IMG/VR virus record: IMGVR_UViG_3300050029_000117 | Location: 1 to 57,188 of that record | Strand: one strand, 5' to 3' | Source of the DNA: a virus | Length of the DNA stretch: 57,188 nt | Shown: piece after piece, positions 1 to 57,188 of the stretch | Position numbering within the stretch: the stretch's first letter is position 1 | Layout: every line of letters begins with the position of its first letter | Translations under genes and position numbers: made by a program | The notes under the pieces: model-generated | What the model saw: the letters and a program-made list of their open reading frames with translations, nothing else | What the model was told of the DNA's origin: nothing | The model's database searches: none

Positions 1-127
1 TCTACAAGCGATCGCCAAGAAGGGTAAGACGGTGACCCATTAATCATTATAAAGTTTTCTCTTGTTTCTGCACCCCGACATTTCACAGTGAGTTTAAGAG
101 CGCACTGCGTAGCAGAAAAAGCCATTG
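1..127. repeat. 127-bp terminal direct repeat, identical to 57062..57188; the contig closes into a circle of about 57,061 bp
   Basis: Bases 1-127 read identically to 57062-57188. An ORF is continuous and in frame across the join. The length suggests an assembler k-mer overlap of a circular or terminally redundant genome. Confidence 0.9.
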
Positions 128-1373
128 CGAAAAAGTTACCACTAATCTTAGGGGCAATGGCATAATCAACTAAAAGGTACGTACTGTCTGTCTGCGTTCC
201 CTGATAAAATTTGTTGTTAGTAATGATAGGCATGGATGTTGAATAAGTAGAATTACCCTTGATCGCCAAAACTGCATTATCTGCACCGGTGTTTGCTAAT
301 TGTCCTTCAAATTGGTTAGCGTCAATGATTATAGGTGCTATCGCGTATGCTCTAATAATGTTACCACTAGCCGAAACGGATACGTTACCCCTGATAACAT
401 TTGTGGCCGCACCAATACCGGCCCCGTTAGTGAGATTAACAGTGGTAATATCGATACCATATCCATTCCCTCTAAGGAAATTATTCTCGAACCGGTTTGT
501 ATCCCCTAGTTGGGCAAAAGTCATCCCCCCAAACAAGGTGCAGTGCCGGATTATCGAATTGAACATGCCGCCAGTACCGCTGGCTATATTGCCGTTTTCG
601 TATATCCCCGCCCCAATATACGGGGGGGTTCCTGTCCCTACGGTCGGGTCAACCCAAATTTCCTCTATAACCGATTCAGCAATGAACTGTGAACCGTTGA
701 CGGTGGTATCTAGGTAAATGCCACCTCCTCCAACAGCGGCACCGGACGAAGTTATTTTGAAGTCCGACACGTGCAGGTTCAAGCCGTTACCATGTGCGGC
801 GTCCATTACCGGTGACACCCTGATTGCAAACGTAGATGTACTCACATCGCTACCGGCTGAACTCATAACAAGTAAAGTGGCGTTTTTGCCCTGGCCTTTG
901 AATGTCAACATTCTATCAAGTAATATTATCTCTGTGCCAGTTCCTTTTATGGGGAGATTACCCGCTGGTAGTTTTATTTCCTGGAGTGCTGAGGCGGCTT
1001 GGATGGCTTTGTTTATGGCGGGACCCCAGTTGCCTGAATCGTCATAGAACCATGTAGGGTCTATCTCCTTAACGCTTGGTCCAAACTGGAACTTTGTGGT
1101 TGGCGCGAGCCTCCCGCCCTTCTCCACTTTCAAAGCTCTGTCGGACGGCCAAACACCGTGAGTCGTTGCGGTGGAATAGTTGGACTGCGTAGCGTTGAGC
1201 ACGCTGGTTACCACGACCGTCTTACCTGCACAATCACCATCCGTCCCAGCTGCTAACAGTGATGCTTTGAGTGTGGGCAAAGCCCCCGCCGGATTGATGC
1301 ACTGGATCTCAGCTCGACTGGTAACTGCCACTCCTAACAGCAGCATCACGCCCACAATTATTTTCGATACCAT
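1..1373 (-). CDS. 5' part of a 588-aa right-handed beta-helix (pectate-lyase-fold) depolymerase / tailspike-like protein with an N-terminal signal-like segment; the gene continues across the junction to 56668
   Basis: The minus frame is open from ATG 1373 (AGGGGG SD upstream) to the window edge, in frame with ORF 56668..57186 through the repeat. The translation starts MVSKIIVGVMLLLGVAVTSRAEIQC, contains WGPAINKAIQAA...LPAGNLPIKG, and has G/N-rich beta-helix turn repeats (GNGYGIDITTVNLTNGAGIG...). Confidence 0.6.
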   Translation of the reverse strand, partial: MVSKIIVGVMLLLGVAVTSRAEIQCINPAGALPTLKASLLAAGTDGDCAGKTVVVTSVLNATQSNYSTATTHGVWPSDRALKVEKGGRLAPTTKFQFGPSVKEIDPTWFYDDSGNWGPAINKAIQAASALQEIKLPAGNLPIKGTGTEIILLDRMLTFKGQGKNATLLVMSSAGSDVSTSTFAIRVSPVMDAAHGNGLNLHVSDFKITSSGAAVGGGGIYLDTTVNGSQFIAESVIEEIWVDPTVGTGTPPYIGAGIYENGNIASGTGGMFNSIIRHCTLFGGMTFAQLGDTNRFENNFLRGNGYGIDITTVNLTNGAGIGAATNVIRGNVSVSASGNIIRAYAIAPIIIDANQFEGQLANTGADNAVLAIKGNSTYSTSMPIITNNKFYQGTQTDSTYLLVDYAIAPKISGNFFAMAFSATQCALKLTVKCRGAETRENFIMINGSPSYPSWRSLV

Positions 1374-1434
1374 ACTTACCCCCTAATCTATTTTTATTGA
1401 TGTGGCAACCCTATCGGGCTTTCCTGTGCCTGCG

Positions 1435-2034
1435 TTATTCTCGGTACCATATACCCCCCTGGAGTACGAGGTGTACAAACTCGCCGCCCGTTGTGAGCAC
1501 ATACGATGCCGCACCTCCGGGGAAAGTATTGCCGTTGGTGTCGATCAGTATTACTGTGTTGGCGCTACTATCGGTTTTAAATACCGCTATCTCGGTGTAG
1601 CCCTTTAGATCTTTGGTGACTGACAACCCGGTCGTATCATAGTACAGCGGTGCAACGCCCCCACCACCCGATCCGCCGGCAGCCGACACATTATCCACCG
1701 TGTAGATCAAATTGCCCGCCGAGTCGTAGAGCGCGACTTTGTAGAAGCCGGTCAGCCAAACATTTGCCCTCCCTGCTGAGTCCATAATAACAGGGTTGGC
1801 GTTGGTGGTGGCACCGCTGGCATCCGTATAAGTGGCTTTCGGTGTGACCGTACCGGGTCCACACGTCGTACCCGGTAGGCAGGTGTACAGCCGACCCCCC
1901 GATAGCGGCGCCCCCTGGCTGGTGAAAAACTGCGCCTTGGGCATCGGCATCAGACTCATAGCAGCGTAGAGCGGCTGGCACGTGGTGAGGGTCAGCAGGC
2001 ACAGTGCTAGTAGCGTACGGGTAATGTAGATCAT
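1435..2034 (-). CDS. tail-fibre-like protein (conserved phage fibre N-terminal motif) preceded by a Sec-type signal peptide
   Basis: ATG 2034 overlaps the upstream stop (ATGA), with AAGGAG upstream. The N-terminus is MIYITRTLLALCLLTLTTCQPLYA. It is followed by AQFFTSQGAPLSGGRLYTCLPGTT...TYTDASG...NPVIMDSAGRANVWL...YKVALYDSAGNLIYTVDNV, a motif typical of phage fibre/spike N-termini. Confidence 0.6.
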   Translation of the reverse strand: MIYITRTLLALCLLTLTTCQPLYAAMSLMPMPKAQFFTSQGAPLSGGRLYTCLPGTTCGPGTVTPKATYTDASGATTNANPVIMDSAGRANVWLTGFYKVALYDSAGNLIYTVDNVSAAGGSGGGGVAPLYYDTTGLSVTKDLKGYTEIAVFKTDSSANTVILIDTNGNTFPGGAASYVLTTGGEFVHLVLQGGIWYRE

Positions 2035-2468
2035 CCTTTGAACTCCTTTAGCCACTTACCTATCGTGGTCGGTACGTGAAACTTGTCGGATAGCCACCAT
2101 AGAAACAATAGACCGACTAACGCCCGGTCGGTAAATTGTTTCTTGATGCTATCCCAGAATCTCTGCTGCCTTTTCTCCGCCACATACCGCCCGTCCTCCT
2201 TGGCGTGCCGCAGCTCTATATCTCGCAGCTGCACAAACGCCTGGTCGATATCCGTCTCTAGTTTTATTGACTTGGTGGCATGCTCATCCAGTCGTTGACC
2301 ATGCCCCGCGATAGTGGCACCTTGGTACGCTATGGCCTCCATTGCTATGGCCTGGCGTTCCATAAGTTCATCTTGCCGGTCCATGCGTTTGTCCCACCTG
2401 TCAATGGTCTTGTTGATTGACTCAAGCACTGGGTTCTGGGGGCACTCGGCCACGGTATGAAGTGTCAT
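2031..2468 (-). CDS. coiled-coil protein with a C-terminal transmembrane segment (function unknown; lysis or assembly accessory possible)
   Basis: ATGA overlap with the upstream gene at 2465-2468. The protein has a heptad-like charged core and a C-terminal ALVGLLFLWWL hydrophobic stretch. Confidence 0.45.
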   Translation of the reverse strand: MTLHTVAECPQNPVLESINKTIDRWDKRMDRQDELMERQAIAMEAIAYQGATIAGHGQRLDEHATKSIKLETDIDQAFVQLRDIELRHAKEDGRYVAEKRQQRFWDSIKKQFTDRALVGLLFLWWLSDKFHVPTTIGKWLKEFKG

Positions 2469-2911
2469 AGGTCTGAGGGCTCCTGTATGATGAGTGCCCA
2501 TTTTACTTCGGGCTTATCATACCAGCGGTCATTAAATTGTTTCCGACTGTAACGGTCAATCTTTGCGTTGTACGGGTTAAAAATATGAATCGCTTTGCCT
2601 GCTTTCACAACTACCCCGTAATGTCCTTCGCCACCCCACTGGTATAGCACCATAGCGGGTAGCGGTATATCTCTGATGTCCCGACCTTCATAGATAGAGT
2701 GACTGATACTCACTCTATTCAGGTACGCGGATAGGTTCGACGGCTCAGTGCCCGTTTCGTACTTGGTTTTAAGCTGCTCCTCGGTCGGCATGTAGTCGAT
2801 GGGCCGCGCAACGTGTGGCCACACAAGTATGCTGAAAAGATACCGTAGAGCGAACACTCCACAGGTCGCTTCATTCGACTGGCGGAATGCTAAGAGAGAT
2901 AGATCTTGCAA
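2465..2911 (-). CDS. papain-fold cysteine peptidase, C39-like
   Basis: Q-x5-C (FRQSNEATCGVFAL) is followed by GEGHYGVVVKAGKAIHIFNPYN...SRKQFNDRWYD, the Q/C/H pattern and tail of C39-like peptidase domains. TTG start with GAGG upstream. Confidence 0.55.
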   Translation of the reverse strand: MQDLSLLAFRQSNEATCGVFALRYLFSILVWPHVARPIDYMPTEEQLKTKYETGTEPSNLSAYLNRVSISHSIYEGRDIRDIPLPAMVLYQWGGEGHYGVVVKAGKAIHIFNPYNAKIDRYSRKQFNDRWYDKPEVKWALIIQEPSDL

Positions 2912-3354
2912 AATGTCGCCTCGCGTCCCGAGTCAAACCAGTTCTGGTGAGTGTGAAAAAACTCGCCACCGAATGTCTCGCAGAGATGTGTCATGGCTGG
3001 GTGGGTGCAGTGCGCCGTTACGGCCTCGCACTTACCGGCAATTCGCCCCATCCAGTTAGCCATCAGGATTTTGGTGAGTCCTTTACCTTCAAACTCAGGC
3101 AGAATTGCTGCTGAGTAGAGATAGATGTATTGACCCTCGGAATGATCAACATCCAGTATCTCCTCGTCAAACTCGGTATGCCTAACTCCGTACATCTCAC
3201 CCGCCAGCTTGCCGTCAACCAGCAGCCAGACCGTTATGCAGTTTTTAAGTAGGTCGGTCTTGTCAGTAACATCCAGCCGCAGCTCGGGCTCAAAAATGTC
3301 CTCAAACTGCATAGTGGTGTCAATGGGTAAATCCGTTCTAAATGTGATTTTCAT
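2890..3354 (-). CDS. GNAT-family N-acyltransferase
   Basis: Motif A is present: YLYSAAILPEFEGKGLTKILMANWM (R/Q-x-x-G-x-G/A type acyl-CoA site). ATGA overlap with the ATP-grasp gene. Confidence 0.6.
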   Translation of the reverse strand: MKITFRTDLPIDTTMQFEDIFEPELRLDVTDKTDLLKNCITVWLLVDGKLAGEMYGVRHTEFDEEILDVDHSEGQYIYLYSAAILPEFEGKGLTKILMANWMGRIAGKCEAVTAHCTHPAMTHLCETFGGEFFHTHQNWFDSGREATFCKIYLS

Positions 3355-4913
3355 ATTTCTGCCTTTCCAAAGTTTATTCCGAACTTTTCACCGGCTTCTA
3401 TCTGCTTCTCTGCCTCGTCGAATATGGTCATGTCATGCTCCATATCCTCGGTCTTGACTGTCTCGGCGATTTTCATGGCCTTGTCCGCCGCTTCTTTCCA
3501 CGTCTTGCCAGACGCTGTGACCGCCCCAAAAAATGATCCGTTGCCGGCAGGGATGCAGTGCATCTTACCGCCATGCTGCAAATGGTTCTTCAGCTTGATA
3601 TTGTCCGCATGCTCTTTGGGATAATCCACTACCAGCTCATGCGACTCATGCCACGGCGACCGCAGGATAACCTCTGCGATATACGGGTTGTCCCATTTGA
3701 GGACAGGTAGGACGCCCCCCGCACACAACCAGGCCACCTCAGCGTAATTGACAATGTGCTCACACATGGCCTCGCTGGGCGGACTGGGCGCTCGTTGCGT
3801 CGCGTCGATAAAATAACCTTTGCCGTCCTCGGTAAAAATTATCTCGGTGGATAGGTGCCCGTTATATCCGAGTTTCTTGTAGACACCGGACACGGCTTGA
3901 TTGACTTTATCTATCGCTTCTGGTGTCTCTGCAAATATCTTGCCCAATAATCCACGATCTTTTATTTCGTAGCCGACCAGACAGTTTTTAGTATACTCGC
4001 CGTTCACGCAAAAGCCGTCATAGCCGCCCTCGGCCTTTTTCTTGAGGACATTCTGCACCAATATCTCTATCGTGCGGCTAGCGTGCTCACCGATTCGTTG
4101 CTTCACATCGTTCAGTTTGGCCTCAAAAGCCGTCATATCTCCCGGATACTTCATGGTTTCAAAGTCCTCACGGTAGTACGGAGTCTTGAGCCATTTTGAG
4201 TTTTTACCTCTCAAGTACTCGGCCAGTGGGTCCAGACCCTTGATACGGTGCGTATATGCTACGGGCAAACCACAGTCAACCAATGTCTTGAGGAAATAAT
4301 CTTTATCCAGTTCCATCTTCTCGCTGCGACCCGAGCCGAATACCCGATGCCCCTGTGCCCGCAGATAGACCTGCAGATCACCGTCGTAGCAGTCCGGGAA
4401 AAAGATCAGGTCTGCTTTGGCGACGTACGGCCAAAATGAGTAGACGCGCTCGATCTCGGGGAGACCGGTGCCGATGTCTTTGAAACGTGAGGAGGGGTAG
4501 GGGGCCGACTCGGCCAGGTAAAACCAGACTTTCTTGAACTTCTGACCGAGTTTCTGGGCGAGGAAGATGTAGAGACCTTTGCGCCCATAGACCAGACACG
4601 TCTTATCAGACAGATCCACCGCTTGCGGGTCTTTCTGCTTGATACCCTTGGCAGCAGCATAGATACCGGAGTGTAAACCTTCGGGTGGTACGTCGGTGAG
4701 TTTGGAGTGGACGGCGGGCTCGTGACGTTTTACCCATCCGAGTGCCATTTTGCGGGATAGCCACATACTACCCCCGTTGGGCTGGAAACCGTGGGTCGCA
4801 TCCGGCATACCGGTGGGCAGACCATGCGCCTCAATGATCGTGGCGTGCGAGTCGCTTGGAGTACCTGTTACAATGGTTCCATCCGGTATGCGGACTGCTG
4901 GCAATAAACGCAT
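3351..4913 (-). CDS. ATP-grasp fold ligase with an extra ~95-aa N-terminal domain
   Basis: 520 aa. The C-terminal half shows ATP-grasp-like strands (GGYDGFCVNGEY ... HLSTEIIFTEDGKGYFIDATQRAPSPP). Subfamily is not assignable by eye. Confidence 0.5.
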   Translation of the reverse strand: MRLLPAVRIPDGTIVTGTPSDSHATIIEAHGLPTGMPDATHGFQPNGGSMWLSRKMALGWVKRHEPAVHSKLTDVPPEGLHSGIYAAAKGIKQKDPQAVDLSDKTCLVYGRKGLYIFLAQKLGQKFKKVWFYLAESAPYPSSRFKDIGTGLPEIERVYSFWPYVAKADLIFFPDCYDGDLQVYLRAQGHRVFGSGRSEKMELDKDYFLKTLVDCGLPVAYTHRIKGLDPLAEYLRGKNSKWLKTPYYREDFETMKYPGDMTAFEAKLNDVKQRIGEHASRTIEILVQNVLKKKAEGGYDGFCVNGEYTKNCLVGYEIKDRGLLGKIFAETPEAIDKVNQAVSGVYKKLGYNGHLSTEIIFTEDGKGYFIDATQRAPSPPSEAMCEHIVNYAEVAWLCAGGVLPVLKWDNPYIAEVILRSPWHESHELVVDYPKEHADNIKLKNHLQHGGKMHCIPAGNGSFFGAVTASGKTWKEAADKAMKIAETVKTEDMEHDMTIFDEAEKQIEAGEKFGINFGKAEI

Positions 4914-4914
4914 G

Positions 4915-5313
4915 TCACTCCCAGACTAGAAAGTCGAATCTGAATACGAACCTGTTGACTGCTATGTCGAAACCTCTCAGCACTCTCACCTTCACGCCCG
5001 GTGCTTCTGCACTACCACTCAGTGCCATACCGGGTGGCATGTGTATGCTAAAATCTACTTCTAACCCCTCCGGTAGGTTCATCTTGGCTGCGCCCCACTC
5101 TTTCCATACCGAGAGGTTGTCTACCGCTGGTTGTATAAACTTGTTGACAAATTCTGGTATGGACAGTAGTGCAAAATCTTTGTCGCACGGGTCGGATTTG
5201 TTGTTGGAAAGTAGCATTAGACGGGTGGTCATCCTGGGTTTTACGGGGTACTTAGCTAGGTAACAGCGCAGTGCTTCTCTCGCGACTACATCTCCTGAAA
5301 TAGATTTTATCAT
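4915..5313 (-). CDS. 132-aa mini paralog of the major capsid protein (N-arm, spine-helix and C-terminal strand motifs only)
   Basis: DKDFALLSIPEFVNKFIQPAVDNL aligns with MCP DTDLALNIEDFAERILDPAISMI. VKVRVLRGFDIAVNRFVFRFDFLVWE aligns with MCP ISLRILRGFDIINNLYLSRLDILYGY. Confidence 0.55.
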   Translation of the reverse strand: MIKSISGDVVAREALRCYLAKYPVKPRMTTRLMLLSNNKSDPCDKDFALLSIPEFVNKFIQPAVDNLSVWKEWGAAKMNLPEGLEVDFSIHMPPGMALSGSAEAPGVKVRVLRGFDIAVNRFVFRFDFLVWE

Positions 5314-5334
5314 TTTTTCTACCTACCTTTCTTG

Positions 5335-5363
5335 TTGACAGCGTGTGGTGGCTAGTGTATGCT
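5335..5363 (+). promoter_or_regulatory. sigma70-type promoter, TTGACA-17 nt-TATGCT, antisense to the late operon
   Basis: TTGACA at 5335-5340, a 17-nt spacer, and TATGCT at 5358-5363. It is followed by AAGAGG and a small ORF. Confidence 0.4.
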
Positions 5364-5366
5364 ACA
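5347..5366 (+). repeat. 20-bp exact repeat GGTGGCTAGTGTATGCTACA (second copy at 38496..38515)
   Basis: Identical 20-mers at two distant loci. Each lies downstream of a TTGACA and upstream of an SD plus a small + strand ORF embedded antisense in minus-strand genes. Confidence 0.85.
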
Positions 5367-5382
5367 TTTAAGAGGTGACGCT

Positions 5383-5484
5383 ATGTTCTGGCCCGTATTT
5401 GCTACCGTACTGCTTGCTCGTAGACCCGCCGGTTGGTACGTATTATTTATCGTTTACGCGCTTTGCTACTGGTGGACGGCTTAG
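5383..5484 (+). CDS. 33-aa hydrophobic micro-protein (MFWPVFATVLLARRPAGWYVLFIVYALCYWWTA)
   Basis: AAGAGG SD 7 nt upstream and a promoter-like element upstream. It is convergent with and overlaps the 3' end of gene 5447..5797. Below the ORF-track size cutoff. Confidence 0.3.
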   Translation: MFWPVFATVLLARRPAGWYVLFIVYALCYWWTA

Positions 5485-5797
5485 CGATGCCGATAGCTTT
5501 CTTTAAAACGGGCTTTTTGTCAAGTTTTTTCGTCTGTTTGACGGTTAAAACTCGCTCTTTTGCATGGAGCTTGGCCGGACCCGTCTTTTTGACCAATCCA
5601 CCCTTTTTGTACTCCTTCATAGCTTTTTCCGTTTCGCCCTTGCGGTCGAGCATGGCTTTACGGGCATCCGTTCCGGTATCTTCAAACTTGCGCTTTGGAG
5701 CGGGCTTGGCTGGCGGTGTGGCTGCCTTAGCTGCTTTGGTTTCCCCGCCACGGACCGCTATTCCGACACCCTTTTTAAAATCATCCCATGTAGACAT
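5447..5797 (-). CDS. 116-aa Lys/Glu/Thr-rich basic protein (virion-internal or modification-substrate candidate)
   Basis: Strongly Lys-rich composition. N-terminus is MSTWDDFKKGVGIAVRGG-ETKAAK. It lies between the ejection-protein genes and the enzyme cassette. Confidence 0.5.
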   Translation of the reverse strand: MSTWDDFKKGVGIAVRGGETKAAKAATPPAKPAPKRKFEDTGTDARKAMLDRKGETEKAMKEYKKGGLVKKTGPAKLHAKERVLTVKQTKKLDKKPVLKKAIGIAKPSTSSKARKR

Positions 5798-5815
5798 AAC
5801 CCCTCCCTTTTTTTT

Positions 5816-8800
5816 CTAGTTGGCAAAAGGACTTAACCCCCCTGACATTCTTCGTCTTGCGTGATCCACCGCTTTTTGCATTATTTTGCGGCCCATTGTA
5901 GTTTTAAACATCTCTGGACCCACCGGGTTCTGTAGCAGGTAGTTGACTTCGTTTTTATCTAACGTAGGTACCATTGTGGGTATTTCTACCTCTTTGCCAC
6001 CCAGGTTTACACCTATCGATATCTCGCTAGATACTTTGCCGTCTGGTCGGTTCATCAGTCCGAGCCACCCATTACCCTTGTCGCTGCCATCCGCCCGCTT
6101 ACTCCAGTTGGTCTTATCAACGGATGCTGCTTTAGCAGTCGGCAGCACCGTACCAGGCTGAGTAGGTGTGAGTATTTGCTGACCGGTCTGGCCTATGATC
6201 TGCTGCGTACCATCCGCATTAACCAAAGTTTCAGGTTGCTTCTCGCCCACTTTGTACTGCTGTCCAGGTACGACTGGCCCACCATTCTCTCTGCCCTCAA
6301 GCTGACCGGCTTTCCATTCGCCATACGTACTGCCGTGGTGCCAGTCAGGCGTATCCTCGGCGGGTGGTGCGGGCTCCGGGTCTGGTGTGCCCACTGACTC
6401 CCATTTATCCGCCGCTTGTTGCTGATCGTCCGGCGGTGCAGCGGGTGCTGCGGCATTTGCTGCCTGTCCAGCTGCACCCCGCTTGGTGGCCTGTTTCATG
6501 TACCCCTCAAACTGCGCTTTGAGATAGTTCACCGTGTGCGCCGAGTGGTCGCCCTCAAGCACCGCCGTCAATGCGTCGGCCTTGCGACCGTCGAGCATTG
6601 CGTCCATTATGAACTCTTTTATCCGGCTCAACTGGAACTTGGTACCCGCCTTTATTAGTGTGGACACAATGCCTGCCGAGGTGTTGACTGCACCCCCCAT
6701 TTCGACAAGACGCGCCCCGTCGCGGGCTACTTGGTACCCCAGCCGAGCCTGTATGTTGCCGGTGGCGTTCTCTCTGGTGTTACTACCGGAACCGTACCCT
6801 CTGGCATTTCTGGACTGACTGATCTTTTTCAGTGTGCGGTAGAACCGGTGCAGCTTGGCTAATTCGGGTTTGTCGAATATTTCCGGCAATACGTCCTTCA
6901 GCTTTAATCTCAGCTCATTTGCTTTGGCGTAAGATAACTTTGGTCTACCCAGCGAGTCATCCACCCCCGACTTTGCCAGTTCATCGTACATGTAGTCACG
7001 AAAAAGACCCTTAACGCCCTTGACATACGCTGGATCGTCGGCACCAAAAGCTTTTAGGTCTCGGACTGCTTGCACTTTGTTACGTATTTTTAGGATAGCA
7101 GGCACTATCTCGGATGGTGGCAGGTCCATTATCTGCCCAACTACGGACTTGTTAAATGCGTCCACATCAGCCTGAGCTAAAGCGACCGACTCCCGGATCT
7201 TCTGCGTACTGCCAAATTCGTCCCGCAAGTCGTACTTAGTAAGTGTCTCTTTATTGTTGGCGATCCAGTCAGCAATTTTATGGGGCTTACTATCGACCAG
7301 ACTGGACAACTCGCGGTTGTAGTGGTCGCGCATAACATCAGCAGCAGCCTTGCGCCCTACCTCGTCGGGCAGCAGTCGGCCCTTGGCGTCTCGCTCCGTT
7401 GTCTCACTGAGCGATCTGATAAGATCGTCGGCACCGGTCGGCGTGGTGTACTTGGCCGGCAACTTCTCAGTGGGTAGCCTGGTGCCGTCGGACTGATTAC
7501 CCCGTTTAAAGATGTCTTCCATAGCGCCGGTACCGTACCGCTCTTTTTCCAGTCGTGCCAGACTGTTGGCTTTCTTATAGGCAGCGGAAAAATCCTCAGC
7601 CGGTTTCAAGTCGGCCAGTTGCTGCTGGCGCTGGGCGATACCTTCCTGGAGGCTGGTGACCAGTTGCGGATTGGCCGTTGCTACGGTGGGGGGTTGGTAA
7701 TCTGCACCACCACCCTTACCTTTGAGATAGGTGAGTCTGTCCGCCAGCGACTTGGCGTACTGAGCGTCGGTAATGCCTGTGTTCTGCATGATCGTCTCGC
7801 CTTTGCCGGCCAGATACTTGGCGAGGTGAGCATTCTGCTCTTTGAGCGGGGGCGGTGCGGCCTGCTCCTTAGCCAGTTGCTTCTCGGCCTCGGCAATCTC
7901 TGCTTTAATCTGTGACGGCCTGACCGCACGGAGCTTGCCGCCCGGAGCGGCTGGCGGGGCCAGCATAACGTCGCCCGTCTCAGCCGCTTTGCCCATGGCT
8001 TCGGCATCCTCGATCAGCGCGGACTTCATCTCCCCGAGGTAATGTGCAATGGTGGGGTCTACGTTTTTGCTGTACAAGTCCCTGTTAATCGACTTATACG
8101 CCGCCTCATAACCAGATGTAGTCCGCTCGTTATTGAGGATAGCTTTAAACTTACTAGTAAGCGTACTCTTAGCCACATCATCGATAGTTGTGTCTGCTGC
8201 GATCCTCTTGTACGCGCTCTCGGCAGCGGGCCACTCCATCTCATAACCCAGCTTCTCCACATCATTAAATGCCGCTTTTTTCTGAGTATTAAGCGGCTTG
8301 CGTTTGGCAGCCACAACATCAACCAGCGTGTCGCCCACTGCCTGCGGTCCGGGTGCTTGCTCCAGTCGGGTCGTCTCCCCAGCCAATTTACCAGTAGCGA
8401 CATTTAGAGTACCCCGCTTCTCAGCAGCTATAGCTGCTATCCTGTTTCTAATATCCGGTACTTTAGCAGGCGCCACCATCTTAGCCTGTCCCGCCGCCAG
8501 ACCAATCAACTCGTCCTCTTGCTTCACAAGTCGGCCCGCAAAAGATGGGTTGTCGTTAGCTTCATTCTTTGTAAAATCAGCAAGACCCTTGTTGCCCTCC
8601 AATGACGCAGTGGGAAACTGTGGTCGCTGACCCTCTTTCTTGGTAGAACCCAGGGTGTTCTGTAGTGACTCGGATTCAGCTCGGTTGTGCGCATGTACTT
8701 TGGCAGCTCTGGATGACAACGGATTGGCAGTGGCAGTGTACTCTTGGGCAGCGGTAAGTTTTGCCCGCTTGGTGGATAATGGCAGACCACGCTCGGCCAC

Positions 8801-9409
8801 GCCTCGGGTGGCCGCCTTGGCGCCGGACCGTAGGGCGTTGAGTGATGGTTTGATAGCCATAATCCCAGCTATGTCGCCGCCTATGTCTACCGCGTCCCTC
8901 ACCAATCCGGTATTACCGGTTACGTCCTCAAATTTATTAGTAGCGTCACCGAGATCATTACCCATATACCCCATAAGACGGGACTGGCCGAGTACCGGTT
9001 TAAACGCCCCAGCTTCGGACGCCTCTCGACCAGCGGCCCATGCCTCTTTTACTGGACGACCCGCCGATAACGCACCGGCAAATGCTCCTGTACGGTTTGC
9101 CAGCTTATTAACGCCCTGCACACCCTGTGTAAGCGCACCTTCTGCGATACGCGGTACTTCCATCAGCTCATTGGAAAGTCGGTCACCCACCTGACTCCAA
9201 AATCCAGGTTGTGCCTTGACGGCAGCCACACCAGCCTTGTTGGCTTTGGACCACTTGCCCTCATTGGCTGTCGGTGTGGCTACAGCGGGCTTACCACCGC
9301 CAGTAGATTGCAGATACTGGAGCGTCTTGGTACTGACCTTACCCAAATTGCCCGCCTGCATAGCTTCCAGATCCGGGGTCGGTATTTTGCTGTAATCCAC
9401 ATCGGCCAT
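5816..9409 (-). CDS. 1197-aa large internal virion / DNA-ejection protein (putative)
   Basis: Largest gene, last of three consecutive large or low-complexity genes after the tail hub, matching the position of ejection or core proteins in P22/T7-like podoviruses. No catalytic motif recognised. Confidence 0.45.
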   Translation of the reverse strand: MADVDYSKIPTPDLEAMQAGNLGKVSTKTLQYLQSTGGGKPAVATPTANEGKWSKANKAGVAAVKAQPGFWSQVGDRLSNELMEVPRIAEGALTQGVQGVNKLANRTGAFAGALSAGRPVKEAWAAGREASEAGAFKPVLGQSRLMGYMGNDLGDATNKFEDVTGNTGLVRDAVDIGGDIAGIMAIKPSLNALRSGAKAATRGVAERGLPLSTKRAKLTAAQEYTATANPLSSRAAKVHAHNRAESESLQNTLGSTKKEGQRPQFPTASLEGNKGLADFTKNEANDNPSFAGRLVKQEDELIGLAAGQAKMVAPAKVPDIRNRIAAIAAEKRGTLNVATGKLAGETTRLEQAPGPQAVGDTLVDVVAAKRKPLNTQKKAAFNDVEKLGYEMEWPAAESAYKRIAADTTIDDVAKSTLTSKFKAILNNERTTSGYEAAYKSINRDLYSKNVDPTIAHYLGEMKSALIEDAEAMGKAAETGDVMLAPPAAPGGKLRAVRPSQIKAEIAEAEKQLAKEQAAPPPLKEQNAHLAKYLAGKGETIMQNTGITDAQYAKSLADRLTYLKGKGGGADYQPPTVATANPQLVTSLQEGIAQRQQQLADLKPAEDFSAAYKKANSLARLEKERYGTGAMEDIFKRGNQSDGTRLPTEKLPAKYTTPTGADDLIRSLSETTERDAKGRLLPDEVGRKAAADVMRDHYNRELSSLVDSKPHKIADWIANNKETLTKYDLRDEFGSTQKIRESVALAQADVDAFNKSVVGQIMDLPPSEIVPAILKIRNKVQAVRDLKAFGADDPAYVKGVKGLFRDYMYDELAKSGVDDSLGRPKLSYAKANELRLKLKDVLPEIFDKPELAKLHRFYRTLKKISQSRNARGYGSGSNTRENATGNIQARLGYQVARDGARLVEMGGAVNTSAGIVSTLIKAGTKFQLSRIKEFIMDAMLDGRKADALTAVLEGDHSAHTVNYLKAQFEGYMKQATKRGAAGQAANAAAPAAPPDDQQQAADKWESVGTPDPEPAPPAEDTPDWHHGSTYGEWKAGQLEGRENGGPVVPGQQYKVGEKQPETLVNADGTQQIIGQTGQQILTPTQPGTVLPTAKAASVDKTNWSKRADGSDKGNGWLGLMNRPDGKVSSEISIGVNLGGKEVEIPTMVPTLDKNEVNYLLQNPVGPEMFKTTMGRKIMQKAVDHARRRMSGGLSPFAN

Positions 9410-9412
9410 GGG

Positions 9413-11356
9413 CTATTTTCCTTTGCGGCGTGCGAGTTCCGCCGCTATGGCGTCTTGTGTGACTCCTGCTGGTAACGTGTCGGCGGGTGTCTGATCCCCA
9501 CCCTGAACTCGTTTGTACACGTCCTGTATCCGACCTTCAATTTTTCTGAGTTGTTTGTTGTAACTTTGGGGTGAATTATTAATTTCGGTTTGTGCTTGTT
9601 TTATCTTGGCCTCCAGCACTTCCCAGCTATCGAATTTGCTCATTATCTGCTCGGCTGACATCTGAGCACCCACTGACAATTCCGCGACCGACCGGGCAGC
9701 ACCAGTTGTGACTTTCATATACTCTTTCTGGAATGCTTGAAGCGCGACCTCAAACTGGCCGTATTCTTTGCTGGACATATTCTTTTTCGCCCAGTTTACA
9801 AAATGGTTGGGGCCAGGGTAACTGGAGCGTCTGTAATTCGCACTGGCGGTACGCAATGCTTCTGCATTTTTTTCAGACTGACCGACCGCTTGAGCAACCG
9901 CATCGGATGCTGTTTTTAAGCTTATCAAAGATTTGGTGTCCGCTTTTAACTGCTTGGACCCCGCCATTACCTGATCGGGCGTAAGACCCCATTCGCCTAT
10001 CCGCAACGCGAAAGCATTGAGCATGGCCTCCTGCTTGTCGATATTCCCCCGGTACTTGCCGAAAGTCTGCCAGTTAGGGTTATCAAGCATCTTAGTAAAT
10101 TCCATATCCAAAGCGCCCTTGTTAAGCCCGATATACTTCTGGAGCTGCGGCAGGGTATAGTCGGCGGTTTTACCTTTACCGGCCGCACCGGTTTTACGCG
10201 CGTCCGATTTACTCTTAAACTCGTCGCGGATAATGTATGTGTCCCTCGTTTTTTCCTTCTTTAAGTCCTTTAGCCCCTCCAATACCTCTGTATCGGTCGG
10301 TACCCTACCGAGCGTCTCTTTAAGTGATCCTTTGACAAGCTGCTCGTCAGATTTAGTTTTTTCGATAGCGCCACCCGTGCTAATCTCCGCTGCATTGGTA
10401 ATATTTTTATCTTTCCCGCTAAGTTTCCACGACATCCCAGGTGTAGGGTACACTCCTTCTGGTATGTGTGGCTTCAATTTCTCATAGGCGGCGTCATACC
10501 CAGCCTTGTCAGTCTTCGGGTCTGGGATTCTCAACTCTACCTCAAAAGCATTGTTCGGCCCCGGTAAAAACCCCTTATTCTTGATGGCGTCCAGCGTCGT
10601 GTCGGCGTTGCGTTGCGCCACGGGGTTGTTGGCAAGGGCTTTTTTGCCCTCTTCCAGAAACTTGATCATCTCGGTTTTACGCTTCTTCTCGTCTGGTATG
10701 TTGAGTATCTGTTCTTTACGCTCGGCGTTCAGCGCACCGTACTCACCGACCTGCTTGGTGTAGACCACTTCCTGCTGCTGCTTGAGCTTCTGCGTGTCGG
10801 CATCCAGAGCCATAGCCGCTTGGACCGCCTGCTTGTTGCCGATCATATTATTGTCAGAGAGATACTTCTGGAGCCACTGAGTCGTAGGGCGGCCAGGCAC
10901 CTTAATCTCGTACTTATCGTCGGTGTAGCTCGGCGTGGTATCAGCGGGTGCGGTGCTGGGTGACTTCTCAGACTCGTACGCCTTTAAAAACATACCGGGG
11001 TCAGCGGCGGGCTGCTGGTCGGGCATACCTGATAGCGGGTTGGCCGGCAACGGTTGAGCCTGTGGATTGAGCGGTCCCTGCTGAGGTGTGGCGGCAAGTG
11101 GGTTGGCTGCGGGCTGTGCTGGCGCAGCGGGTGCTTGACCCTGACCGCTGGACAACCAGTTACCCGCCAGCATGTTCTGCGCCTGCTGCTCCACCTGGTC
11201 CTGCATCTGCTGGAGCGCGGACGTGCGGCGGTTGTCGCGCAACCGATCACCCATAGCGAGGACGTTCATCACCTCGCCGGCGGTAACGGGTGGTGTCTGC
11301 TGCATCGGCTGGAGAGGTGTTACGGGTACTTCATACGCTCCGGGGAGTGCCATCAC
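9413..11356 (-). CDS. 647-aa internal virion / ejection protein (putative), with a Pro/Gln/Ala-rich N-terminus
   Basis: Called from position and composition only. Confidence 0.4.
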   Translation of the reverse strand: MMALPGAYEVPVTPLQPMQQTPPVTAGEVMNVLAMGDRLRDNRRTSALQQMQDQVEQQAQNMLAGNWLSSGQGQAPAAPAQPAANPLAATPQQGPLNPQAQPLPANPLSGMPDQQPAADPGMFLKAYESEKSPSTAPADTTPSYTDDKYEIKVPGRPTTQWLQKYLSDNNMIGNKQAVQAAMALDADTQKLKQQQEVVYTKQVGEYGALNAERKEQILNIPDEKKRKTEMIKFLEEGKKALANNPVAQRNADTTLDAIKNKGFLPGPNNAFEVELRIPDPKTDKAGYDAAYEKLKPHIPEGVYPTPGMSWKLSGKDKNITNAAEISTGGAIEKTKSDEQLVKGSLKETLGRVPTDTEVLEGLKDLKKEKTRDTYIIRDEFKSKSDARKTGAAGKGKTADYTLPQLQKYIGLNKGALDMEFTKMLDNPNWQTFGKYRGNIDKQEAMLNAFALRIGEWGLTPDQVMAGSKQLKADTKSLISLKTASDAVAQAVGQSEKNAEALRTASANYRRSSYPGPNHFVNWAKKNMSSKEYGQFEVALQAFQKEYMKVTTGAARSVAELSVGAQMSAEQIMSKFDSWEVLEAKIKQAQTEINNSPQSYNKQLRKIEGRIQDVYKRVQGGDQTPADTLPAGVTQDAIAAELARRKGK

Positions 11357-12213
11357 CGACCTCCTGTTTGAAACGGGCCTACAGCTGCGGGGTCAGAATA
11401 CGTGTAGTTATAACCGCCCGTACCGTACGGGTTGTACGTTTGACCGTTCTGTGCGGCGGTTAGCAGATTCTGCTGGTTCTGGTAATTCTGGTAATTTTGC
11501 ACACCGCTCGTAAGAGCGTTACCGGCAATGTTACCGATATTATTCATTGAGGCTGACCGGGCATTACCAGCGGCTATCTGTGTACCCGCGATATTATTGG
11601 CGGCGTCGGTCCCTATTGTGGTCACATTATTAGTCATATTCTGGCCCGCTTGCCCTATTTGGCTCGCCGCTATCTGACCCGTGCCCGCCAGACCCGACAA
11701 CCTATTAAAGTCCGTATTCTGGGCGTTGAGGTTCGCGTTGTACGATGTGAGATTATTTTGGAATCCCTGCTGGTAGTACGTTTCGGCGTTGTTGCCCGCG
11801 AGAGCCTGGAGCGCCACCATCTGATTACCACTGCCGAGAGACCCACCACTTGCCGCCCCCGCCCGATTACTGGCGAGGATGTTGTTCTGCTGGGTCATCA
11901 TATTTTGGTACAACGGATCTTTCTTAAAAGCGGCCATGTCATAGTTTAGCGGGGTGGGCGTAGAGGCAAACCGTCCGCCTGGTTGCATACCTGTAGACAA
12001 CTGGTTTACGGCGTCCGTACCCGCTTTGAGCCACGGTGCCTGGTCCGCTCTCTGCTGGAGAAATTCGTTCCATTGGACCTGCGTGGCGGCATCTGCCGCA
12101 CTGGCCGTTGTTTGGGCCGCTGACTTTTGAGCGTCTGCCGCATTACTTGACGACGCATACGACACACCCGCTGAGATTGCCGCCCCCGCTACTACCGCAA
12201 CTGCTATCCACAT
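11353..12213 (-). CDS. 286-aa Gly/Ala/Asn/Gln-rich protein with an N-terminal TM segment (ejection-protein candidate)
   Basis: MWIAVAVVAGAAISAGVSYA hydrophobic start and low-complexity GANQ-rich body. ATGA overlap downstream and a 10-nt overlap with the radical SAM gene. Confidence 0.4.
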   Translation of the reverse strand: MWIAVAVVAGAAISAGVSYASSSNAADAQKSAAQTTASAADAATQVQWNEFLQQRADQAPWLKAGTDAVNQLSTGMQPGGRFASTPTPLNYDMAAFKKDPLYQNMMTQQNNILASNRAGAASGGSLGSGNQMVALQALAGNNAETYYQQGFQNNLTSYNANLNAQNTDFNRLSGLAGTGQIAASQIGQAGQNMTNNVTTIGTDAANNIAGTQIAAGNARSASMNNIGNIAGNALTSGVQNYQNYQNQQNLLTAAQNGQTYNPYGTGGYNYTYSDPAAVGPFQTGGR

Positions 12214-13244
12214 GACGCACCTCCTTGGTGCAGCTTGAATCCGTCCTTATACCCTTTCATAATTCCTTCGTTGATAATCTGGCAGATCGGCACTGGATAG
12301 CACCGGCCATCCATAGCCAACATAAATACAGGGCGCGACGCTTGGTGGTAGTCCAAATTATCTACCGTAGGCGCCGAGCTGAGAGATACCTGCGTACCCC
12401 CGTCCAACTCCAGGTAGAGACAATACATATTGGACCGCTCCACCGCCAGAGACATCCGGGGGTGGAGGTCTGCAAATTTGGCGATGAATGCTTTATGAAG
12501 ATCGGAAAGATACAACTGGTTGGTGTCACCCTTATTACCCCAATTTTTGAACATGGTGCGTATTCTCAGCATGGGGTAATACTTCTTGGTCACATCAAAC
12601 CACTCTCTGATGTAATCCAGCTCGTCGAGTGTCTGAATGGAAAACATAGAACACATGGCGTGCTTTCCTGATTTCTCCATGTTCTCCAGCGCGTGTATCT
12701 TGGCAGCAAATACGTCCGGCCCGTAATTCTTGGGGTGCTGCATGGACATGGCAAGGCGCAGCACATTGCCCTGACATAGCGGTGAGTCGAGTAACCGACT
12801 AAAAAACTCGTCGTCGGCTAGTCTGATCATGTTGGTGATCGCATTGATGCCCCAGCCGTGATCTGCCGCTTCTTGGGTAAACTCAAAAAAGTCTGGGCGT
12901 AGTGTAGGCTCTCCGCCCGACATAAGCAGATTAAACCCACCGTAGGGAGACAGCACGTTGTTGTAGTACGAGAACGGGTGCATCGGCTCCGCACCCATCG
13001 GGTAGTAACACCAAGAGCACTTCATGTTGCATTGGTCGTGGGTGTGGATGATAATTGTGTTATTGTTCCCGAGCGTCCCTAGCGAATAGAAATTGCTTAC
13101 ATGTTGGATGTCTTTCTCTACCACAGCACTGAACGGTCCATGCTCCGGGCATTCCTTGGTCATCACAACCATGCCGTTCTGGAATATTATCGCCGCTTCA
13201 ACTTTCCGGTAGCAGACCGGGCATAGCGAGAGTGTCTTTATCAT
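12204..13244 (-). CDS. radical SAM enzyme with an N-terminal zinc-ribbon-like module
   Basis: CNMKCSWCYY gives a CX3CX2C cluster. The N-terminus is MIKTLSLCPVCYRKVEAAIIFQNGMVVMTKECPEHGPF. ATG 13244 forms an ATGA overlap with the upstream stop, so the longer ORF-track N-terminus is rejected. Confidence 0.7.
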   Translation of the reverse strand: MIKTLSLCPVCYRKVEAAIIFQNGMVVMTKECPEHGPFSAVVEKDIQHVSNFYSLGTLGNNNTIIIHTHDQCNMKCSWCYYPMGAEPMHPFSYYNNVLSPYGGFNLLMSGGEPTLRPDFFEFTQEAADHGWGINAITNMIRLADDEFFSRLLDSPLCQGNVLRLAMSMQHPKNYGPDVFAAKIHALENMEKSGKHAMCSMFSIQTLDELDYIREWFDVTKKYYPMLRIRTMFKNWGNKGDTNQLYLSDLHKAFIAKFADLHPRMSLAVERSNMYCLYLELDGGTQVSLSSAPTVDNLDYHQASRPVFMLAMDGRCYPVPICQIINEGIMKGYKDGFKLHQGGASCG

Positions 13245-13612
13245 AACGTAGCAACCTTCCCGGACACGCTGGCCCGCACCACACCCGCCACACTGGCGGT
13301 CAATTGTAACGTGTACCCAGTCAGCAGCACCTCGGCCATAGCCAGTGGTAAGTACTGGCCTGCAGTCAGCAGCTGGTCGCATACATGCGTTGCCACTCCA
13401 GCCACTCCACCAGGCGGTATAGCGTGGATGGTGGCCGTACGGCTGGACCCGTCGGTATTAAACAGACTTACCCATTCCACGCGAGTAATGGCCTGCGCCT
13501 TATACTGAGGCGTTGCGGGCGCTGCGCTGGGGAGTGCCACACCGGGTATCAGTAGGGCATCCGTGGTGGGGTCGATATTTTTAATAGTCTGTACTTGCCC
13601 CGGACCGCTCAT
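13241..13612 (-). CDS. 123-aa virion-associated hypothetical protein
   Basis: ATGA-coupled at both ends (13609-13612 and 13241-13244). No motif recognised. Confidence 0.4.
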   Translation of the reverse strand: MSGPGQVQTIKNIDPTTDALLIPGVALPSAAPATPQYKAQAITRVEWVSLFNTDGSSRTATIHAIPPGGVAGVATHVCDQLLTAGQYLPLAMAEVLLTGYTLQLTASVAGVVRASVSGKVATL

Positions 13613-15393
13613 CTCTCCACCTCGGCGTAACCACCTAGTAATACTACACGGGTGGGATCTGACCCCCGCAGTTGCCACACCTTATCACGGGCCGCACCCA
13701 ATTTCCAGAAAACAATACGACCCGTAGCATCCTTGACCCGCTCGCTGCCGTAGGTGTGCCCACCATCCGTGGAGTATGATAGACCTAGCTGTGGTTTGGA
13801 CGCAGTATCTGTCAGTACTACGGAGGCGGGGGGTGGCAATGGAAACCCCGGAGGGGGTAGCTCCGGTCTGCCTATGGGTGTATACCCCCTGTTCAGTAAA
13901 GAGCTGTTGGTGGGGTCAACAAATACCACTTGAGGCGGCTGCGTGTAGCCCGTCCCGCCCGCTGTCAAGGTAACCGACTGGATGCTACCCAGACCCGCCA
14001 CTGCTGTAGCGGTTGCACCGGACCCGTTGCCGTCGGTTGTAACTATGACCACTTGCGGGTCCATAACATAATCATACCCAGGGTTGGTAATGGTGATACT
14101 TGCAACAGCATCGCCAGACAGAGTAGCTACCCCAGCCGCTACGCCCGGTACGGTGGTAATATCCGCATCGATCTCCAGCCTATTGACGAACAGACGATCC
14201 AGATCGTCATTGTCGAATAGGTGGTTGGTTCTCCGTAGCCACACTATCGGGTTTCCCACCTCAGTCAATCGCTCCTGGCTCATATGGTAGATATTGCCCG
14301 ACTGGTAATCACCGACCAGGTGCATGTTGTTAAAATAACAATACGAGTTGCTGAGATGCCGGTTTATCGCGTACGGGTTGTCCACATACGAGCTGCGGTC
14401 ATGCCACATCTGGGTGATCGTGTCGTAAACAAATGTCTCGTTATCGCCGGGGCTGGTAAACACGACAAATGTGTGACCACCCTCGCTGTAGCTGTAACCG
14501 AAAGCGTTTACTCGGTCCGTCCACTTACCCATCCGGTAGACATACGCCGGGGTGCCAATCCGCATCGGTGTGGCGCCGTTGAGCATGACAGGCCCGATAA
14601 ACTCCCCGCCGTTCTGCTTCCGCTCGGTGGCCAGCCAGAAAATACTACCCTCGCCCTGGCAGACTGACCCCGGTGACTCGGTACCCCACGGCACGACCGC
14701 ACCGGAGATCCGGCTGAACGGAAAACCGTTGATCGTTGGCGTGCCATTGTTCCCGTAGTACTCAGTGGTGTACTGCTTAATAAAAATGAGTTGTTCGGAA
14801 AAAGCGATTGGTACCTGTACGATGTCCGAGGCAGATTGCACGGGGGTAGTCGCCAGAGCGTTCCATGTCGTACCGTCGTATAGTTCCGAGGCTGAGGCGT
14901 TCATAGTACCGTTGGTGACGATGAAGTAACCATCGATGTACTCTACGTGGGAGGGAAACGTGGGAAATCCGGGGCTGGAGATGGTAACGAAGGTATTGGC
15001 TATCACATCATAGATGTACCCGGCCTGTCCGTCTACGATCATCAACTGGTTGCCGCCGATACCAGCGGACAAGATACCGTTATTTTTCATACTGACCTGC
15101 CCGAAGGAGGTCAGTAGCGCGCCGAGTTGCGCCGAGGCGGTGCCCGTAGCGTCAAGAGCGAACAGACCGTTGGCCGATACCACATAATTTTTACCGTTGA
15201 ACACGTGCTGACCGCGATTTGGCCCGACCCCCACGTTACCCCATTGGGAGCATCCTGGGGTCTTGACCAACGATATAACAGCCTTGCTGGTCGGATCTGC
15301 GTCCAGCTCGGGGTATAGGTTGACAGACCGACTCGCATTTACGTTGAGTGATCGGCCCTCCCCACTGCCGCCGAGTATTTGGAGCTTGGGCAT
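13609..15393 (-). CDS. tail hub / DNA-stabilisation protein (P22 gp10-like beta-propeller type) with a C-terminal extension
   Basis: N-terminal LNVNASRSVNLYPE...KTPG...RG...NGLFALD pattern, length, and position after the adaptor gene. The C-terminus carries two G-x-GY-x3-P-x-V-x-F/I motifs. Confidence 0.5.
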   Translation of the reverse strand: MPKLQILGGSGEGRSLNVNASRSVNLYPELDADPTSKAVISLVKTPGCSQWGNVGVGPNRGQHVFNGKNYVVSANGLFALDATGTASAQLGALLTSFGQVSMKNNGILSAGIGGNQLMIVDGQAGYIYDVIANTFVTISSPGFPTFPSHVEYIDGYFIVTNGTMNASASELYDGTTWNALATTPVQSASDIVQVPIAFSEQLIFIKQYTTEYYGNNGTPTINGFPFSRISGAVVPWGTESPGSVCQGEGSIFWLATERKQNGGEFIGPVMLNGATPMRIGTPAYVYRMGKWTDRVNAFGYSYSEGGHTFVVFTSPGDNETFVYDTITQMWHDRSSYVDNPYAINRHLSNSYCYFNNMHLVGDYQSGNIYHMSQERLTEVGNPIVWLRRTNHLFDNDDLDRLFVNRLEIDADITTVPGVAAGVATLSGDAVASITITNPGYDYVMDPQVVIVTTDGNGSGATATAVAGLGSIQSVTLTAGGTGYTQPPQVVFVDPTNSSLLNRGYTPIGRPELPPPGFPLPPPASVVLTDTASKPQLGLSYSTDGGHTYGSERVKDATGRIVFWKLGAARDKVWQLRGSDPTRVVLLGGYAEVER

Positions 15394-16133
15394 TACTGCA
15401 CCTCGTCGCCGACATAAATGTTAAATACGCTCCGCTTGCTGCCCGGTACGTCCAGCGGCACAAGACCCTGAACGGAGTTGAGCGTCATAATCGTGCTCAT
15501 GGACTCACGTGCCGCTTTCTTAATCTCCATCGGTATCGGCTGGGTGTGCTTGCGATACTCGTAATACTGCTCAATCGCCCCACAAAACTTGAGAGCCCGG
15601 AAATACTGAGGCTCCATCGTCAGGGTGTCAGTCGGGTTGACAAACTCGGTGAGCATCTTCTGCTGCGTGACAAACAGCGTGTAAGGGGTCGTGCCGTCCG
15701 GTATGACGTAAACCCAGATCGTACCAGTCTGCACCGCCTGCTGGGTAAGACCCGGATCGTACCAAAGGGCATCCGGTCGGCCTTGGGTAATCGACTTGTC
15801 GTCGCGGGCTTTGTACTGGTCCTCAGAATAGATACTCATGCCTGTATCCACACTCTGCCCGTCTCTGAGAAACGCCCCCGTAACTGTCATCGGTTTGGAC
15901 GTGTTGAAATTACCGCCCACCCCGATAGTGTAGCTGGCTTTACCGGCGACCAGCGGGAAACCCTCTTGCACCAACGCCCGGACCATCAGACGTTTGGCTG
16001 ACCAACTGTCCAGCATAATATTGTTGGCCTGGATAGCGTTGGTGATCATCATAGCATCAGCCGGTTCAACCGGATCAAGTACGCCGATCAGCCGCAGCTG
16101 GGCCTCAATAATATCCTGGACAGTTACGATCAT
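15393..16133 (-). CDS. head-to-tail adaptor (P22 gp4-like)
   Basis: The N-terminal IIEAQLRLIGVLDPVEPADAMMITNAIQANNIMLDSW pattern is typical of adaptor/tail accessory proteins. It lies upstream of the hub gene with a TAATG overlap. Confidence 0.5.
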   Translation of the reverse strand: MIVTVQDIIEAQLRLIGVLDPVEPADAMMITNAIQANNIMLDSWSAKRLMVRALVQEGFPLVAGKASYTIGVGGNFNTSKPMTVTGAFLRDGQSVDTGMSIYSEDQYKARDDKSITQGRPDALWYDPGLTQQAVQTGTIWVYVIPDGTTPYTLFVTQQKMLTEFVNPTDTLTMEPQYFRALKFCGAIEQYYEYRKHTQPIPMEIKKAARESMSTIMTLNSVQGLVPLDVPGSKRSVFNIYVGDEVQ

Positions 16134-16546
16134 TTAGTCGGCTCCGGTGCTTCAGGTGTGACAGCGGCGGGCTGCTTACCGGTCTTGGCGGTCGGCTCCA
16201 TTACAGCTTTTTGCAGCTTGGCCAGAATGGTACCATGCGCTTTAAGCAGCTCGGCGGTACGGTCGCCACCGGTACGCTCGTCCATATCCGCTACCAGTTT
16301 CTCCAGCAGCTCCACCCGTGCGGATAGCGCCACGATGTCGGACTGTTTGGCCTCACCGGCTGTCTCTTCGATCAGGGCCTTGGGGTCCGGTTTGGTCAGC
16401 GACCAACCATTTATAATGTGATAGTCCAGTTGCTCCTGACTACCCACCACATACTCAGCGCCCTGCGCGTTGTAGATGGTCGCCGGAAAGATCTGCCCAG
16501 TGCTGTCGTCGTACTCGTCCTCGATCAGATGATTCATTGTGGTCAC
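16130..16546 (-). CDS. 138-aa hypothetical head/neck protein
   Basis: ATGA overlap with the adaptor gene. Acidic N-terminus with a coiled-coil centre. Confidence 0.4.
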   Translation of the reverse strand: MTTMNHLIEDEYDDSTGQIFPATIYNAQGAEYVVGSQEQLDYHIINGWSLTKPDPKALIEETAGEAKQSDIVALSARVELLEKLVADMDERTGGDRTAELLKAHGTILAKLQKAVMEPTAKTGKQPAAVTPEAPEPTK

Positions 16547-16566
16547 ATTCCTTTCAGAGTGGGTTG

Positions 16567-16719
16567 TTACATACCCTTCATGTAATCTTTGACGGTCGGC
16601 TCGACCTTCTTTTTCTTCTTACCGCCTTTTTTCTTTCCGATTACAGCTTTTTCAGCGGCCAATGCACCCTTGGGGTGCTTAGTTTTGAGAAGGTTTTTGA
16701 TCTCTTTTTCGCCTTTCAT
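16567..16719 (-). CDS. 50-aa Lys-rich micro-protein (MKGEKEIKNLLKTKHPKG...KKKGGKKKKKVEPTVKDYMKGM)
   Basis: AAGGAG SD 8 nt upstream of ATG 16719, clean stop at 16567. Below the ORF-track cutoff. Confidence 0.45.
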   Translation of the reverse strand: MKGEKEIKNLLKTKHPKGALAAEKAVIGKKKGGKKKKKVEPTVKDYMKGM

Positions 16720-16782
16720 AGCAGACTCCTTATAATTATGAGTACGAGTGAGCTGCCCGCGAGTAGAGCGAACAGCGGGGAT

Positions 16783-18018
16783 TTAAGATAGTGTAGCAGC
16801 ACTGCCTCCGCCCACTTCCACATACCAGATGGTTCCAACAGTCTTAACGACACCAAACGCTTCTTTGACCGCACGCATGACGCCGGGCCAATTTTCCGAG
16901 AAGTCGTGGCCCGCGATTACCCGCTTGGCCTTATCTCGCCAGGCTTCAATATTCGCTTTGCACCCTTCGTAGGTGTGCTCTGCGTCGATAAATACCATGT
17001 CCGCATCTTCAACGCAAGCGGCCATTTCCGAGCTGTTGCCGCGTGCGACCCGCAGGTTGGGGTACTGACCGACATTACGTTGGAACGTCTGAAAAACGTC
17101 CTCTTTTTCAACTATTTCCGACAAAATGCCGTTACTCGACGGGTCGTGGCCGGTCCAATTGTCAACGCATGTGACCATGCCCTTGCAACCCTCCAGCAGT
17201 ACCGTCGCACTGCGCCCTTTCCACGACCCCAGCTCAACCACACTACCCATCCGACCGGCGGTATTAAGCAACCACTCCAACTCTTGGTCGGTCATAAAGC
17301 CGTCGATCACCCGTGCTTTTTGTACGGCGGGTGGGTACTGCGCCTGTTTCTGCATAAACTCATGGAAGTTACCCGAAAATCCTTTGCTACCTTCGTGAAT
17401 GAAATCCACGTTGGGCAAACAGTGCATCTTGCCACCAATTTCCGACCAGAGATGACAGAAACCGTAGTCATCACCATACCACCGGCCCTTCTTGACAAAC
17501 GTACCGAACAGGTCATGGGTCATCAAACCGCTGGCGCAGTCGCGGTACGCAAGTTGCGGGTAAGCGTCCTGCATCTTTTCCAGTACGTGCCGGCGAATCT
17601 TGAGGAAACCTGTGGCCAGACCTTCAGCCAGCAGCACACCATTCTCATTGACCGGATGATGGTTTGCGTCGGTTGCCAGCGACACGGCAAATTCCTCAAC
17701 GGCCTGCTTCTTGGGGTACGCTCCACCAATTACATCCTCGGTGCTGGTAATCAGATCCCGGAATGCTTGCGGTGAGAATCCCAGATCTGCGTCGATAAAT
17801 ACCAGATCGGTGCATTCCGACGCCATAAACCGCCGGACCAAGTTGTTGCGGGCCATGGTCACATAGGGGCATCCGGGCTCAAACTTGAACTCGAAAGGAA
17901 CCTCCATAAGCAGGAGGGCTTGCATGGCGTTCATCAGAGACTGGACGGTGGATACGCATACCTTCTTGTCGTAGCAGGGAATGCCGATAAAGATTTTTAC
18001 TGGGGGTGCTTCAGTCAT
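16783..18018 (-). CDS. bifunctional GT-A-type glycosyltransferase / class I SAM-dependent methyltransferase fusion
   Basis: N-terminal half: IGIPCYDKK...ARNNLV...LVFIDADLGF, with a DxD. C-terminal half: GFMTDQELEWLLN...VVELGSWKGRSATVLL...VFIDAEHTYEGC...IAGHDF, a Methyltransf_24/TylF-like pattern. Confidence 0.6.
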   Translation of the reverse strand: MTEAPPVKIFIGIPCYDKKVCVSTVQSLMNAMQALLLMEVPFEFKFEPGCPYVTMARNNLVRRFMASECTDLVFIDADLGFSPQAFRDLITSTEDVIGGAYPKKQAVEEFAVSLATDANHHPVNENGVLLAEGLATGFLKIRRHVLEKMQDAYPQLAYRDCASGLMTHDLFGTFVKKGRWYGDDYGFCHLWSEIGGKMHCLPNVDFIHEGSKGFSGNFHEFMQKQAQYPPAVQKARVIDGFMTDQELEWLLNTAGRMGSVVELGSWKGRSATVLLEGCKGMVTCVDNWTGHDPSSNGILSEIVEKEDVFQTFQRNVGQYPNLRVARGNSSEMAACVEDADMVFIDAEHTYEGCKANIEAWRDKAKRVIAGHDFSENWPGVMRAVKEAFGVVKTVGTIWYVEVGGGSAATLS

Positions 18019-18086
18019 TACTCTTCTCCTTTATGACGGGGTTTGTAGTACGGCCACCCGACGTTCTCCACCCCGTCATAGAGTAG

Positions 18087-18105
18087 AGTCCGCCGGGGGC
18101 CGACT
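18087..18105 (-). terminator. GC-rich hairpin just after the decoration-gene stop (partial terminator candidate)
   Basis: AGTCCGCC-ggg-GGCCGACT imperfect inverted repeat. A second 11-bp perfect inverted repeat, TATGACGGGGT/ACCCCGTCATA, lies at 18032-18080. Confidence 0.35.
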
Positions 18106-18115
18106 GGTAGAGGGC

Positions 18116-19771
18116 TTACGCCCCTTTCATTGCACTCAGACCTGATTCACTGAAAGTCTGTTGCATCTCATTGACCAGGTTGGTAAGGCCAACGCGGCTG
18201 GCGGACAGGGCCACCCAACTTCCCGGTACGCCCCCGCCGGCTCCTACGGCATTGAAAACGCCGATGGTGTAAATCTCGGTAGCCGGAATAATAGCAACCG
18301 CCGTGACGTTCTCGAAGGTAATGGCCAGTGTATTTGCTGCACTGACCCTGACCCCCGCGATACCCAGACCAGCCTGGAAGGACGGCTTATTGACAAAAGC
18401 AGTCGAAGGGCTGGAGTTGATAAACGGGAGACCCGCAACAGTAAATGTCTGCTCGGCGGTAGTGTTGGCAGCTACCGAAGTGGGAGCCAACTGTGATGTC
18501 AGCACCGTGAACGGTGACAACGGGGTCTGCTGGAATGTCGTCACAAAATAGACATCCGTAGCAGACGGGGTGATAGCCGCTGCGGTGGCGTTCATAAACT
18601 GGAGCGCCAGTGTATTAGCTGCACTGATCCTGGAGTTTACAACTGCCAGACCCGCATTGAGGGAGGGCTTGGATGTTCCCACCCCAATATCAGTAGCCAG
18701 CAGGCCGTTAACCGTAAAGGTCTGCTCGGCGGATGTCGCGCTGGCGACCGAGACCAGACCAGTTGCTACGACACCATACCCTACGGTATGCTCCCCGGTG
18801 GGCAGCGAGTGCAGACCGACAACCGAATACGTCTCAGCAGCGGTCGGTGTGATCGCGGCGGTAGTACCGCTGATATTGGCGTATGTGATACCGATCTGGT
18901 TCACACCAGTTACGCGGGCATTCACAATAGCCAGACCGGCCTGAGCGGTCGGCTTGGTGACCATGACGGCCATGCCGGGGGCGATTGTATTGCCACCTAG
19001 GAATGTAACGGTCGGAGCGACGGTGTAGCCACTGCCGGGGTTGGTAACTTGGATACCAGTCACCGTACCGCCCGACAGGATAGGTACAGCCGAAGCACCA
19101 GTACCCAGCGGGGCGATAGTGCTATTGGCCGGATTGACCTGCGGTGTGGCTACCCCGTAGTTAAATACAACGGTCGGCGGGGTCGTGTAGTTGGACCCGG
19201 CACTGGTCATACGCACGCCGGTAACCTGACCGTTGGCGACAAGAGCCGTGCCGGCAGCTGCAACCGGTGTCAGGTTGAAAATCTGCTCTGCCGTAGTGTT
19301 GGCGGCAACAGCGGCGGGGGTGAGTGCCTGCGAATGAACGGGCATACCCCTCAGGACGGTCACATTATACACCTGGGTTGCGGTAGGTGTCAGCGTGGCG
19401 CCGCTGGTGTTGGAGTAGGTCAGGAACAGGGTATTGGCCGCACTGATACGGGCGGTGTGAACACCGAGTCCCGCCTGGGAGGTGGCTTTGTTGACCGCCG
19501 CTACAAAGTCGCCGGCAAGCAGGCCATTACCCGCTGTGGTGCCGACTGTTAGGGACTGCTCGGCGGCTGTCAAAGTGGCGATAGTGGCGGGCGTGAGGGT
19601 CTGCTGGTATGTCACGACCTGCGCCCCAGACCCACCGAATAGTGGACCCTGCGAGGGGTTGGACCGCTGAGGTACAACACCACCGTTGTAAAACGCGATA
19701 GGGTCTACCGCACTTGCTCCGAGGCTTGCACCGTCAACCTGATCGCCTGTAAAAATTCTTGGTTGTCCCAT
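18116..19771 (-). CDS. capsid decoration / surface protein with four tandem ~85-aa beta-domain repeats
   Basis: Immediately downstream of the MCP gene. The repeated pattern is T(A/S)AEQ(T/I)F...(K/N)(P/A)(S/T)xQAGL...(R)(I/V)SAANTL...(F/Y)xN...TP(T/S)AT(Q/D/E)(V/I)Y. Thr/Ala/Ser-rich. The second repeat carries two GxGYxxxPxVxF inserts. Confidence 0.55.
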   Translation of the reverse strand: MGQPRIFTGDQVDGASLGASAVDPIAFYNGGVVPQRSNPSQGPLFGGSGAQVVTYQQTLTPATIATLTAAEQSLTVGTTAGNGLLAGDFVAAVNKATSQAGLGVHTARISAANTLFLTYSNTSGATLTPTATQVYNVTVLRGMPVHSQALTPAAVAANTTAEQIFNLTPVAAAGTALVANGQVTGVRMTSAGSNYTTPPTVVFNYGVATPQVNPANSTIAPLGTGASAVPILSGGTVTGIQVTNPGSGYTVAPTVTFLGGNTIAPGMAVMVTKPTAQAGLAIVNARVTGVNQIGITYANISGTTAAITPTAAETYSVVGLHSLPTGEHTVGYGVVATGLVSVASATSAEQTFTVNGLLATDIGVGTSKPSLNAGLAVVNSRISAANTLALQFMNATAAAITPSATDVYFVTTFQQTPLSPFTVLTSQLAPTSVAANTTAEQTFTVAGLPFINSSPSTAFVNKPSFQAGLGIAGVRVSAANTLAITFENVTAVAIIPATEIYTIGVFNAVGAGGGVPGSWVALSASRVGLTNLVNEMQQTFSESGLSAMKGA

Positions 19772-19788
19772 GGTTATTTTCTCCTTAC

Positions 19789-19808
19789 GCGGGGCTCAAT
19801 GGCCCCGC
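19789..19808 (-). promoter_or_regulatory. 7-bp GC hairpin between the MCP stop and the decoration-gene SD
   Basis: GCGGGGC-6 nt-GCCCCGC, with no U-tract. Possible attenuator or mRNA-stability element. Confidence 0.35.
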
Positions 19809-19817
19809 TGAATGTGA

Positions 19818-21065
19818 TTATTTAGTTATACGGCAAGCAAGCTGCGGACGGCAGGCCAGATACCCATACAGAATATCCAGACGGCTCAGGTACAGGTTGT
19901 TGATGATGTCGAATCCGCGCAAGATACGCAGACTGATACCTTCAGATACTTCCCTGTAGCACATATCCATACCCTTTGGCAAGGTCATATCGCCGGTTAC
20001 GAAAGTAAAGGCGTCTTTGTGGTACGCGAGGTTCTGACCGTAGCTGGTCGAAGCAGCACCAACAAACACGACGGAGCCTGCAACGCCGCTGGTTGGGCTG
20101 GCGGTCACATTGGCATAGGGGTTCTGTGCAGCCGGGGCGGCGACAACCGGAATGATTGCTGGGCTGATGTTCAAGACCACGTTACCGTTGGCATCAGCGG
20201 TGTATACACCTGTTGCTCCGGCATCAGCTGTAGCAACAAACTGCTGAAGCGCACCAAAAGTCACCTTTGTGTCAGGGTGGACTTTATTGGAGCCAGCCAG
20301 GGTGAACACCGTACCCTGTGTGATGGTCGCACCTGCGGTGAATCCACCCAGACTGATGGTACTACCGATCTGATTGGGGCCGTTGACGAATACGTTGGCG
20401 CTACCGGCCATCGTACCAGTGGTGTGGACAGGAGCCAGCTCATTCTCGTAGAAGTCGAAGTTACTGGCGCGACCCATAGCCCCTTCCAGGAACTGATCGG
20501 AAATCTCGTCACGTGGGTTGAAAAAGTTGGTCATACCGTTGACCAGCGACGCCGAGGTTACAGAGTCAACCTGGACCTTACGGCCCTTACCTTTGGGCGC
20601 GAGGCTCTGGTTAAGCAGAGTCTTGGCATTCAGGAAAGGCAGGATACCGGCAGGAGTTACGCCTGCGGTACCGGTCAGCTGGTACACATCCTTGAACATG
20701 CCAAAGGCGTCATTCTCGATGTTGGCCACAATCATGGAGATTGCGGGATCAAGAATACGCTCGGCAAAATCCTCGATGTTAAGGGCCAGATCGGTATCGC
20801 TGAAATCCATATCAGCACCGCCGATATTAGCGAGTACCAGGACCACGTTGGTTTCGTTGGTGGCCTGCATGTTGGCAACCGGCCCACGGCGGAAATTGTA
20901 CTGGTTGGGCAACCGGATTTTCAGTTGGTTGCCGATTTTGGCGTTTTCCTGGCCGAACTGATCATCGTATTGACGGCCAATGGTGCCTAGAAACGTGCTC
21001 TTGTTGTGAAGGACTGCGAGCGCCTTACGGGTTATTTTTATATCTGTCAAAAAATTTGAACTCAC
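19818..21065 (-). CDS. major capsid protein (P22 coat-like HK97 fold)
   Basis: 415 aa with a GTG start and AAGGAGAG SD. Lies after the scaffold gene. The C-terminal ...RILRGFDIINNLYLSRLDILYGY and N-terminal motifs are typical of P22-type coat proteins. Confidence 0.75.
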   Translation of the reverse strand: MSSNFLTDIKITRKALAVLHNKSTFLGTIGRQYDDQFGQENAKIGNQLKIRLPNQYNFRRGPVANMQATNETNVVLVLANIGGADMDFSDTDLALNIEDFAERILDPAISMIVANIENDAFGMFKDVYQLTGTAGVTPAGILPFLNAKTLLNQSLAPKGKGRKVQVDSVTSASLVNGMTNFFNPRDEISDQFLEGAMGRASNFDFYENELAPVHTTGTMAGSANVFVNGPNQIGSTISLGGFTAGATITQGTVFTLAGSNKVHPDTKVTFGALQQFVATADAGATGVYTADANGNVVLNISPAIIPVVAAPAAQNPYANVTASPTSGVAGSVVFVGAASTSYGQNLAYHKDAFTFVTGDMTLPKGMDMCYREVSEGISLRILRGFDIINNLYLSRLDILYGYLACRPQLACRITK

Positions 21066-21080
21066 TGTGTACTCTCCTTT

Positions 21081-21995
21081 TTACCTCCTGAAACTGGCCT
21101 CACGCATCTCCCTGATCACATCTGCTGCCGGTCGCTTATCGTCATCTACTTCGATTGCGCCCCGTGTGGTTACCGGTGTGATCGGTGGTGGTGCGCTACT
21201 GACCTGTCTAACAGGGGTGCTTTTATTTAATGTGCTTTCAAGTTTGACCAGCTCGCGCATTGCTGCTACGGCGCCGAGTCGTGCGATACGTGCAGTATCC
21301 TGCTTGTTGTTGTAGAGGTGGCGCAAGAGTTCCGGGCCGACCTCAGATTCCAAAATTGCTTCCTGCATGATCCCGTTAAGGGGTAGCTGGTACTGACCGG
21401 GCTGATGCCAATTATCGGCAATATCCTGTAGCTCGGGGTCCAGCTCGGCGGCTTTTTCCAACCGCTTCAAGTACTCGGTGTGCTTCTGAGCCTGTGTCTG
21501 CTGCTCGGTCTGCTGGTGCGACTCCTGTTTCAAGTCGTATTTCACCTTGGCCGTCACATACTCGTCTCGCTTCGCCTGGTACTCGCGGTTGAGCCGCTTC
21601 TGCGCTTTTTCGTACTCGCTGTAGTCGTCAAAATCTGTAGAGTCCAGATCGTCCGGTTCAGTCGGTGGTTGCGGCGGACCGGCTGGCTTTACTGGCTCGG
21701 GTGGTGTCGGTACTCCTGGGGCTTTACCCCCCGCTTCCGCTACACCTTTCCAATACGCTGCCTCTTCCTTCGCTTCCTGCCGTCTCTTCCGTTCACCCTC
21801 AAGTGCGGTGAGTGGGACCATTGTGGCTGGTGGTGGGTCTGCCTGGGGCGGGTCTGCCGCTGCCGGGGGGTCTACCTGTGCGGGGTCAGCCGCTGGTGGA
21901 TCAACCTGGGGCGGGTCTGCCGCTGCCGGGGGGTCTGTTACAACCACTTCACCTCTGTTGCCTGCGAGTAATTCAAAGAGCTTCATGTTACACAT
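21081..21995 (-). CDS. scaffolding protein (putative)
   Basis: Lies directly upstream of the MCP gene. Acidic and helical, with an N-terminal (A)DPPQ(V/A)DPPAA repeats encoded by ~32-bp direct DNA repeats at about 21840-21934. Confidence 0.5.
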   Translation of the reverse strand: MCNMKLFELLAGNRGEVVVTDPPAAADPPQVDPPAADPAQVDPPAAADPPQADPPPATMVPLTALEGERKRRQEAKEEAAYWKGVAEAGGKAPGVPTPPEPVKPAGPPQPPTEPDDLDSTDFDDYSEYEKAQKRLNREYQAKRDEYVTAKVKYDLKQESHQQTEQQTQAQKHTEYLKRLEKAAELDPELQDIADNWHQPGQYQLPLNGIMQEAILESEVGPELLRHLYNNKQDTARIARLGAVAAMRELVKLESTLNKSTPVRQVSSAPPPITPVTTRGAIEVDDDKRPAADVIREMREASFRR

Positions 21996-22137
21996 CCTTT
22001 CTCCTGCACGCCCGTTAGAGGCCGGCTACGCCTGTATTGTGCTACGCGCCCTTACCCCGGCGACGGGTTTACTGCGTACTATTTCACATAAGCGGCCTTT
22101 TCTATAATAGCGGGGTTGCTGTTTTACTTTTTGTGAG

Positions 22138-23940
22138 TTACTGCCTCCATACCGCTATCCGTCCAAATTTCAGTGTTAGCGTTTTTGAGTTGGTTATCGC
22201 CCCATCAGCGCGTACATACATTTGTAATGTTGCTGCTGAGATGGTTGTGGCTGATGCTGGTATTGTTAATATCGGGGTTCGTAGGTGCAGCACTTTGTCG
22301 GCATTTATCGAAACAGCGGTAGCCTCGTATCCCTCGATAGCACGGGTACTGAGTGACGCACCGTCAACCGTGGCGCGGAGGTCAAAAAATAGTTCCGTTA
22401 CTGGTGTATCCACCCAACTCGTAGAACTAATAAATACTTCTACTTCGGCATAATATGACCCACCCACTACCATGCGAGGCAAAAGTGTTGTGGTACTGCC
22501 ATATCCCTGGATACCTATCAAATTGCCCGATGCCATAGCAGTAACATCAATCTGCTGTACGTTGCCATACCCCGATGGATGTGCCGTAACAGAGCAGACC
22601 GCCGTGGGGGTCCCGGAAATTGCGCCAGCCCCTAATTCCCCCGCTACAACGCCGGTTGCTGTCCCTGACAGCGATCCGCCGGTTGCCGTGGCGAGTACGG
22701 GGTTGTTAAATATATTTTTGCTGCGACCCGCCTTGATCGTTCCGGTTGCTGCACCATCTGCACCAGCGGCAGCAAATGTGAATGTATCGGCCGCCGCTGT
22801 CGCCACCACAAAAACATTATTCAGGTCGGCTGGTGTAGCTCCAGTTACAGCGAATTGTTCACCCGCTCGAAAACCGTGTGCCGTGGCGGTTGCTGTGACA
22901 ATTCCCGATGTTCGGCTGAGTGTTACAGTGATTGATGAGTTTGCAAAACAATTGGTAGTTGACACAGGGCGCGTATCGGATTCGGTGGGTGCTATCGTGG
23001 CAACTATAGCGGCAACGGTGGCACCTATTCCACTGGCGGCAATTACACTGTAGTGGATTTTGTCCGCGATTTTGAAGTTGGTCGCAGTAGCAAGACCCGT
23101 TGTATCTGTGGGGTTCACAGTTCTACGGAACGCGTCAACATAGTAAAAACCGGCGTTGTCCTTGTAATTATCGTATATACGCTTGTTGAGGGTTTGTACC
23201 CTCTGCATATTTTGAACCGTTGCCCGCGCTTCCCCGGATGCCACAGGTGTCGCTGATACCAGGATAAGTTTTGATCCACTTCCTAGAATGCGAGTAATAA
23301 TTTTGCACATGGAGGTGTAAGTGGTTTCCTCGTCAATCGGACCATTTGATACGCTCTGGTCGTTAATTGTAGGACTCTGCATTAAAACAAGTTGCGGCTG
23401 GTACGCCATAACATCCGCTTCCAGCCTTGCCAGCACATCAACAGACGTATCCCCTGATTGAGCGCCATTTGATACGATATTCAGGGGGTAAGATCTCAGT
23501 ATCTGCACCCAATTCACCCACGAATGCCCACTCCTGCGGTGTGAATAACGGGTGAAGCATGTTCCAGGGACAGTGCCGTTTGGGATGTCCCGTGGAATGT
23601 CCGGCAGTAGCACGGTGTATGTATTATCATCAACTCGTGTAGCAATGAGATTTCGATGTTTTTTAATGCTGGGGTAATTCCGGTGCCAGATGGTCACATT
23701 CGCGCCGGTCCATAATTTATGGCCCGTTTCTACCACCGTAAGCACGCCTGTTGCGTTGTTGTAGGTGAATGACGTGGGAGCGCCAACCACGTCCCACCAA
23801 TCCGTCATTGAATCACCACAAAGTACGGTCCGCAAGCCCGTGGACCCACTAGGCCCTCTCACTCCTTGCCCACCACCAAACCCAAACGCCCACGCATTCC
23901 CCGCCCACAAACACATTGCTATAATCAGTAATCGCCTCAC
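22138..23940 (-). CDS. secreted-type SGNH/GDSL hydrolase (esterase/deacetylase) with C-terminal beta-rich binding domains
   Basis: GTG start. Signal peptide MRRLLIIAMCLWAGNAWA. GDS block VLCGDSMTDWW, and DKIHYS as a DxxH block. The C-terminal region resembles fibre or carbohydrate-binding modules. Confidence 0.55.
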   Translation of the reverse strand: MRRLLIIAMCLWAGNAWAFGFGGGQGVRGPSGSTGLRTVLCGDSMTDWWDVVGAPTSFTYNNATGVLTVVETGHKLWTGANVTIWHRNYPSIKKHRNLIATRVDDNTYTVLLPDIPRDIPNGTVPGTCFTRYSHRRSGHSWVNWVQILRSYPLNIVSNGAQSGDTSVDVLARLEADVMAYQPQLVLMQSPTINDQSVSNGPIDEETTYTSMCKIITRILGSGSKLILVSATPVASGEARATVQNMQRVQTLNKRIYDNYKDNAGFYYVDAFRRTVNPTDTTGLATATNFKIADKIHYSVIAASGIGATVAAIVATIAPTESDTRPVSTTNCFANSSITVTLSRTSGIVTATATAHGFRAGEQFAVTGATPADLNNVFVVATAAADTFTFAAAGADGAATGTIKAGRSKNIFNNPVLATATGGSLSGTATGVVAGELGAGAISGTPTAVCSVTAHPSGYGNVQQIDVTAMASGNLIGIQGYGSTTTLLPRMVVGGSYYAEVEVFISSTSWVDTPVTELFFDLRATVDGASLSTRAIEGYEATAVSINADKVLHLRTPILTIPASATTISAATLQMYVRADGAITNSKTLTLKFGRIAVWRQ

Positions 23941-24045
23941 TTTCCACCCCCCATCCCGGCCTCAAATATCAGCCGGTGCAGCTCAGCCACCCGGTCTCGC
24001 AGGGCCGTGATATACAACTCCATTTGTTCAATCTCAGTCTGTAAG

Positions 24046-24444
24046 TCACATACCCTGGACATAGTTTGTCCCGGCACCAAACGCCACCGTTACCGAGTTC
24101 ACATTAACCTGCCCGAGAAATATGGTGCACATCACACCACCTGGGCAGATAAACGTCTTGGTGGTATCTGAGTTGTAATAGTATGTGGTGTCGTTAGACG
24201 GGTACAGACTGACACCCCACCAGCCGGTCACATTCACATTGCCTGTCGCGCCACTGGCCGGGAAATAAAATGTTACCGTACCCGTCATTGCTGTGGTGAC
24301 TTGGCTCTTTGCCGGGTCGGGCACAATGGATTGTATGGTACCCAGCCCGTTACCCTGAGTGGTCGGTACGGTCTGACCGCCCGGTGCGGCTATGGCTGCG
24401 GTAGCGAGTACGAGTAATGCGAGTAGTGTGGCTACCAGTCTCAT
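24046..24444 (-). CDS. 132-aa secreted beta-rich protein
   Basis: Canonical signal peptide MRLVATLLALLVLATAAIA-AP. ATGA overlap with the upstream gene. Confidence 0.5.
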   Translation of the reverse strand: MRLVATLLALLVLATAAIAAPGGQTVPTTQGNGLGTIQSIVPDPAKSQVTTAMTGTVTFYFPASGATGNVNVTGWWGVSLYPSNDTTYYYNSDTTKTFICPGGVMCTIFLGQVNVNSVTVAFGAGTNYVQGM

Positions 24445-24662
24445 TTTTTACCTCCCAGTAGTGCTTTAGCGTGGCGCATGGCCTCTGCCTCATTCTTGGC
24501 TACCATGATCTGCTCACCCTTCGGACCGTAGGTGCTGACCGAAAAACCGTTGTCGGCCTCAGTGATACGGATACACTTCTTTTCCCGGTACTGTGCTACC
24601 GTAGGTTCTGGTGCGTCCTTGGTTCTGCGACGACTGACAGTTTTCTTTTTAGGAGTAGCCAT
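24441..24662 (-). CDS. 73-aa basic protein
   Basis: ATG 24662 has a GGAGGG SD and lies 1 nt after the portal stop. MATPKKKTVSRRRTK... The longer ORF-track N-terminus overlaps the portal gene and is rejected. Confidence 0.5.
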   Translation of the reverse strand: MATPKKKTVSRRRTKDAPEPTVAQYREKKCIRITEADNGFSVSTYGPKGEQIMVAKNEAEAMRHAKALLGGKK

Positions 24663-24663
24663 A

Positions 24664-27012
24664 CTACCCTCCGATCTGTGGTTGCGGTGCCTCCACCGCA
24701 TGCAGCTCTTGCAGAGTTTTAAGGATCTCCGACCTGATACCCGCCTCGGACTCTTTAATCTCTTTGTACAGCTCAATCATTTTTACTTTGGCCTGCAGCA
24801 GGGCGACCTGTTCCTTGGCCTGGGCTGTCCGTTCTCGCGCGGCCTCGGTCTTGCCCTTCTGCATGAGAACCTGGATCTGTGGTGGTACAGGCGGCACGTA
24901 CGGTTTTTCACCCTCGCGCAACTCGACCAGGCCCGGCGGCATGGTACGACGTGCGCGGCTGGCCATGCGGTCGGCATCCTTGAAGTCCATGTTTTCAAAG
25001 AATATATCATCATACTTGGCCATACCCTGTGGGTTATTCTGCCGCATACCCGCCAGCATCTGCGCCGTCTCCTGGCGCTGAGTCGCGTAACTCGGGCCGA
25101 CGGTCACAACTACGTCGTACTTGCCGACGGTGATATCGTTGAACTTGGCACCTTTGCCGTGCTTCTGGATCAGCTCTACTAGCCGTGTGGTGTTCATACC
25201 CTTGTAGCGGTCAGGGTTGTTACGCATGGTTTTAGCTGCCGTCTCCGCAGACGTGTTGATGGGCACAATGGCCTCGGTATCATCCACGTTGCGGAGACGA
25301 ACATCACGCTCGGAGTCGTACACCTCGGGTATCATTGCATTGGCAATTTTTCCCGAGTGCTCGATGGCCCGATTTAAGTTGTAGGCGTAGACATAGGTGC
25401 TGACATCGCCAGGGCGTTGTTTTGCTGTGACTGCCGGCGCGGACCGCTCGGGTCCGACCTCACCCACGTCTCCGCCGAACATGCCGAGGACCGCTTTGAG
25501 GTTGTCGTGCGCCCGCTGGACTTGGTTGAACAGCGCGACGGGCGGTTGGCCCGGTGACTGCCGAATGGGTGGCGGCAGCAGTTGCCCGTTATCCCCGATG
25601 ACTGCGTTATACTTGAGAACCGCAAAATTCTTGGTGTTGGCGGTCAGGTAGTCATTCTCGTACCCCTCGATCTGTTCACCAGTAGCCAACCACGGTGACT
25701 TGGGAGCCAGGGCGATTATCTCAGCAAGGGCCGTCTCATAGTAGTTGACCAGGCGTTGGGCGTCTTTGATGTCTTTGATCAGTCCCTTGCGAAATATCTT
25801 GCCCTCAATGTTGAGCGTCGGGCCGCTGACCTCCACGATGGGGATGTACTTACCCGGCACCGGCTCACCGCCCAGCAGCGTGTCGGCGTCCAGATCATCC
25901 TCTTTACGGTACTCTTCCCAGGCATCTTTACGCGGGGGCAGAATCTCGTTCATGGTGATGGTATAGTGCCTGATACGATTGACCGGCGTGGTACGTTGGG
26001 CAGTAATCTTGGGCCGGGGTGGCATGCTGGGTGTAGCAGGCGGCGCAGCGGGTGCCCCCTGTGGTGGTGCAGCACCGCCCGCCGCTTGGGGTGGTGCCCC
26101 TTGAGGTGGCATAGCGCCGGGAACTGGTGCGGCGGGCGGTGCTTGGGGTGGCATACCCTGAGTGGGCGGCCCCTGTGAGGGACCGGCCTGGATGTCCTCG
26201 ACTCGCTCTTTATACAGAGCTTCCCAGCTGGCAATCAGTTCTTTAGCGTCGTCCTCGGGGAGCACTGTACCATCTTCCAACTGGCAAAATGTCTGCTTTT
26301 CCGGTTTGACGATGAAGTATTCTGCCACGGTGATCGTGTCGTTATCATACCAGATCTCGTTACGAGCACCCTGTAGCGCGGGCATTTTATCCGGTCGTTT
26401 GGCGTTGGGCCAGTACTCCTCGAAATCTTCCTTGAGCATCTTGCTCAGGACAAACCCGTACTGGCTATCGGCACCGGCGGCGTCCTTGCGCTTACTGTCC
26501 GTGTAAACCATGAAAGCGTTGGGTATCAGTTCTTTATAGATCTCTTGGAGGAATGGATTATCTTCGCAGTACCGGGTACCGACGCGCCACGCACCATAGC
26601 CACATGACACCTGCATCTTGCCCGCTTCCAGGTAGATGTCCTCAGCGTTGCTGATATACTCGGTATTGGAGATGATGCCGGCGCGGATCTTGGCGATGTG
26701 GGGGTCTGCTTTGGAGTCAACCGGTTTGATGCTGACACGCGCCCGGTTATGGAGCATGTCACCGACTACCTGGGCGGTAAATTTGTGAAACAGTGGGATT
26801 TCAAGGCAGGGTCTGCCGTCTTTGGTGCGGTCGTCTTTATCTTTGGTGGGCCACTGGTTGCCCGGCACCGTGAACATCAGGCACTCGATAGCTTCCCGGC
26901 GGTTGTCGGCTTCCTGCTTGATCTCAAATTCGAGGCGTTTCTTGGCCTTAGCCAGAAACTTGTCAATGGCCTCCTGCTGAGACTCTTTTTTCTTCTTGTC
27001 CTCTTTAGCCAT
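24664..27012 (-). CDS. portal protein (P22-like) with an internal ~60-aa Pro/Ala/Gln-rich insertion
   Basis: 782 aa, lying after TerL. N-terminal ...RREAIECLMFTVPGNQW...DGRPCLEIPLFHKFTAQVVGD...VSIKPVD pattern is typical of portals. Confidence 0.75.
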   Translation of the reverse strand: MAKEDKKKKESQQEAIDKFLAKAKKRLEFEIKQEADNRREAIECLMFTVPGNQWPTKDKDDRTKDGRPCLEIPLFHKFTAQVVGDMLHNRARVSIKPVDSKADPHIAKIRAGIISNTEYISNAEDIYLEAGKMQVSCGYGAWRVGTRYCEDNPFLQEIYKELIPNAFMVYTDSKRKDAAGADSQYGFVLSKMLKEDFEEYWPNAKRPDKMPALQGARNEIWYDNDTITVAEYFIVKPEKQTFCQLEDGTVLPEDDAKELIASWEALYKERVEDIQAGPSQGPPTQGMPPQAPPAAPVPGAMPPQGAPPQAAGGAAPPQGAPAAPPATPSMPPRPKITAQRTTPVNRIRHYTITMNEILPPRKDAWEEYRKEDDLDADTLLGGEPVPGKYIPIVEVSGPTLNIEGKIFRKGLIKDIKDAQRLVNYYETALAEIIALAPKSPWLATGEQIEGYENDYLTANTKNFAVLKYNAVIGDNGQLLPPPIRQSPGQPPVALFNQVQRAHDNLKAVLGMFGGDVGEVGPERSAPAVTAKQRPGDVSTYVYAYNLNRAIEHSGKIANAMIPEVYDSERDVRLRNVDDTEAIVPINTSAETAAKTMRNNPDRYKGMNTTRLVELIQKHGKGAKFNDITVGKYDVVVTVGPSYATQRQETAQMLAGMRQNNPQGMAKYDDIFFENMDFKDADRMASRARRTMPPGLVELREGEKPYVPPVPPQIQVLMQKGKTEAARERTAQAKEQVALLQAKVKMIELYKEIKESEAGIRSEILKTLQELHAVEAPQPQIGG

Positions 27013-27058
27013 TGGCTCCCCGATTGGTCGGGCACTTAGTCATATGCGGTTGCGGATA

Positions 27059-27087
27059 GTATTATTGAGATATTATTATAATGTCAA
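27059..27087 (-). promoter_or_regulatory. sigma70-type promoter TTGACA-17 nt-TAATAC upstream of the portal gene
   Basis: Minus-strand TTGACA (27087-27082), a 17-nt AT-rich spacer, and TAATAC (27064-27059). Confidence 0.45.
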
Positions 27088-27371
27088 GTAATTTCTATTC
27101 GCTCCAGCGCGGTACGGGCTACCTGTTTCAATTTAGTTTCTCTTCCAGCAGGCAGGGGCAATGAAAAATCCGGTCTGGCGATCTGTTCCAACGCCTCCCG
27201 ATACTTTAGCTCTCTGCCGACTGCATCCGCGACATCTTGGTAACAACCAGCCAACTGTACCCGCAGTTGCTCTATCTCGCCCGTCAGCCTTTCGTTGCGG
27301 CAAAATGGGCAGTAGTTATGCACTGTAGACCCAAAATCGTGTGTGAAACACTCATACGTTATTTTGCTCAT
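27084..27371 (-). CDS. 95-aa zinc-finger/coiled-coil protein
   Basis: C-x3-H...C-x2-C near the N-terminus. ATGA overlap with the TerL stop. Confidence 0.45.
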   Translation of the reverse strand: MSKITYECFTHDFGSTVHNYCPFCRNERLTGEIEQLRVQLAGCYQDVADAVGRELKYREALEQIARPDFSLPLPAGRETKLKQVARTALERIEIT

Positions 27372-29047
27372 CGGTCCACCCTCCTCGCAGCCATCATATT
27401 GGTCACACTTACTCGCGGTTTATCCCCGCTGCTGGTGAAGCGGTACGTTTTGATAATGTCGTAGGCGTAGGCCCACATGTTGATAATATCAGGATGATAG
27501 AAAGGAAATAGGTCCATCTCTGACGTGAGTTTTTGCCGTTTTTCCGCATTAATTGCTGTGCTGATAAACAACTTTCGATTACAAAGCGGCCACTGTAGCG
27601 CAGCCTCCACACGCTCCTCGGTATTGCGCCCCGCCGGTCGCAGCAGTATCAGTGTCTTGGTTTCCTCACTGATACGCCGACCGTGGACCTTCAGAGCGTC
27701 CCGGATGTGGATCTCGGTGGTGGACAGGCCAACCTTTTCCACCCCGATAGCTCGGATAAATCCACCGTCCAGATACATACGAATGATGGTGTCAATCGCC
27801 TCAGCATGGGTCATCTGGTCCGCCTCAAACTCCTCCAGGTAGCAGTTGGATGATCCTATGTCGTCCAATTGCGGCTTAACCGAGATCAGGCCGATTGACC
27901 ACATATCACCCTTACGGGCGCCCTTGGCCTGGGTGTCCTTACCGCCGGCTTGGTCGATGATCAGGAATTTGTAGCGGTCTTTCGGCAGGAATGCCGGGTC
28001 GATGCTTTGCAGCAGTCGAGAATCCAACGCCACGATGTCCGTGGGTGTCGGCTGGCAGAGCTGCTGCGCGTCGAAGAACTTGCTGGTCATCAGCTTTTCC
28101 AGTCGCTCCTGACTCAGCAGCACGGGCCGGCCGGTGCGGGTACCGTCGTGAGTGGCCGGCTTGATGACCGTCTTGTACATGGACTCGCCGTGGATATCCT
28201 TCTTATCCCGGATGCGGACCAGCGGGCCTATGTGGCTGTAGTACGTGCCGACGATGTTTTCCGTGCCGGTGTTGGTGCCCAGGTTGTCCGACATCTCAAA
28301 AGCGTGAAAGCAGAGATCCATCTGGTCCGGGCTCTTAGCGATATCGAAGGTCTCCACGTCATCGTACATGCGGTGGTCGTAGTGGCCCCCGGTCGGCATA
28401 CCCTCGATCAGTCCGAATGCTTCCACCGTGTTCTCTTTACGACTGACCGACTTCCGTTTGACTCGGATGCCGTGCTGTAACGACCAGCTGGGGCTCTCGG
28501 TATCCGGGTTGTTGTAGAGGATGTCTGGGAAACAGGCGATCATCATTTCTTTTTCAAGAGTCTCCCGGATAGAGACCAGGAATTTATCAGCGGCTGGTTT
28601 TTTATAGGAAAATATGGCGTTGGTGCAGTCCGGGTTGTTCATAATCCGCTTGATTGTCAGACCGATGGACATGCTCACAGACTTGAAATGCTCACGCGCC
28701 CAGATCTGGAGGGTGCGGGTCATGCTCAATCCGCCGTCCGGTGTGCTGGCCTCCAGCTCATTGCAGGCGGTCACAGGAAACACCTCATTGGCAGGCGGTA
28801 CGTCCATGATGAAGTAGACAATGAAAAATAAGTCAGTCATTACCAGCTTACGGATGACGGACTTGCAGTACTGCTCTCTCTCGGGTGCGGGGTAGTTTGC
28901 CATCTGCTGGAAAATAGCCAGATAGTCATGGGCGTAGTAGGTGTCCCACGGTGGGTTATCCGGGTCGCAGCCGTCCATGTCGGCCATGTAGACCGACTTG
29001 CGGGGCGCGATACGCGGGTGGGGCGTGAATTTTGGCAGCTGTTGCAT
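27368..29047 (-). CDS. terL: terminase large subunit
   Basis: 559 aa, lying upstream of the portal gene. Shows an N-terminal ATPase-like region and a C-terminal nuclease-like region (LIIDQAGG..., AIGVEKVG...). Confidence 0.75.
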   Translation of the reverse strand: MQQLPKFTPHPRIAPRKSVYMADMDGCDPDNPPWDTYYAHDYLAIFQQMANYPAPEREQYCKSVIRKLVMTDLFFIVYFIMDVPPANEVFPVTACNELEASTPDGGLSMTRTLQIWAREHFKSVSMSIGLTIKRIMNNPDCTNAIFSYKKPAADKFLVSIRETLEKEMMIACFPDILYNNPDTESPSWSLQHGIRVKRKSVSRKENTVEAFGLIEGMPTGGHYDHRMYDDVETFDIAKSPDQMDLCFHAFEMSDNLGTNTGTENIVGTYYSHIGPLVRIRDKKDIHGESMYKTVIKPATHDGTRTGRPVLLSQERLEKLMTSKFFDAQQLCQPTPTDIVALDSRLLQSIDPAFLPKDRYKFLIIDQAGGKDTQAKGARKGDMWSIGLISVKPQLDDIGSSNCYLEEFEADQMTHAEAIDTIIRMYLDGGFIRAIGVEKVGLSTTEIHIRDALKVHGRRISEETKTLILLRPAGRNTEERVEAALQWPLCNRKLFISTAINAEKRQKLTSEMDLFPFYHPDIINMWAYAYDIIKTYRFTSSGDKPRVSVTNMMAARRVDR

Positions 29048-29451
29048 CAGTAATCCGAGATACCAACCGAAAATCTAAACTGACACTCGTTGAGCGCGAC
29101 ACCAAAAGTACACAACATCCTGACACTCAGGCCGTCATACACCTCAATGTGCTTTGCTATACCTTCGCCCCCCGCCGGCAGCTCTAACATCGTAAATCGT
29201 ACGGGGCTTTTAAAATTACCCTCCAATAGTCCACACAACTCCGATACTTTGGGCCGGATATACTTGTTTGAGAACTCGTCAAAATTCAGTTTCATATCTT
29301 CCGACGGCACATTCACATACACGTCGAATACCCGCGCCTGCCCCATCGGAGAATGTGCCAGACACTCCAGTCGAGGAAAAGCCGCCATGTAGTTACAGAA
29401 AATCATCAAAAATTTTCGTATTATCTGCGTATGCGACAACTGCGTTGCCAT
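29047..29451 (-). CDS. 134-aa mini paralog of the major capsid protein, in the slot usually occupied by a small terminase subunit
   Basis: FDEFSNKYIRPKVSEL and LSVRMLCTFGVALNECQFRFSVGISDY align with the 4915..5313 product and with the MCP spine-helix and C-terminal motifs. Confidence 0.45.
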   Translation of the reverse strand: MATQLSHTQIIRKFLMIFCNYMAAFPRLECLAHSPMGQARVFDVYVNVPSEDMKLNFDEFSNKYIRPKVSELCGLLEGNFKSPVRFTMLELPAGGEGIAKHIEVYDGLSVRMLCTFGVALNECQFRFSVGISDY

Positions 29452-29575
29452 GTCGTACCTCCTAAGTTAAGCGGGTGGGGGCAGTCGCCATGCTCTGACG
29501 ATACCGCGCCATGGCCGTGGCTTGGACGTTTACGAGCTGCGCGTCCTGCGTACCCACCCTATCGTTACCACACTC

Positions 29576-29881
29576 CTACTTGGTTTTCAATGCCGCATGT
29601 GCGATGTCGTACATTCTGCCGTCCTGTGGGAAGTTACTACCATACTCCCCGGCTGCAGTAATTTCCTCCAACGCTTCCCGCAGCCGTTCATTTTCCTGCC
29701 GAAGTCTGATGTGCTCGCAAGCGCTAAACGACGATTGTATCCGGGCACATTCGTTTCGCAGCTCGTCAATCTCAGCCTGCCGGGCTTTCCACGCGGTGAG
29801 TGCTATGACTATCGGTATCCCATCAAAATGCGTTTTGTCTTCTTTATCCCACCACTCTGTAAATGTCTGGCTCATACCCAC
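29576..29881 (-). CDS. 101-aa coiled-coil hypothetical protein
   Basis: ORF with a 10-nt overlap with the upstream gene. Confidence 0.4.
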   Translation of the reverse strand: MGMSQTFTEWWDKEDKTHFDGIPIVIALTAWKARQAEIDELRNECARIQSSFSACEHIRLRQENERLREALEEITAAGEYGSNFPQDGRMYDIAHAALKTK

Positions 29882-30174
29882 ACCTTCATTCCTTTGTCCA
29901 GCGCGTGCGTCGGCTCACCCAGCTTGCGGCAGTCTGCCGGTGTGGCGCCCGGCATGTGCTCCGACACGTACACCCAGAGTAGCGCAGTCAGTGCAGCATG
30001 CACCGCTGGTATGTTACGCTCCAGGACGCACGTGTCGGTCAGTATCCGCCAGTCGTCCGCTACGCAGATCTCTACCCGGCAATGATACTCTCGGGTCGCC
30101 GGATCTTGCACGGACAGTCGCCGGGTGAGTGCGTTGAATTGCTTGCGAGTCAGCACGACTTGCTCCGTTCCCAT
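29872..30174 (-). CDS. 100-aa hypothetical protein
   Basis: ORF within a tightly packed early block. Confidence 0.4.
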   Translation of the reverse strand: MGTEQVVLTRKQFNALTRRLSVQDPATREYHCRVEICVADDWRILTDTCVLERNIPAVHAALTALLWVYVSEHMPGATPADCRKLGEPTHALDKGMKVWV

Positions 30175-30338
30175 TGATCACGGGTTATACCGGTCCTGTG
30201 GGTAAACCCGTCTTGCTCCAGGCTTAACTTTTCCAGTACAATCGTAGCAACTTTCTCTGCCCCGCCCGATCCACTCACTGCGATCTTTACGCTACCCGTT
30301 TTATCATCCATCACTATCTCTATGGTCGCAGTGCTCAT
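30150..30338 (-). CDS. 62-aa hypothetical protein
   Basis: ATGA-coupled to the upstream micro-ORF. Confidence 0.4.
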   Translation of the reverse strand: MSTATIEIVMDDKTGSVKIAVSGSGGAEKVATIVLEKLSLEQDGFTHRTGITRDQWERSKSC

Positions 30339-30475
30339 ACCAGCCTGCTGGCCCTGAGTATCGCGGCTTTGCGGCGTGCTTGGCAGTCGGCCAGTTTCTC
30401 CGCAAAATACCGATCCACGTAACCGGTGAACGCTGTGTGTGGCGCGTCATACCATCTTGCCTCGGTGAGTGTCAC
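30335..30475 (-). CDS. 46-aa hypothetical protein (GTG start)
   Basis: GTGA overlap with the upstream stop, AGGAGA SD, and an ATGA overlap downstream. Below the ORF-track cutoff. Confidence 0.35.
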   Translation of the reverse strand: MTLTEARWYDAPHTAFTGYVDRYFAEKLADCQARRKAAILRASRLV

Positions 30476-30639
30476 TGTCGTCTCCTATCTCGGCGGGCGC
30501 GTGCTACGTCCTTGCCGATCTGGTCAAATGTGCGTTGTGGCGGTGCCCAGATGTCGCAGGGCTTGCCGCATTCGGAACAGCGAGTGGTGCCGCCGCATGT
30601 AGCTACCTGCATGTGACAGCAGTCTGAGAGCTGGCTCAT
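30472..30639 (-). CDS. 55-aa zinc-ribbon micro-protein
   Basis: ATGA overlap at 30636-30639. MSQLSDCCHMQVATCGGTTRCSECGKPCD..., with Cys pairs. Confidence 0.4.
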   Translation of the reverse strand: MSQLSDCCHMQVATCGGTTRCSECGKPCDIWAPPQRTFDQIGKDVARARRDRRRQ

Positions 30640-30941
30640 GGTGTCTCCACCGCAGCAATATCACCCTGCCGCATGATTCTGACATCATAATCCCACGGCA
30701 GTCTGGCTCTGCCCGCCTCGATCTCGTACCACACGCGGTCGCCGGTAGTCACATCCATAGGCAGTATCTCGCCCTGCTTGGTGCGCTTGCCGGGGCCGGT
30801 CTGCTCCACGATGCCCTGAATGACCGTGCCGGGGCGTTTATTGGGGTTGTCCACCTGCAGTATCACTGCCGAGTCGGGTGGTGCGGGTAGCTCTCGGACG
30901 GCTACCCAGTCTGAGGTGAGCGCGTATGCCTGTGGTGTCAT
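30636..30941 (-). CDS. GroES/Cpn10-like co-chaperonin (putative)
   Basis: Aligns by eye with GroES: DWVAVREL...SAVIL...G(T)V(I)..G.G......GE..PMDV..GDRV.Y......DIAAV. Confidence 0.45.
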   Translation of the reverse strand: MTPQAYALTSDWVAVRELPAPPDSAVILQVDNPNKRPGTVIQGIVEQTGPGKRTKQGEILPMDVTTGDRVWYEIEAGRARLPWDYDVRIMRQGDIAAVETP

Positions 30942-30952
30942 ACCACACCTCC
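30926..30952 (-). repeat. 27-bp exact repeat (minus strand GGAGGTGTGGTATGACACCACAGGCAT), copy 1
   Basis: Identical to 31380..31406. It contains the SD, an ATGA stop-start overlap and the first five codons (MTPQA). The AUG lies in the 5-nt loop of a 6-bp hairpin, TGTGGT/ACCACA. Confidence 0.9.
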
Positions 30953-31108
30953 TTTTATCTGTATTTTTGGGAGTGATATTGGTGTGACTTCCACCATATC
31001 CAGCATTTTCTCCAATAGTGCTGATCGGTCCATCCCCGCCTGGGCCGCCAGTACCTTAAATTTTACCGAATGCTCCTGCGATAGAAACATACTGACTTTT
31101 GTTTTCAT
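30938..31108 (-). CDS. 56-aa ribbon-helix-helix (CopG/Arc-like) DNA-binding protein
   Basis: MKTKVSMFLSQEHSVKFKVLAAQAGMDRSALLEKML... ATGA-coupled at both ends. Below the ORF-track cutoff. Confidence 0.5.
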   Translation of the reverse strand: MKTKVSMFLSQEHSVKFKVLAAQAGMDRSALLEKMLDMVEVTPISLPKIQIKGGVV

Positions 31109-31395
31109 AGGAACTCCACTCCGCTGGGATGACGCAGTTTGGTGAATCGCTGCTTTTTAAAGGCCGTCGGGTGCGTCTTCGCTAAGTACTTGGCCAGTCC
31201 TTCGACAACACGTTCCTTCCATTGTTTGACGGTGCAGTGTTTGTTGAGTCTAGCGCCTGGTTTCCCTATCGAGTCGATTCCTACGATCTGAGTACCAATC
31301 ATCACGTCCGCTCGTAGGATAAAGGTGTTGCTCATGATGTCAAACGCCCTTAAAAACCGCACATACGGGTACATCCGCCATGCCTGTGGTGTCAT
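31105..31395 (-). CDS. 96-aa protein beginning with the MCP-like C-terminal strand motif (distal half of a split mini-MCP paralog) fused to a novel tail
   Basis: YVRFLRAFDIMSNTFILRADVMIG aligns with MCP LRILRGFDIINNLYLSRLDILYG. Confidence 0.45.
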   Translation of the reverse strand: MTPQAWRMYPYVRFLRAFDIMSNTFILRADVMIGTQIVGIDSIGKPGARLNKHCTVKQWKERVVEGLAKYLAKTHPTAFKKQRFTKLRHPSGVEFL

Positions 31396-31406
31396 ACCAC
31401 ACCTCC
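31380..31406 (-). repeat. 27-bp exact repeat, copy 2
   Basis: Identical to 30926..30952. It sits exactly at the split between ORFs 31392..31631 and 31105..31395. Confidence 0.9.
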
Positions 31407-31631
31407 GGGGATTATAATTCGGGTGTCGGGTTCCGTGACGCTCATGTAGAGGGTAACCACACTACCCACTGGCGGGGTCTTACCCGGACCGGCTGCCCGC
31501 GAGAGCATGAGCCGCAGTGCCGGCTCCAGTATGTCAATGATCAGGCCGTCGACATGGGCGTATTTGACGCCTACTTGGCAGTCTACGCTGAGGAGATCTA
31601 CTATCTCGTCGTCGTGGGTGGTGTCGGTCAT
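31392..31631 (-). CDS. 79-aa protein carrying the MCP-like spine-helix motif (proximal half of the split mini-MCP paralog)
   Basis: VDGLIIDILEPALRLML aligns with MCP IEDFAERILDPAISMIV. It ends in GGVV*, encoded by the 27-bp cassette. Confidence 0.4.
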   Translation of the reverse strand: MTDTTHDDEIVDLLSVDCQVGVKYAHVDGLIIDILEPALRLMLSRAAGPGKTPPVGSVVTLYMSVTEPDTRIIIPGGVV

Positions 31632-31918
31632 GGCTTCAACCTCTCACACGTTTCGGGGCCATTACACATTACCGGTGCCCAGTCACAACCCTCGCAGGGG
31701 TCGGGCTCGACCCGGTATGGTATGTTGCTCAGTCGGTCAACCACTTGGCTCATTGCTCTCAGACCCGTGGGGTCCGGCACGGCCTGCGTGGTGGTTGGTA
31801 CCAGGTACGAGTCAACCGCCCGTCGCACGATCTCGGCCACACTGAGGCCGGTCTCGCCTTTACTACGGTCGAGCCGTGCGATCTGTTGCGGGGTGAAATA
31901 CAGGGTTATTCTGGTCAT
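31628..31918 (-). CDS. ribbon-helix-helix DNA-binding protein with a Cys-rich C-terminal tail
   Basis: ITLYFTPQQIARLDRSKGETGLSVAEIVRRAVDSYL, with AAGGAG SD. C-terminal CEGCD...C...C. Confidence 0.5.
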   Translation of the reverse strand: MTRITLYFTPQQIARLDRSKGETGLSVAEIVRRAVDSYLVPTTTQAVPDPTGLRAMSQVVDRLSNIPYRVEPDPCEGCDWAPVMCNGPETCERLKP

Positions 31919-32060
31919 TGGTTACTCCTTGGATGTGACTGTATGCTGGTGGCGGATTGCTGTCAAGTATTATTTCCAGAGCGTGCTCAATTATTTCTGG
32001 TGGCAGCGTCACCATGCCGTAGACGTACTGGTACCAGAGCTGCTGCTGGTCTGTAGTCAC
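31863..32060 (-). CDS. 65-aa hypothetical protein
   Basis: ATGA overlap with the HNH gene stop. Its 3' end overlaps the RHH gene start by 56 nt, so the extent is uncertain. Confidence 0.3.
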   Translation of the reverse strand: MTTDQQQLWYQYVYGMVTLPPEIIEHALEIILDSNPPPAYSHIQGVTNDQNNPVFHPATDRTARP

Positions 32061-32587
32061 ACCAGCCTCCCGGATGCCGCCCGTTGGGTGTGGTGGTACG
32101 ACATGTGCGCCGACTGCGATTCAAATATCTGCAAGTTATCCAGCGACCAGTTTTCCCGGTTACCGTCGATGTGGTGGACCACTTGCCCTGGTTCCAGCTT
32201 TACGCCCGACCGCTCGACAACCGCACGCGCCACCCGGCTCAGCTTGCGATGCACTGATTTACCTATCTGGGCGTTTACGCGGGTCATCACACCACCTATG
32301 CGTGAGTACTCCCCGCATGTGCTGCGATCGGCGTGGAAGCAGATCGGGCTGCAGTACCCGGCGTTGGGTCGGTCGGTCTTGTGGCTGCGGGGGCGCCTGA
32401 AGTGCTCACCGCAAAATTTGCAGGCAAGATCCAGCACAGCCCGTCTGGTCGGTGCGGCGCCTGCTCGGGCCAGGGCTGAGTGAATTGCTTGCCTCGTTAT
32501 GCCCGCCATATCCGCTATGGTTTGGACAGCGAGGCCCGTCTGGTACAGGAAAGCCGTTGTTTCGTCGGTCAGTTTGCTCTTAGCCAT
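32057..32587 (-). CDS. HNH endonuclease with an N-terminal HTH
   Basis: VVHHIDGNRENWSLDNLQIFESQSAHMSYHH gives the HNH core. N-terminal IADMAGITRQAIHSAL gives the HTH. Confidence 0.7.
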   Translation of the reverse strand: MAKSKLTDETTAFLYQTGLAVQTIADMAGITRQAIHSALARAGAAPTRRAVLDLACKFCGEHFRRPRSHKTDRPNAGYCSPICFHADRSTCGEYSRIGGVMTRVNAQIGKSVHRKLSRVARAVVERSGVKLEPGQVVHHIDGNRENWSLDNLQIFESQSAHMSYHHTQRAASGRLV

Positions 32588-32606
32588 GGGTATTCTCCTT
32601 GGTCAA

Positions 32607-32635
32607 GAGCTATCATGTCGTGTGTACTATGTCAA
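32607..32635 (-). promoter_or_regulatory. sigma70-type promoter TTGACA-17 nt (ending TGA)-TAGCTC upstream of the HNH gene
   Basis: Minus-strand TTGACA (32635-32630). The spacer ends in TGn, giving an extended -10 context. Confidence 0.35.
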
Positions 32636-32889
32636 CCGAAACTTTTAATTTTCTACCCGTGGTGCGGATTGCGGGAGGCGGAAATTTTTGTAGAGCGCGC
32701 GGATGGCCCACCGGCGGGGGTCCGGGACCGGGCTCCGAGTGCTGCGCCTGGCTCGGGTGGGCCGTCGGTCCTGCTCTCCATCACTTTACATAATGTACAC
32801 AACGGAATAACGGTTATGGGCTATTGGTCAGGCACCCTATATAAATCAATACGTTACGCGCGCGACGTGCGGCGCGTGTGCGTTATTTG

Positions 32890-32925
32890 AGTTATCAACA
32901 GGGTAATCCGCCAGTTATCAACAGG
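32890..32925 (+). repeat. two 13-bp direct repeats AGTTATCAACAGG, 23 bp apart (core TTATCAACA, one mismatch from a DnaA box)
   Basis: Copies at 32890-32902 and 32913-32925, just downstream of the stop of gene 32927..33427. Confidence 0.8.
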
Positions 32926-32926
32926 T

Positions 32927-33427
32927 TTACTGATAGTCTGCTAAATCTATAGGCATAAACTCTGCGGTGATACTGGCGGACAGCGTGACCTTGGGCTGCT
33001 CTCGATCCATGACCAGCTCCACAGCTCGCATCACGTCGCTGCCCTTGGGCACTACAGCCCCTGTTAGCACGGGTTTGCCGGTCAATGGGTCCGTTGTAAT
33101 AGTGCCGCCGACGGGCTTTCCCTGGATGAAATTACGGGTCGTTTTAGTGGCTAAAGACACGAGTTTGTCCCGCTGCAGCTCGTACGCGTTGAGGCGTTTC
33201 TCTAGCTTTGTACCCGTCTGCGCCGTGTAGCCAAGTACCTTGGCCGCCTGGCTGGGTCCGGCGCCCGCCTCGCGTAGCACGGCGTATGCTGCGTGCTTTG
33301 CTGTAACGTCCTTCCGCATGTGTGCTGGCTTCGGGCTGGAAATGTGGTCATGTGTAGAATATTCTACACTTATCGGATACTCCTTCAGTTTGCTGTCTGA
33401 GATTGAGGGTATTTCAAATAGACTCAT
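32927..33427 (-). CDS. 166-aa HTH DNA-binding protein (early regulator or small-terminase-like)
   Basis: Central HTH AVLREAGAGPSQAAKVLGYTAQTGTKLEKRL. First gene after the promoter at 33454-33482. Confidence 0.35.
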   Translation of the reverse strand: MSLFEIPSISDSKLKEYPISVEYSTHDHISSPKPAHMRKDVTAKHAAYAVLREAGAGPSQAAKVLGYTAQTGTKLEKRLNAYELQRDKLVSLATKTTRNFIQGKPVGGTITTDPLTGKPVLTGAVVPKGSDVMRAVELVMDREQPKVTLSASITAEFMPIDLADYQ

Positions 33428-33453
33428 GGCTGGTTATCCTCCTGATTTGCAAG

Positions 33454-33482
33454 GTTATCACATAGGGGCGGTTGCGTGTCAA
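33454..33482 (-). promoter_or_regulatory. sigma70-type promoter TTGACA-17 nt-GATAAC
   Basis: Minus-strand TTGACA (33482-33477) and GATAAC (33459-33454), followed by AGGAGGA SD and ATG 33427. Confidence 0.45.
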
Positions 33483-33881
33483 GTACCCTGTGGCTTGGGG
33501 TGTCTGTGGCGTGTGTTCCGGGTGTAGCAAGGTAGTCACATGGCACAAGCGGGCGGCACTACCTATGCTTTGATATAAGTAGTACGGTTTAGGGTTAAAA
33601 TTATATGTAACATTTACAGCTATTTACTCTTCTCTACTACTTATACTACTATATACTACTTATATTTTATACTGTAGCTGGGCATATGTTATAGGTACAG
33701 TATACCGCTATGTAATAGCGTCATATTACACTTTCCCAGCCTGAATAGAAAAAACATAAGGTCGCTTTTTAAAAATGGCAGCGCGGCCAATGCTGGCGCG
33801 GGTTTGCGGGCCTTACCCCTTTACATTTGGGAACAGTGTTAAGGTTTAAGGTTTGCGGCTTGGTGAGCATAAAAAGACCGC

Positions 33882-33910
33882 TTGACACTAAATATAGCGT
33901 GTGTTTTAAT
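33882..33910 (+). promoter_or_regulatory. sigma70-type promoter TTGACA-17 nt-TTTAAT
   Basis: TTGACA at 33882-33887 and TTTAAT at 33905-33910, followed by AAGGGGGG SD and ATG 33939. Confidence 0.5.
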
Positions 33911-33938
33911 TAAGTCAAAATTTTAAGGGGGGTGCAAG

Positions 33939-34430
33939 ATGCAAACTGTAGAATGTTTAATGGATACTGTAGCGGCTCCGTTCCGCTACATGAGTTATCC
34001 AGAAGTCAAGCGGCTTAATAACTTGGCGGGCACAAATTACCGGGGGCAAGTTCGAATCGTCCCATGTGTTGAGGGCGCCGTGATTGTCGGCGATGCTCTG
34101 GGTGCTTTCTTCTTGGTTCCGGTGGCGTTGGCGGTTCCGGGGGGCGTGCTGCCGTGCCTGGCTGCTGCGGTTCCTGCTGTGGGTCGGTACGTGACTGAAA
34201 GGGAAGCGCGTCACATACGGGCGGCGGGGTTCCGTTGCAGTGCTCGAACGTATTTTGTTAAGCCGTGGGTGGGTGGTGACGGTCAAGCGTGCCGGTGGGA
34301 TTGCAAGGATGGGTTTTTAAATCATGGGTATGTGCTCGGGGTGTATGTGCCTGCGGCGGCGGGTCGTCCTGCTGGCGGTGGGGTGTGCTGCGTGTCTGGT
34401 TGTCCATTTAGAAAGGGGGTCGAGCTATGA
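33939..34430 (+). CDS. 163-aa Cys-containing protein with two copies of a ~38-aa RY-x-T/S-x2-E...G...G-x-V module
   Basis: Good SD and an ATGA overlap with the next gene. The internal repeat is FRYMSYPEVKRLNNLAGTNYRGQVRI / GRYVTEREARHIRAAGFRCSARTYFV. Confidence 0.5.
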   Translation: MQTVECLMDTVAAPFRYMSYPEVKRLNNLAGTNYRGQVRIVPCVEGAVIVGDALGAFFLVPVALAVPGGVLPCLAAAVPAVGRYVTEREARHIRAAGFRCSARTYFVKPWVGGDGQACRWDCKDGFLNHGYVLGVYVPAAAGRPAGGGVCCVSGCPFRKGVEL

Positions 34431-34801
34431 AAGAATACCCAGTGCTAACAAAACTAGTTCCTTGGGGTGGTCGGTATTTAACAAAGAATGAAATGGTGTA
34501 TCTAAAGGCGTGCGGCGTCAATTTCAAGGGCAAGGTGTGGATACAGGGAAGATCCGGCGGTGCTATTCGCTGCTGCCCGGACACTAACACGCCGTATAGT
34601 AAAGAACAGTACCAATACTTGTTGGTTAAGCGTCCGCGTGCGCCTCGTGTCAAGCGTCCGCCCACCCCTTTTCAGCTGGCTCGGTTGGCTTTGCAGGAAG
34701 CACGCGCGGCGGGCACAGTGATTGCCCATGAGCATTGGAAGTATTGTTCGTCGGATGAATTAAAAGAGACTGGATCTGTTCCGCATTGGTGGTTTAGGTA
34801 A
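34427..34801 (+). CDS. 124-aa protein with a third copy of the same module and a basic Pro-rich centre
   Basis: GGRYLTKNEMVYLKACGVNFKGKVWI. ATGA-coupled. Confidence 0.5.
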   Translation: MKEYPVLTKLVPWGGRYLTKNEMVYLKACGVNFKGKVWIQGRSGGAIRCCPDTNTPYSKEQYQYLLVKRPRAPRVKRPPTPFQLARLALQEARAAGTVIAHEHWKYCSSDELKETGSVPHWWFR

Positions 34802-34813
34802 AGCATGGCAGGC

Positions 34814-34840
34814 GCCCGGCGTGTGGTGAGTCCGCCGGGC
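34814..34840. terminator. 8-bp GC hairpin between convergent genes (bidirectional terminator candidate)
   Basis: GCCCGGCG-11 nt-CGCCGGGC, with no clear U-tract. Confidence 0.35.
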
Positions 34841-34861
34841 ATGTGTGGGTGTGTCACGGTG

Positions 34862-35044
34862 TCACAGGCTGTTGGAGAAGATCCAGCGGCCTTTTTTCTG
34901 TGTGACGGTAAAGCCGGATAGCAGTTGCATGGTGGTCAAGCTCTCTATGTGGTTCTCCGAGTTAATAAAATAACTGGAGCTGTAGAAATACTCGTTGATC
35001 AACTCCTCAAGGGCCGGTTTGCTCGGTGCGCTGGCTAATTTCAT
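34862..35044 (-). CDS. 60-aa hypothetical protein
   Basis: ATGA-coupled to the upstream gene through the conserved junction 20-mer. Confidence 0.4.
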   Translation of the reverse strand: MKLASAPSKPALEELINEYFYSSSYFINSENHIESLTTMQLLSGFTVTQKKGRWIFSNSL

Positions 35045-35250
35045 GGCGTGGTTACCTCCTGGTGTGTATATATGGCCTCTTTGATCAAGTCCGCGTTTCG
35101 TATGAGGCGGGTGGCTCGGCGTCGCATGTCTACCGCTTCGGCTGCCAGTTCTTCAGGCGTGCCGCGTTCGGTGCGTATGGTAAGTGATATATTATCATGC
35201 TCAATGGTGGTGTAATGGCCGGTGGTGGATACCTGGGTGAGCACTCTCAT
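35041..35250 (-). CDS. 69-aa hypothetical protein
   Basis: Starts and ends in the conserved junction cassette. C-terminus ...QEVTTP*. Confidence 0.4.
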   Translation of the reverse strand: MRVLTQVSTTGHYTTIEHDNISLTIRTERGTPEELAAEAVDMRRRATRLIRNADLIKEAIYTHQEVTTP

Positions 35251-35531
35251 GGCGTGGTTACCTCCTCGGCCCGGTGTACCGCTGCGATACAGGTTGTCAC
35301 AAAATCAAGGCCGAATAACTCACCCTCTCCGCTGTCGTGTTCGCGGTGCCAGTCTATAACGTACCGGCAAGCGGCTAGCAGGTCGGGTGCGGCTGCTATA
35401 AGTGCGGCGTCATGTGAGTTTATAACAGATCCTCCCGAAAACCGCATATCCGCTATAACGTGCGCGTTACTGCGTATGGTCTGATACCGTTCCGTCGTAA
35501 CGACGTGCCATGGTCCTGGTGTATGTTTCAT
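35247..35531 (-). CDS. 94-aa phage protein of the MKHTPGPW...AALIAAAPDLL family
   Basis: ATG 35531 forms an ATGA overlap with the pentapeptide gene stop. The TPGPW and LIAAAPDLLAA motifs are common in small phage early proteins. The longer ORF-track N-terminus is rejected. Confidence 0.5.
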   Translation of the reverse strand: MKHTPGPWHVVTTERYQTIRSNAHVIADMRFSGGSVINSHDAALIAAAPDLLAACRYVIDWHREHDSGEGELFGLDFVTTCIAAVHRAEEVTTP

Positions 35532-36151
35532 GGTGTGGTTACCTCCTGTGTGGTGGGTCTGTATATCTGTTCCATTGCATTTATCATTGCCAGTGCCGCC
35601 CGGTATTCCATATGCTCCGGCGTGTCGGTCAATCGTGCGGCTAACTCGTCCGGGCTGCCGGTAAAGCATCCAGTGCAACATACGGTGGGGCCGTCGGTAA
35701 TAAATATTTGCAGATAGTCTTTACGGCTGCCAATCGGGCCGACGGATAAGAATTTTAGTAGTGTATTTTCGCCGTATTTGGCGCCTCTCAGGTTGGCGCT
35801 GTACAGGTTGGCGCTGTACAGGTTGGCGCTGTACAGGTTGGCGCTGTACAGGTTGGCGCCTCTCAGGTTGGCGCCGCTCAGGTTGGCGCCTCTCAGGTTG
35901 GCGCCTCTCAGGTCGGCGCTGTACAGGTTGGCGCCGCTCAGGTTGGCGCCGCTCAGGTTGGCGCTGTACAGGTTGGCGCCGCTCAGGTTGGCGCTGTACA
36001 GGTTGGCGCTGATCAGGTTGGCGCCTCTCAGGTTGGCGCCTCTCAGGTCGGCGCCGCTCAGGTCGGCGCCGCTCAGGTTGGCGCCGCTCAGGTTGTTTGC
36101 ATAAACGCCACATATTACTGCGCCGGTGTATCTGTTTTTAATTTCAATCAT
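35528..36151 (-). CDS. pentapeptide-repeat protein (about 22 tandem A(N/D)L(S/R/Y)(G/S) units) with a Cys-containing C-terminal domain
   Basis: Translation reads ANLSGANLSGADLSGADLRGANLRGANL... The DNA shows 15-nt periodic near-identical repeats across about 35760-36100. Confidence 0.8.
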   Translation of the reverse strand: MIEIKNRYTGAVICGVYANNLSGANLSGADLSGADLRGANLRGANLISANLYSANLSGANLYSANLSGANLSGANLYSADLRGANLRGANLSGANLRGANLYSANLYSANLYSANLYSANLRGAKYGENTLLKFLSVGPIGSRKDYLQIFITDGPTVCCTGCFTGSPDELAARLTDTPEHMEYRAALAMINAMEQIYRPTTQEVTTP

Positions 36152-36411
36152 GGCTGTGTCACCTCACTGTCTGGTATGATGAGTCTGTCCGCGTTTATCC
36201 ATGCCTGGCCGGTACCAAAGCCGGGCATTGGTTGGACTAGCAAGCGGGGTTGCCCGTATGGCTGGTTTGCGCCGGCAATGTAGACCGATACAATGCGGGG
36301 GTCGGGGGTGAGGTCAAGGTCGCCGGGCATTGGAACAGTGAGCAAGCGGACCTGTTGAATGGTGCCAATGAGTGCGGAGAGACTATGGGTGGTTGCGGTG
36401 ATACGTGGCAT
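36148..36411 (-). CDS. 87-aa hypothetical protein
   Basis: ATGA overlap downstream. Confidence 0.4.
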   Translation of the reverse strand: MPRITATTHSLSALIGTIQQVRLLTVPMPGDLDLTPDPRIVSVYIAGANQPYGQPRLLVQPMPGFGTGQAWINADRLIIPDSEVTQP

Positions 36412-36460
36412 GGTTAGGGCTCCTGGCCGGTTTGCTCGCCGGCGTCGGGTTGGTGTGTGG

Positions 36461-36880
36461 TTACGCTCTGACCCAGTACGTTACGCCGTCAAAATCAATA
36501 TCATAATAATCCTGTTTGGCTTCGTCGGCTGCGGCTTCAAAATCAATCGTAATGTGCCTCCATGGCCACCCGCCGGAATTGATTTCTTTGGGCATTTCGT
36601 AACAGTCGTTTATCAGCTCTTCAATGTAGTCTGTAAAATAGCTGTCTCTGATAAGCGTTTCACCATATACCCAGTCTGGGGAGTTTTCGCCGTCCTCACA
36701 TACCCGTTTCAAGGTCTTGTATTCCATGGCCTCGTCGGATTCATTATCTTTGAGAAAGTCGTCAAGCTCTTGTTCGGCTTCCTCTGCCAGTGCTTCGACG
36801 TCGGCTGTTATTTCTTCAAATCGCTCTATTACGTCGCGGCTGTCCATTACATCCTGTGCGTTACTGATTTCTCTACTCAT
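36461..36880 (-). CDS. acidic ArdA-like antirestriction protein (putative)
   Basis: ATG 36880 with GAGGAGAG SD. Highly acidic. C-terminal YFTDYIEELINDCYEMP....GGWPWRHITIDFEAAADEAKQDYYDIDFDGVTYW resembles the ArdA C-terminal pattern. Confidence 0.4.
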   Translation of the reverse strand: MSREISNAQDVMDSRDVIERFEEITADVEALAEEAEQELDDFLKDNESDEAMEYKTLKRVCEDGENSPDWVYGETLIRDSYFTDYIEELINDCYEMPKEINSGGWPWRHITIDFEAAADEAKQDYYDIDFDGVTYWVRA

Positions 36881-36911
36881 GGTGTGCTCTCCTCTGCCCG
36901 GTGGGGCGGGT

Positions 36912-36998
36912 TTATAGTAGGGTAATGATAGCCACAATCCAAAAAACTATGACCGCGGCTATGGCTTCAATAATCATGCGTGCGGGTGTGGGTGTCAT
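36912..36998 (-). CDS. 28-aa hydrophobic micro-protein (MTPTPARMIIEAIAAVIVFWIVAIITLL)
   Basis: ATGA overlap with the stop of gene 36995..37627. Single TM-like stretch. Below the ORF-track cutoff. Confidence 0.3.
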   Translation of the reverse strand: MTPTPARMIIEAIAAVIVFWIVAIITLL

Positions 36999-37627
36999 AC
37001 GCGGTCGCCTCCGGCGGTGTACTCTGCGTCGTCGTTCTCCAAGTAGTCGCGGGCGTTTTCTTCGCTGGTGTCGTAGTCGTAAGACGTTTCTAGCTCGCTG
37101 TAAATCCAGTCTGCAAAATCACGCAGGGCTTGTGTGATTGCGTCCTCCTGGTCGTGGGTAACGTCCGCGTCGTCGGTGCGTTCAACGTCAACGGACATAC
37201 AGCCAGAATGATAATAATGTCCTCGCTGGGTGGTGCGTGCGGTCAAGCGGTAAAACGCGGTGCATTGGGCGTCCTGCAGGTCTTTTACAATCTGGTGTAA
37301 TGTGGTGTCTTGTGGGGCGTGTGCTTTGACTGCGGCAAGGGCTCCGGGTTTGTAGCTGTAGCGTCCCTCAAAACATGCGCCGTCGCCCTGGCTGCAAAAA
37401 CCGCTATAATAGATGTTGGGTGAGTAATTGCCTGACTTGCTGCGTCGGGTGTTAATGTCGAGACCAAAAAGATCCGCTATTTCTGCGGCGTTCTCATAAA
37501 CAAATTCTGCACTGTCGAAAAACTCTCCCGCCTGCTGTTGGTAACGCTCTATCACTTCGGCTTGTACCTCGGGCTGCAGCTCTTTGAACGTGTAAACCTC
37601 GTACGTATCTGTCTGTGTCCTGCTCAT
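36995..37627 (-). CDS. 210-aa acidic hypothetical protein (SQGDGA motif; anti-defence or DNA-mimic candidate)
   Basis: ATGA-coupled upstream, with an acidic C-terminal third. No confident family assignment. Confidence 0.4.
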   Translation of the reverse strand: MSRTQTDTYEVYTFKELQPEVQAEVIERYQQQAGEFFDSAEFVYENAAEIADLFGLDINTRRSKSGNYSPNIYYSGFCSQGDGACFEGRYSYKPGALAAVKAHAPQDTTLHQIVKDLQDAQCTAFYRLTARTTQRGHYYHSGCMSVDVERTDDADVTHDQEDAITQALRDFADWIYSELETSYDYDTSEENARDYLENDDAEYTAGGDRV

Positions 37628-37770
37628 ACTGTCCCCCTTAGCCGGTGGGCTTGTTGGATTGTGGCCGGGTTGCGGCCTGGTTTGTTCACTGCGTTGTCAA
37701 CGGCTGCCCGCATGGCCTGCAAGCCTCCTGCCTGGTATGCTTGGTTGAGTAAGCGGTCAATGGGTCTCAT
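37624..37770 (-). CDS. 48-aa hypothetical protein
   Basis: ATGA-coupled at both ends. Below the ORF-track cutoff. Confidence 0.35.
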   Translation of the reverse strand: MRPIDRLLNQAYQAGGLQAMRAAVDNAVNKPGRNPATIQQAHRLRGTV

Positions 37771-38018
37771 GGTGTGCATCCTCTCCTGTAGCTAGTCTGC
37801 GCCCATTGGCTGCCGTGGTGCAATCCGCACATACAGCCGGATATCCCACACATGTGACGGCTGAGGCGGGCGCACTGGTTATTAGTCAATATCCCAGGCT
37901 CTAAAATCCAGCCGGCCGATTCGGTACTGTGGGTTGGTACGTCTGCGGGGTCAATTTGCAGGCGGATCGCCGGGGCGTTGTGAAATCCCCCCCATATTTC
38001 GATGGTGGCTTTTTTCAT
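37767..38018 (-). CDS. 83-aa Cys-rich hypothetical protein
   Basis: AAGGAGG SD upstream of ATG 38018. Confidence 0.45.
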   Translation of the reverse strand: MKKATIEIWGGFHNAPAIRLQIDPADVPTHSTESAGWILEPGILTNNQCARLSRHMCGISGCMCGLHHGSQWAQTSYRRGCTP

Positions 38019-38064
38019 AGTGTGGCCTCCTTGGTATATGTGGTTACAGGTAATCGGTATTGTA

Positions 38065-38187
38065 GGTCAATTCAGCACTGCCCGGTGTGCGGGTCAATGG
38101 TTGCCTGTATTCGGTTATCAAAGGGCGGTGGTGGTCAATGTGTGCTGCATCTGGGTCAACTATGCACTATAGGCGGTAGGGGGTCAA
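38065..38187. repeat. five direct copies of GGTCAA (minus strand TTGACC) within 123 bp
   Basis: Copies start at 38065, 38092, 38133, 38154 and 38182, all in the same orientation, in a non-coding gap. The last copy forms TTGACC-17 nt-CATAGT on the minus strand. Confidence 0.7.
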
Positions 38188-38234
38188 CAAAAATAATTGC
38201 ATACGTATATTATAATTATTTAATGAGAATAAAC

Positions 38235-38308
38235 TGACGGCCGGGGCTCTCCTCCTGGAGCATGACGGCCGGGGCTCTCCTCCTGGAGCATGACGGCCGG
38301 GGCTCTCC
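38235..38308. repeat. 28-bp tandem repeat, 2.6 copies (TGACGGCCGGGGCTCTCCTCCTGGAGCA)
   Basis: Two exact units (38235-38262 and 38263-38290) plus an 18-bp partial unit. The unit length is not a multiple of 3. Preceded by an AT-rich tract at 38188-38233. Confidence 0.9.
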
Positions 38309-38478
38309 ATCACCTCCCAGTGTGGTGCCCCCCTACGCCCTATAGCCCCCTTATAAAAGACCCGACCGGCCCGAGCGGCCAAATTTCGCCCCGGTATTTC
38401 CGGCTGGGGTATCGAATTGGTTTGGCATTTTTCATATAATAGAATTGAATCATTTTTCGATTTGACAGGTTTTTCCGC

Positions 38479-38512
38479 TTGACAAGGGGGCCAACGGTGG
38501 CTAGTGTATGCT
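38479..38512 (+). promoter_or_regulatory. promoter-like element: TTGACA-17 nt-TAGTGT, or -22 nt-TATGCT
   Basis: TTGACA at 38479-38484. It contains the conserved 20-mer. Spacing differs from the copy at 5335. Confidence 0.3.
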
Positions 38513-38515
38513 ACA
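38496..38515 (+). repeat. 20-bp exact repeat GGTGGCTAGTGTATGCTACA (copy 2)
   Basis: Identical to 5347..5366. Confidence 0.85.
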
Positions 38516-39307
38516 CAGGAGGGCGAGACTATGCCAACTATGGTTAAAGAATGTCTGTGGTGTAAGGCAAATTACGAGTGGATAGCCAGTGCCGTGGTAG
38601 AGGGGGTCACATCGGGGGTTTGCCCGGTATGTGTGGAGGATGGATTTACAGGAATGGTGGGTGTGAGCCAGGCGGATCTGGCAGCACTGAGGGAGCGGGT
38701 GGGTGCATGCGGGTAGCGAGTAAGTACGCAGCAGGTACTCCATGAGAGCTACGGGTTTTTGGGTGGGGTGTACCCGCGCCGGGTCGTCGTTGTTCATTAC
38801 GGGTATTTCTATTATGCTGCGCGGGTAACGGACGGTCTGACCGCCGTATTCAGTAGCTGCTGAGGCACCATAACAATCAGACTGCTTACCCCGTTTGGCG
38901 TAATTTCCAGGGGCGTGCCCTCCTGTCATCTGCGGGTGATAGTCCGGTTGGCCGAATGAGAATAGCAGCACATCCTCGTGGTATCGCATTGGTTTACGTT
39001 TTGAGTTGAGGTGCCCAGATCCTTTATTCTTACCCCACACCCACTCATACCTGAATACAGGTAGATTGCTGGCGACCAGCACACTGGTAAATGGTTGGCA
39101 GGCGGTCAGTACGATAGCAGCGTTCGGTTTACAGACTCGGCGGTATTGTGACCATAGCGACGGTAGATCAATCACCGTGTCCCACTTGCAGGCGGTCGTG
39201 CCATATGGTAAGTCTGCCATAACCATATCCACCGAGCCGTCCGGTATCTCGGACATCACATCCAAGCAGTCGCCCTCGTATAACGTATGCGGTCCGAGTT
39301 TAACCAC
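38501..39307 (-). pseudogene. N6/N4 DNA methyltransferase (beta class) lacking the C-terminal AdoMet-binding motif I; truncated
   Basis: GTG 39307 start. Motifs present: LYEGDCLDVM, SVDMVMADLPYG (DPPY-type), HPTQKPVALMEYLLRTYS. After ...TYSLP (about 38712) the expected ...LDPFxGSGTT motif is replaced by unrelated sequence that is antisense to the small + ORF. Confidence 0.55.
38531..38716 (+). CDS. 61-aa zinc-ribbon protein (CxxC...CxxC), encoded antisense to the 3' end of the methyltransferase ORF
   Basis: AGGAGGG SD 8 nt upstream. MPTMVKECLWCKANYEW...GVCPVCVEDG. Confidence 0.45.
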   Translation: MPTMVKECLWCKANYEWIASAVVEGVTSGVCPVCVEDGFTGMVGVSQADLAALRERVGACG

Positions 39308-41690
39308 CCGACACCTCCCCCTGACTGAACACACCCGCCGTAGTCACACAGCCCTGCGCCTCCAGATAATGTCTCACTATGTCCGCTGGTCCGGTAAGCT
39401 GACTGACTATGTGACCAATCTTGCAATACAGCACAGGCTTACCCGGCCCGCCACAATCTTGTATCGGGTTCCAGATCCTGCCATTATTTTTTAACCCCGG
39501 ATGCCAGTCATAGCCGAGAGCCCGCAGCGTGTCCCGCCGCTTGGCTCGGGGTAGCTTAGCGGATAGTCGGCGGTCACTGAGCATCTTGTCCAGCGCCAGG
39601 CTTGAGATCCAGCCGCCCGAGAAGCCCGGTTGTCCGGACTCGATCGCCTCCAGTATCTCCTGCTCGATGCCGCCCATGGATAACCTGATAGCCTCCTCGG
39701 TGCTGCTGGTCTTGGGTGCCACCTGACAACCACGCGCCGGATTAAATTCTGCTGCTATCTGGTAAGTACGCAACCAATGGTTGACTACCGCATAGCCGTA
39801 GCCGACGCCCAGGTGAGCGTAATCACCCTCACCCTTCAGCCAGTCGTAGAGGTCCGGGAAGTATGTGCCATCCATACCATCGCGCTCGATGTCGGCACGG
39901 GACTGCTGTGCCGTGTAGAGGATGGAGTATCGCCGCTGGTCTGTGCCTGTTGGCACACCGTCCTGGTGATTGGTGCACATGATGCCGTTGGCCCGGTTGT
40001 CTCCCATAACCTGGTCGGCACCCTTGCCCTCGATCTGGATACGATCATTGGTCACAGTGGCCTTGAAAGCCTCCAGAAAGTCCCGCCGGTCGTTGACATA
40101 AATCTCCTCGATGCCGATAAACAGCTTGCGGACTACCCAGCTATTAAACTTGGCACCGTTACGGGCCATGTCGTCCACGTTGGGGATGTGAGTGTATCGT
40201 TTGCCCACGGCGTGCTCCATCGTTCGGATGATAGCCGACTTGCCGTTGCCCTCGGTTCCTTGGATAACAGGCCACCATTGAAACTTTTTGCCGGGATACT
40301 GCACCATAGCCGCCATGTAGCTGATCAGGATCTCCCGGTCGCGGTCATTGGGCAGCATCTTGGCCAGCATCTCCTGGAAGCGGGAAGGGTCGCCGTCGGT
40401 CACCCGACGCGTCTCTATCGGGCGGTAGGTGTTCACAATGGTGGTGCCCTCTTCTTCCAGGATGATACCAGGGGGCTGCTCGGGCCTGAAGCACATCGAC
40501 GCAGCATTGGGGAATCTGATCGCCTTGGACCGGGTAAAACATAGCCAAGCGTCATCGGTCGTCTTGGAGCCTTGGGAGTCCATAAAGTAAGCCCGTCCGC
40601 CATACTGCACCTGAAACCGCTCGGAGTTAAGCAATGATCCATCCGGTATCCAGACACGGTGCAGATCGCGGATATACACACAGCCACGGAAGACTTCGGG
40701 CTGCTGGGAGATGCTGCACAGGCCGGTTGAGCCGGTCAGCTCGGCTTGGGTGGGCTGCTCTGTGGGGGGTGTGACAGTAGCGGGGCGGTTATTCATTACG
40801 GAGGTGCAACGTGCTACGGCTTTGAGAATAGTATTGGTGCGGTAATCTTCACGGTCGGTCCATTTGTCGCGCCGGCCGAGCGCGGATTGCCTGAACAACC
40901 GATCCATGCGCTCACAATCCTTGCCGGTCCACCATGCGAGGTGAGCACACAGGGCGGCATCTGCTGCACTGGCGTCATAGCCGCGCGGGTCGGGGTACGC
41001 CGTGGATAGAGCCGTCTCGTCACCAAGCCACAACTGCAGCAGGGTAGCGCGACCGCCGAATGATGCAGCCACACTCGGCCTGGACAGCATCATACGATTG
41101 ATCATATCGTTGTCATCTGTTGGGCCGGACCATTCTGCCACTGGTGAGGTTGTCCAGTCGGCGGGGGCGGTGGGTGTTGCGGGTCCGCCGGACCATCCGG
41201 GAAATGACAACAACCAGTCGAGCTGCGCTTGGGCCGGGTGGTCCATTGAGCCGGTTGCGTGGTATCCGGTGAGGGCGCAGAAGCGGCCACTGGAATACAT
41301 CTCAAGCTGGTACGTTGCGTTCCTCGTACCGTGACCAGCAGGGGGTGTGCCAGAGCCTATAATGTGAAGGCCCGTGCCGCTCTGTGAAACCTCCACGTAA
41401 GCCCCGGCACATGCCTGACAGACCTGAACGGCGAGGGGTGACCATGTACCGTCGGATTGTAAGCAATGGTCCAGATCCAGAAACCACCGCTGTGCCGCCG
41501 CGGTAAATACGTAGCCTACTTGACAGCCCGGCCACTGGCTTGCGGCCTGCGCGGCCTGCTGCTGGGTGACGTGGTGCTGCGGGTCGTGCGGATTGCAGAC
41601 TTGGCCGGTGTATGGTGATACGGGCAGCTTATCGGTGCTGCCCGGACGGGTGCGCGAGGGAGCCGACCGCCAGAGGATATAGTGGGGCAT
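39300..41690 (-). CDS. bifunctional primase-polymerase / SF3 (D5/P4-type) helicase
   Basis: N-terminal prim-pol motifs (FLDLDH, SQSGTGLHIIG). Walker A is QGTEGNGKS in the C-terminal half. 796 aa. Confidence 0.7.
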   Translation of the reverse strand: MPHYILWRSAPSRTRPGSTDKLPVSPYTGQVCNPHDPQHHVTQQQAAQAASQWPGCQVGYVFTAAAQRWFLDLDHCLQSDGTWSPLAVQVCQACAGAYVEVSQSGTGLHIIGSGTPPAGHGTRNATYQLEMYSSGRFCALTGYHATGSMDHPAQAQLDWLLSFPGWSGGPATPTAPADWTTSPVAEWSGPTDDNDMINRMMLSRPSVAASFGGRATLLQLWLGDETALSTAYPDPRGYDASAADAALCAHLAWWTGKDCERMDRLFRQSALGRRDKWTDREDYRTNTILKAVARCTSVMNNRPATVTPPTEQPTQAELTGSTGLCSISQQPEVFRGCVYIRDLHRVWIPDGSLLNSERFQVQYGGRAYFMDSQGSKTTDDAWLCFTRSKAIRFPNAASMCFRPEQPPGIILEEEGTTIVNTYRPIETRRVTDGDPSRFQEMLAKMLPNDRDREILISYMAAMVQYPGKKFQWWPVIQGTEGNGKSAIIRTMEHAVGKRYTHIPNVDDMARNGAKFNSWVVRKLFIGIEEIYVNDRRDFLEAFKATVTNDRIQIEGKGADQVMGDNRANGIMCTNHQDGVPTGTDQRRYSILYTAQQSRADIERDGMDGTYFPDLYDWLKGEGDYAHLGVGYGYAVVNHWLRTYQIAAEFNPARGCQVAPKTSSTEEAIRLSMGGIEQEILEAIESGQPGFSGGWISSLALDKMLSDRRLSAKLPRAKRRDTLRALGYDWHPGLKNNGRIWNPIQDCGGPGKPVLYCKIGHIVSQLTGPADIVRHYLEAQGCVTTAGVFSQGEVSGG

Positions 41691-41699
41691 GCTGTGCTC

Positions 41700-41924
41700 C
41701 TATGTAGTGGGCTGGGCTGTCTGCATCCGTGTAACAACCGCGTCAAATAATGTGCGGTCCGGGTAATATTTATAGAGGGTGGGCTTGGTAAGCCGGGAGG
41801 CTACGGCCACCGCTTCGTAGGTGAGGGCGCCATACCCGTGGTCGGTAACCAGGGTACAGGCGGTGGTTAGGATATACTCAGCAGCCAGAGCTGAGAGTGG
41901 GTGGGGCTGTGCGGGGGTGGTCAT
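41700..41924 (-). CDS. 74-aa stand-alone TetR-type HTH domain protein
   Basis: GYGALTYEAVAVASRLTKPTLYKYYPDRTLFDAVV matches the TetR N-terminal DNA-binding domain. There is no ligand domain. Confidence 0.5.
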   Translation of the reverse strand: MTTPAQPHPLSALAAEYILTTACTLVTDHGYGALTYEAVAVASRLTKPTLYKYYPDRTLFDAVVTRMQTAQPTT

Positions 41925-41934
41925 GGGTTGGCTC

Positions 41935-42555
41935 CTAAATTCCAGATTTTCCGGTATAACGGGTGGCGGGGGCCACTTGAGTTACTACGTCAATTTCGCC
42001 ATCTTTATGGTTTTCTACATACTGTCGGAGATACTTTTGCACAGACTGATACCATTCCTTTGCTGTGACCTGTTTCAGATTCATGTGGCCGTGTTTGCCG
42101 TCCGGTTGCGCTGATCTCATGTACTCAGTCAGTTCACCAGAAGCCCATGCGCGGGGGAGATACATCCACCACGGTTCCAACCCCAATGACAGTTTATCAG
42201 CCATGCAGAGGCGGGATGGTTGATGCCCCACTTGCTTTGCCAGAAAACGAGAGTGAAACAGGCAGAACCAGTGCCATGTGTAATTGTGGTCAGCAGCGTA
42301 TCCCTCCCGGCGGATTATGCGCGGCCAGTCAAAGACCTTGTGCATGATGATTGCTCCACGGTAAGGGTGTAAATCTCCCTTTGGCCCATCCATTTCAGGA
42401 CAGCCCCAATATCCCCAATCGTGGACAATGAATGCCACCCATAACCGAGGATCGAACGGGAAGCCGTAGAGCTTCCACCACGCCAGCGCCACCCAAAGAG
42501 GATGAATAAATACTTGATGCACTCCGAAGAGTAATGACTTTGTACCGACTCTCAT
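41935..42555 (-). CDS. 206-aa hypothetical protein (HDWGYWG motif; possible metal-dependent hydrolase)
   Basis: ATG 42555 with GGAGG SD, 1 nt after the upstream stop. Function not assignable. Confidence 0.4.
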   Translation of the reverse strand: MRVGTKSLLFGVHQVFIHPLWVALAWWKLYGFPFDPRLWVAFIVHDWGYWGCPEMDGPKGDLHPYRGAIIMHKVFDWPRIIRREGYAADHNYTWHWFCLFHSRFLAKQVGHQPSRLCMADKLSLGLEPWWMYLPRAWASGELTEYMRSAQPDGKHGHMNLKQVTAKEWYQSVQKYLRQYVENHKDGEIDVVTQVAPATRYTGKSGI

Positions 42556-42556
42556 A

Positions 42557-43087
42557 TTATGCCTCCGGGTCATTAACAAACCGGGCGATACCGCCCAGGC
42601 TTAGGACTTTCATAATGAAATTCATTTGTGCTTTTTGGTGGCAGTAGTCACATAGAGATTTACCGGGCTTACAGATACAAGGTCGATCACCGAGATAAAC
42701 CCATCCGGGATGCTTCACCTCCTCGGCCAGGAACAGCCCCACCGTACTGCCGACCATCTGCGGTGTGACCACAACCGACTGAACGCCTATTAAGTCGCTA
42801 GACTTCATTACCTTGCTGACCTGTGCGCTGGTGTGGCCGAGACCATACCGAACGAGCCGCCCGGTCTTATCTTGAAGTGCGCCCGAGTTGTTCCTTAGAA
42901 GCCATCCGTTATTACGTGCCGCCCGCAGCACCCGCTCCGACTGGATGCCCGCCTCGCTGCGGTCTGGCCCTGGAGTGGCGGTGGGCGGCGGGGTCGGTAC
43001 GGCTGCGCCGAGGGTGGCCAGCAGATCGTTGAGGCATGCGGCGGGGAGGCCCCAGCGGGCGGCCCATTGGTAGAGTGGTGTGGTCAT
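42557..43087 (-). CDS. VRR-NUC / PD-(D/E)xK nuclease
   Basis: SEAGIQSERVLRAARNNGWLLRNNSGA ... SDLIG ... LAEEVKHPGW, with D...E-x-K. ATG 43087 is ATGA-coupled to the upstream micro-ORF, so the longer ORF-track N-terminus is rejected. Confidence 0.5.
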   Translation of the reverse strand: MTTPLYQWAARWGLPAACLNDLLATLGAAVPTPPPTATPGPDRSEAGIQSERVLRAARNNGWLLRNNSGALQDKTGRLVRYGLGHTSAQVSKVMKSSDLIGVQSVVVTPQMVGSTVGLFLAEEVKHPGWVYLGDRPCICKPGKSLCDYCHQKAQMNFIMKVLSLGGIARFVNDPEA

Positions 43088-43227
43088 TTCCCCAGTCTCC
43101 AGGTTCCCCATGTAACCCACCATTCCAGGTGCCACACCACGATAACTGCCAGTGCGCCTAGTACGATAGACCCCGATAATACCCAAACCACCCAGTACAG
43201 TTGTGCGGTAAGCCAATAGTAACTCAT
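43084..43227 (-). CDS. 47-aa Trp-rich hydrophobic micro-protein (MSYYWLTAQLYWVVWVLSGSIVLGALAVIVVWHLEWWVTWGTWRLGK)
   Basis: ATGA overlap with the helicase stop (43224-43227) and ATGA overlap with the nuclease start (43084-43087). Below the ORF-track cutoff. Confidence 0.4.
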   Translation of the reverse strand: MSYYWLTAQLYWVVWVLSGSIVLGALAVIVVWHLEWWVTWGTWRLGK

Positions 43228-44945
43228 ACTCTACCCTCCCGTAATTCAGCATCTAGCTCACAAATGCTGTCGCATATGCGGATAGTCATAGCTTCGGCCT
43301 CAGCCCGCCCTAATGACTGGGCGGATAGCACATCGCAATTAAATTTAAAGTACCATCTGCGCTGCGCCTCACTGACCGACCGGCCCCACGCCTGCTGATA
43401 ACCCATCCAGAGACTCGCAGCCTCTCGCAGTGCCGCCTGCGCCTCCTGCTTCTCGGCGTGACGGTTACTCGCTCCCTTCGCAATAGGATAGGCGTGCCCG
43501 GCGCGTTGCATCATGTGTAGCACCTCCAGTGGCGTGCGGTCAACTGCTGCTACCTCGCCCCGCATGGCTGCTAGTGTTGCGGGGTCTACTTCCCCGAGGT
43601 CACCGTCTACAAACTCCACCGATGCTCTGCTGGCTGGTTCGGGTATCGGGTATCCACATACCGGGCAGGCTTTGTAGAATCGTTCGTATGGTGTGAAGCA
43701 GGGGTTTCCGCGTCCGTCGGCATTGGGGTTAAGGCAGGTACGATAGGGTATAACGTCCTCAGACTTACCCCGTGTCTTGCTGTCCTGCCGCTCCAGCGTC
43801 CAATTGTGCTTACGGTCCGGGGGGCCGTGGCGGTGGAAGTTACCAACGTGGTCAATGATCAGTGCCACCTTGGATGGATCGTCGGGATTCTTGCGGCAGG
43901 GTCTGAGGAACTGCTGATGGAACAGGGGGTAACTCTCAGTATACCGAGCCATTATGACCACTTCCATACCAGGACAATCAAAGCCCTCGCCTAGAATGTC
44001 TATATTTGCGATTACTAATATTTGGCGGCGTTCAAACCGTTGCAGTAGCTCAAACCGGATGTCATCGGGGGTGTTTGCGGTAACCAGCTCACAAGGGACA
44101 CCGGCGGCGTTGAAGTTGGCCACCATCGTAGTAGCGGTTTCTATGTCCGGTGCGAACAGACCGGCCAGCTTGCCGGGGCAGTACTTCTGGTAGTGTGTGA
44201 CCACATCCCCCATAACCGTAGAGTTGCGGGTACGTAGTCCCAGCTTCTTTTGGTTGACATCCCCATCTTTACCGATTGGTATATCGTGAACATCCAGATC
44301 GGACGGTGGGCAGATTACCCGGTACTCGGCCAGATGGCCCGCATTGATCAGCTCCCGCTCTCCCGGCCCCTCAACCATCACGTCCACAATGCCGCCCTCA
44401 TTGAGACCGAGACCCTGACCGTCGGCACGTTTCGGTGTGGCTGTAACCAGCAGGCCGCGTGCGTTGGGCATCAACGCGGCGATACGGCACCATTTATTCC
44501 CGGTGGTAAAGTCAACCCCCTTGACGCCGCTAGCGTGATGACCTTCATCGAGTACCCAGAATGTCTGTTGGGTTAGCCACGGTCCCAGCGTGTCGGCGCG
44601 TGCTATCAGGGTATCCACACCAGCAACAGCGCAACGGCTGGACGGATCGTAGAAGTCGCACCCGTATACTTTAATCTGCAGTCGGATGATCCGCTTGATT
44701 ACATTGTCGGGGGCGACGATACGGTGCCTGACGCCGTACTTGGCCAGCGTCATGCTCATTTGCCTGACCAGCTCCTGGCGGTGCGCTATGGCCAGGCAGT
44801 AGCCATTGTGATGCAGCAGACGATAGCAGAAACAGGCTGTCTTTCCCCCTCCGCAACCAAGCACCATCATTACTATACGGGCGCCGGCAGTAAAGGCGTC
44901 ATCGACGAGTTTATTAAGTTTTATCTGGTAATTTCTCAATCTCAT
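43224..44945 (-). CDS. SF2 DEAD/DEAH-box (DEGH) helicase with a C-terminal zinc finger
   Basis: Motifs LRNYQ, Walker A GCGGGKT, VLDEGHHA, VTATPKR and QQFLRPCR. The start is placed at ATG 44945, immediately after a promoter-like element; upstream in-frame ATGs at 44993 and 45014 are possible. Confidence 0.7.
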   Translation of the reverse strand: MRLRNYQIKLNKLVDDAFTAGARIVMMVLGCGGGKTACFCYRLLHHNGYCLAIAHRQELVRQMSMTLAKYGVRHRIVAPDNVIKRIIRLQIKVYGCDFYDPSSRCAVAGVDTLIARADTLGPWLTQQTFWVLDEGHHASGVKGVDFTTGNKWCRIAALMPNARGLLVTATPKRADGQGLGLNEGGIVDVMVEGPGERELINAGHLAEYRVICPPSDLDVHDIPIGKDGDVNQKKLGLRTRNSTVMGDVVTHYQKYCPGKLAGLFAPDIETATTMVANFNAAGVPCELVTANTPDDIRFELLQRFERRQILVIANIDILGEGFDCPGMEVVIMARYTESYPLFHQQFLRPCRKNPDDPSKVALIIDHVGNFHRHGPPDRKHNWTLERQDSKTRGKSEDVIPYRTCLNPNADGRGNPCFTPYERFYKACPVCGYPIPEPASRASVEFVDGDLGEVDPATLAAMRGEVAAVDRTPLEVLHMMQRAGHAYPIAKGASNRHAEKQEAQAALREAASLWMGYQQAWGRSVSEAQRRWYFKFNCDVLSAQSLGRAEAEAMTIRICDSICELDAELREGRV

Positions 44946-44951
44946 GGCTCT

Positions 44952-44980
44952 TGTATACCCGCTTGCCGGGGGCAAGTCAA
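44952..44980 (-). promoter_or_regulatory. sigma70-type promoter TTGACT-17 nt-TATACA, 6 nt upstream of ATG 44945 (leaderless-mRNA geometry)
   Basis: Minus-strand TTGACT (44980-44975) and TATACA (44957-44952), then AGAGCC-ATG. The spacer contains the CTTGCC-ccc-GGCAAG hairpin. Confidence 0.4.
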
Positions 44981-45007
44981 CTATTTTTATCATGTGTAAA
45001 ATAATTA

Positions 45008-45036
45008 TTGACACGGTGCGCGAGTGGGCGTATTAC
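45008..45036 (+). promoter_or_regulatory. sigma70-type promoter TTGACA-17 nt-TATTAC for the rightward operon
   Basis: TTGACA at 45008-45013 and TATTAC at 45031-45036. Divergent from the leftward promoter. Confidence 0.5.
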
Positions 45037-45120
45037 TACATTCAACGTGAGGTTAGGGGTACAACGGCTGACAGATCAGCCCCCCTACTACGGTGGAGGA
45101 AACAATAAAAGGAGAAACAC

Positions 45121-45504
45121 ATGAAAAAGTTGATTATGTCAATACTCTCGGTGGGCTGCATCTGTTTGTTATCTGGCTGCACCAATGACGCAAGCGTGGT
45201 GTCTCATAATCTCTCAAAAGCGGCTAACCAGTTCGAGGTGATGCGAAGGATTGTGTTCTACAACGGGATTACCGGGGAGTACATGCTGACCGTAGAAGGG
45301 CTGTGTTCTCTGGAGCCGACCGACAAGAAACTCATGGTCACATGCAAAACAGGGCCATCTGCCTACAAGAAGCATTACCTTGGATTGTCGGATAATGTGA
45401 CCTACTTTGCTGAACAAATGGAGCCTGTTGCAGCAAGCCCATATCATTACCGTGTGGTATTCAAACCGGCTGCAATTCTGCCAGATATCCAGATTGCCAG
45501 ATAA
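45121..45504 (+). CDS. lipoprotein (lipobox LLSGC)
   Basis: MKKLIMSILSVGCICLLSGC-TND, with AAGGAGAAA SD. First gene of the rightward operon. Confidence 0.7.
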   Translation: MKKLIMSILSVGCICLLSGCTNDASVVSHNLSKAANQFEVMRRIVFYNGITGEYMLTVEGLCSLEPTDKKLMVTCKTGPSAYKKHYLGLSDNVTYFAEQMEPVAASPYHYRVVFKPAAILPDIQIAR

Positions 45505-45594
45505 CGATCAAGCGTCAGCAGCGGGGCTTTTCCCGCCTGCTGCACAGCGGCTTGTTATCTGGGGTTTTCATCACATTCAAAAAGGAGCAATCCA

Positions 45595-45996
45595 ATGGCA
45601 GACAGCAAAGAAATCGCAGTAAAAGCAAGTATCGACATTGGCGACAACATCACAAAACTGATTGAAAAACTGGCGTCCCAAATCGGCACAACAACCGACA
45701 AAGTATTTCCTTGGTACGTAAAGCAGCAAGTAATTGAAGGTTGGTGCTGGATCGGGTGTTCTGGTTTTGTTTTTCTGGCTGGATTGATAGTGGCACTCTG
45801 CTGCATCCGTCCGAGTCTGCACGAAAAAGACAATGAGTCGTATGTTGTCGCTGTAGTAATCGGCGGAATATTATCTGCAACAGGGTTAGCGTTTTTACTC
45901 TTTGGCATGGGCGGTGCGCTGACACAGATCATCAACCCCGAATACTATGCCCTCAAATCAATGACCGGCGACATGGCAAGGCTTATTTCCAGATAA
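45595..45996 (+). CDS. 133-aa membrane protein (two TM segments)
   Basis: AAGGAG SD. Hydrophobic stretches WCWIGCSGFVFLAGLIVALCCI and VVAVVIGGILSATGLAFLLFGMGGAL. Confidence 0.55.
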   Translation: MADSKEIAVKASIDIGDNITKLIEKLASQIGTTTDKVFPWYVKQQVIEGWCWIGCSGFVFLAGLIVALCCIRPSLHEKDNESYVVAVVIGGILSATGLAFLLFGMGGALTQIINPEYYALKSMTGDMARLISR

Positions 45997-46001
45997 CGGT
46001 T

Positions 46002-46028
46002 AGCCGATGACCGGACGGCTTTTTGTTT
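46002..46028 (+). terminator. rho-independent terminator candidate
   Basis: AGCCG-9 nt-CGGCT followed by TTTTGTTT. Confidence 0.45.
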
Positions 46029-46064
46029 CGGTCCATAGGCGGGTTATGCCCGTCAGAAAGTGGG

Positions 46065-46346
46065 ATGGCAATGACTACTTTAGAAGAAGCTAAAGAAGTT
46101 TGTGCGCAGGGATGGCCGGAAAATCAACGGATGCAACGGAGGTTTGACGTTGAACAATGGCTAATTTCGGAAGTAGAGCGACTGTCAAAACCTAAAGGTT
46201 TTCTTGTCGTGGATCACAACGGCATGGATAACGACGCAGACTACGGAGTTAGTTTCAGTGGGTTCAACCCCGAATTACAGGACTACGTTAAATGTGCCAC
46301 AGAAGAGGATGCCATTCGTCTGGTAGAAATTTTGTCGAGGGCATAA
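46065..46346 (+). CDS. 93-aa hypothetical protein
   Basis: The start is placed at ATG 46065 (or 46071), after the terminator. The ORF-track N-terminal extension is unlikely. Confidence 0.4.
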   Translation: MAMTTLEEAKEVCAQGWPENQRMQRRFDVEQWLISEVERLSKPKGFLVVDHNGMDNDADYGVSFSGFNPELQDYVKCATEEDAIRLVEILSRA

Positions 46347-46410
46347 CGGGTATTGAGGTGAGCGGCTTGACCGCTCCAGCGAATGGTTATGGCGCGGAGG
46401 TGCCACGGAG

Positions 46411-46527
46411 ATGAAGTATTCAGTAGATCAATGTATTTCGCAGTGCCAAGAGCAGGCAAAAATTAATCTGGAACCGGAGTTCTCACAGTTCATGGAGGAC
46501 ACGGCAACCTATTTGATTTCGTTTTAG
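46411..46527 (+). CDS. 38-aa hypothetical micro-protein
   Basis: GGAGGTGCCACGGAG upstream. Below the ORF-track cutoff. Confidence 0.3.
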   Translation: MKYSVDQCISQCQEQAKINLEPEFSQFMEDTATYLISF

Positions 46528-46563
46528 GAGTCATACCAAACATTCAGGGCTGTCATCGACAAA

Positions 46564-46592
46564 TTGACAGCAGACAACGGCGGTACTATTCC
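46564..46592 (+). promoter_or_regulatory. sigma70-type promoter TTGACA-17 nt-TATTCC
   Basis: TTGACA at 46564-46569 and TATTCC at 46587-46592, upstream of the HU-like gene. Confidence 0.4.
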
Positions 46593-46649
46593 AAGTTGGC
46601 TATTGCAAACGAACACCGCTGTATATCTACGACTAGGAGGTGATGCAGA

Positions 46650-46916
46650 TTGATTGCAGTTGAACTGGTGGACCGTGTGGCCCGTAAGACCGGGTACACC
46701 CGCCGCAGCATCAGCAAGATTATCAAGGCGGCGTTTAAAGAGATCCGGGCCGAGGGTCATCTGGAGTATCGGGGATTCGGGGTATTTAAGCGGATCGCCA
46801 CGCCCGAGAGAGTGTGGACAACCCCCTGGGACGGTGACATGGGGGTCAGCCTGAGCAAGAGTAAATTGACGTTTAAAGAGAGTAAACCAAACCGGCATAG
46901 GAGGAAGAAAGTATGA
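46650..46916 (+). CDS. HU/IHF-family DNA-binding protein
   Basis: TTG start 10 nt after AGGAGG. ...RRSISKIIKAAFKEIRAEGHLEYRGFGVFKRIATPER...KLTFKESK matches the HU/IHF arm pattern. Confidence 0.6.
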   Translation: MIAVELVDRVARKTGYTRRSISKIIKAAFKEIRAEGHLEYRGFGVFKRIATPERVWTTPWDGDMGVSLSKSKLTFKESKPNRHRRKKV

Positions 46917-47836
46917 GTAAACTAAGCATCACTTTGGAAACTGAAGATCGGAACGTGGTGTGCGAGGTGGCCGATATGTTGCGTCGGTTAGTTTGCACCG
47001 AGAGTACTGATTACTACGGTCGGCTTGTTACTGACCCGAATTGTCTCGTACCTATGCCAAGTTGTTTTGGCCCCACCACTGTAGAGGTCAACCCGTTTGG
47101 CCAATCACAAGGATTTCCCGAGATGCCAGCTGAAGCGGGCCAATCGGCTGCGGGGGTAGCATTTAATTTTACCGAAGTTCCGGCTCCCGTATTTCCACAG
47201 GTACCCGCCGAACCCGTAGTATTTAAGACCGTCGTACCCCCGCTGGCCCCGGTGTCCCCCGGCGTAGAACTCGACGCTGACGGTCTGCCCTGGGACGCCC
47301 GTATTCATGCCAGCTCCAAGGGCAAGTTGGCCAAGACCGGACAGTGGAAACTCGCCCGTAACATCGACCCGGCTCTGGCCGCATGGGTCACCACTGAGTT
47401 AAAGGCCGTGATGGGTAATCCGGCACCGCAACATGAGTACATACCGAAGGGTGAGACGTTTACCGCACCGGCCCCCGATCAATCAGTGGTGGCCACACCA
47501 CCCGCACCACCTGTAACTTACACCGAGCCACAAACAGTAACAGTTTGCCCGATACCACCGGTATTGACCATCGTGCCACCCTTGGCACCCGCTGCACCCT
47601 TGGCACCCGCCGCGCCTGCACCGCCCGCTCCAGCCCCCACGGGTAATGTGACCACCTTTCCGCAGGTCATTATGAAGCTGACCGAGATGCAAGCGGCTAA
47701 GAAGATCGCTTTTGACGAGGTGCTAGCGGTCCTGGCGACGCACGGTCTGCCGAATCTGCAGCTGCTCGGGTCGGCTAAACCGGAACTCATACCGCAGGTC
47801 ATGCAGGAGCTGGAGGCGATATGGGCGGCACGTTAG
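46913..47836 (+). CDS. 307-aa Pro-rich hypothetical replication-module protein
   Basis: ATGA-coupled. Conserved-looking block DADGLPWDARIHASSKGKLAKTGQWKLARN. Confidence 0.4.
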   Translation: MSKLSITLETEDRNVVCEVADMLRRLVCTESTDYYGRLVTDPNCLVPMPSCFGPTTVEVNPFGQSQGFPEMPAEAGQSAAGVAFNFTEVPAPVFPQVPAEPVVFKTVVPPLAPVSPGVELDADGLPWDARIHASSKGKLAKTGQWKLARNIDPALAAWVTTELKAVMGNPAPQHEYIPKGETFTAPAPDQSVVATPPAPPVTYTEPQTVTVCPIPPVLTIVPPLAPAAPLAPAAPAPPAPAPTGNVTTFPQVIMKLTEMQAAKKIAFDEVLAVLATHGLPNLQLLGSAKPELIPQVMQELEAIWAAR

Positions 47837-49023
47837 TACCAGCTCCACCCGCAGCGCACGCCCGCCTCTCGCCCAGTGCGGCCAGCCGATGGGTCAAGTG
47901 CCCCGGCAGTATCTCAATGGGTGAGGCGCACCCCGACCGCAGCAGGTCCGAGTCTGCCGAGGAGGGCACTGCCGCCCACTGGATAGGTAGCGAGGCTCTG
48001 GCCAGCGGTGTGTGGCACCCAGTCGGCACGCCCGCACCAAACCACATAATCACCACCGTAGAAATGGTGGAGTGTGCCGGTGTGTACGTGCAGGCCGTAG
48101 CCGCCAGCATGGGTGAGCATCGCCCAGCCCTGGTGGTTGAGCAACCGATGGTCTGCGCGGAGATCCACCCGGAATGTTGGGGTACACCGGACTTGTGGTA
48201 CTTCATTCCCGCTACATGGGAATTGCACATCTGGGATTACAAGCACGGGTTTGGCATCGTGGACCCGTATGAGAATTACCAGTTGCTCTGCTACTCAAGT
48301 GGGGCATTATGCCAGATAGCCACACAGATGGGTATGACAATGGGCCAGATTGACCAGAAAGTTACCATTGTCATGCACATCTGCCAGCCCCGTCCGTTTC
48401 ATGTGCTCGGGCCGGTACGTGAGTGGCGCCAGACCGCTTGGTTCTTGCGCGGGTATATCAACACAATGGCCAACGCTGCGGCTAAGGCACTCCAGCCCAA
48501 CCCAGAGTGTAAAACCGGTCCGCACTGCTTATATTGTGGTGGTGCTAAGGCTGATGCGTGCGAGGCGTTACGTAAGGCGTCATACTTGGGTGTGGATTAC
48601 TGCGAATCAACCGCAGCGCAACAGCTCACGCCCGGAGCACTCAGCCGAGAGATCGCCGTGCTGCAACGTATCCAGGCGCTGGTCAAGGCCAGGTTGCAGG
48701 GTATGGAGCAACAGGCAATCGGTGTCATCAAGACCGGTGCAGTGGTGCCCGGATGGGGTATCGAGACCGGTAAAGGCCGGCAGACGTGGAACAGACCGGT
48801 CGAGGAAGTTGTGGCACTCGGTCAGATGATGGGCCTGGAGTTGGCGGCACCCACCGCAGTAATCACACCTGCTCAGGCCCGCAAGTTGGGTTTGCCGGCG
48901 GAACTGGTAGATGCGTACAGTATCGTGCCTAGCACTGGTGAGAAATTGGTAGCAACGGGCGGGTCATTGGCAAGTTTGGTATTTAAAGGCGTAACATCAC
49001 CGAGTATTACAGGAGGAGAGTGA
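47821..49023 (+). CDS. PD-(D/E)xK exonuclease (DUF2800/Cas4-like) with a C-terminal Cys cluster
   Basis: LSPSAASRWVKCPGS, EEGTAAHW, LHIWDYKHGFG and CKTGPHCLYCGGAKADAC. Confidence 0.65.
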   Translation: MGGTLVPAPPAAHARLSPSAASRWVKCPGSISMGEAHPDRSRSESAEEGTAAHWIGSEALASGVWHPVGTPAPNHIITTVEMVECAGVYVQAVAASMGEHRPALVVEQPMVCAEIHPECWGTPDLWYFIPATWELHIWDYKHGFGIVDPYENYQLLCYSSGALCQIATQMGMTMGQIDQKVTIVMHICQPRPFHVLGPVREWRQTAWFLRGYINTMANAAAKALQPNPECKTGPHCLYCGGAKADACEALRKASYLGVDYCESTAAQQLTPGALSREIAVLQRIQALVKARLQGMEQQAIGVIKTGAVVPGWGIETGKGRQTWNRPVEEVVALGQMMGLELAAPTAVITPAQARKLGLPAELVDAYSIVPSTGEKLVATGGSLASLVFKGVTSPSITGGE

Positions 49024-49024
49024 C

Positions 49025-49279
49025 ATGCAGATCAGCCATAGAGGTAGAATGCCCGGCATAGCAACAATGATGGCAATACTGGCTGCGGGTGGTGTAGGTG
49101 GTACTGCTGCGGCACTTCCGGTTCGCGGCCCGGTAAACCAACCGGCAGCACCAAGATTGCCCCGAATGTCCCTACCAGATTTTCGTCAAGCTCGGGGTAA
49201 AGCGGGGCGTCCCAAACGTCATAAAAACCCAGCAAAATGCGCTACAAAAGCTAAATTGCGCCGTCGTCGTGCAGCATAA
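49025..49279 (+). CDS. 84-aa basic protein with one hydrophobic segment
   Basis: Strong SD ACAGGAGGAGAG. The same 16-mer, ATTACAGGAGGAGAGT, recurs before the next gene (about 49294). Confidence 0.45.
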   Translation: MQISHRGRMPGIATMMAILAAGGVGGTAAALPVRGPVNQPAAPRLPRMSLPDFRQARGKAGRPKRHKNPAKCATKAKLRRRRAA

Positions 49280-49315
49280 CCGGTCCACGGACCGTATTAC
49301 AGGAGGAGAGTAACC

Positions 49316-50209
49316 ATGTCAGACATTTTATTTCCACCGGGCAGGATGATTGGCGGCAACCTCGACAAGCTGTTCCCCCGTACCGAGGCGAACGGTACCC
49401 CCAAAATCGGCAAAGACGGTCAGCCCGAGATGCAGTGCTCTATCGGGTACGCTATCCCCAAAGGTACCGAGACGCACTGGAGCCAGACACCGTGGGGCTC
49501 CGAGATCTTCAAAGTCGGTTCGGCTGCTCACCCCAATCTGGTGCAGTCCCCCTCGTTCAGCTGGAAGATCACGGACGGCGACAGCCAGCTGCCCAACAAA
49601 AAGGGTAAACGCCCCTGCGACCAGTCGGCCTATCCGGGCAACTGGGTTATGTGGCTGTCACAAGGCTGGCTGCCCAAACGGGTCAATGCCAACGGCACTA
49701 TCGAGTTGCCAGAGGGCTCCATTGTACCGGGCTTCTACATCCAGGTATTTGGTAGCGTGGCGGGTAACAAGCTCGTACCAAACGGTACGCCTGGCGTGTA
49801 CCTCAATCCTATCGCCGTGGCACTGATCGGTGAGGGTGACCGCCTTACCGTGGATGTTGACACTACAGCGGTCGGTTTTGGTACTGCTCAGTTGCCGCCA
49901 GGTGCTCGACCCGTAACAATGGCCGCACCGGAATTTGCGCAACAGCCCCCCATCGGTGCCCTCGCCCCAGCGGGCTTTGCGTCTCAGCAGGGCCAGCCGG
50001 CTCCGGGCTACCCCGCCGGTGGTGTACAGCCCGCTCCAAATTTCCTGCAGCCTTCGGGTGCTCCCGTGGCTCCAGGTGTGCCGACCGTGCCGCCCGCCCC
50101 TCCTGCTGGTCCGCAGATGACGGCCAAAGCTGCAGGTGCGCCGTACTTGGCGTTTATCGCGCAGGGCTGGACGGACGAGATGCTGCGTGCTCAAGGGTAT
50201 ATGGTATAA
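49316..50209 (+). CDS. single-stranded DNA-binding protein (DUF2815/gp2.5-like, putative) with a Pro/Ala/Gln-rich C-terminal half
   Basis: Lies after the DUF2800-type nuclease, as in related replication modules. Its N-terminal OB-like region was judged by eye only. Confidence 0.4.
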   Translation: MSDILFPPGRMIGGNLDKLFPRTEANGTPKIGKDGQPEMQCSIGYAIPKGTETHWSQTPWGSEIFKVGSAAHPNLVQSPSFSWKITDGDSQLPNKKGKRPCDQSAYPGNWVMWLSQGWLPKRVNANGTIELPEGSIVPGFYIQVFGSVAGNKLVPNGTPGVYLNPIAVALIGEGDRLTVDVDTTAVGFGTAQLPPGARPVTMAAPEFAQQPPIGALAPAGFASQQGQPAPGYPAGGVQPAPNFLQPSGAPVAPGVPTVPPAPPAGPQMTAKAAGAPYLAFIAQGWTDEMLRAQGYMV

Positions 50210-50222
50210 TCTAACAATGAAG

Positions 50223-50246
50223 CCAGCGGCCCGTGTGGGCCGCTGG
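50223..50246 (+). terminator. perfect 10-bp GC hairpin (CCAGCGGCCC-gtgt-GGGCCGCTGG) after the SSB-like gene
   Basis: Inverted repeat seen directly. No U-tract, so it could be a terminator, attenuator or processing site. Confidence 0.4.
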
Positions 50247-50259
50247 TATGGAGTGCACC

Positions 50260-50619
50260 ATGAGTCTCAATCAAGATGATTTGCAACGTCTGCGCGATGG
50301 TATCAGTAGGGGGTGGGATTTTACCCACTGTCACGAGATAGACTTCCAGGCGGCTGTAACGGAATTGCTGGACGATGCGCTGGAGGGCGGTGTGTCGCTG
50401 GCGCAGAAGGTGTATGACTGTTGGCCGGGTCTATCGGAGTTGGATAGCGCGGTGGAGGATCTGGATACTCAGGTGGAATACCTAGATTCAATCGAAGTAC
50501 CGTTACACGAACCCGAATTTACGGCGGTTTGTAACGCCCTGCGTAAAGTTCAAGAAACGATAACGGAATTTAGAGACCGGTTGAATGCCGCCGACCAGGA
50601 AGCGAGTAACTTACTATGA
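50260..50619 (+). CDS. 119-aa acidic hypothetical protein
   Basis: ATG 50260 with GGAG upstream. The ORF-track start lies inside the hairpin. Confidence 0.4.
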   Translation: MSLNQDDLQRLRDGISRGWDFTHCHEIDFQAAVTELLDDALEGGVSLAQKVYDCWPGLSELDSAVEDLDTQVEYLDSIEVPLHEPEFTAVCNALRKVQETITEFRDRLNAADQEASNLL

Positions 50620-51215
50620 TACCACAATCCGAATGGCACGCTGCACTGACCGCAGTACTGCATGGTGTCCCTCTCAGTCACCCCAAGCATCCGGCGCTGG
50701 CCTGCGTGCTGGTAGAATTTGCCGACGTGTCCGAGTTGCGACTGATTGGCTCAGATGGTGAGCGTATAACGGTGGTCTGTCTGACTGTTGAACATGGCCA
50801 ACCGGTCAATGGGACGTTCCAGATACCGGTCATTGAGGCACGGGGCATGCTTGACATCTTCCCGCCAGATGCTGAGGCGCGGGTAACACTCTGTTTCATG
50901 GGCAACACGCTGATGGTCACAAACCAGTTGGCCGTGGCGGGATGTGAGCATGCTGTCTGCTCTACCAAATACCCCGAGTACCGCAAGGTGATGCACTACA
51001 AGCGGTGCCCGCCAGATCCCCGGTGGTTCAACCGGCAATTTATGATAGATGCACTGGCCTGTATGGATGGTCTGGCTGACACGGTGGGCTTGCACATTAA
51101 TGGTCTAGTCGGGCCGGGGTATATTGACGCGGTGCTGCGGGATGGGCTGGAGTGCATTACCAGCATACGGGTCGGGTTGGCCAGCGTGCCGGGGCCGGTG
51201 GGGGTGGAGAGTTGA
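50616..51215 (+). CDS. short DnaN-like (beta sliding clamp family) protein, about half normal length
   Basis: LRLIGSDGERITV resembles l.l.atDg.Rla, and CSTKYPEYRKVM resembles DGKFPDYRRVIP of DnaN. 199 aa against about 366. Confidence 0.4.
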   Translation: MIPQSEWHAALTAVLHGVPLSHPKHPALACVLVEFADVSELRLIGSDGERITVVCLTVEHGQPVNGTFQIPVIEARGMLDIFPPDAEARVTLCFMGNTLMVTNQLAVAGCEHAVCSTKYPEYRKVMHYKRCPPDPRWFNRQFMIDALACMDGLADTVGLHINGLVGPGYIDAVLRDGLECITSIRVGLASVPGPVGVES

Positions 51216-52676
51216 TCACTTACGGGTCGGTGTGTAGCGGAATAGAAGCGGCCACATTAGCGTGGGAGCCGTTGGGCTGGCAAGCGGCGTGGTTCTCCGA
51301 AATTGAGCCGTTCCCAAGTAAGGTGCTGGCGTACCGTTGGCCGAGGGTACCAAACTTCGGAGATATGTGCCAATTACCTGCGCTCATACGAGCTGGTATG
51401 CTGGACGCTCCGGATGTGCTGGTGGGCGGTACTCCTTGTCAGGCTTTCAGTGTGGCTGGGCTGCGGCAAGGAATGCTCGATCCCCGTGGTATGTTATCTA
51501 TTAAATTTATTGAGGTGGCTAATGCTATTGACGAGCGACGACCCGACAAACCTTGCACAGTCCTATGGGAAAACGTCCCCGGAGTTCTTAATTCCAAAGA
51601 CAACTCGTTCGGATGTTTTCTCGCCGCTCTTGTCGGGGAAGAAATCCCACTCGAACCGCCAGGGGGTAGATGGACGAACAGTGGTTATGTGTATGGACCC
51701 CAAAGAACCGCTTGCTGGAGAATTCTCGACGCTCAGTTCTTTGGAGTGGCCCAGCGACGCAGACGTGTGTTTGTTGTCGCAAGTGCTGGAGACATCCGTG
51801 TCGAGCAAATACTTTTTGAGCGCGAAGGCGTGCGCCGGGATACTCCGCCGAGCCGAGAAGCGGGGCAAGACGTTGCCGGGTATGCTGCGGGTAGCATTGG
51901 AATCGACGGTGAACAAAACGCAAGCATTGAGTCCATCGGCACCCTGCGGTCACACCAGTCGGGGGGGGTATGAAGGAGCGCGAGTAGCCGTCAACACGAC
52001 CGGCGCGGGTTTCTGGCAGGAGGGTTTTGGTACGCTTCGAGCGAGAGAACAAGAATCGCATGAGCATTTAATTTGCATGTCAACCGGCCAAGCTGGCGCT
52101 GAGATTGGGATTGGGATTGGGACAACGCTCAACTGCAACCATGAGGCACCGATAGTTACACAGCAGTCAGTTGCGTTCTGCCAAAATACCCGTGATGAAG
52201 TGCGTTTGATGGGTGGTGACGGTCAGATAGTCGGTGCGCTTGCCGCGGAACCGGGAATGAAACAAACCTGCTATGTAGCTCAGAGCCAGTACGGCGCGGT
52301 AGCGGGTAGTCTGACCGCACGACACGATAGCAGCCCATGCGCCGACCGGGGAATGAATGTGATTTGCTTTGAACCCGGCATAGCCGCCCGAGAGGGTAAC
52401 CCGAACCGTTTTGCCGACAACGTGTACCCCACCTTGCGGAAAGATGCAGGAGATAATAAACCCGCCGTTGCCACGCACATGCAAGTCCGCCGACTTACCC
52501 CGCGGGAATGTGAGCGCCTACAGGGAATGCCTGATGACCATACGGCTATCCCCGGCGCGGCGGACGGTCCGAGGTATCGCAGTATTGGAAATTCTAAAGC
52601 TGTTCCTGTTGTAACATGGATTGGCAAAAGAATTGATCGAGTTTATAAACAGCTTGATCGGGATCAAACACAATAA
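51212..52676 (+). pseudogene. DNA (cytosine-5) methyltransferase interrupted by a frame change at a G8 tract
   Basis: Upstream frame: motif I region YGSVCSGIEAATLAW, motif IV GGTPCQAFSVAG, ENVPG and QRRRRVFVV, ending at 51973. Next frame: RRLTPRECERLQGMPDDH and IGNSKAVPVVTWIG, ending at 52676. Removing one G at 51961-51968 fuses them. TTG 51212 forms a TTGA overlap with the upstream stop. Confidence 0.7.
51961..51968 (+). repeat. G8 homopolymer at the methyltransferase frame break
   Basis: Eight consecutive G, read directly. Confidence 0.95.
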
Positions 52677-53265
52677 TACCCGCTTTAATTAACTGATAAC
52701 CAACCGTTTCTAAAGACTTATGACATTTAGTATGACCAGATTGATTGGGGAACACGTGCAAATTTTCAATTTCATTATCTGTTTTATCACCATTAATGTG
52801 ATGCACAATCTCACCCTTCTTAGCTTCGGTTATTATTCTATGCACCAGCAGTCGTTCCGATCTACCGTTCCCTCTCGCTTTAACTTTTTGGTTGACACAA
52901 TTATCATGTGTTCGATGAGTGCGTTCTACAGACGGATCACCCGATACTGTACTAAACTCAGCATTTATTTGCGACGTAACAGCAACATACCCCCGTCGGT
53001 TACTCATGCCAGGTGGCAAACCGTCGATTTTTTTAGAGTCTGCGTGCAACGGGTTCCCGTGTTTTCTGTCCATTTGGTAGTGTCGCCAGCACATTTCTTT
53101 AGCTACTGCGGGTCGGTCGCAAAAAGCGCATTTTCTACCAACTACCTTCCCACCCCATTTGTAATCGGGACTGCCGTGCTTATTTATTCTTTTGTAGTGC
53201 ATCAGACAAAAACCGTGTGCCGCATGTTTTCTGCCGCAACCTTCCACCGAACACAATCTACTCAT
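52594..53265 (-). CDS. free-standing HNH homing-type endonuclease in a low-GC island
   Basis: EIVHHINGDKTDNEIENLHVFPNQSGHTKCH gives the HNH core. There are two N-terminal GCxxxxxxxGxCxxHYxRxxKHG repeats. It is on the opposite strand to both flanking genes and is visibly AT-richer. Confidence 0.7.
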   Translation of the reverse strand: MSRLCSVEGCGRKHAAHGFCLMHYKRINKHGSPDYKWGGKVVGRKCAFCDRPAVAKEMCWRHYQMDRKHGNPLHADSKKIDGLPPGMSNRRGYVAVTSQINAEFSTVSGDPSVERTHRTHDNCVNQKVKARGNGRSERLLVHRIITEAKKGEIVHHINGDKTDNEIENLHVFPNQSGHTKCHKSLETVGYQLIKAGIIVFDPDQAVYKLDQFFCQSMLQQEQL

Positions 53266-53304
53266 AACTACCTCCGCTCGTCGTTTGTGGAAACCATAAC
53301 ACTG

Positions 53305-53339
53305 TTTAAAGTAATAGGCAAGTTATTTAAAGTAATAGG
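53305..53339 (+). repeat. two 14-bp direct repeats TTTAAAGTAATAGG with 21-bp period
   Basis: Copies at 53305-53318 and 53326-53339, between the divergent HNH and polymerase starts. The arrangement also gives TTTAAA-17 nt-TAAAGT. Confidence 0.85.
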
Positions 53340-53351
53340 AAAGGCACAGCT

Positions 53352-55277
53352 ATGCCTATAGATTACATATATGATATAGAGACCTACCCCAATGTGTTTA
53401 CCTGCTTCATCAAACAGGCCAGCACACCGAGCCGCTGGCTATTTGAAATATCCGACCGGTGCAATGACCATGACCAAATGATACAGTTTATCCGGTATCT
53501 GGTCTCGTCAGAAGCCCGTATGGTCGGTTTTAATAACCTGGGATTCGACTGGCCGGTGGTAGATTTCATATTGTCTACGCCGGCAGTCACTCCTGCTGCG
53601 ATTTATCAGAAAGTCGTATCAATCATACATGCCAGCGGTGACGACTCCGACGACCGCTGGCGGCATATCATCTGGAATCCGATTGTACCGCAGATTGACC
53701 TCTATAAAATTCACCACTTTGACAACCAGGCTCGTCGTACCAGTTTGAAAGCGTTGGAGTTCAACATGCGGTCGGCCAGTATCGAGGATCTACCGTATGC
53801 ACCCGGTACCGTACTGACCAGCAACCAGATTGACCGCCTGATCACCTACAACGCACATGACGTGGAATGTACCGAGGAATTTTATCATAAGTCTGTAGAC
53901 GCTATTCAATTCAGGGAACAATTGTCTGCCAAGTATAACCGCAACTTTCTTAACCACAATGATACCAAGATCGGCAAAGACTACATGATCATGGAGCTGG
54001 AGCGGCTGGTGCCGGGATCGTGCTATCTTCCAGGTACTCGGACTCCCCGCCAGACGTACCGCGCACAGATTGCGCTGGCAGATGTGATATTTCCTTATAT
54101 TCAGTTTACCCGACCGGAATTTACCGCAGTGCGCGACTGGTTTGCTGCTCAGGTTATCAGCGAAACCAAAAAGATATTCAGCGACATACTATCTGACCGG
54201 CTGGGACAGTTGGCTCAATATGCCACTCTCAAACCAGTCAAGGGCGGTGGCAGTAAAGCGGTCACCCTGAACACGGTGGTCAATGGCTTTCAATTCGACT
54301 TCGGCACGGGCGGCATACACGGGTCGGTCAGCAGCCGGACCGTTCGCAGTAGTGACACCCATTGCATCCTGGACGTGGATGTGACCAGCCTTTATCCGTC
54401 AATCGGTATTGTCAACCGTCTGTATCCTGAACATCTGGGCGAGACGTTTTACAGCGTATACTCCGGCGTTAAAGACCAACGGGTCAGCTATGCGAAAGGT
54501 ACGCCTGAAAATGCAATGCTTAAACTGGCCCTAAATGGTGTGTACGGTGATAGCAACAATCAATACAGCCCGTTTTATGACCCGCAATATACAATGGCGA
54601 TCACAATTAATGGTCAGTTGCTGCTCTGCATGCTGGCCGATTCGTTGATGTATATTCCGGGCCTGGAGATCATTCAAATAAATACTGACGGTATCACGGT
54701 CTATTTGCCCCGTGGGATGCAATGGGTATTCGACCACTTCTGCCGGTGCTGGGAAGGTGTGACAGCATTGAATTTGGAACAGGTTGAATATCAGGCAATG
54801 TATATCCGGGATGTCAATAATTATATTGCAGTCACACTGGAAGGTAAGGTTAAAAGTAAGGGTGCTTATGAGCATAAAGATCTGGGTTGGCACAAGGATC
54901 ATTCGGCGTTGGTCATTCCGAAAGCGGCTGAAGCGGCTCTGCTGCATGGCACACCGGTTGACCAGTTCGTGCGGTCACATGGGGATATGCTTGACTTCAT
55001 GTGCCGAGCCAAAGTACCGCGCAACAGTCGATTGATGCTTGGTGAGCGGCAGATTCAGAACGTCAGCAGGTATTATGTCAGTCATACAGGCGCGTCGTTA
55101 GTCAAAATCATGCCACCGTTGGCTAAGGTGCCAGACAAGGAACGATCAATCGGTATTGCAGTTGGATGGTTGGTTACCGAGTGTAACAGATTGCCGACCA
55201 GCATGCCGGGTGACATCAATTATGAATATTATATCAGCGAGGCGGAAAAGCTGGTTAATCCGCTGGTAGCCAGATGA
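53352..55277 (+). CDS. family B DNA polymerase with 3'-5' exonuclease domain
   Basis: Exo I YDIETYPN, Exo II NNLGFDWPV, Exo III YNAHDVE, motif A DVDVTSLYPS, motif B KLALNGVYG and motif C QINTDGI. Confidence 0.8.
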   Translation: MPIDYIYDIETYPNVFTCFIKQASTPSRWLFEISDRCNDHDQMIQFIRYLVSSEARMVGFNNLGFDWPVVDFILSTPAVTPAAIYQKVVSIIHASGDDSDDRWRHIIWNPIVPQIDLYKIHHFDNQARRTSLKALEFNMRSASIEDLPYAPGTVLTSNQIDRLITYNAHDVECTEEFYHKSVDAIQFREQLSAKYNRNFLNHNDTKIGKDYMIMELERLVPGSCYLPGTRTPRQTYRAQIALADVIFPYIQFTRPEFTAVRDWFAAQVISETKKIFSDILSDRLGQLAQYATLKPVKGGGSKAVTLNTVVNGFQFDFGTGGIHGSVSSRTVRSSDTHCILDVDVTSLYPSIGIVNRLYPEHLGETFYSVYSGVKDQRVSYAKGTPENAMLKLALNGVYGDSNNQYSPFYDPQYTMAITINGQLLLCMLADSLMYIPGLEIIQINTDGITVYLPRGMQWVFDHFCRCWEGVTALNLEQVEYQAMYIRDVNNYIAVTLEGKVKSKGAYEHKDLGWHKDHSALVIPKAAEAALLHGTPVDQFVRSHGDMLDFMCRAKVPRNSRLMLGERQIQNVSRYYVSHTGASLVKIMPPLAKVPDKERSIGIAVGWLVTECNRLPTSMPGDINYEYYISEAEKLVNPLVAR

Positions 55278-55459
55278 TATGCGCGTGTGGCACTGAGTAC
55301 CCCGACGGCTCGGGCCGACGAAAAAGATGCCCGCCGTGCGCCATCATTCGACGCAACCAGCAGGCATCTGCTTGGTACTATGCTAATCTGAGGCCAGCTG
55401 CACCCCGACAGTATGTTAGACGGGTGGTGCTGGGTCAGTCGGCGGTGGAGACAGAATAG
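55274..55459 (+). CDS. 61-aa zinc-ribbon protein
   Basis: ATGA-coupled to the polymerase gene. CAC...CPPC. Confidence 0.4.
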   Translation: MICACGTEYPDGSGRRKRCPPCAIIRRNQQASAWYYANLRPAAPRQYVRRVVLGQSAVETE

Positions 55460-55796
55460 TTGCGGCTTCTGCTGCCGCAGCGAGTACAGCCTGCGCTTGT
55501 CCGGTCTGGCTCTTGATAGCGTTGTAGTGATCCGCTATTGTCAGTGCTTGGGGGGCAAGTGTGGCCGCCACATTAATTGCTGGTGTCAGGGAATCGGTAC
55601 CGAGGGAATGTAGCCCGCTAGTCACAAACCCCGCTGCTATACCGGCCCCCACATTAATAGGTACCGTACCTGTAGCCATACCAAAGCAGGTCGCTCCGCC
55701 TGCTGCCAGTTGAGCGATACCCTTAATACTGCTGGCCGGATCAGCTGCGATGTTTTTAAAGAAACTGCTGAAGAAACTCCCGAGTTTACTCCACAT
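55416..55796 (-). CDS. 126-aa Gly/Ala-rich membrane protein (holin candidate)
   Basis: ATG 55796 with AAGGAGGTG SD. Hydrophobic glycine-zipper-like segments. It lies two genes downstream of the endolysin. The ORF-track N-terminal extension overlaps the upstream gene and is rejected. Confidence 0.45.
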   Translation of the reverse strand: MWSKLGSFFSSFFKNIAADPASSIKGIAQLAAGGATCFGMATGTVPINVGAGIAAGFVTSGLHSLGTDSLTPAINVAATLAPQALTIADHYNAIKSQTGQAQAVLAAAAEAATILSPPPTDPAPPV

Positions 55797-55809
55797 ACTT
55801 ACACCTCCT

Positions 55810-56109
55810 TTATTTAATGTACGGTACGCCTGCTGCATCCAGCTCCAGAACCAGAGCGTCAACCAGTGCAGCAAATTGCTCAGTCCAGGTTGGGACGGGC
55901 ACGGCTGCGGGAAATGTTGCTGCAAGAAACGTGTTGGCAGCGGCCACCACCTCCTGCAATGCGTCGGCTGGGGTCTTGGTGGTGTCGGCGGCCTGCGACC
56001 AGATTCCACCCGAGTCGTTTTTGTTGATGGTGAGCGTGTTGGTGGTATCCTCGAAAACAAGAATGAGGGTATCGGAGCCAAGGGCCAATGTGCTGATTGT
56101 TTTTGTCAT
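55810..56109 (-). CDS. 99-aa hypothetical protein
   Basis: ORF between the endolysin and the membrane protein. Confidence 0.4.
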   Translation of the reverse strand: MTKTISTLALGSDTLILVFEDTTNTLTINKNDSGGIWSQAADTTKTPADALQEVVAAANTFLAATFPAAVPVPTWTEQFAALVDALVLELDAAGVPYIK

Positions 56110-56148
56110 GATATAGTCCTCCGTGCATAAACTGACCGCCTAAGCGGG

Positions 56149-56637
56149 TTACAACTCACCGTTATACAGCTTGATTTCGTTTGCCCTGCGAGTTACGAGT
56201 CCGTCACATACGACATGCTGACCGTCCTTGGTTATCTTATTCCAAACGGCCATACGAGCTGGTACGCCATCATAGTTGCCTGAGTTGAGAGTGGATAGAG
56301 CACTGGATGTCATAAACCCACTATTACCGATGTTGAACGCAAATATGGTTAAAGCGTCAAACTGGTTTTGGTTCAGCGCCACCTTGACGGAGCTGTTAAC
56401 CACGCATTCCACGGGGTAAAGGTCTTGCGCAAGCAGGTCAAGTGATTGCTGCTCTGTTATCCCGTCGTGGGCGGCAACCTGCACCCCTTTAATGGTGATA
56501 AGTCCACTCGCCCGCTCGGATTTGGTAAGTAGATGGCCTATTCCGATAGTAGGTAAACCGGCAGAGTCTTTGTAGAGGTGTAAAACATTATCCTCCCATT
56601 GTTCCAGCAGATTCAATCCGTGATTTGATACTTTCAT
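56149..56637 (-). CDS. GH24 (T4/lambda-R-type) lysozyme endolysin
   Basis: LLEQWEDNVLHLYKDSAGLPTIGIGHLL gives the E-x8-D-x5-T catalytic pattern, plus QFDALTIFAFNIG. Confidence 0.8.
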   Translation of the reverse strand: MKVSNHGLNLLEQWEDNVLHLYKDSAGLPTIGIGHLLTKSERASGLITIKGVQVAAHDGITEQQSLDLLAQDLYPVECVVNSSVKVALNQNQFDALTIFAFNIGNSGFMTSSALSTLNSGNYDGVPARMAVWNKITKDGQHVVCDGLVTRRANEIKLYNGEL

Positions 56638-56667
56638 TTATTCCTCCTAAAATTATGGGTGAACCTC

Positions 56668-57188
56668 CTATATATCAAAGTATGGATTTGCTCTGTATTT
56701 TATACCGTTCAAATCCATATGAACACCTGCATACGTACTAACACCGTATATTGTCACTGCTCCTGTGCTGCTATCTATTCGTAACTCAGCCGTGAATAAA
56801 CCTGTTGCCGTTGACACTGGGCGTAAAATAGATACACCACCAAGCGGTAAGTATCCAAGTGGTACTACAAATATTTGGGTTCCGTCCGTTAAAGTTCCGG
56901 CATTTATTGACCCTGACAATGTAACCCACTCCTGATCCGTTTTTTCCATAAGGGGCGGAGTTGCGTAAGTTACCCACCCACCGGTCAAAGTGATGGCTTT
57001 ACTTAACCCCATAGTACCTAAACCAGCATCCTGGATGATTAACGGGTACGTCGTTCGGTCATCTACAAGCGATCGCCAAGAAGGGTAAGACGGTGACCCA
57101 TTAATCATTATAAAGTTTTCTCTTGTTTCTGCACCCCGACATTTCACAGTGAGTTTAAGAGCGCACTGCGTAGCAGAAAAAGCCATTG
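56668..57188 (-). CDS. 3' part (C-terminal beta-sandwich domain) of the junction-spanning beta-helix depolymerase / tailspike-like gene
   Basis: In frame with 1..1373 through the 127-bp repeat. Combined gene length is 1767 nt (588 aa). Confidence 0.6.
   Translation of the reverse strand, partial: MAFSATQCALKLTVKCRGAETRENFIMINGSPSYPSWRSLVDDRTTYPLIIQDAGLGTMGLSKAITLTGGWVTYATPPLMEKTDQEWVTLSGSINAGTLTDGTQIFVVPLGYLPLGGVSILRPVSTATGLFTAELRIDSSTGAVTIYGVSTYAGVHMDLNGIKYRANPYFDI
57062..57188. repeat. second copy of the 127-bp terminal repeat
   Basis: Identical to 1..127. Confidence 0.9.

Follow-up and report, generated by a model that had tools for sequence, protein, structure and literature searches.

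What do three enzyme genes do in the late operon of a phage, between the genes for injected proteins and those for tail fibres? The question is raised by the DNA of an uncultured phage (57 kb; IMG/VR record IMGVR_UViG_3300050029_000117), whose 57,188 nucleotides were analysed in full and are called the window below. It encodes an ATP-grasp ligase, a GNAT acetyltransferase and a C39-like peptidase (the trio). Little is known of how enzymes modify phage virion or injected proteins after translation, and precedents are few. The initial annotation had proposed that the trio, with a 116-aa protein encoded just upstream, processes a virion or injected protein or makes a RiPP-like peptide, and that such a late-operon system would be undescribed. 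Consistently, no description of a module of ligase, GNAT and C39 peptidase was found in the literature searched.

Gene layout around the trio

Every ORF named in the initial annotation is present in the window on the minus strand. The features of the region are as follows.

1435..2055, minus strand: 206-aa fibre N-terminal/adaptor-like protein (phrog_26190), downstream of the module; context
2031..2501, minus strand: 156-aa membrane protein with a C-terminal hydrophobic segment (35% identity to a 136-aa protein of the related locus L055); context
2465..2911, minus strand: 148-aa stand-alone C39-type cysteine peptidase (Pfam, invariant catalytic residues, profile against PDB)
2890..3354, minus strand: 154-aa GNAT acetyltransferase (Pfam, AF2, Foldseek, profile against PDB)
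3351..4913, minus strand: 520-aa ATP-grasp carboxylate-amine ligase, PurD-like, four domains; core of the module (AF2, Foldseek, profile against PDB)
4629..4913, minus strand: N-terminal domain of the ligase, ~95 aa (family alignment and exhaustive search)
4915..5313, minus strand: 132-aa orphan ORF (ribosome-binding site, JGI call)
5447..5797, minus strand: 116-aa strongly basic protein, candidate substrate only (composition, ribosome-binding site, JGI call)
5816..9409, minus strand: 1197-aa presumed internal/ejection protein, immediately upstream (homologues in related loci and position); context

As had been described, the three enzyme genes adjoin each other between ejection and fibre genes and are coupled through overlapping stops and starts (by ORF coordinates, 4 nt for ATP-grasp/GNAT, 22 nt for GNAT/C39 and 37 nt for C39/next gene). 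The genes upstream of the trio encode a head-closure/P22 gp10-like protein and three large ones (286, 647 and 1197 aa). The 1197-aa gene comes after the head-closure/P22 gp10-like gene, and in 10 related loci homologues of its product are encoded upstream of the ligase. The downstream side is occupied by fibre and tailspike genes; the 206-aa protein is homologous to the N-termini of fibres of 662-730 aa, which in L054 and L055 are encoded after the trio.

The span 2031-5797, which had been taken as one cassette, holds together for the trio but includes two genes left unaccounted for. The 132-aa ORF has a ribosome-binding site, is a gene in the JGI calls and stops 1 nt ahead of the ligase start. 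One near-identical copy was found on another contig, and the ORF has no homologue in the related loci and no family match in Pfam, PHROG and other family searches. The 156-aa protein has its homologue in L055 immediately before a GH19-like lysin gene, which places it outside the cassette. It is probably lysis-associated (holin-like), judging from this homology.

The three enzymes

The sequence of the ligase alone gave no Pfam match and no PHROG match. Its AF2 model (pLDDT 93.5) has an ATP-grasp fold with a central nucleotide-binding domain. Foldseek returned 523 PDB matches at E<=0.001, and the best 50 listed are all ATP-grasp enzymes, which bears out the assignment of 3351-4913 to this superfamily. 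The best match was PurD (2yw2, E=6.5e-20, TM 0.73), followed by PurT, PurK and biotin carboxylase. The best 50 of the 523 comprise PurD, PurT, PurK, biotin carboxylases and one L-amino-acid ligase, and no graspetide ligase is among them. The ligase profile also matched PurD among PDB sequences (E=5e-14). Across the family, which has 89 homologues, K243, E295, E357, D370 and R374 are invariant, and the position usually held by Asn is Thr372 in nearly all members.

The ligase resembles PurD in its four-domain fold and in the FG..(x)..LE.(S/D)K linker motif conserved in both; the Mg/ATP strand motif ExNxR reads DxTxR in the ligase. In contrast, the identity is ~16%, and the score against the TIGR00877 purD model (19.7 bits) is far under the cut-off of 288. 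PurD binds its substrate through the N-terminal motif GGREHA. This PRA-binding motif is missing from the ligase, where its counterpart in the family consensus is a VYDRGLYxFLA strand-loop. The ligase also carries the ~95-aa N-terminal domain, which in the alignment is missing from the ~415-aa half of the family. An exhaustive search located this domain in two settings only, the N-terminus of members of this family and stand-alone proteins of about 117-146 aa; TPR matches to it were rejected as spurious. By profile and predicted fold, the ligase belongs to the PurD/PurT/PurK clade, yet it is not a PurD orthologue. Since it is also encoded only in phage virion modules, its substrates must differ from those of PurD.

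This placement bears on two readings. Assignment to a PurK/PurT-like family had been named in the initial annotation as an outcome that would count against its proposal, and profile and fold do give that assignment, but a purine enzyme was rejected. A related gene in GenBank (BK013347) carries the annotation 'phosphoribosylaminoimidazole carboxylase', and the C39 gene adjoins the holin-like gene, as might be expected of an auxiliary purD with GNAT and C39 as unrelated passengers, or of C39 as an endolysin. We regard this as extremely improbable in view of the TIGR00877 score, the replacement of GGREHA by VYDRGLY, a location that is always a virion module, and the strict co-occurrence and fusions involving GNAT and C39. 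The window also has a canonical Phage_lysozyme endolysin at 56149-56637 (E=1e-32).

The GNAT scored 21.2 bits against Pfam Acetyltransf_1, just over the cut-off of 20.7. Its AF2 model (pLDDT 95.9) gave 659 PDB fold matches at E<=0.001, all those listed being GNAT-fold enzymes or domains, so the assignment of 2890-3354 as a GNAT stands. The best profile match in the PDB was Naa50 (E=1.3e-5). In Foldseek, Naa60, RimI and Ard1 were among the top matches, intermixed with PAT and SpeG, and further matches included phosphinothricin acetyltransferases and the chlorovirus polyamine acetyltransferase PBCV-1 A654L. On sequence profiles the enzyme thus appears closest to protein N-terminal acetyltransferases, its fold ranks being mixed with PAT and SpeG. 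The acetyl-CoA loop (Q/R-x-x-G-x-G/A) is fitted by the family consensus QGKGYG; the window copy reads EGKGLT and that of L054 EGRSLA.

The peptidase scored 26.5 bits against Pfam Peptidase_C39 (cut-off 22). Its catalytic residues are intact: none of Gln11, Cys17, His97 and Asn112 varies among the 26 family members compared. This agrees with the C39-like peptidase that had been predicted; lack of a Cys/His dyad had been named as an outcome that would count against the proposal. The peptidase profile matched the ComA peptidase domain (E=7e-6) and the pseudomurein endoisopeptidase PeiR (E=1.1e-5), and the enzyme is equally similar to PeiR and to the ComA/PCAT1 domains. Like the latter it exceeds the Pfam cut-off and holds Gln, Cys, His and Asn(Asp) at nearly the positions of ComA. 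Unlike them it is a stand-alone protein of ~145 aa or fused to GNAT, never to a transporter: all 43 C39 homologues stand alone (about 119-178 aa), and three further ORFs are GNAT fusions.

Distribution and partners of the ligase

The ligase family was found in about 50 distinct phage loci of several lineages, always in the virion module, and the ligase is present in every ATP-grasp-seeded locus examined. Inteins occur at two conserved motifs of the family, IDxT|C...C|RxPxPP and RGD|C. Their placement suggests that the DxTxR motif is functionally critical, and together with the strict synteny it suggests that the ligase is important to these phages. Among GenBank phages, a homologue was found only in two hot-spring virus records (~26% identity).

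GNAT and C39 accompany the ligase as direct neighbours in 12 distinct loci, which belong to two unrelated lineages (P22-like and crAss-like) and show two gene orders. The order is ligase-GNAT-C39 in the window, L054 (ligase 78% identical to that of the window), L055 and L071, and GNAT-C39-ligase in L028, L052, L056, L057, L058, L063, L067 and one contig without available DNA. GNAT and C39 are fused into a single protein in L068, L069 and L072, as confirmed by Pfam. GNAT without C39 accompanies the ligase in two more loci. GNAT adjoins the ligase in 14 of 14 loci with context. Each C39 homologue with enough flanking DNA adjoins GNAT and ATP-grasp, except one short fusion contig. Judged by this recurrence, the trio is a conserved module rather than a set of chance neighbours, as its treatment as a unit had implied.

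Most often the ligase is found with neither GNAT nor C39, and in the closest relative the GNAT-peptidase slot is taken by a different small gene. In six loci (L013-L016, L019, L022), AdoMetDC-like decarboxylase genes (PF02675, E=2e-6 to 5e-4) are immediately next to the ligase or <= ~350 nt upstream of it, which points to a small-molecule amine. The ligase may then make an amide-linked metabolite, such as a polyamine amino-acid or peptide conjugate, for packaging or early infection; the pyruvoyl decarboxylase would supply the amine, GNAT would acetylate it as SpeG does, and the papain-fold enzyme would be an amidase, as in glutathionylspermidine synthetase/amidase. We consider this pathway unlikely, but a serious alternative. 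PurD, PurT and PurK, the closest relatives of the ligase, are all small-molecule ligases, the partner sets around the constant ligase are interchangeable, and both SpeG and PBCV-1 A654L are among the GNAT matches. However, protein N-terminal acetyltransferases head the GNAT profile matches, and all known substrates of the C39 family are peptides or isopeptides. The module is always part of the virion operon, with internal proteins rather than metabolic genes as neighbours, and the window showed no further polyamine genes.

The combinatorial variation of the partners (decarboxylase, acetyltransferase, others) would also fit DNA hypermodification, in which the ligase would attach an amino acid to a base already modified, for further shaping by GNAT and the other partners, in the way known from thymidine hypermodification. 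The late operon of the window also codes for a radical SAM enzyme and a methyltransferase-domain protein, and the mom gene of phage Mu is a late, GNAT-like DNA modifier. Nevertheless, this reading is very improbable: the ORFs scanned held no hydroxymethylase, kinase or transferase of the known pathways and only ordinary N6/N4 and C5 methylases, and such pathways have no place for a C39 peptidase.

Another phage system with an ATP-grasp and companion amide-bond enzymes is the amidoligase module of LUZ24, PaP3, PhiRIO-1 and PhiM6, which combines Amidoligase_2, glutamine amidotransferase, ATP-grasp and AIG2/GGCT-like proteins (proposed by Iyer et al. 2009). Unlike the trio, it lies in the early/replication region; its partners differ, and its ATP-grasp is shorter, at about 290 aa. 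The scanned ORFs of the window and the conserved neighbours yielded no Amidoligase_2, class-II glutamine amidotransferase or AIG2/GGCT-like protein.

Candidate substrates and possible action

The 116-aa ORF has a strong ribosome-binding site, is a gene in the JGI calls and forms a singleton cluster. Its N-terminus was read as MSTWDDFKKGVGIAVRGG, followed by Glu, so the quoted first residues ending in GG (residues 17-18) are correct. The double-glycine-like leader fits the canonical consensus in part: hydrophobic residues stand at -4, -12 and -15, whereas Gly stands at -7. The protein, which had been described as Lys/Glu/Asp/Thr-rich, is instead strongly basic (K27, or 23% Lys, R7, E6 and D6; net charge +22). 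No homologue of this protein was found in 50+ related loci. L054, L055 and L071, the three trio-bearing relatives of this lineage, have no ORF with a Gly-Gly leader in the available DNA; the small upstream ORFs of L054 and L055 are Lys-rich, unrelated to the 116-aa protein and without a Gly-Gly N-terminus, and L071 repeats that of L055. Co-occurrence of the four genes in related phages, which had been proposed as a check, is therefore borne out for the three enzymes but not for the 116-aa gene.

In five of the seven crAss-like trio loci, the protein encoded directly upstream of the trio bears an N-terminal GGG motif; the other two lack such a protein. Here 12-17 N-terminal residues are followed by GGG(G) (within residues 12-18) and a Lys/Pro-rich stretch, the residue after GGG(G) being Asp or Glu in 4/5 loci and Thr in L052. 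This protein is not homologous to the 116-aa protein, and its gene family occurs only in trio loci. As background, GG[DE] at residues 8-26 was found in 3 of 415 neighbouring ORFs. The conserved GGG-Asp/Glu in a non-homologous upstream protein keeps the idea of a Gly-Gly substrate alive. The case for Gly-Gly cleavage by C39 is circumstantial, being made from GG/GGG N-termini in adjacent genes of two lineages and the rarity of the motif.

The Gly-Gly of the 116-aa protein also underlay the graspetide/microviridin analogy, by which this protein would be the precursor of a macrocyclic peptide. Microviridin clusters contain the same three enzyme classes: the ATP-grasp ligases MdnB/C, the GNAT MdnD and a C39-bearing transporter. 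A plausible shared logic is removal of a leader at Gly-Gly and then acetylation of the new N-terminus. The analogy fails in several respects, and we hold this reading to be highly improbable. The trio's ligase is in another ATP-grasp clade, being neither RimK-type nor MdnB/C-type but PurD-like with N and C domains, its family is confined to phage structural modules among late genes, and no ABC transporter was found with the trio. The proposed precursor is 116 aa long, carries a net charge of +22 and is not conserved. Moreover, no conserved precursor peptide (leader plus repeated Thr/Ser...Asp/Glu or Lys core) was found in the 50+ related loci.

We tentatively favour the 'cleave, cap and ligate' maturation of a virion-packaged or ejected protein by a late-expressed enzyme module. 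The core of this proposal is the PurD-like ligase, which would activate a carboxylate as acyl-phosphate and couple it to an amine, forming an amide bond. The accessory pair, found in a minority of phages including this one, would be a C39 peptidase that cuts after Gly-Gly or hydrolyses an isopeptide, and GNAT. The candidate substrates are encoded alongside: here the 116-aa basic protein, in crAss-like phages a 430-460-aa protein. The peptidase would take off a short N-terminal segment ending in Gly-Gly, GNAT would acetylate the newly exposed amine, and the ligase would attach an amide-linked group or crosslink. The analysis shows the folds, intact catalytic residues, operon coupling, co-occurrence, fusions and virion-module location; we infer the protein nature of the substrate, the identity of that protein and the order of steps. 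A protein substrate is favoured because the GNAT matches Naa50, Naa60, RimI and Ard1, because the C39 family acts on peptides and isopeptides, and because the module always lies beside large internal proteins. Against the maturation reading, the nearest characterised relatives of the ligase are all small-molecule enzymes, the 116-aa protein has no homologue, and the GNAT matches extend to SpeG, phosphinothricin acetyltransferases and a chlorovirus polyamine acetyltransferase. The partial fit of the leader to the consensus, the two crAss-like trio loci that lack the GGG protein, and the many loci in which the ligase has no GNAT or C39 beside it, six of them with the AdoMetDC-like gene, also weigh against it.

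The same parts might perform a ubiquitin-like peptide tagging from non-ubiquitin components, which we think very improbable. C39 would expose or release a short peptide ending in Gly-Gly, and the ligase would phosphorylate its C-terminal Gly, as PurD-type relatives activate the glycine carboxylate. The ligase would then link the peptide to a lysine of a virion, ejected or host protein, with GNAT capping the other end, and C39 could double as a de-tagging isopeptidase.

The large internal proteins beside the module raise the question of whether the enzymes themselves are injected. These proteins have 1197 aa here and ~2000-4200 aa in crAss-like contigs, where one carries an ART-PolyVal domain. 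Solo GNATs occur with polyvalent-protein domains among late phage genes and were argued to be capsid-deployed (Iyer et al. 2017, PMC5512222). Like them, the RimI-like GNAT of the trio lies among structural genes beside giant internal proteins, a place that by analogy suggests delivery with the virion. In that survey, no GNAT is partnered with C39 and a PurD-like ligase, and ATP-grasp is mentioned only for RNA ligases. The trio could accordingly be packaged with the internal proteins, ejected, and modify or cleave host proteins in takeover or counter-defence, for example by removing Gly-Gly-linked ubiquitin-like tags. The constant adjacency to giant internal/polyvalent-type proteins and the C39 profile, which matches an endoisopeptidase as well as leader peptidases, are consistent with such effectors. 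We nevertheless consider them rather unlikely: no packaging signal and no PADLOC matches were found, and the conserved GGG-bearing phage protein encoded next to it points to a target of phage and not of host origin.

In conclusion, several unrelated phage lineages, crAss-like phages among them, have in their structural operons an ATP-dependent ligase family. Its presence in every ATP-grasp-seeded locus, always in a structural module and with inteins at conserved motifs, argues that it matters to the phage. The optional GNAT-peptidase pair, fused in some phages and swapped in the closest relative, offers an experimental handle. If the target is a virion protein, the trio would represent a new maturation chemistry for ejection proteins; if it is a host protein, a new class of injected effector. 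Either way, it is a concrete, cloneable three-gene system to test.

Genome and late operon

The first 127 bp of the contig are repeated exactly at its end (1-127 = 57062-57188), as comparison of the contig ends showed. The contig is therefore a circular assembly and a complete phage genome, about 57,061 bp long. The late operon lies on the minus strand, and its genes are listed below in running order, starting with the terminase.

Genes of the late operon
27368-29047, minus strand: terminase
24664-27012, minus strand: P22-like portal, 31% identity to P22-type portals
22138-23940, minus strand: 600-aa protein, gene flanked by those for portal and major head protein
19818-21065, minus strand: major head protein
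16783-18018, minus strand: 411-aa protein of the head-tail module, with a Methyltransf_24 domain
13609-15393, minus strand: head-closure/P22 gp10-like protein
12204-13382, minus strand: radical-SAM protein
After the radical-SAM gene, minus strand: three genes for large proteins (286, 647 and 1197 aa), presumed internal/ejection proteins
5447-5797, minus strand: 116-aa ORF
4915-5313, minus strand: 132-aa ORF
3351-4913, minus strand: ATP-grasp ligase, 520 aa
2890-3354, minus strand: GNAT
2465-2911, minus strand: C39 peptidase
2031-2501, minus strand: 156-aa membrane protein
Next, minus strand: fibre adaptor, then tailspike spanning the contig junction
56149-56637: canonical lysozyme

Size and position are the grounds for regarding the 286-, 647- and 1197-aa proteins as internal or ejection proteins. 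The three enzymes (the trio) and their cassette are real. The initial annotation had described overlapping enzyme genes, and the overlaps were found to be 4, 22 and 37 nt. Within the span that it proposed for the module (2031-5797), the 156-aa gene encodes a membrane protein, probably lysis-associated, and does not belong to the module. A megablast search with this region found no match among GenBank phages.

The radical-SAM gene follows the gp10-like gene and precedes those for the internal proteins; its product carries an HMPTM-type zinc ribbon (PF23545, 2e-17; PF04055, 5e-9). Four other loci (L002, L006, L008 and L009) have a homologue at this position, and the protein is a second unexplained enzyme of the late operon. 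The 411-aa protein matched both Methyltransf_24 (E=1e-13) and a PHROG DNA methyltransferase. For the 600-aa protein, at the expected scaffold position, the PHROG match (E=5e-19) has the annotation lipase, and Pfam gave no family. At the N-termini of fibre or tailspike proteins (window 1435-2055, minus strand; L054:2807-4795; L055:5275-7467), a signal-peptide-like hydrophobic segment ends at an Ala-x-Ala-like site before a conserved 'PL.GG.LYTC.PGTTCGPG' motif, which is unusual in a tail fibre.

Identity of the ligase

Taken alone, the ligase had no match in Pfam, PHROGs, a PDB sequence search or PADLOC, and it was identified solely via its family profile and structure model. Its 89 homologues in metagenomes fall into two size classes of ~520 and ~415 aa, the shorter one being without roughly the first 95 residues. 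The family profile matched PurD structures (E=5e-14). The AF2 model (pLDDT 93.5) superposed best on PurD (E=6.5e-20, TM 0.73), followed by PurT, PurK and biotin carboxylases. With both profile and fold pointing to these enzymes, the analogy with graspetide ligases proposed in the initial annotation fails, and we consider a RiPP pathway highly improbable.

The ligase was also rejected as a PurD orthologue: the purD model gave 19.7 bits versus a cut-off of 288, and the GGREHA motif is replaced. Where PurD has the strand motif ExNxR, the ligase family has a conserved DxTxR at the corresponding strand. The low score and the lost motif argue against a purine auxiliary gene, as the canonical lysozyme at 56149-56637 argues against the C39 peptidase being the endolysin, which we rejected; even taken together, these two explanations are hardly credible.

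Three ligase homologues contain inteins, with inserts of homing-endonuclease size at two different conserved motifs (IDxT|C...C|RxPxPP in P0036, 885 aa, and L046:9983-12310; RGD|C in L050:1378-3666). Essential active-site motifs are the usual intein sites. Among GenBank phages, relatives of the ligase were found in two hot-spring virus records only (~26% identity), and the BFVD viral structures contained none close to it. Apparent TPR/CHAT relatives of the N-terminal domain were dropped, because the exhaustive-search matches ran through a 28-residue stretch that Pfam assigns to generic TPR repeats.

Partner genes and the GNAT-C39 pair

Related loci were retrieved with a reduced ligase alignment. 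About 50 distinct loci were collected, including one on a 970-kb contig without surrounding phage genes (L003). In phage loci the ligase gene lies within the structural module, either between large internal proteins and fibres, as in the window, or adjoining the portal. The partner sets around it are almost mutually exclusive.

Partner genes found beside the ligase
cl5, 120-150 aa, HELxE...DDPG...APYHxxH: 15 loci, including L004:11738-12109
Pair of 92-aa and 111-aa proteins: 17 loci
AdoMetDC-like pyruvoyl decarboxylase: 6 loci, one of them (L019) also with cl5
GNAT, with or without C39

The cl5 proteins (invariant residues HE..E, D, PG, PY..H, W and Y) are the commonest neighbour, never occur together with GNAT-C39, and had no match in Pfam, PHROG, NCBIfam or PDB. 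In the six loci the AdoMetDC-like genes directly precede the ligase, running into it, up to it or to within about 350 nt of it; three of them (L014:1808-2176, L019:5920-6306 and L022:9195-9590) encode proteins of 121-131 aa with the ES self-cleavage motif. These decarboxylase neighbours, together with the kinship to PurD, would fit a small-molecule (polyamine-like) pathway, which we regard as a rather doubtful alternative. The 116-, 132- and 156-aa ORFs were tested as divergent members of the partner families and rejected.

The C39-like peptidase proposed in the initial annotation scored above the Pfam C39 cut-off, and its catalytic Cys and His, as well as Gln and Asn, are invariant across 26 relatives. 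Its profile matched PeiR, an endoisopeptidase, about as well as the peptidase domain of ComA. The GNAT fold was confirmed by the AF2 model and structure matches; Naa50, an N-terminal acetyltransferase, and proteins related to it gave the best profile matches.

A C39-seeded search gave 43 stand-alone homologues, and GNAT and ligase adjoin C39 wherever flanking DNA is present, one short contig excepted. The trio is kept together in two lineages. Members of the window lineage (L054, L055 and L071) have the order ligase-GNAT-C39. The order is GNAT-C39-ligase in L028, L052, L056, L057, L058, L063, L067 and one contig without DNA; contigs of this lineage are 46-94 kb long, and one (L056) contains the crAss muzzle-protein domain PF25729. 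GNAT (N-terminal) and C39 (C-terminal) are fused into a single polypeptide in L068:667-1620, L069:1149-2051 and L072:10001-10903; the L072 fusion has the ligase downstream, and around the L069 fusion, on a 3.3-kb contig, there is no ligase within about 1.2 kb. L073 and L074 have GNAT and ligase without C39. In a rough tree, GNAT-linked ligases were polyphyletic, and those of the window and of L054, which each have the trio, were sister to that of L004, where cl5 fills the same slot. The GNAT-C39 pair is therefore a ligase-dependent accessory unit, gained and lost among close relatives.

Candidate substrates and role of the module

The 116-aa ORF has a strong ribosome-binding site, was called as a gene by JGI and looks like a real gene. 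Its product is very basic (K27, R7, E6, D6) and is a singleton, none of the related loci having a homologue. Small, very Lys-rich ORFs (48-102 aa), mutually unrelated, lie directly beside the ligase in several lineages (L054:167-343, L055:2523-2669, L014:3537-3845), and the 116-aa protein has the same position. Those of L054 and L055, trio-bearing loci of the window lineage, are unrelated to it and have no Gly-Gly N-terminus; L071 repeats the ORF of L055.

A double-glycine leader had been proposed for residues 1-18 of the 116-aa protein; they agree with the consensus at -4, -12 and -15 but depart from it at -7. Directly upstream of the trio, five of the seven crAss-like loci that have it encode a protein of 191-459 aa. 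Its N-terminus, M.RI.KLY....GGG(G), leads into Asp/Glu (in L052, Thr) and then a stretch rich in Lys and Pro. This family is limited to loci with the trio. Homology between it and the 116-aa protein was tested and rejected, and its identification as a lysozyme, guessed from one motif, was dropped for want of a Pfam match. GG followed by Asp/Glu at residues 8-26 was found in just 3 of 415 neighbouring ORFs. The two kinds of Gly-Gly N-terminus are two independent observations, short of proof.

The 116-aa protein (aa 66-90, GGLVKKTGPAKLHAKERVL), the 1197-aa protein (aa ~1010-1030, GGPVVPGQQYKVGEKQPE) and the C-terminus of a 574-aa protein of L055 (RADGGPVVPGQQ) have in common a brief 'GG(L/P)V...' motif, which may be a mark of internal or ejected proteins.

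Literature searches on ATP-grasp enzymes in phages, virions and crAss-like phages and on PurD-like proteins turned up no description of this module, and the trio appears to be undescribed. That the enzymes are injected effectors acting on host proteins seems unlikely to us, and DNA hypermodification very unlikely. Our preferred reading, held tentatively, is that the module would serve the maturation of a protein that is packaged in the virion or ejected from it.

Follow-up and report, generated by a model that had tools for sequence, protein, structure and literature searches.

Small proteins of uncultured tailed phages very likely derived from the N-arm and P-domain of the P22-type coat protein

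The DNA analysed here, referred to as the window, is a 57-kb (57,188-nucleotide), roughly genome-sized contig of an uncultured tailed phage. The genes of the head module, on the minus strand, follow the order Cpn10, small ORFs, mini-MCP B, large terminase (TerL), portal, a 600-aa lipase-like protein, scaffold, and coat. The coat gene is followed by connector, tail, and ejection genes, the gene for a 1197-aa protein, a Lys-rich 116-aa ORF, mini-MCP A, and the gene for a 520-aa protein, to which no known family was assigned. The major capsid protein (MCP; positions 19818 to 21065, minus strand; 415 aa) is of the P22 type and contains an I-domain-like insertion (Pfam PF11651, E 2.5e-24, 86 bits; PHROG 283); its sequence matches in the PDB are the CUS-3 coat, the Sf6 coat, and the CUS-3 I-domain. 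The same strand encodes a scaffolding protein of 304 aa (21081 to 21995; PHROG 8865), a P22-type portal (24664 to 27012; Pfam PF16510, E 2.8e-129), TerL (27368 to 29047; PHROG 38, E 4.5e-18), and a phage GroES-like co-chaperonin, Cpn10 (30636 to 30941; Pfam PF00166, E 1.3e-7). The Lys-rich ORF (5447 to 5797, minus strand), taken from the ORF list, lies directly upstream of A. Megablast of 20 kb of the window against deposited phages returned no nucleotide match, and the nearest deposited portals are only 31–35% identical to that of the window. One close relative, a 56.9-kb contig (loci L001, L003, and L005), is present in IMG/VR; comparison of the two phages finds the scaffold C-terminus (...DDDKRPAADVIREMREAS[F/Y]RR) near-identical.

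Mini-MCP A (4915 to 5313, minus strand; 132 aa) and mini-MCP B (29047 to 29451, minus strand; 134 aa), a second, divergent member that is 25% identical to A, belong to a group of small proteins that we refer to as minis. The ATG of A, at 5313, has AAAGGTAGG in front of it, and its stop codon lies 1 nt ahead of the ATG of the gene for the 520-aa protein. The ATG of B, at 29451, is preceded by a perfect AGGAGG 6 nt upstream, and the stop codon of B overlaps the start codon of TerL (TGATG). This signal favours the 134-aa form of B, with the N-arm helix, rather than the 119-aa gene called in the database. Given these good ribosome-binding sites and the coupling to downstream genes, A and B are very probably translated.

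A third ORF, C (31105 to 31395, minus strand; 96 aa; pI 10.4 for the whole protein), has a Shine-Dalgarno sequence, GGAGGTG, and carries the P-loop hairpin motif of the MCP and the minis (VRFLRAFDIMSNTFILRADVMIG) at residues 12–34, followed by a basic tail. It matches the MCP in BLASTP (E 1e-5), and an HMM of 17 minis over the last 23 positions only (E 2e-4); no counterpart was found in the close relative. Judged by these matches, C would be a partial relative of the minis and not a full member. A frameshifted full-length mini composed of the ORF at 31392–31631 and C was considered and rejected, as the upstream ORF is unmatched by the family HMM. Scans for promoters and terminators around A, B, and C gave no excess over the shuffled expectation.

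A sequence-only reading of the window had proposed that the products of A and B align with each other and with three separate MCP segments, and that both are MCP-derived proteins made of the N-arm and P-domain. The first alignment is significant (BLASTP, E 3e-6, 29% identity over 85 aa). Pairwise comparison with the MCP bears out only part of the second: the match of A to the MCP C-terminus is significant (E 1e-7, 39% over 38 aa), whereas the spine-helix segment pair of A by itself (E 7.1) and the comparison of B with the MCP (E 0.097) are not. In a phmmer search with A of the 759 six-frame segments of the window, only the MCP, B, and C fell below E 0.1.

At the profile level, all three segments stand. 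A profile HMM was built from four minis, namely A and B together with B′ and X of the close relative. Among 1877 six-frame ORFs, it matched three different P22-type MCPs (E 5e-8 to 3e-7), one of which shares only 37% identity with the MCP of the window, through collinear stretches corresponding to the N-arm, the spine helix, and the C-terminal strands. The same profile was then run with HMMER exhaustively against 1.84 billion representative proteins (1.84e9; cut-off E ≤ 1e-3), which returned 55 matches: 17 small proteins of 95–188 aa, 13 of them minis additional to the four in the profile, and 38 proteins of approximately 290–430 aa, three of which are fragments. The larger proteins are matched in two or three collinear stretches, with profile positions 45–85 aligned to residues ~83–125 and positions 91–132 to residues ~345–400. 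All 27 of those scanned belong to Pfam PF11651 (P22_CoatProtein). Thus, apart from minis, this search found P22-type coat proteins only (best E 1.5e-6). An HMM of the 17 minis matches P22-type MCPs with E-values of 8e-23 to 6e-16; it also scores A at 8e-40 and B at 6e-33, values that are inflated since both proteins are in the HMM.

Segment-wise comparison leads to the same result. When an alignment of 17 minis (A3) was compared by hhalign with an alignment of 25 coat proteins (A4), the probability was 98.5% for the whole alignment. For the individual segments, it was 79.7% for the N-arm alone (E 1.5e-5; mini 2–20 against MCP 3–21), 97.6% for the start of the spine helix (E 2.7e-12; mini 41–66 against MCP 87–111), and 99% for the C-terminal P-domain strands (E 5.4e-18; mini 82–132 against MCP 350–407), E-values that are somewhat flattering because the coat sequences in A4 were chosen among matches of the mini profile. 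The database-wide HMMER search is free of this selection bias and constitutes the unbiased test. The profile comparisons thus indicate that A and B are homologous to each other and to three collinear segments of the MCP. The minis are no closer to the resident MCP than to distant P22-type coat proteins, which argues for an old family and not for recent duplicates.

The domain limits of P22 gp5 (PMC9965877) make it possible to specify what the minis keep and what they lose. In gp5, the N-arm comprises residues 2–30, the F-loop 34–50, and the E-loop 51–78; the P-domain is formed by residues 31–33, 79–127, and 358–416, the A-domain by 128–221, 346–357, and 417–430, and the I-domain by 222–345. 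The coat profile aligns to the solved structures of P22 gp5 (102–420) and Sf6 gp5 (10–415), and the three segments kept in the minis map to the N-arm and P-domain of P22 gp5. In the profile alignment of minis and MCP, residues 22–86 are skipped in part and residues 112–349 are skipped. The earlier proposal that the E-loop and A-domain had been deleted is thus borne out and has to be extended: the minis also lack the F-loop, the I-domain, and the distal half of the spine helix. Minis end a few residues past the P-loop hairpin, at the point where the coat chain would re-enter the A-domain.

The conserved motifs of the family are collinear: an I-x-R/K-x-x-L helix, LSLxEFSxR/KxLxP, and, at the C-terminus, LPxG...VRxxRxYDI...RFDxL. 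The full hairpin motif in the minis is VRxxRxYDIxxDxxxxRFDxL, and its R-x-Y-D-I core is the best conserved stretch common to minis and MCPs. Like the P22-type coat proteins (PF11651; P22 gp5, Sf6 gp5, and CUS-3), the minis have a homologous N-arm helix, the beginning of the spine helix (LSLDEFSxRxLxPA), and, at the C-terminus, P-domain strands that include the P-loop (LPxG...VRxxRxYDIxxDxxxxRxDxL), and they share the invariant residues of the coat alignment, P107, P363, R380, R395, and D397 in the numbering of the window MCP. Unlike these proteins, they are approximately 130 rather than 415 aa long, evolve far faster, and have no obvious way to form capsomers.

Structure prediction is consistent with the assignment. 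The AlphaFold2 model of A, computed from a 17-sequence alignment and superseding an earlier model from a 4-sequence alignment (pLDDT 70), is compact and confident (pLDDT 86, pTM 0.82), and all five models are concordant, with scores of 84–86. It consists of a helix (7–21), a strand (29–35), two helices (44–49 and 52–65), and four strands (70–74, 98–104, 107–116, and 121–130), i.e., two long helices and one sheet in the order H-E-H-H-E-E-E-E. Compared with a published description of the HK97 fold (PMC5701804), this order is, as far as the model goes, supported as that expected of an N-arm helix, the first half of a spine helix, and a P-domain sheet with its P-loop. Structure prediction had been suggested beforehand as a check of the idea, and the confident model agrees with it. 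A mini is therefore predicted to be likely an autonomous fold.

Foldseek searches were run with both models of A against the PDB, and with the second model also against BFVD. There was no significant match. Weak local matches to HK97-fold MCPs over the last 40–50 residues comprised Douge gp8 (probability 0.72–0.77, rmsd 2.6–2.8 Å, 40–42 columns), Sf6 gp5, and P22 (8i1v) in the PDB, and an entry named 'Major capsid protein Gp5' in BFVD (probability 0.91); one small uncharacterised phage protein was also returned (E 0.011). Neither a terminase nor any other competing fold appeared in the PDB or BFVD. Because Foldseek aligns locally and cannot bridge the 240-residue deletion, these searches neither confirm nor refute the fold.

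The minis do not fall into a known family. Pfam, PHROGs, NCBIfam, and PADLOC contained nothing that credibly matched A, B, or C; in Pfam, none of the three reached E ≤ 0.1 with any entry, PF11651 included, and the mini profile matched no sequence in the PDB even at E ≤ 10. The second check suggested beforehand, a search for assignment to a non-capsid family, thus turned up none in these four libraries or among the PDB sequences. The minis are not members of PF11651: they have no Pfam match and no E-loop or A-domain, yet they are homologous to this family in the N-arm, spine helix, and P-domain strands. The literature searched, on truncated MCP paralogs, MCP decoys, and phage GroES proteins occurring with P22 coat, describes no such protein; the sequence-only reading, which knew of no described equivalent, agrees with this and with the library searches.

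About 20 members were found, all of them metagenomic (ENA, NCBI MAG projects, JGI, and Logan), with two or three divergent copies per genome. Deposited phages in INPHARED yielded no mini in tblastn with A, B, P0007, and P0023, the last of which matched only coat genes. Word-indexed protein searches with minis returned almost only the query phages, and pattern scans of genome and metagenome contigs gave no further mini loci. Twelve viral-contig loci picked up by the P0005+P0017 pattern were rejected; they encode an unrelated helical protein that shares QWTDIEY (HMM E > 1).

These results bear on the most sceptical explanation, that the similarity is due to chance or that the minis are functionless, decaying gene fragments. 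B compared with the MCP alone is not significant pairwise, and C does look like a fragment. Against this stand the database-wide significance, the existence of approximately 20 intact members, which come from unrelated samples and share conserved core positions, the strong Shine-Dalgarno sequences and gene coupling, and the confident, compact predicted fold. We consider this explanation extremely improbable. Very likely, A and B represent a family of small proteins, found in tailed phages, that derived from a P22-type coat gene whose F-loop, E-loop, A-domain, I-domain, and distal spine helix were lost, leaving a self-contained domain of 95–190 aa; the MCP family of the window would be the parental one. 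Where enough of the surrounding DNA is available, most of these phages have P22-type head genes.

The common theme of the genomic contexts is the head or late gene block of phages with a P22-type portal and coat. The window has Cpn10, three ORFs, B, and TerL, with A far downstream; the close relative has Cpn10, X, one ORF, B′, and TerL, and no counterpart of A was found in it. The order is TerL, two ORFs, Cpn10, mini, portal, scaffold, and coat at locus L010; mini, Cpn10, one ORF, and portal at L011; TerL, several ORFs, mini, one ORF, and portal at L008; TerL and mini at L006/7; and portal, homing endonuclease, one ORF, and mini at L012. At L017, an A-like mini, the closest relative of A, follows an adaptor-like gene and precedes one ORF and a Phage_stabilise gene. 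Overall, six of ten independent contexts belong to a head module, as indicated by an adjoining TerL, portal, Cpn10, or adaptor gene. A P22-type coat or portal gene accompanies the mini in the window, the relative, L008, L010, L011, and L012; only TerL (L006/7) or the adaptor-like and Phage_stabilise genes (L017) lie beside it at two further loci; and the DNA fetched for L014–L016, L018, and L019 has no coat gene.

Some other positions lie outside the head module. At L018, a mini with a hydrophobic N-terminus follows a DNA polymerase A gene and a 397-aa ORF. At L014–16, a Tat-like mini lies directly upstream of, and overlaps, a gene for an Rv2525c-like glycoside hydrolase (endolysin-like). The Tat-like subgroup (P0023, P0030, P0031, P0054, and P0056–58), which excludes A and B, shows the motif SRRGFLxxLLAAPAIV; P0056 scores 14.1 bits against the twin-arginine signal TIGR01409, for which the cutoff is 16.7. 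Cpn10 recurs near or next to minis in four independent phages (the window, the relative, L010, and L011). In the Xanthomonas phage PBR31, the operon opens with the same series of genes (GroES, a TerS-like gene, TerL, portal, scaffold, and coat), but there is no mini; since Cpn10 heads the late operon there too, the link between Cpn10 and minis may be positional.

The position of B is that of a small terminase (TerS), as the sequence-only reading had pointed out. This observation holds for B in the window and for B′ in the relative, both directly upstream of TerL and, in B, with a 1-nt overlap; it does not hold as a property of the family, in which the order TerL, mini, portal also occurs. A, X, P0005, P0007, P0023, P0050, P0006, P0009, and the Tat-like group are all located elsewhere than directly upstream of TerL, and in three other phages (L006/L007, L008, and L010) the mini is downstream of it. 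That B and B′ might be unconventional small terminases is suggested further by the fact that no conventional TerS was recognised among the window ORFs scanned, either by a search for the GNPxGRP motif or by family scans of the neighbouring ORFs, and by phage PBR31, where the corresponding place, between GroES and TerL, is taken by a TerS-like gene of 101 aa. Several features contradict this explanation: B is homologous to the coat-protein N-arm and P-domain; no TerS family is matched in Pfam, PHROGs, or NCBIfam; the AlphaFold2 model of A contains no helix-turn-helix with an oligomerisation core, and Foldseek retrieved no terminase from the PDB or BFVD; the pI of minis varies between 4.6 and 9.8, and no basic surface is conserved; and there are several mini copies per genome. 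In our opinion, it is very improbable that B is a terminase subunit, and a small-terminase role of the minis as a group is unlikely.

Between the window and the close relative, identity is 82% for the MCP, 78% for the 520-aa protein, 76% for the portal, 67% for TerL, 61% for the scaffold, and 51% for Cpn10. The corresponding values for minis are 27–28% for B and X, 19% for B and B′, and 24% for A and B′, with the paralog X, and not B′, being the best match of B in the relative. Judging from these identities, the minis diverge far faster than their neighbours. In addition, the homolog of the Lys-rich ORF that lies beside A in the window is located upstream of Cpn10 in the relative, which suggests that the block carrying this ORF was relocated or shuffled.

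The best explanation overall, to which we subscribe tentatively, is that the coat-derived minis act as modulators of capsid assembly. In P22 procapsids, the C-terminal helix-loop-helix of the scaffold contacts residues D14, E15, E18, and N4 of the coat N-arm as well as R101, where the spine helix begins (PMC9965877). More generally, the N-arm helix, resting on the spine helix, is the binding site of scaffold C-termini and of SaPI1 CpmB, and the three-fold contacts are organised by P-loops (PMC12749128). Inspection of alignment A3 by eye shows a basic residue, Arg or Lys, in most minis at the spine-helix position that corresponds, within one residue, to P22 R101. If the predicted fold is correct, the minis would keep the scaffold-docking surface (N-arm and spine helix) and the three-fold surface (P-loop), and would be devoid of the A-domain and E-loop, the surfaces that build capsomers. 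Because the former surfaces are kept and the latter lost, minis should bind a partner of the MCP, either the scaffold C-terminus or the three-fold or P-domain edge of coat subunits, without polymerising; the scaffolding protein encoded in the window is the putative partner. They would be products of the late operon, probably in small amounts, the coupling of B to TerL being the one pointer to this, and might escort or titrate the scaffold, or cap or seed lattice edges near the portal. This specific version, in which non-polymerising mimics bind scaffold or coat edges and so tune assembly, is a possibility that we advance with somewhat more hesitation than the general one.

Several observations argue against a role in assembly. 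The minis diverge far faster than their proposed partners (19–28% identity for B, compared with 82% for the MCP, 61% for the scaffold, whose C-terminus is near-identical, and 67% for TerL), the counterpart of A is missing from the close relative, and Foldseek gave no significant HK97-fold match. Moreover, the gene positions vary, including one after a DNA polymerase gene and one directly before an endolysin-like gene, and some members have N-terminal hydrophobic or Tat-like segments; in these two respects, a mini resembles an accessory or conflict gene more than a core assembly factor.

Because of this divergence, a role in conflict is almost as likely as assembly modulation, though doubtful in itself: the minis may be coat mimics that serve as decoys for a host factor that recognises the coat N-arm or P-domain, or as dominant-negative poisons of capsid assembly in co-infecting phages or satellites that have P22-type coats. 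The contrast between 19–28% identity in minis and 50–82% in flanking genes speaks for such a role, as does the occurrence of two or three divergent minis in one genome, with presence and position differing between two phages whose MCPs are 82% identical. The family is also rare and patchy among P22-type phages, being absent from PBR31 despite the same operon layout, and it includes membrane- or Tat-like variants and some positions outside the head module. Most copies, however, lie in the late head operon, with B coupled to TerL, whereas early expression would be expected of a decoy that counters sensing. A coat-like fragment could just as well set off a sensor as block one, and neither a credible PADLOC match nor a known anti-defence family was found.

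The conserved P-loop allows for yet another explanation, that the minis are minor structural components, either cement or decoration proteins at three-fold sites or fillers at the portal vertex, attached through the P-loop and N-arm. Consistent with it, R-x-Y-D-I is the part best conserved between minis and MCPs, structural gene blocks contain A and the mini closest to it (L017), and the portal gene adjoins several minis. Sequence constraint on the minis is low compared with the MCP, however; in contexts that include the MCP gene, they are never adjacent to it, unlike many decoration genes; and A is missing in the close relative even though the MCPs are 82% identical. We regard a structural role as improbable, more so than either assembly modulation or conflict.

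Assembly modulation and conflict may share one mechanism. In what would be a new principle of molecular mimicry in phage biology, a phage would keep separate copies of the module of its own coat protein that docks the scaffold and makes the three-fold contacts. As non-polymerising molecular mimics, minis could steer the nucleation and size of the phage's own procapsids, poison rival phages or satellites, or blind host factors that recognise coat. We offer this combined explanation with rather low confidence; it would account for the fast divergence, the changes in copy number, and the membrane-targeted variants.

It is instructive to compare the minis with known systems. The T4 vertex protein gp24 and SaPIbov5 Ccm are full-length additional MCP paralogs that have the whole HK97 fold and become capsomers. 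They resemble the minis in being encoded by a second capsid-derived gene beside the main MCP gene, and theirs acts in head formation; minis, in contrast, keep less than one-third of the HK97 fold. Small terminases are similar to the minis in size, and B and B′ also occupy the place immediately before TerL, their stop codons overlapping its start; the minis differ in their MCP ancestry, in having neither a family match nor a DNA-binding fold, and in being found downstream of TerL in other phages. T4 gp31 is a GroES-like co-chaperonin of a phage, and the Cpn10 of the window (PF00166) shares only its neighbourhood with the minis, the protein being unrelated. The scaffold C-termini of P22 and 80alpha, and SaPI1 CpmB, would share the N-arm/spine-helix interface with minis and could likewise shift assembly at a low dose (PMC12749128; PMC9965877). 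However, these proteins are ligands of the docking site, whereas minis copy the site itself, and there is no sequence relationship between the two.

The P22-type coat protein is the known family nearest to the minis, and full-length MCP paralogs are the nearest known kind; a stand-alone version of the N-arm and P-domain turned up in none of the libraries or literature searched. The homology is solid and would, we believe, surprise capsid specialists; the family is rare, all of its members come from uncultured phages, and its function is one that we infer. The HK97 fold is the universal building block of the shells of tailed phages, herpesviruses, and encapsulins, and is normally treated as indivisible. 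One of its sub-modules, the N-arm with the P-domain, appears to fold and persist alone in several phage lineages. If minis do bind scaffold or coat, they would be a natural reagent for dissecting docking and three-fold contacts in the control of nucleation and size, and a template for designed assembly inhibitors and for cargo-loading tags of P22-type nanocages. If they function in conflict, they would represent a new class of mimicry factor. The minis also bear on the idea of an HK97 fold built up from smaller modules.

The late operon in the window's group of P22-type phages is headed by a phage-encoded Cpn10/GroES-like gene, found at 30636-30941 (-) in the window, at 4209-4562 of L001 (a locus of the 56.9-kb close relative), and in three further loci (L010 790-1137, L011 911-1282 and L013 6891-7214). 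In four phages of this group the gene is adjoined by a mini, i.e., a member of the small protein family derived from the major capsid protein (MCP); Xanthomonas phage PBR31 carries the Cpn10/GroES-like gene without a mini. A weak ribbon-helix-helix ORF (30938-31108, -) and an HNH endonuclease gene (32057-32587, -) are situated upstream of the window's head operon, and no recognisable small terminase turned up in 27000-33500 (-).

ORF C (31105-31395, -), which encodes 96 aa and has a good SD sequence, opens with 23 residues that copy the P-loop hairpin motif of the MCP and the minis and continues into a basic tail, the pI of the whole protein being 10.4. Its make-up looks like that of a chimera, or else of a remnant of a third mini, and the close relative has no equivalent of it. 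The same genome also lacks a counterpart of the 600-aa lipase-like protein (22138-23940, -; PHROG 6102) inserted between portal and scaffold. A 411-aa protein (16783-18018, -; PHROG 2675), encoded inside the structural gene block, is DNA-methyltransferase-like in its C-terminal half.

Mini A (4915-5313, -) is coupled to the gene for a 520-aa protein that has no family match and is 78% identical in the close relative. Two genes follow it, one (2890-3354, -) encoding a GNAT-like acetyltransferase and the other (2465-2911, -) a Peptidase_C39-like protein, and both are missing from the close relative; 2465-4913 (-) holds an enzyme cluster placed after the structural genes. A Lys-rich ORF of 116 aa (5447-5797, -) is located directly upstream of A, whereas its homolog in the close relative (L001 3457-3810) is upstream of Cpn10. 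This difference in siting suggests that a small block has changed place from one genome to the other.

Most closely related to A (38%) is the protein of locus L017 (P0006), the 95-aa database gene call of which is truncated: the ORF at 573-971 reaches further upstream, yielding 132 aa that include a complete N-arm helix. Of the minis, P0009 (L018 7303-7794) is the one sampled most widely (12 contigs), and it has a hydrophobic N-terminal segment. Its gene is outside any head module, at the end of a replication block: a DNA polymerase A gene lies two genes upstream of it, and convergent genes come after it.

In one subgroup of minis (P0023, P0030, P0031, P0054 and P0056-P0058; loci L008, L014-L016 and L019), the N-terminus bears a twin-arginine-like segment, SRRGFLxxLLAAPAIV...MPVK, which is strongly conserved and scores slightly under the TIGR01409 cutoff. 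In L014-L016, the gene of the twin-arginine-like mini overlaps the start of a gene for an Rv2525c-like glycoside hydrolase (PF08924), and its place there is a position typical of lysis genes.

Follow-up and report, generated by a model that had tools for sequence, protein, structure and literature searches.

It is only partly understood how phages with short tails assemble a DNA conduit across the envelope from proteins kept in their capsids. The locus described here encodes a radical SAM (rSAM) enzyme amid the tail and ejection genes of a virus. The window (i.e., the whole 57,188-nucleotide stretch of viral DNA analysed) had been read, from its letters alone, as carrying an rSAM gene whose product would act on a virion protein or on the packaged DNA. 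We take this product, tentatively and at slightly less than an even chance, to be a non-structural radical enzyme, made late, which would mature an ejection protein, with ejection protein A the most likely substrate.

The gene and its neighbours

The rSAM open reading frame (ORF) runs on the minus strand from an ATG at 13244 to a stop codon at 12204-12206 (Table 1). An in-frame ATG further upstream, at 13382, would lengthen the product to 392 aa; the start at 13244 is preferred because the JGI gene call (P0001, 346 aa) is identical in sequence and start, and because ~120 homologues of 340-350 aa share the equivalent starting Met. The match of the ORF to radical SAM domains is far above chance: Pfam returns PF04055 Radical_SAM at E=3.6e-9 (37.5 bits vs a cut-off of 29.5), along with PF23545 Zn_ribbon_HMPTM at E=1.5e-17 and above its gathering cut-off.

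Table 1. Features of the rSAM locus, with the basis for each assignment
Feature	Position	Strand	Basis or remarks
Tail hub, P22 gp10-like, C-terminal Ig-like repeat region	13609..15393	minus	phrog_578, E=2.7e-72
Small beta-rich protein	13241..13612	minus	123 aa (Met 13612) or 145 aa (GTG 13678); needle/plug position
Radical SAM gene	12204..13244	minus	346 aa: rubredoxin-like domain, radical SAM core, beta-rich C-terminal domain
Rubredoxin-like metal-binding module, aa 3-43	13116..13238	minus	C8-X2-C11-X20-C32-X2-H35; CPVC...CPEH; PF23545
CX3CX2C radical SAM [4Fe-4S] motif CNMKCSWC, aa 72-79	13008..13031	minus	Sequence; strand beta1 (IIIHTHD) precedes
GGEP SAM-binding motif, aa 110-113	12906..12917	minus	Sequence; close-family conservation
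Ejection protein A, P22 gp7-like, 286 aa	11353..12213	minus	phrog_598 'DNA ejection', E=4.4e-26
Ejection protein B, P22 gp20 position, 647 aa	9413..11356	minus	Position and size in conserved order
Ejection protein C, P22 gp16 position, 1197 aa	5816..9409	minus	Position and size; weak C-terminal phrog_30701 match

Plus-strand letters 13241-13244 (TCAT) read ATGA on the minus strand, such that the stop codon of the upstream ORF overlaps the rSAM start; at the other end, the ejection protein A gene starts at 12213 and overlaps the rSAM gene by 10 nt. The minus strand was searched for terminator-like sites separating the rSAM gene from the ejection genes, and none was found. The gene is thus co-oriented with and translationally coupled to the tail/ejection block, as the sequence-only reading had described; its ATGA coupling and 10-nt overlap also stood, whereas the immediate upstream partner is the 123-145-aa ORF, with the tail hub one gene further.

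That small ORF matches nothing in Pfam or PHROG and has weak homologues, in the same position, in three other loci (L023, L038, and L039). For the tail hub, tblastn matches were to 'phage stabilization protein' and P22 gp10-like genes. The N-terminus of ejection protein A (MWIAVAVVAGAAISAG) is hydrophobic and rich in Gly and Ala, and ejection protein B has no significant family match in Pfam or PHROG. A further, conserved ejection-protein region reads QW..Y.Q.R.DQ.PW..AG..A.NQL. Elsewhere in the window, a GNAT (2890-3354) and a C39-like peptidase (2465-2911) were considered as obligate partners of the rSAM and rejected, both being absent from the 10-kb flanks of homologues with 74% and 69% identity.

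Motifs, predicted fold, and family

Motif conservation was assessed in a close set (83 members, 49-81% identity) and in a distant set of 66 full-length homologues. Across the close family, the catalytic motifs (C8/C11/C32/H35, C72/C76/C79, and SGGEPT) are invariant. C8, C11, and C32 are likewise invariant in the distant set, where the position of H35 is occupied by His in 58/66 and by Cys in 4/66; the GGEP motif is retained there at G110 (66/66), E112 (64/66), and P113 (62/66). The three Cys of CNMKCSWC hold in all of 120 close and 66 distant homologues; in the window protein an aromatic residue directly precedes the last Cys, as in the motif of the radical SAM superfamily, and the motif aligns in profiles with the RS motif of GDGT-MAS (CNLNCPIC) as well as with those of PqqE and anSME. 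The earlier call of a 346-aa rSAM ORF with CX3CX2C thus gains from PF04055 and the invariant motifs the standing of a genuine conserved enzyme, and the alternative raised with it, i.e., a decaying gene with an unconserved motif in close relatives, falls away.

An AF2 model of the protein (pLDDT 95.4, pTM 0.92) displays alternating beta/alpha elements, as expected of a partial TIM-barrel core, and its significant PDB matches are rSAM enzymes only. The top fold match is the tetraether synthase GDGT-MAS (7tol, E=1.2e-17, TMq 0.73), with other rSAMs at no more than 0.51; secondary matches include viperin, MoaA, BlsE, and DesII, as well as SuiB, SkfB, and EpeE. From its class, motifs, and fold, the protein is predicted to be catalytically competent. 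Certain polar residues (N138, R227, R/K229, and D298) are conserved family-wide and might serve to hold a ligand with a phosphate or carboxylate group, which counts against a protein substrate.

The family comprises 213 clusters at 90% identity. True members among the genomes of 185,579 species number only three, on MAG contigs of 26-42 kb, and family contigs are mostly 35-57 kb with phage structural genes; the family is virus-restricted, occurring essentially on phage-sized contigs only. The cellular proteins nearest to it are Acidobacteria and archaeal Tes-like proteins. MAG bins suggest Sulfurovum, Geobacteraceae, and Nitrospiraceae as hosts. A tblastn search of 50,697 GenBank phage records gave zero matches, and in BFVD no viral fold came near that of the rSAM model (TMq 0.47 at best), in keeping with the previous remark that such a placement is unusual; the rSAM would represent a new enzyme subfamily without a catalogued viral counterpart. 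Judging from sequence conservation, the family is under purifying selection. The hub and ejection proteins on either side are only ~20-49% identical between loci, i.e., the proposed protein substrate is fast-evolving and the rSAM is far better conserved. This counts against our reading, since conservation so far above that of the substrate would better fit a small conserved molecule.

The slot before the ejection-protein genes

The survey of homologue neighbourhoods that had been suggested with the sequence-only reading gave a consistent picture across 27 non-redundant loci. The gene directly after the rSAM encodes an ejection protein of phrog_598 or T7_gp14 type in 23/27, and three of the other four carry a variant form of the ejection protein, for 26/27 in all. 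This gene encodes the smallest ejection protein, and the distance from the stop of the rSAM to its start ranges between -12 and +131 nt, with start and stop codons overlapping or abutting in most loci. Such adjacency spans modules of P22-coat, Phage_capsid_3, Phage_capsid_4/SU10-portal, and T7-like (gp13/gp14) type; the upstream gene varies between loci, whereas the downstream neighbour is constant. Against the family profile, distant homologues, rSAM-GNAT fusions included, reach only E=1e-35 to 1e-57, and they too keep the adjacency. Because it is consistently placed just before injected-protein genes, the rSAM probably matures the injection machinery; this very strong synteny fits the earlier suggestion of a virion protein as the putative substrate.

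The slot need not be tied to ejection at all: it may be a mere permissive insertion point, i.e., the hub/ejection junction would be a recombination-permissive site for late accessory cargo (a 'moron'), with the role of the rSAM unrelated to ejection. Slot content is indeed highly variable among relatives (cupin, cupin plus SET, a 72-aa ORF, GNAT, or rSAM), the rSAM has clearly been exchanged among module types that are unrelated, and many close relatives are without it. We nevertheless regard this as distinctly unlikely, given the constant downstream neighbour beside a variable upstream one, the overlapping or abutting codons, the adjacency retained by distant homologues and fusions, and the independent fusion and adjacency with a GNAT-type slot protein.

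The same location, inside the internal/ejection protein block and coupled to its genes, would also suit an injected effector, for which the rSAM would itself enter the capsid as one more internal protein, leave it with the DNA, and act early in the next host, e.g., against an entry-targeting defence. Podophages do inject large enzymes, such as the N4 vRNAP, and the HXS defence is reported to block DNA entry via an rSAM-matured peptide. However, such a role would demand that an oxygen-labile Fe-S enzyme persist in the virion, unfold on its way through the tail channel, and rebuild its cluster afterwards; the rSAM has no hydrophobic or ejection-protein-like segment; and by analogy, P22 gp14, which shares the slot, is not known to be a virion component. 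We consider this very improbable.

A non-structural maturation enzyme in this slot, as we prefer, finds a parallel in P22 gene 14. The P22 gene order is 10, 26, 14, 7, and that of the window is hub, 123-aa ORF, rSAM, phrog_598. P22 gp14 is required for infectious particles, and we know of no explanation for its role. Modelling of its family (DUF2824; pLDDT 91.5) gave a predicted GNAT fold, with SpeG and PseH at TMq 0.8. No DUF2824 match is present in the window. Seven clusters of distant homologues are rSAM-GNAT fusions, encoded after the hub and directly before a phrog_598-like ejection protein. In addition, a separate GNAT gene in locus L048 lies two genes downstream of the rSAM and adjoins the ejection-protein gene that comes next, and in locus L129 a GNAT-like gene, with only weak HMM support and no Pfam match, directly follows the rSAM. 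A slot shared with a predicted GNAT, together with fusion and adjacency to GNAT domains, suggests that the slot generally encodes ejection-protein-modifying enzymes. Alignments with hhalign of DUF2824 to the fusion GNATs, to a T7 gp13-like protein, and to PBR31 orf030 were all non-significant, and the C-terminal half of the rSAM displayed no homology to slot proteins of rSAM-less relatives.

These GNAT associations can also be taken in another direction, i.e., towards modification of a small molecule, nucleotide, cofactor, polyamine-like compound, or DNA by Elp3-like radical/acetyl-CoA chemistry, with a GNAT in some lineages and with the genomic position reflecting late expression only. The fusions have the rSAM-then-GNAT domain order of Elp3, a tRNA carboxymethyl-uridine synthase; the conserved Arg, Lys, Asp, and Asn residues and the very high conservation of the rSAM among divergent phages are in line with this. 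So are the secondary fold matches to enzymes of nucleotides and sugar-nucleotides (viperin, MoaA, BlsE, and DesII) and the top GNAT folds for P22 gp14, SpeG and PseH being small-molecule acetyltransferases. Yet the Elp3 order is found in the distant homologues and not in the window protein, which has no GNAT domain; Elp3 is outside its best 50 fold matches and, to our knowledge, lacks a rubredoxin module, unlike the rSAM. A viperin-like identity was rejected as well (NCBIfam viperin score 34 vs a cut-off of 180), and QueE was not among the best 25 of 29 NCBIfam family matches, which leaves no backing for the identity as a known nucleoside-modification enzyme that the sequence-only reading had named as a refutation. 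The packaged DNA gains no support as a substrate: the Pfam scan of window ORFs detected no QueC/QueD/FolE/DpdA or kinase/transferase modification partners, nor any for deazaguanine, hydroxymethyl-pyrimidine, glycosyl, or further kinds of hypermodification, and the DNA-modifying genes of the window are ordinary N6/N4 and C5 DNA methylases only. Moreover, the constant place beside ejection protein A in at least four module types would go unexplained. On these grounds, we deem a small-molecule or DNA substrate unlikely.

Proposed role and relation to known systems

In our preferred reading of ejection-protein maturation, the rSAM would be made late, from one transcript with the tail and ejection genes, and its translation would be coupled to that of ejection protein A. 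The enzyme would combine an iron site of rubredoxin type with one [4Fe-4S] cluster that cleaves SAM and with a C-terminal domain that is novel. At a stage before the ejection proteins enter the procapsid, or while they do so, its 5'-deoxyadenosyl radical would abstract hydrogen from an unactivated position in ejection protein A or in one of the others, and the resulting covalent change may be an epimerisation, a C-C or C-S cross-link, or a methylation. This would alter membrane insertion, periplasmic stability, or assembly of the trans-envelope conduit. Ejection protein A belongs to the same family in phages with and without the rSAM, and comparison of the two groups revealed no rSAM-specific motif. 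An aromatic residue at positions 2-4 was considered as a mark of rSAM action; it is absent in two rSAM-less relatives, albeit a tiny sample, and was rejected because T7 gp14 has such a residue as well and because ejection proteins after rSAM-GNAT fusions are without a hydrophobic N-terminus altogether, which itself counts against the proposed role.

The closest known system is GDGT-MAS/Tes (MJ0619; PDB 7tol and 7tom). The likeness to archaeal C-methylating and tetraether-forming enzymes, suggested in the sequence-only reading, proved well founded, with PF23545 detected and GDGT-MAS the best match in both fold and sequence (profile E=1.2e-24). The radical SAM cores are homologous, and both proteins share the rubredoxin-type site with identical CX2C-X20-CX2H spacing, i.e., C9X2C12X20C33X2H36 in GDGT-MAS corresponds to C8, C11, C32, and H35 of the rSAM. 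However, the C-terminal domains differ, and GDGT-MAS is ~500 aa in length vs 346 aa. It has two CX3CX2C motifs, the extra one being an N-terminal auxiliary cluster motif with a His, whereas the rSAM has one; in profiles this lone motif aligns to both, and it is assigned as the RS motif because strand beta1 precedes it and its spacing to GGEP is 31 aa. GDGT-MAS also has a C-terminal auxiliary [4Fe-4S] domain (labile Met439 and Tyr459), for which the rSAM family has no conserved cluster ligands. C198, C275, C302, C315, and C321 were rejected as such ligands, with no compensatory Cys pattern and no conservation in the 66 distant homologues; an auxiliary cluster is dropped as a family-wide feature and could be present in the core family alone.

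The Tes HMM (NF045702) scores 64.3 bits against the rSAM (cut-off 450), matching well over aa 3-79 only, and the TrsS radical SAM (seleno)protein was set aside on similar numbers (NF045646; 79.5 bits vs a cut-off of 490, N-terminal 79 aa only). With no auxiliary-cluster cysteines conserved family-wide, the rSAM is therefore not a Tes orthologue, and a full Tes-type enzyme is not borne out, the auxiliary [4Fe-4S] clusters of Tes chemistry being absent; sequence and model instead indicate a compact, virus-restricted offshoot of the GDGT-MAS/Tes (HMPTM) clade. Tes proteins are archaeal or bacterial and have a lipid context, whereas the rSAM is viral and lies in a virion-assembly operon. The family would amount to a minimal Tes/GDGT-MAS scaffold, with rubredoxin site and RS cluster and without auxiliary clusters, and thus be useful for learning what the auxiliary clusters of Tes contribute.

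This kinship makes a Tes-like chemistry on saturated lipid tails conceivable. The target would be either host membrane lipids late in infection or an acyl chain that the slot GNAT would have placed on an ejection protein, and the outcome would be to prime membrane penetration. GDGT-MAS is by far the closest relative in structure and sequence, the rubredoxin site is kept, the nearest cellular relatives are Tes-like, and ejection proteins insert into membranes; GNAT-fold toxin-activating acyltransferases, moreover, lipidate pore-forming proteins. Nonetheless, in the published Tes mechanism the first radical has to be held by a sulfur of a cluster, and the rSAM has neither the N-terminal auxiliary cluster nor family-wide cysteines for the C-terminal one, in addition to its shorter length and low Tes score. 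Its conserved pocket residues are polar, and these podophage modules contain no sign of a lipid component. Lipid chemistry is thus, in our estimation, decidedly improbable.

For maturation of an ejection protein, the nearest functional likeness would be to enzymes that abstract hydrogen from a peptide or protein encoded next door, such as the epimerases PoyD, YydG, and EpeE, as well as SuiB, SkfB, and anSME. SuiB, SkfB, and EpeE are secondary fold matches (TMq only 0.38-0.51) and anSME a profile match. RiPP-type enzymes act on a short precursor peptide, whereas the putative substrate of the rSAM is a virion protein of 170-390 aa. Assignment as a SPASM/twitch maturase was rejected: the only C-terminal Cys are C275, C315, C321, and C345, none conserved family-wide, with no CX2CX5CX3C or half-motif spacing. 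For the sactipeptide, PqqE, and mycofactocin HMMs, whose cut-offs lie at 265-625, the scores are 25-29 bits, and no RiPP-recognition element was found in the protein. The want of both elements weighs against the proposed role.

In one T7-like locus, the rSAM lies between gp13 and gp14, beside the slot that in T7 itself precedes the ejection proteins; T7 gp13 (a 'probable scaffold protein' in Pfam and an 'internal virion protein' in PHROG) is unrelated to it in sequence. P22 gene 14 occupies the same slot as the rSAM, between hub/needle and gene 7 in the same late operon, and its product is likewise enzyme-like, but it is modelled as a GNAT and not a radical SAM enzyme, with no sequence or fold relationship between the two. 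Our searches of the literature on DUF2824, on what gene 14 of P22 does, on Tes-like enzymes of phages, and on rSAM enzymes in connection with ejection proteins returned nothing relevant. Taken together, an rSAM confined to viruses and tied to ejection genes and the GNAT fold predicted for gp14 suggest that ejection proteins are modified enzymatically. A broader proposition, possible if on balance doubtful, is that podophage ejection (pilot) proteins are matured before packaging, in a RiPP-like manner, by the enzymes of this slot, i.e., a GNAT (P22 gene 14), GNAT-rSAM fusions, cupin/SET proteins, or a stand-alone rSAM; the last would add a radical-derived change (D-residues, or a carbon-carbon or thioether link) to ejection protein A. 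If true, this would define a new class of virion-protein post-translational modification and provide a function for the long-unexplained gene 14 of P22.

The radical SAM gene among the late virion genes

The window encodes an intact SAM-radical enzyme (rSAM) that is produced alongside the late virion genes and is tied in evolution to ejection protein A, the P22 gp7-like product of the next gene. On the minus strand, the ORF runs from an ATG at 13244 to a stop at 12204 (346 aa); an in-frame ATG further upstream, at 13382, would give 392 aa, and the 13244 start is backed by P0001, an identical 346-aa protein encoded on a 57,188-bp JGI contig, as well as by a Met1 common to homologues of ~340–350 aa. 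Sequence and Pfam together confirmed the features first noticed in the sequence-only reading, i.e., (i) a radical SAM ORF with a CX3CX2C motif (CNMKCSWC, residues 72–79; GGEP, residues 110–113; Radical_SAM, E=3.6e-9), (ii) an N-terminal CPVC...CPEHG module with rubredoxin-type ligands (C8-X2-C11-X20-C32-X2-H35; Zn_ribbon_HMPTM, E=1.5e-17; both matches above gathering scores), (iii) an ATGA in which the preceding ORF's stop and the rSAM start overlap, and (iv) a 10-nt overlap of the rSAM stop by the downstream gene. As to the flanking genes, the ejection-protein gene downstream stood, whereas the tail hub is not directly upstream, as a small ORF intervenes.

The window is that of a P22-like podophage, with a minus-strand order of TerL, P22-type portal, scaffold, P22-type coat, adaptor, hub, 123-aa ORF, rSAM, and ejection genes. 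Three ejection-protein-like genes follow rSAM (286, 647, and 1197 aa), with no terminator-like site on this strand between them and the rSAM gene. Other enzyme-like genes also lie within structural modules, both here and in L132, a phage with a 74%-identical rSAM (see table); the window further encodes a Cpn10/GroES-like co-chaperonin, and in another rSAM-carrying phage (P0033 locus) a Cpn10 gene adjoins the portal.

Features of the window and of compared loci
Locus	Coordinates	Strand	Feature	Details
Window	2465-2911	minus	Stand-alone Peptidase_C39-like cysteine peptidase	26.5 bits vs cut-off 22; nearly full profile; QxxxxxCG...GHY motifs
Window	2890-3354	minus	GNAT acetyltransferase	End of late block; Acetyltransf_1, 21.2 bits vs cut-off 20.7
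Window	11353-12213	minus	Ejection protein A	phrog_598
Window	12204-13244	minus	rSAM
Window	13241-13612/13678	minus	Small ORF between hub and rSAM	123 aa from 13612
Window	13609-15393	minus	Tail hub	phrog_578
Window	16783-18018	minus	Enzyme-like gene in head-tail module	411 aa; between coat/decoration genes and adaptor; N-terminal half phrog_1574, C-terminal half Methyltransf_24 class I methyltransferase (E=1.4e-13)
Window	22138-23940	minus	PHROG 'lipase'	600 aa; between portal and scaffold; phrog_6102 (E=4.8e-19); no Pfam match
Window	30636-30941	minus	Cpn10/GroES-like	E=1.3e-7
Window	35528-36151		Pentapeptide-repeat protein	E=7.9e-38
Window	38501-39334		N6/N4 DNA methylase
Window	41700-41924		74-aa ORF
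Window	51303-52676		C5 cytosine methylase
L132	8186-8629		Prok-JAB (JAB/MPN metalloprotease)	Directly after hub
L132	17042-18033		CHAP and Lipase_3 genes	After ejection block, end of tail block
L125 (P22)	8911-9366		gp14	DUF2824
L006 (VvAW1)	7502-7996		gp04	Cupin-like
L005 (P26218)	7858-8733		gp30	Cupin-like and SET-motif domains
L127 (rSAM-less)	7739-8188		Cupin-like slot protein	Before ejection protein
L129	602-955		Small beta-rich protein
L126	6578-7295		Small beta-rich protein

Across 27 non-redundant rSAM loci, the next gene starts −12 to +131 nt from the rSAM stop. Its product carries a hydrophobic Gly/Ala-rich N-terminus in 23 loci, with the same N-terminus extended or truncated in three of the remaining four. 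All products tested were phrog_598 'DNA ejection' proteins (P22 gp7-like) or, in a T7-like locus, T7_gp14. The gene upstream differs by locus (hub, fibre, plug-like ORF, T7 gp13, even TerL), yet adjacency to ejection protein A is kept in P22-coat, Phage_capsid_3, Phage_capsid_4 plus SU10-portal, and T7-like internal-protein modules; the rSAM gene has thus moved between lineages, in each ahead of ejection protein A.

Family conservation and cofactors

In a search of 5.8 billion proteins, rSAM relatives formed 213 clusters, nearly all of 340–350 aa. None of the rubredoxin ligands, the three cluster cysteines, or the SGGEPT residues varies among 83 members (49–81% identity to the window protein; mean column identity 56%), and this alignment shows rSAM to be an enzyme under strong purifying selection; the invariant cysteines also dispose of the alternative of a decaying gene, with a CX3CX2C unconserved in close relatives. 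No tblastn match was detected in 50,697 GenBank phage records, nor any close fold in BFVD. Among 185,579 prokaryotic species (one genome each), there were only three true members, all on 26–42 kb MAG contigs (bins Sulfurovum, Geobacteraceae, and Nitrospiraceae), with the next-best matches being Acidobacteria and archaeal Tes-like proteins (23–29% identity, N-terminal half). An exhaustive HMM search with the rSAM profile yielded 88 representatives at E up to 1e-30, among them a class of 310–370 aa matched end to end and a class of ~400 aa matching only the first 250 profile positions. So far, the compact full-length architecture has turned up solely in the vicinity of phage structural genes.

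The AlphaFold2 model of rSAM (pLDDT 95.4, pTM 0.92) best matched the archaeal tetraether lipid synthase GDGT-MAS (Tes; PDB 7tol; E=1.2e-17, TMq 0.73), with SuiB, SkfB, MoaA, and viperin far behind (TMq ≤0.51). Sequence searches also support GDGT-MAS as nearest relative, in agreement with the likeness to archaeal C-methylating and tetraether-forming enzymes initially proposed. According to the GDGT-MAS paper, its rubredoxin site is C9X2C12X20C33X2H36, a spacing identical to that of phage rSAM, and the cluster ligated by C73, C77, and C80 is not the SAM one but an N-terminal auxiliary one; GDGT-MAS thus has two consecutive CX3CX2C motifs, whereas phage rSAM has one. As this sole motif follows strand β1, lies 31 residues before GGEP, and aligns to the radical SAM (RS) motifs of GDGT-MAS, PqqE, and anSME, it is the one that binds the radical SAM cluster, and phage rSAM lacks an N-terminal auxiliary cluster.

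Further cysteines are frequent in the core family (C198, 100%; C315, 94%; C275, 87%; position 302, 76%, Ala in the window protein), with no compensatory pattern there. All four positions are unconserved in 66 distant full-length homologues, and an auxiliary cluster was hence dropped as a family-wide feature. What those homologues do share with the core family are the ligands of the rubredoxin site (H35 in 58/66) and of the RS cluster, GGEP, N138, R227, R/K229, and D298; from these patterns, the family as a whole would therefore carry a single [4Fe-4S] cluster besides a rubredoxin-type metal. Since Tes stores its first radical on an auxiliary-cluster sulfur (GDGT-MAS paper), phage rSAM is not a Tes orthologue. 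Its NCBIfam scores, from the N-terminal 79 residues, are 64 for Tes (cut-off 450) and 79.5 for TrsS (cut-off 490). Lipid chemistry, as carried out by this nearest relative, is an improbable function for rSAM. Separately, a distant homologue (P0177, 671 aa) has a LAGLIDADG/intein inserted between rubredoxin module and rSAM core; an intein-containing Tes likewise has an NCBIfam model.

The gene 14 slot and its occupants

In P22, the order is 10 (hub), 26 (needle), 14, 7, 20, 16, and rSAM occupies the position of gene 14. P22 gp14, annotated 'head morphogenesis', is predicted to have a GNAT acetyltransferase fold; i.e., a model of DUF2824, its Pfam family, displays canonical GNAT topology (pLDDT 91.5), with SpeG and PseH among the hundreds of GNATs matched (TMq ~0.8, E=5e-9). 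In the literature searched, no paper dealt with DUF2824 fold or function. In rSAM-less relatives, the slot holds a cupin-like protein (Vibrio phage VvAW1, MW202674), a cupin-like domain with a C-terminal SET-motif domain (Rhodoferax phage P26218; NHSPNP and GDEVTIDY; Pfam SET E=0.015, under threshold), or only a 72-aa ORF (Xfas53 gp37). PHROG places the cupin-like proteins in phrog_24280 and phrog_12032, two families that bear a tail-fibre annotation. Small beta-rich proteins of 110–125 aa recur between hub and slot (window, L129, L126); these are alike by eye, with weak phmmer matches (E ~1e-5 to L023, L038, L039), and one (Xanthomonas phage PBR31), although labelled 'acetyltransferase', shows no obvious likeness to such an enzyme.

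A C-terminal GNAT domain is present in seven distant rSAM homologue clusters, six with Acetyltransf_1 at 24–33 bits (cut-off 20.7) and the seventh (P0162) under the Pfam cut-off but matching an HMM of the seven fusion GNATs, itself included. One fusion lies directly after the hub; behind two, the gene for a phrog_598-like ejection protein begins within 2–17 nt, and larger ejection-type genes come next, the last SLT-bearing in one of the two loci. These ejection proteins share the motif QW..Y.Q.R.DQ.PW..AG..A.NQL with ejection protein A of the window. Elsewhere, one distant locus reads rSAM, collar fibre, stand-alone GNAT, ejection protein, and in another a GNAT-like gene (weak match) overlaps the rSAM stop. 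Through fusion and adjacency, the rSAM family, GNAT, and ejection protein A are thus repeatedly linked; that rSAM is instead an accessory gene without ties to ejection, occupying a permissive slot, is rather unlikely.

The window rSAM itself has no GNAT domain. A GNAT gene and a C39-like peptidase gene, overlapping each other, are encoded where this minus-strand block ends; as obligate rSAM partners both were rejected, being absent near close homologues. C39 domains normally cleave double-glycine leaders off bacteriocins and RiPPs, making such a peptidase odd for a tail/ejection operon.

Candidate substrates and known systems

We tentatively propose, at somewhat under even odds, that rSAM is a non-structural maturation enzyme covalently changing an ejection protein. 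There, rSAM would abstract hydrogen from the ejection protein and leave a covalent change, with candidate outcomes including epimerization with a thiol hydrogen donor (possibly C198, whose invariance is confined to the core family), formation of one cross-link, or a rubredoxin-site-assisted change; with no auxiliary clusters, such simpler outcomes are likelier than a Tes-like joining of two methyl groups. Counting against maturation, no rSAM-specific substrate motif was found in the ejection proteins, the conservation of rSAM far exceeds that of its proposed substrate, and the conserved pocket residues are polar. For the same reasons, a small-molecule or nucleotide substrate must be allowed for, though we consider it unlikely; that rSAM is an injected effector is very doubtful.

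DNA modification by rSAM has no support. The packaged DNA had earlier been offered as a likely substrate, but a Pfam scan detected no hypermodification genes in the rest of the window, which encodes primase, helicase, DUF2800, ordinary N6/N4 and C5 methylases, lysozyme, Cpn10, and HNH. The methylase, pentapeptide-repeat, and 74-aa ORF genes of the replication/early region may be anti-restriction or regulatory, the 74-aa ORF being by eye the likely source of a TetR_N match.

Ultimately, rSAM represents a new virus-specific subfamily in an unprecedented context; in the literature searched, no paper treated the family or a phage Tes-like enzyme. The maturation hypothesis is testable and bears on the unexplained gene 14 of P22. 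Compared with known systems, distant fused homologues mimic the domain order of Elp3 and do not resemble its fold, while the proposed action of phage rSAM is like that of peptide-modifying rSAM enzymes, whose SPASM/twitch and recognition elements it lacks. By fold, phage rSAM is a trimmed relative of GDGT-MAS, and by position it is the analogue of P22 gp14.
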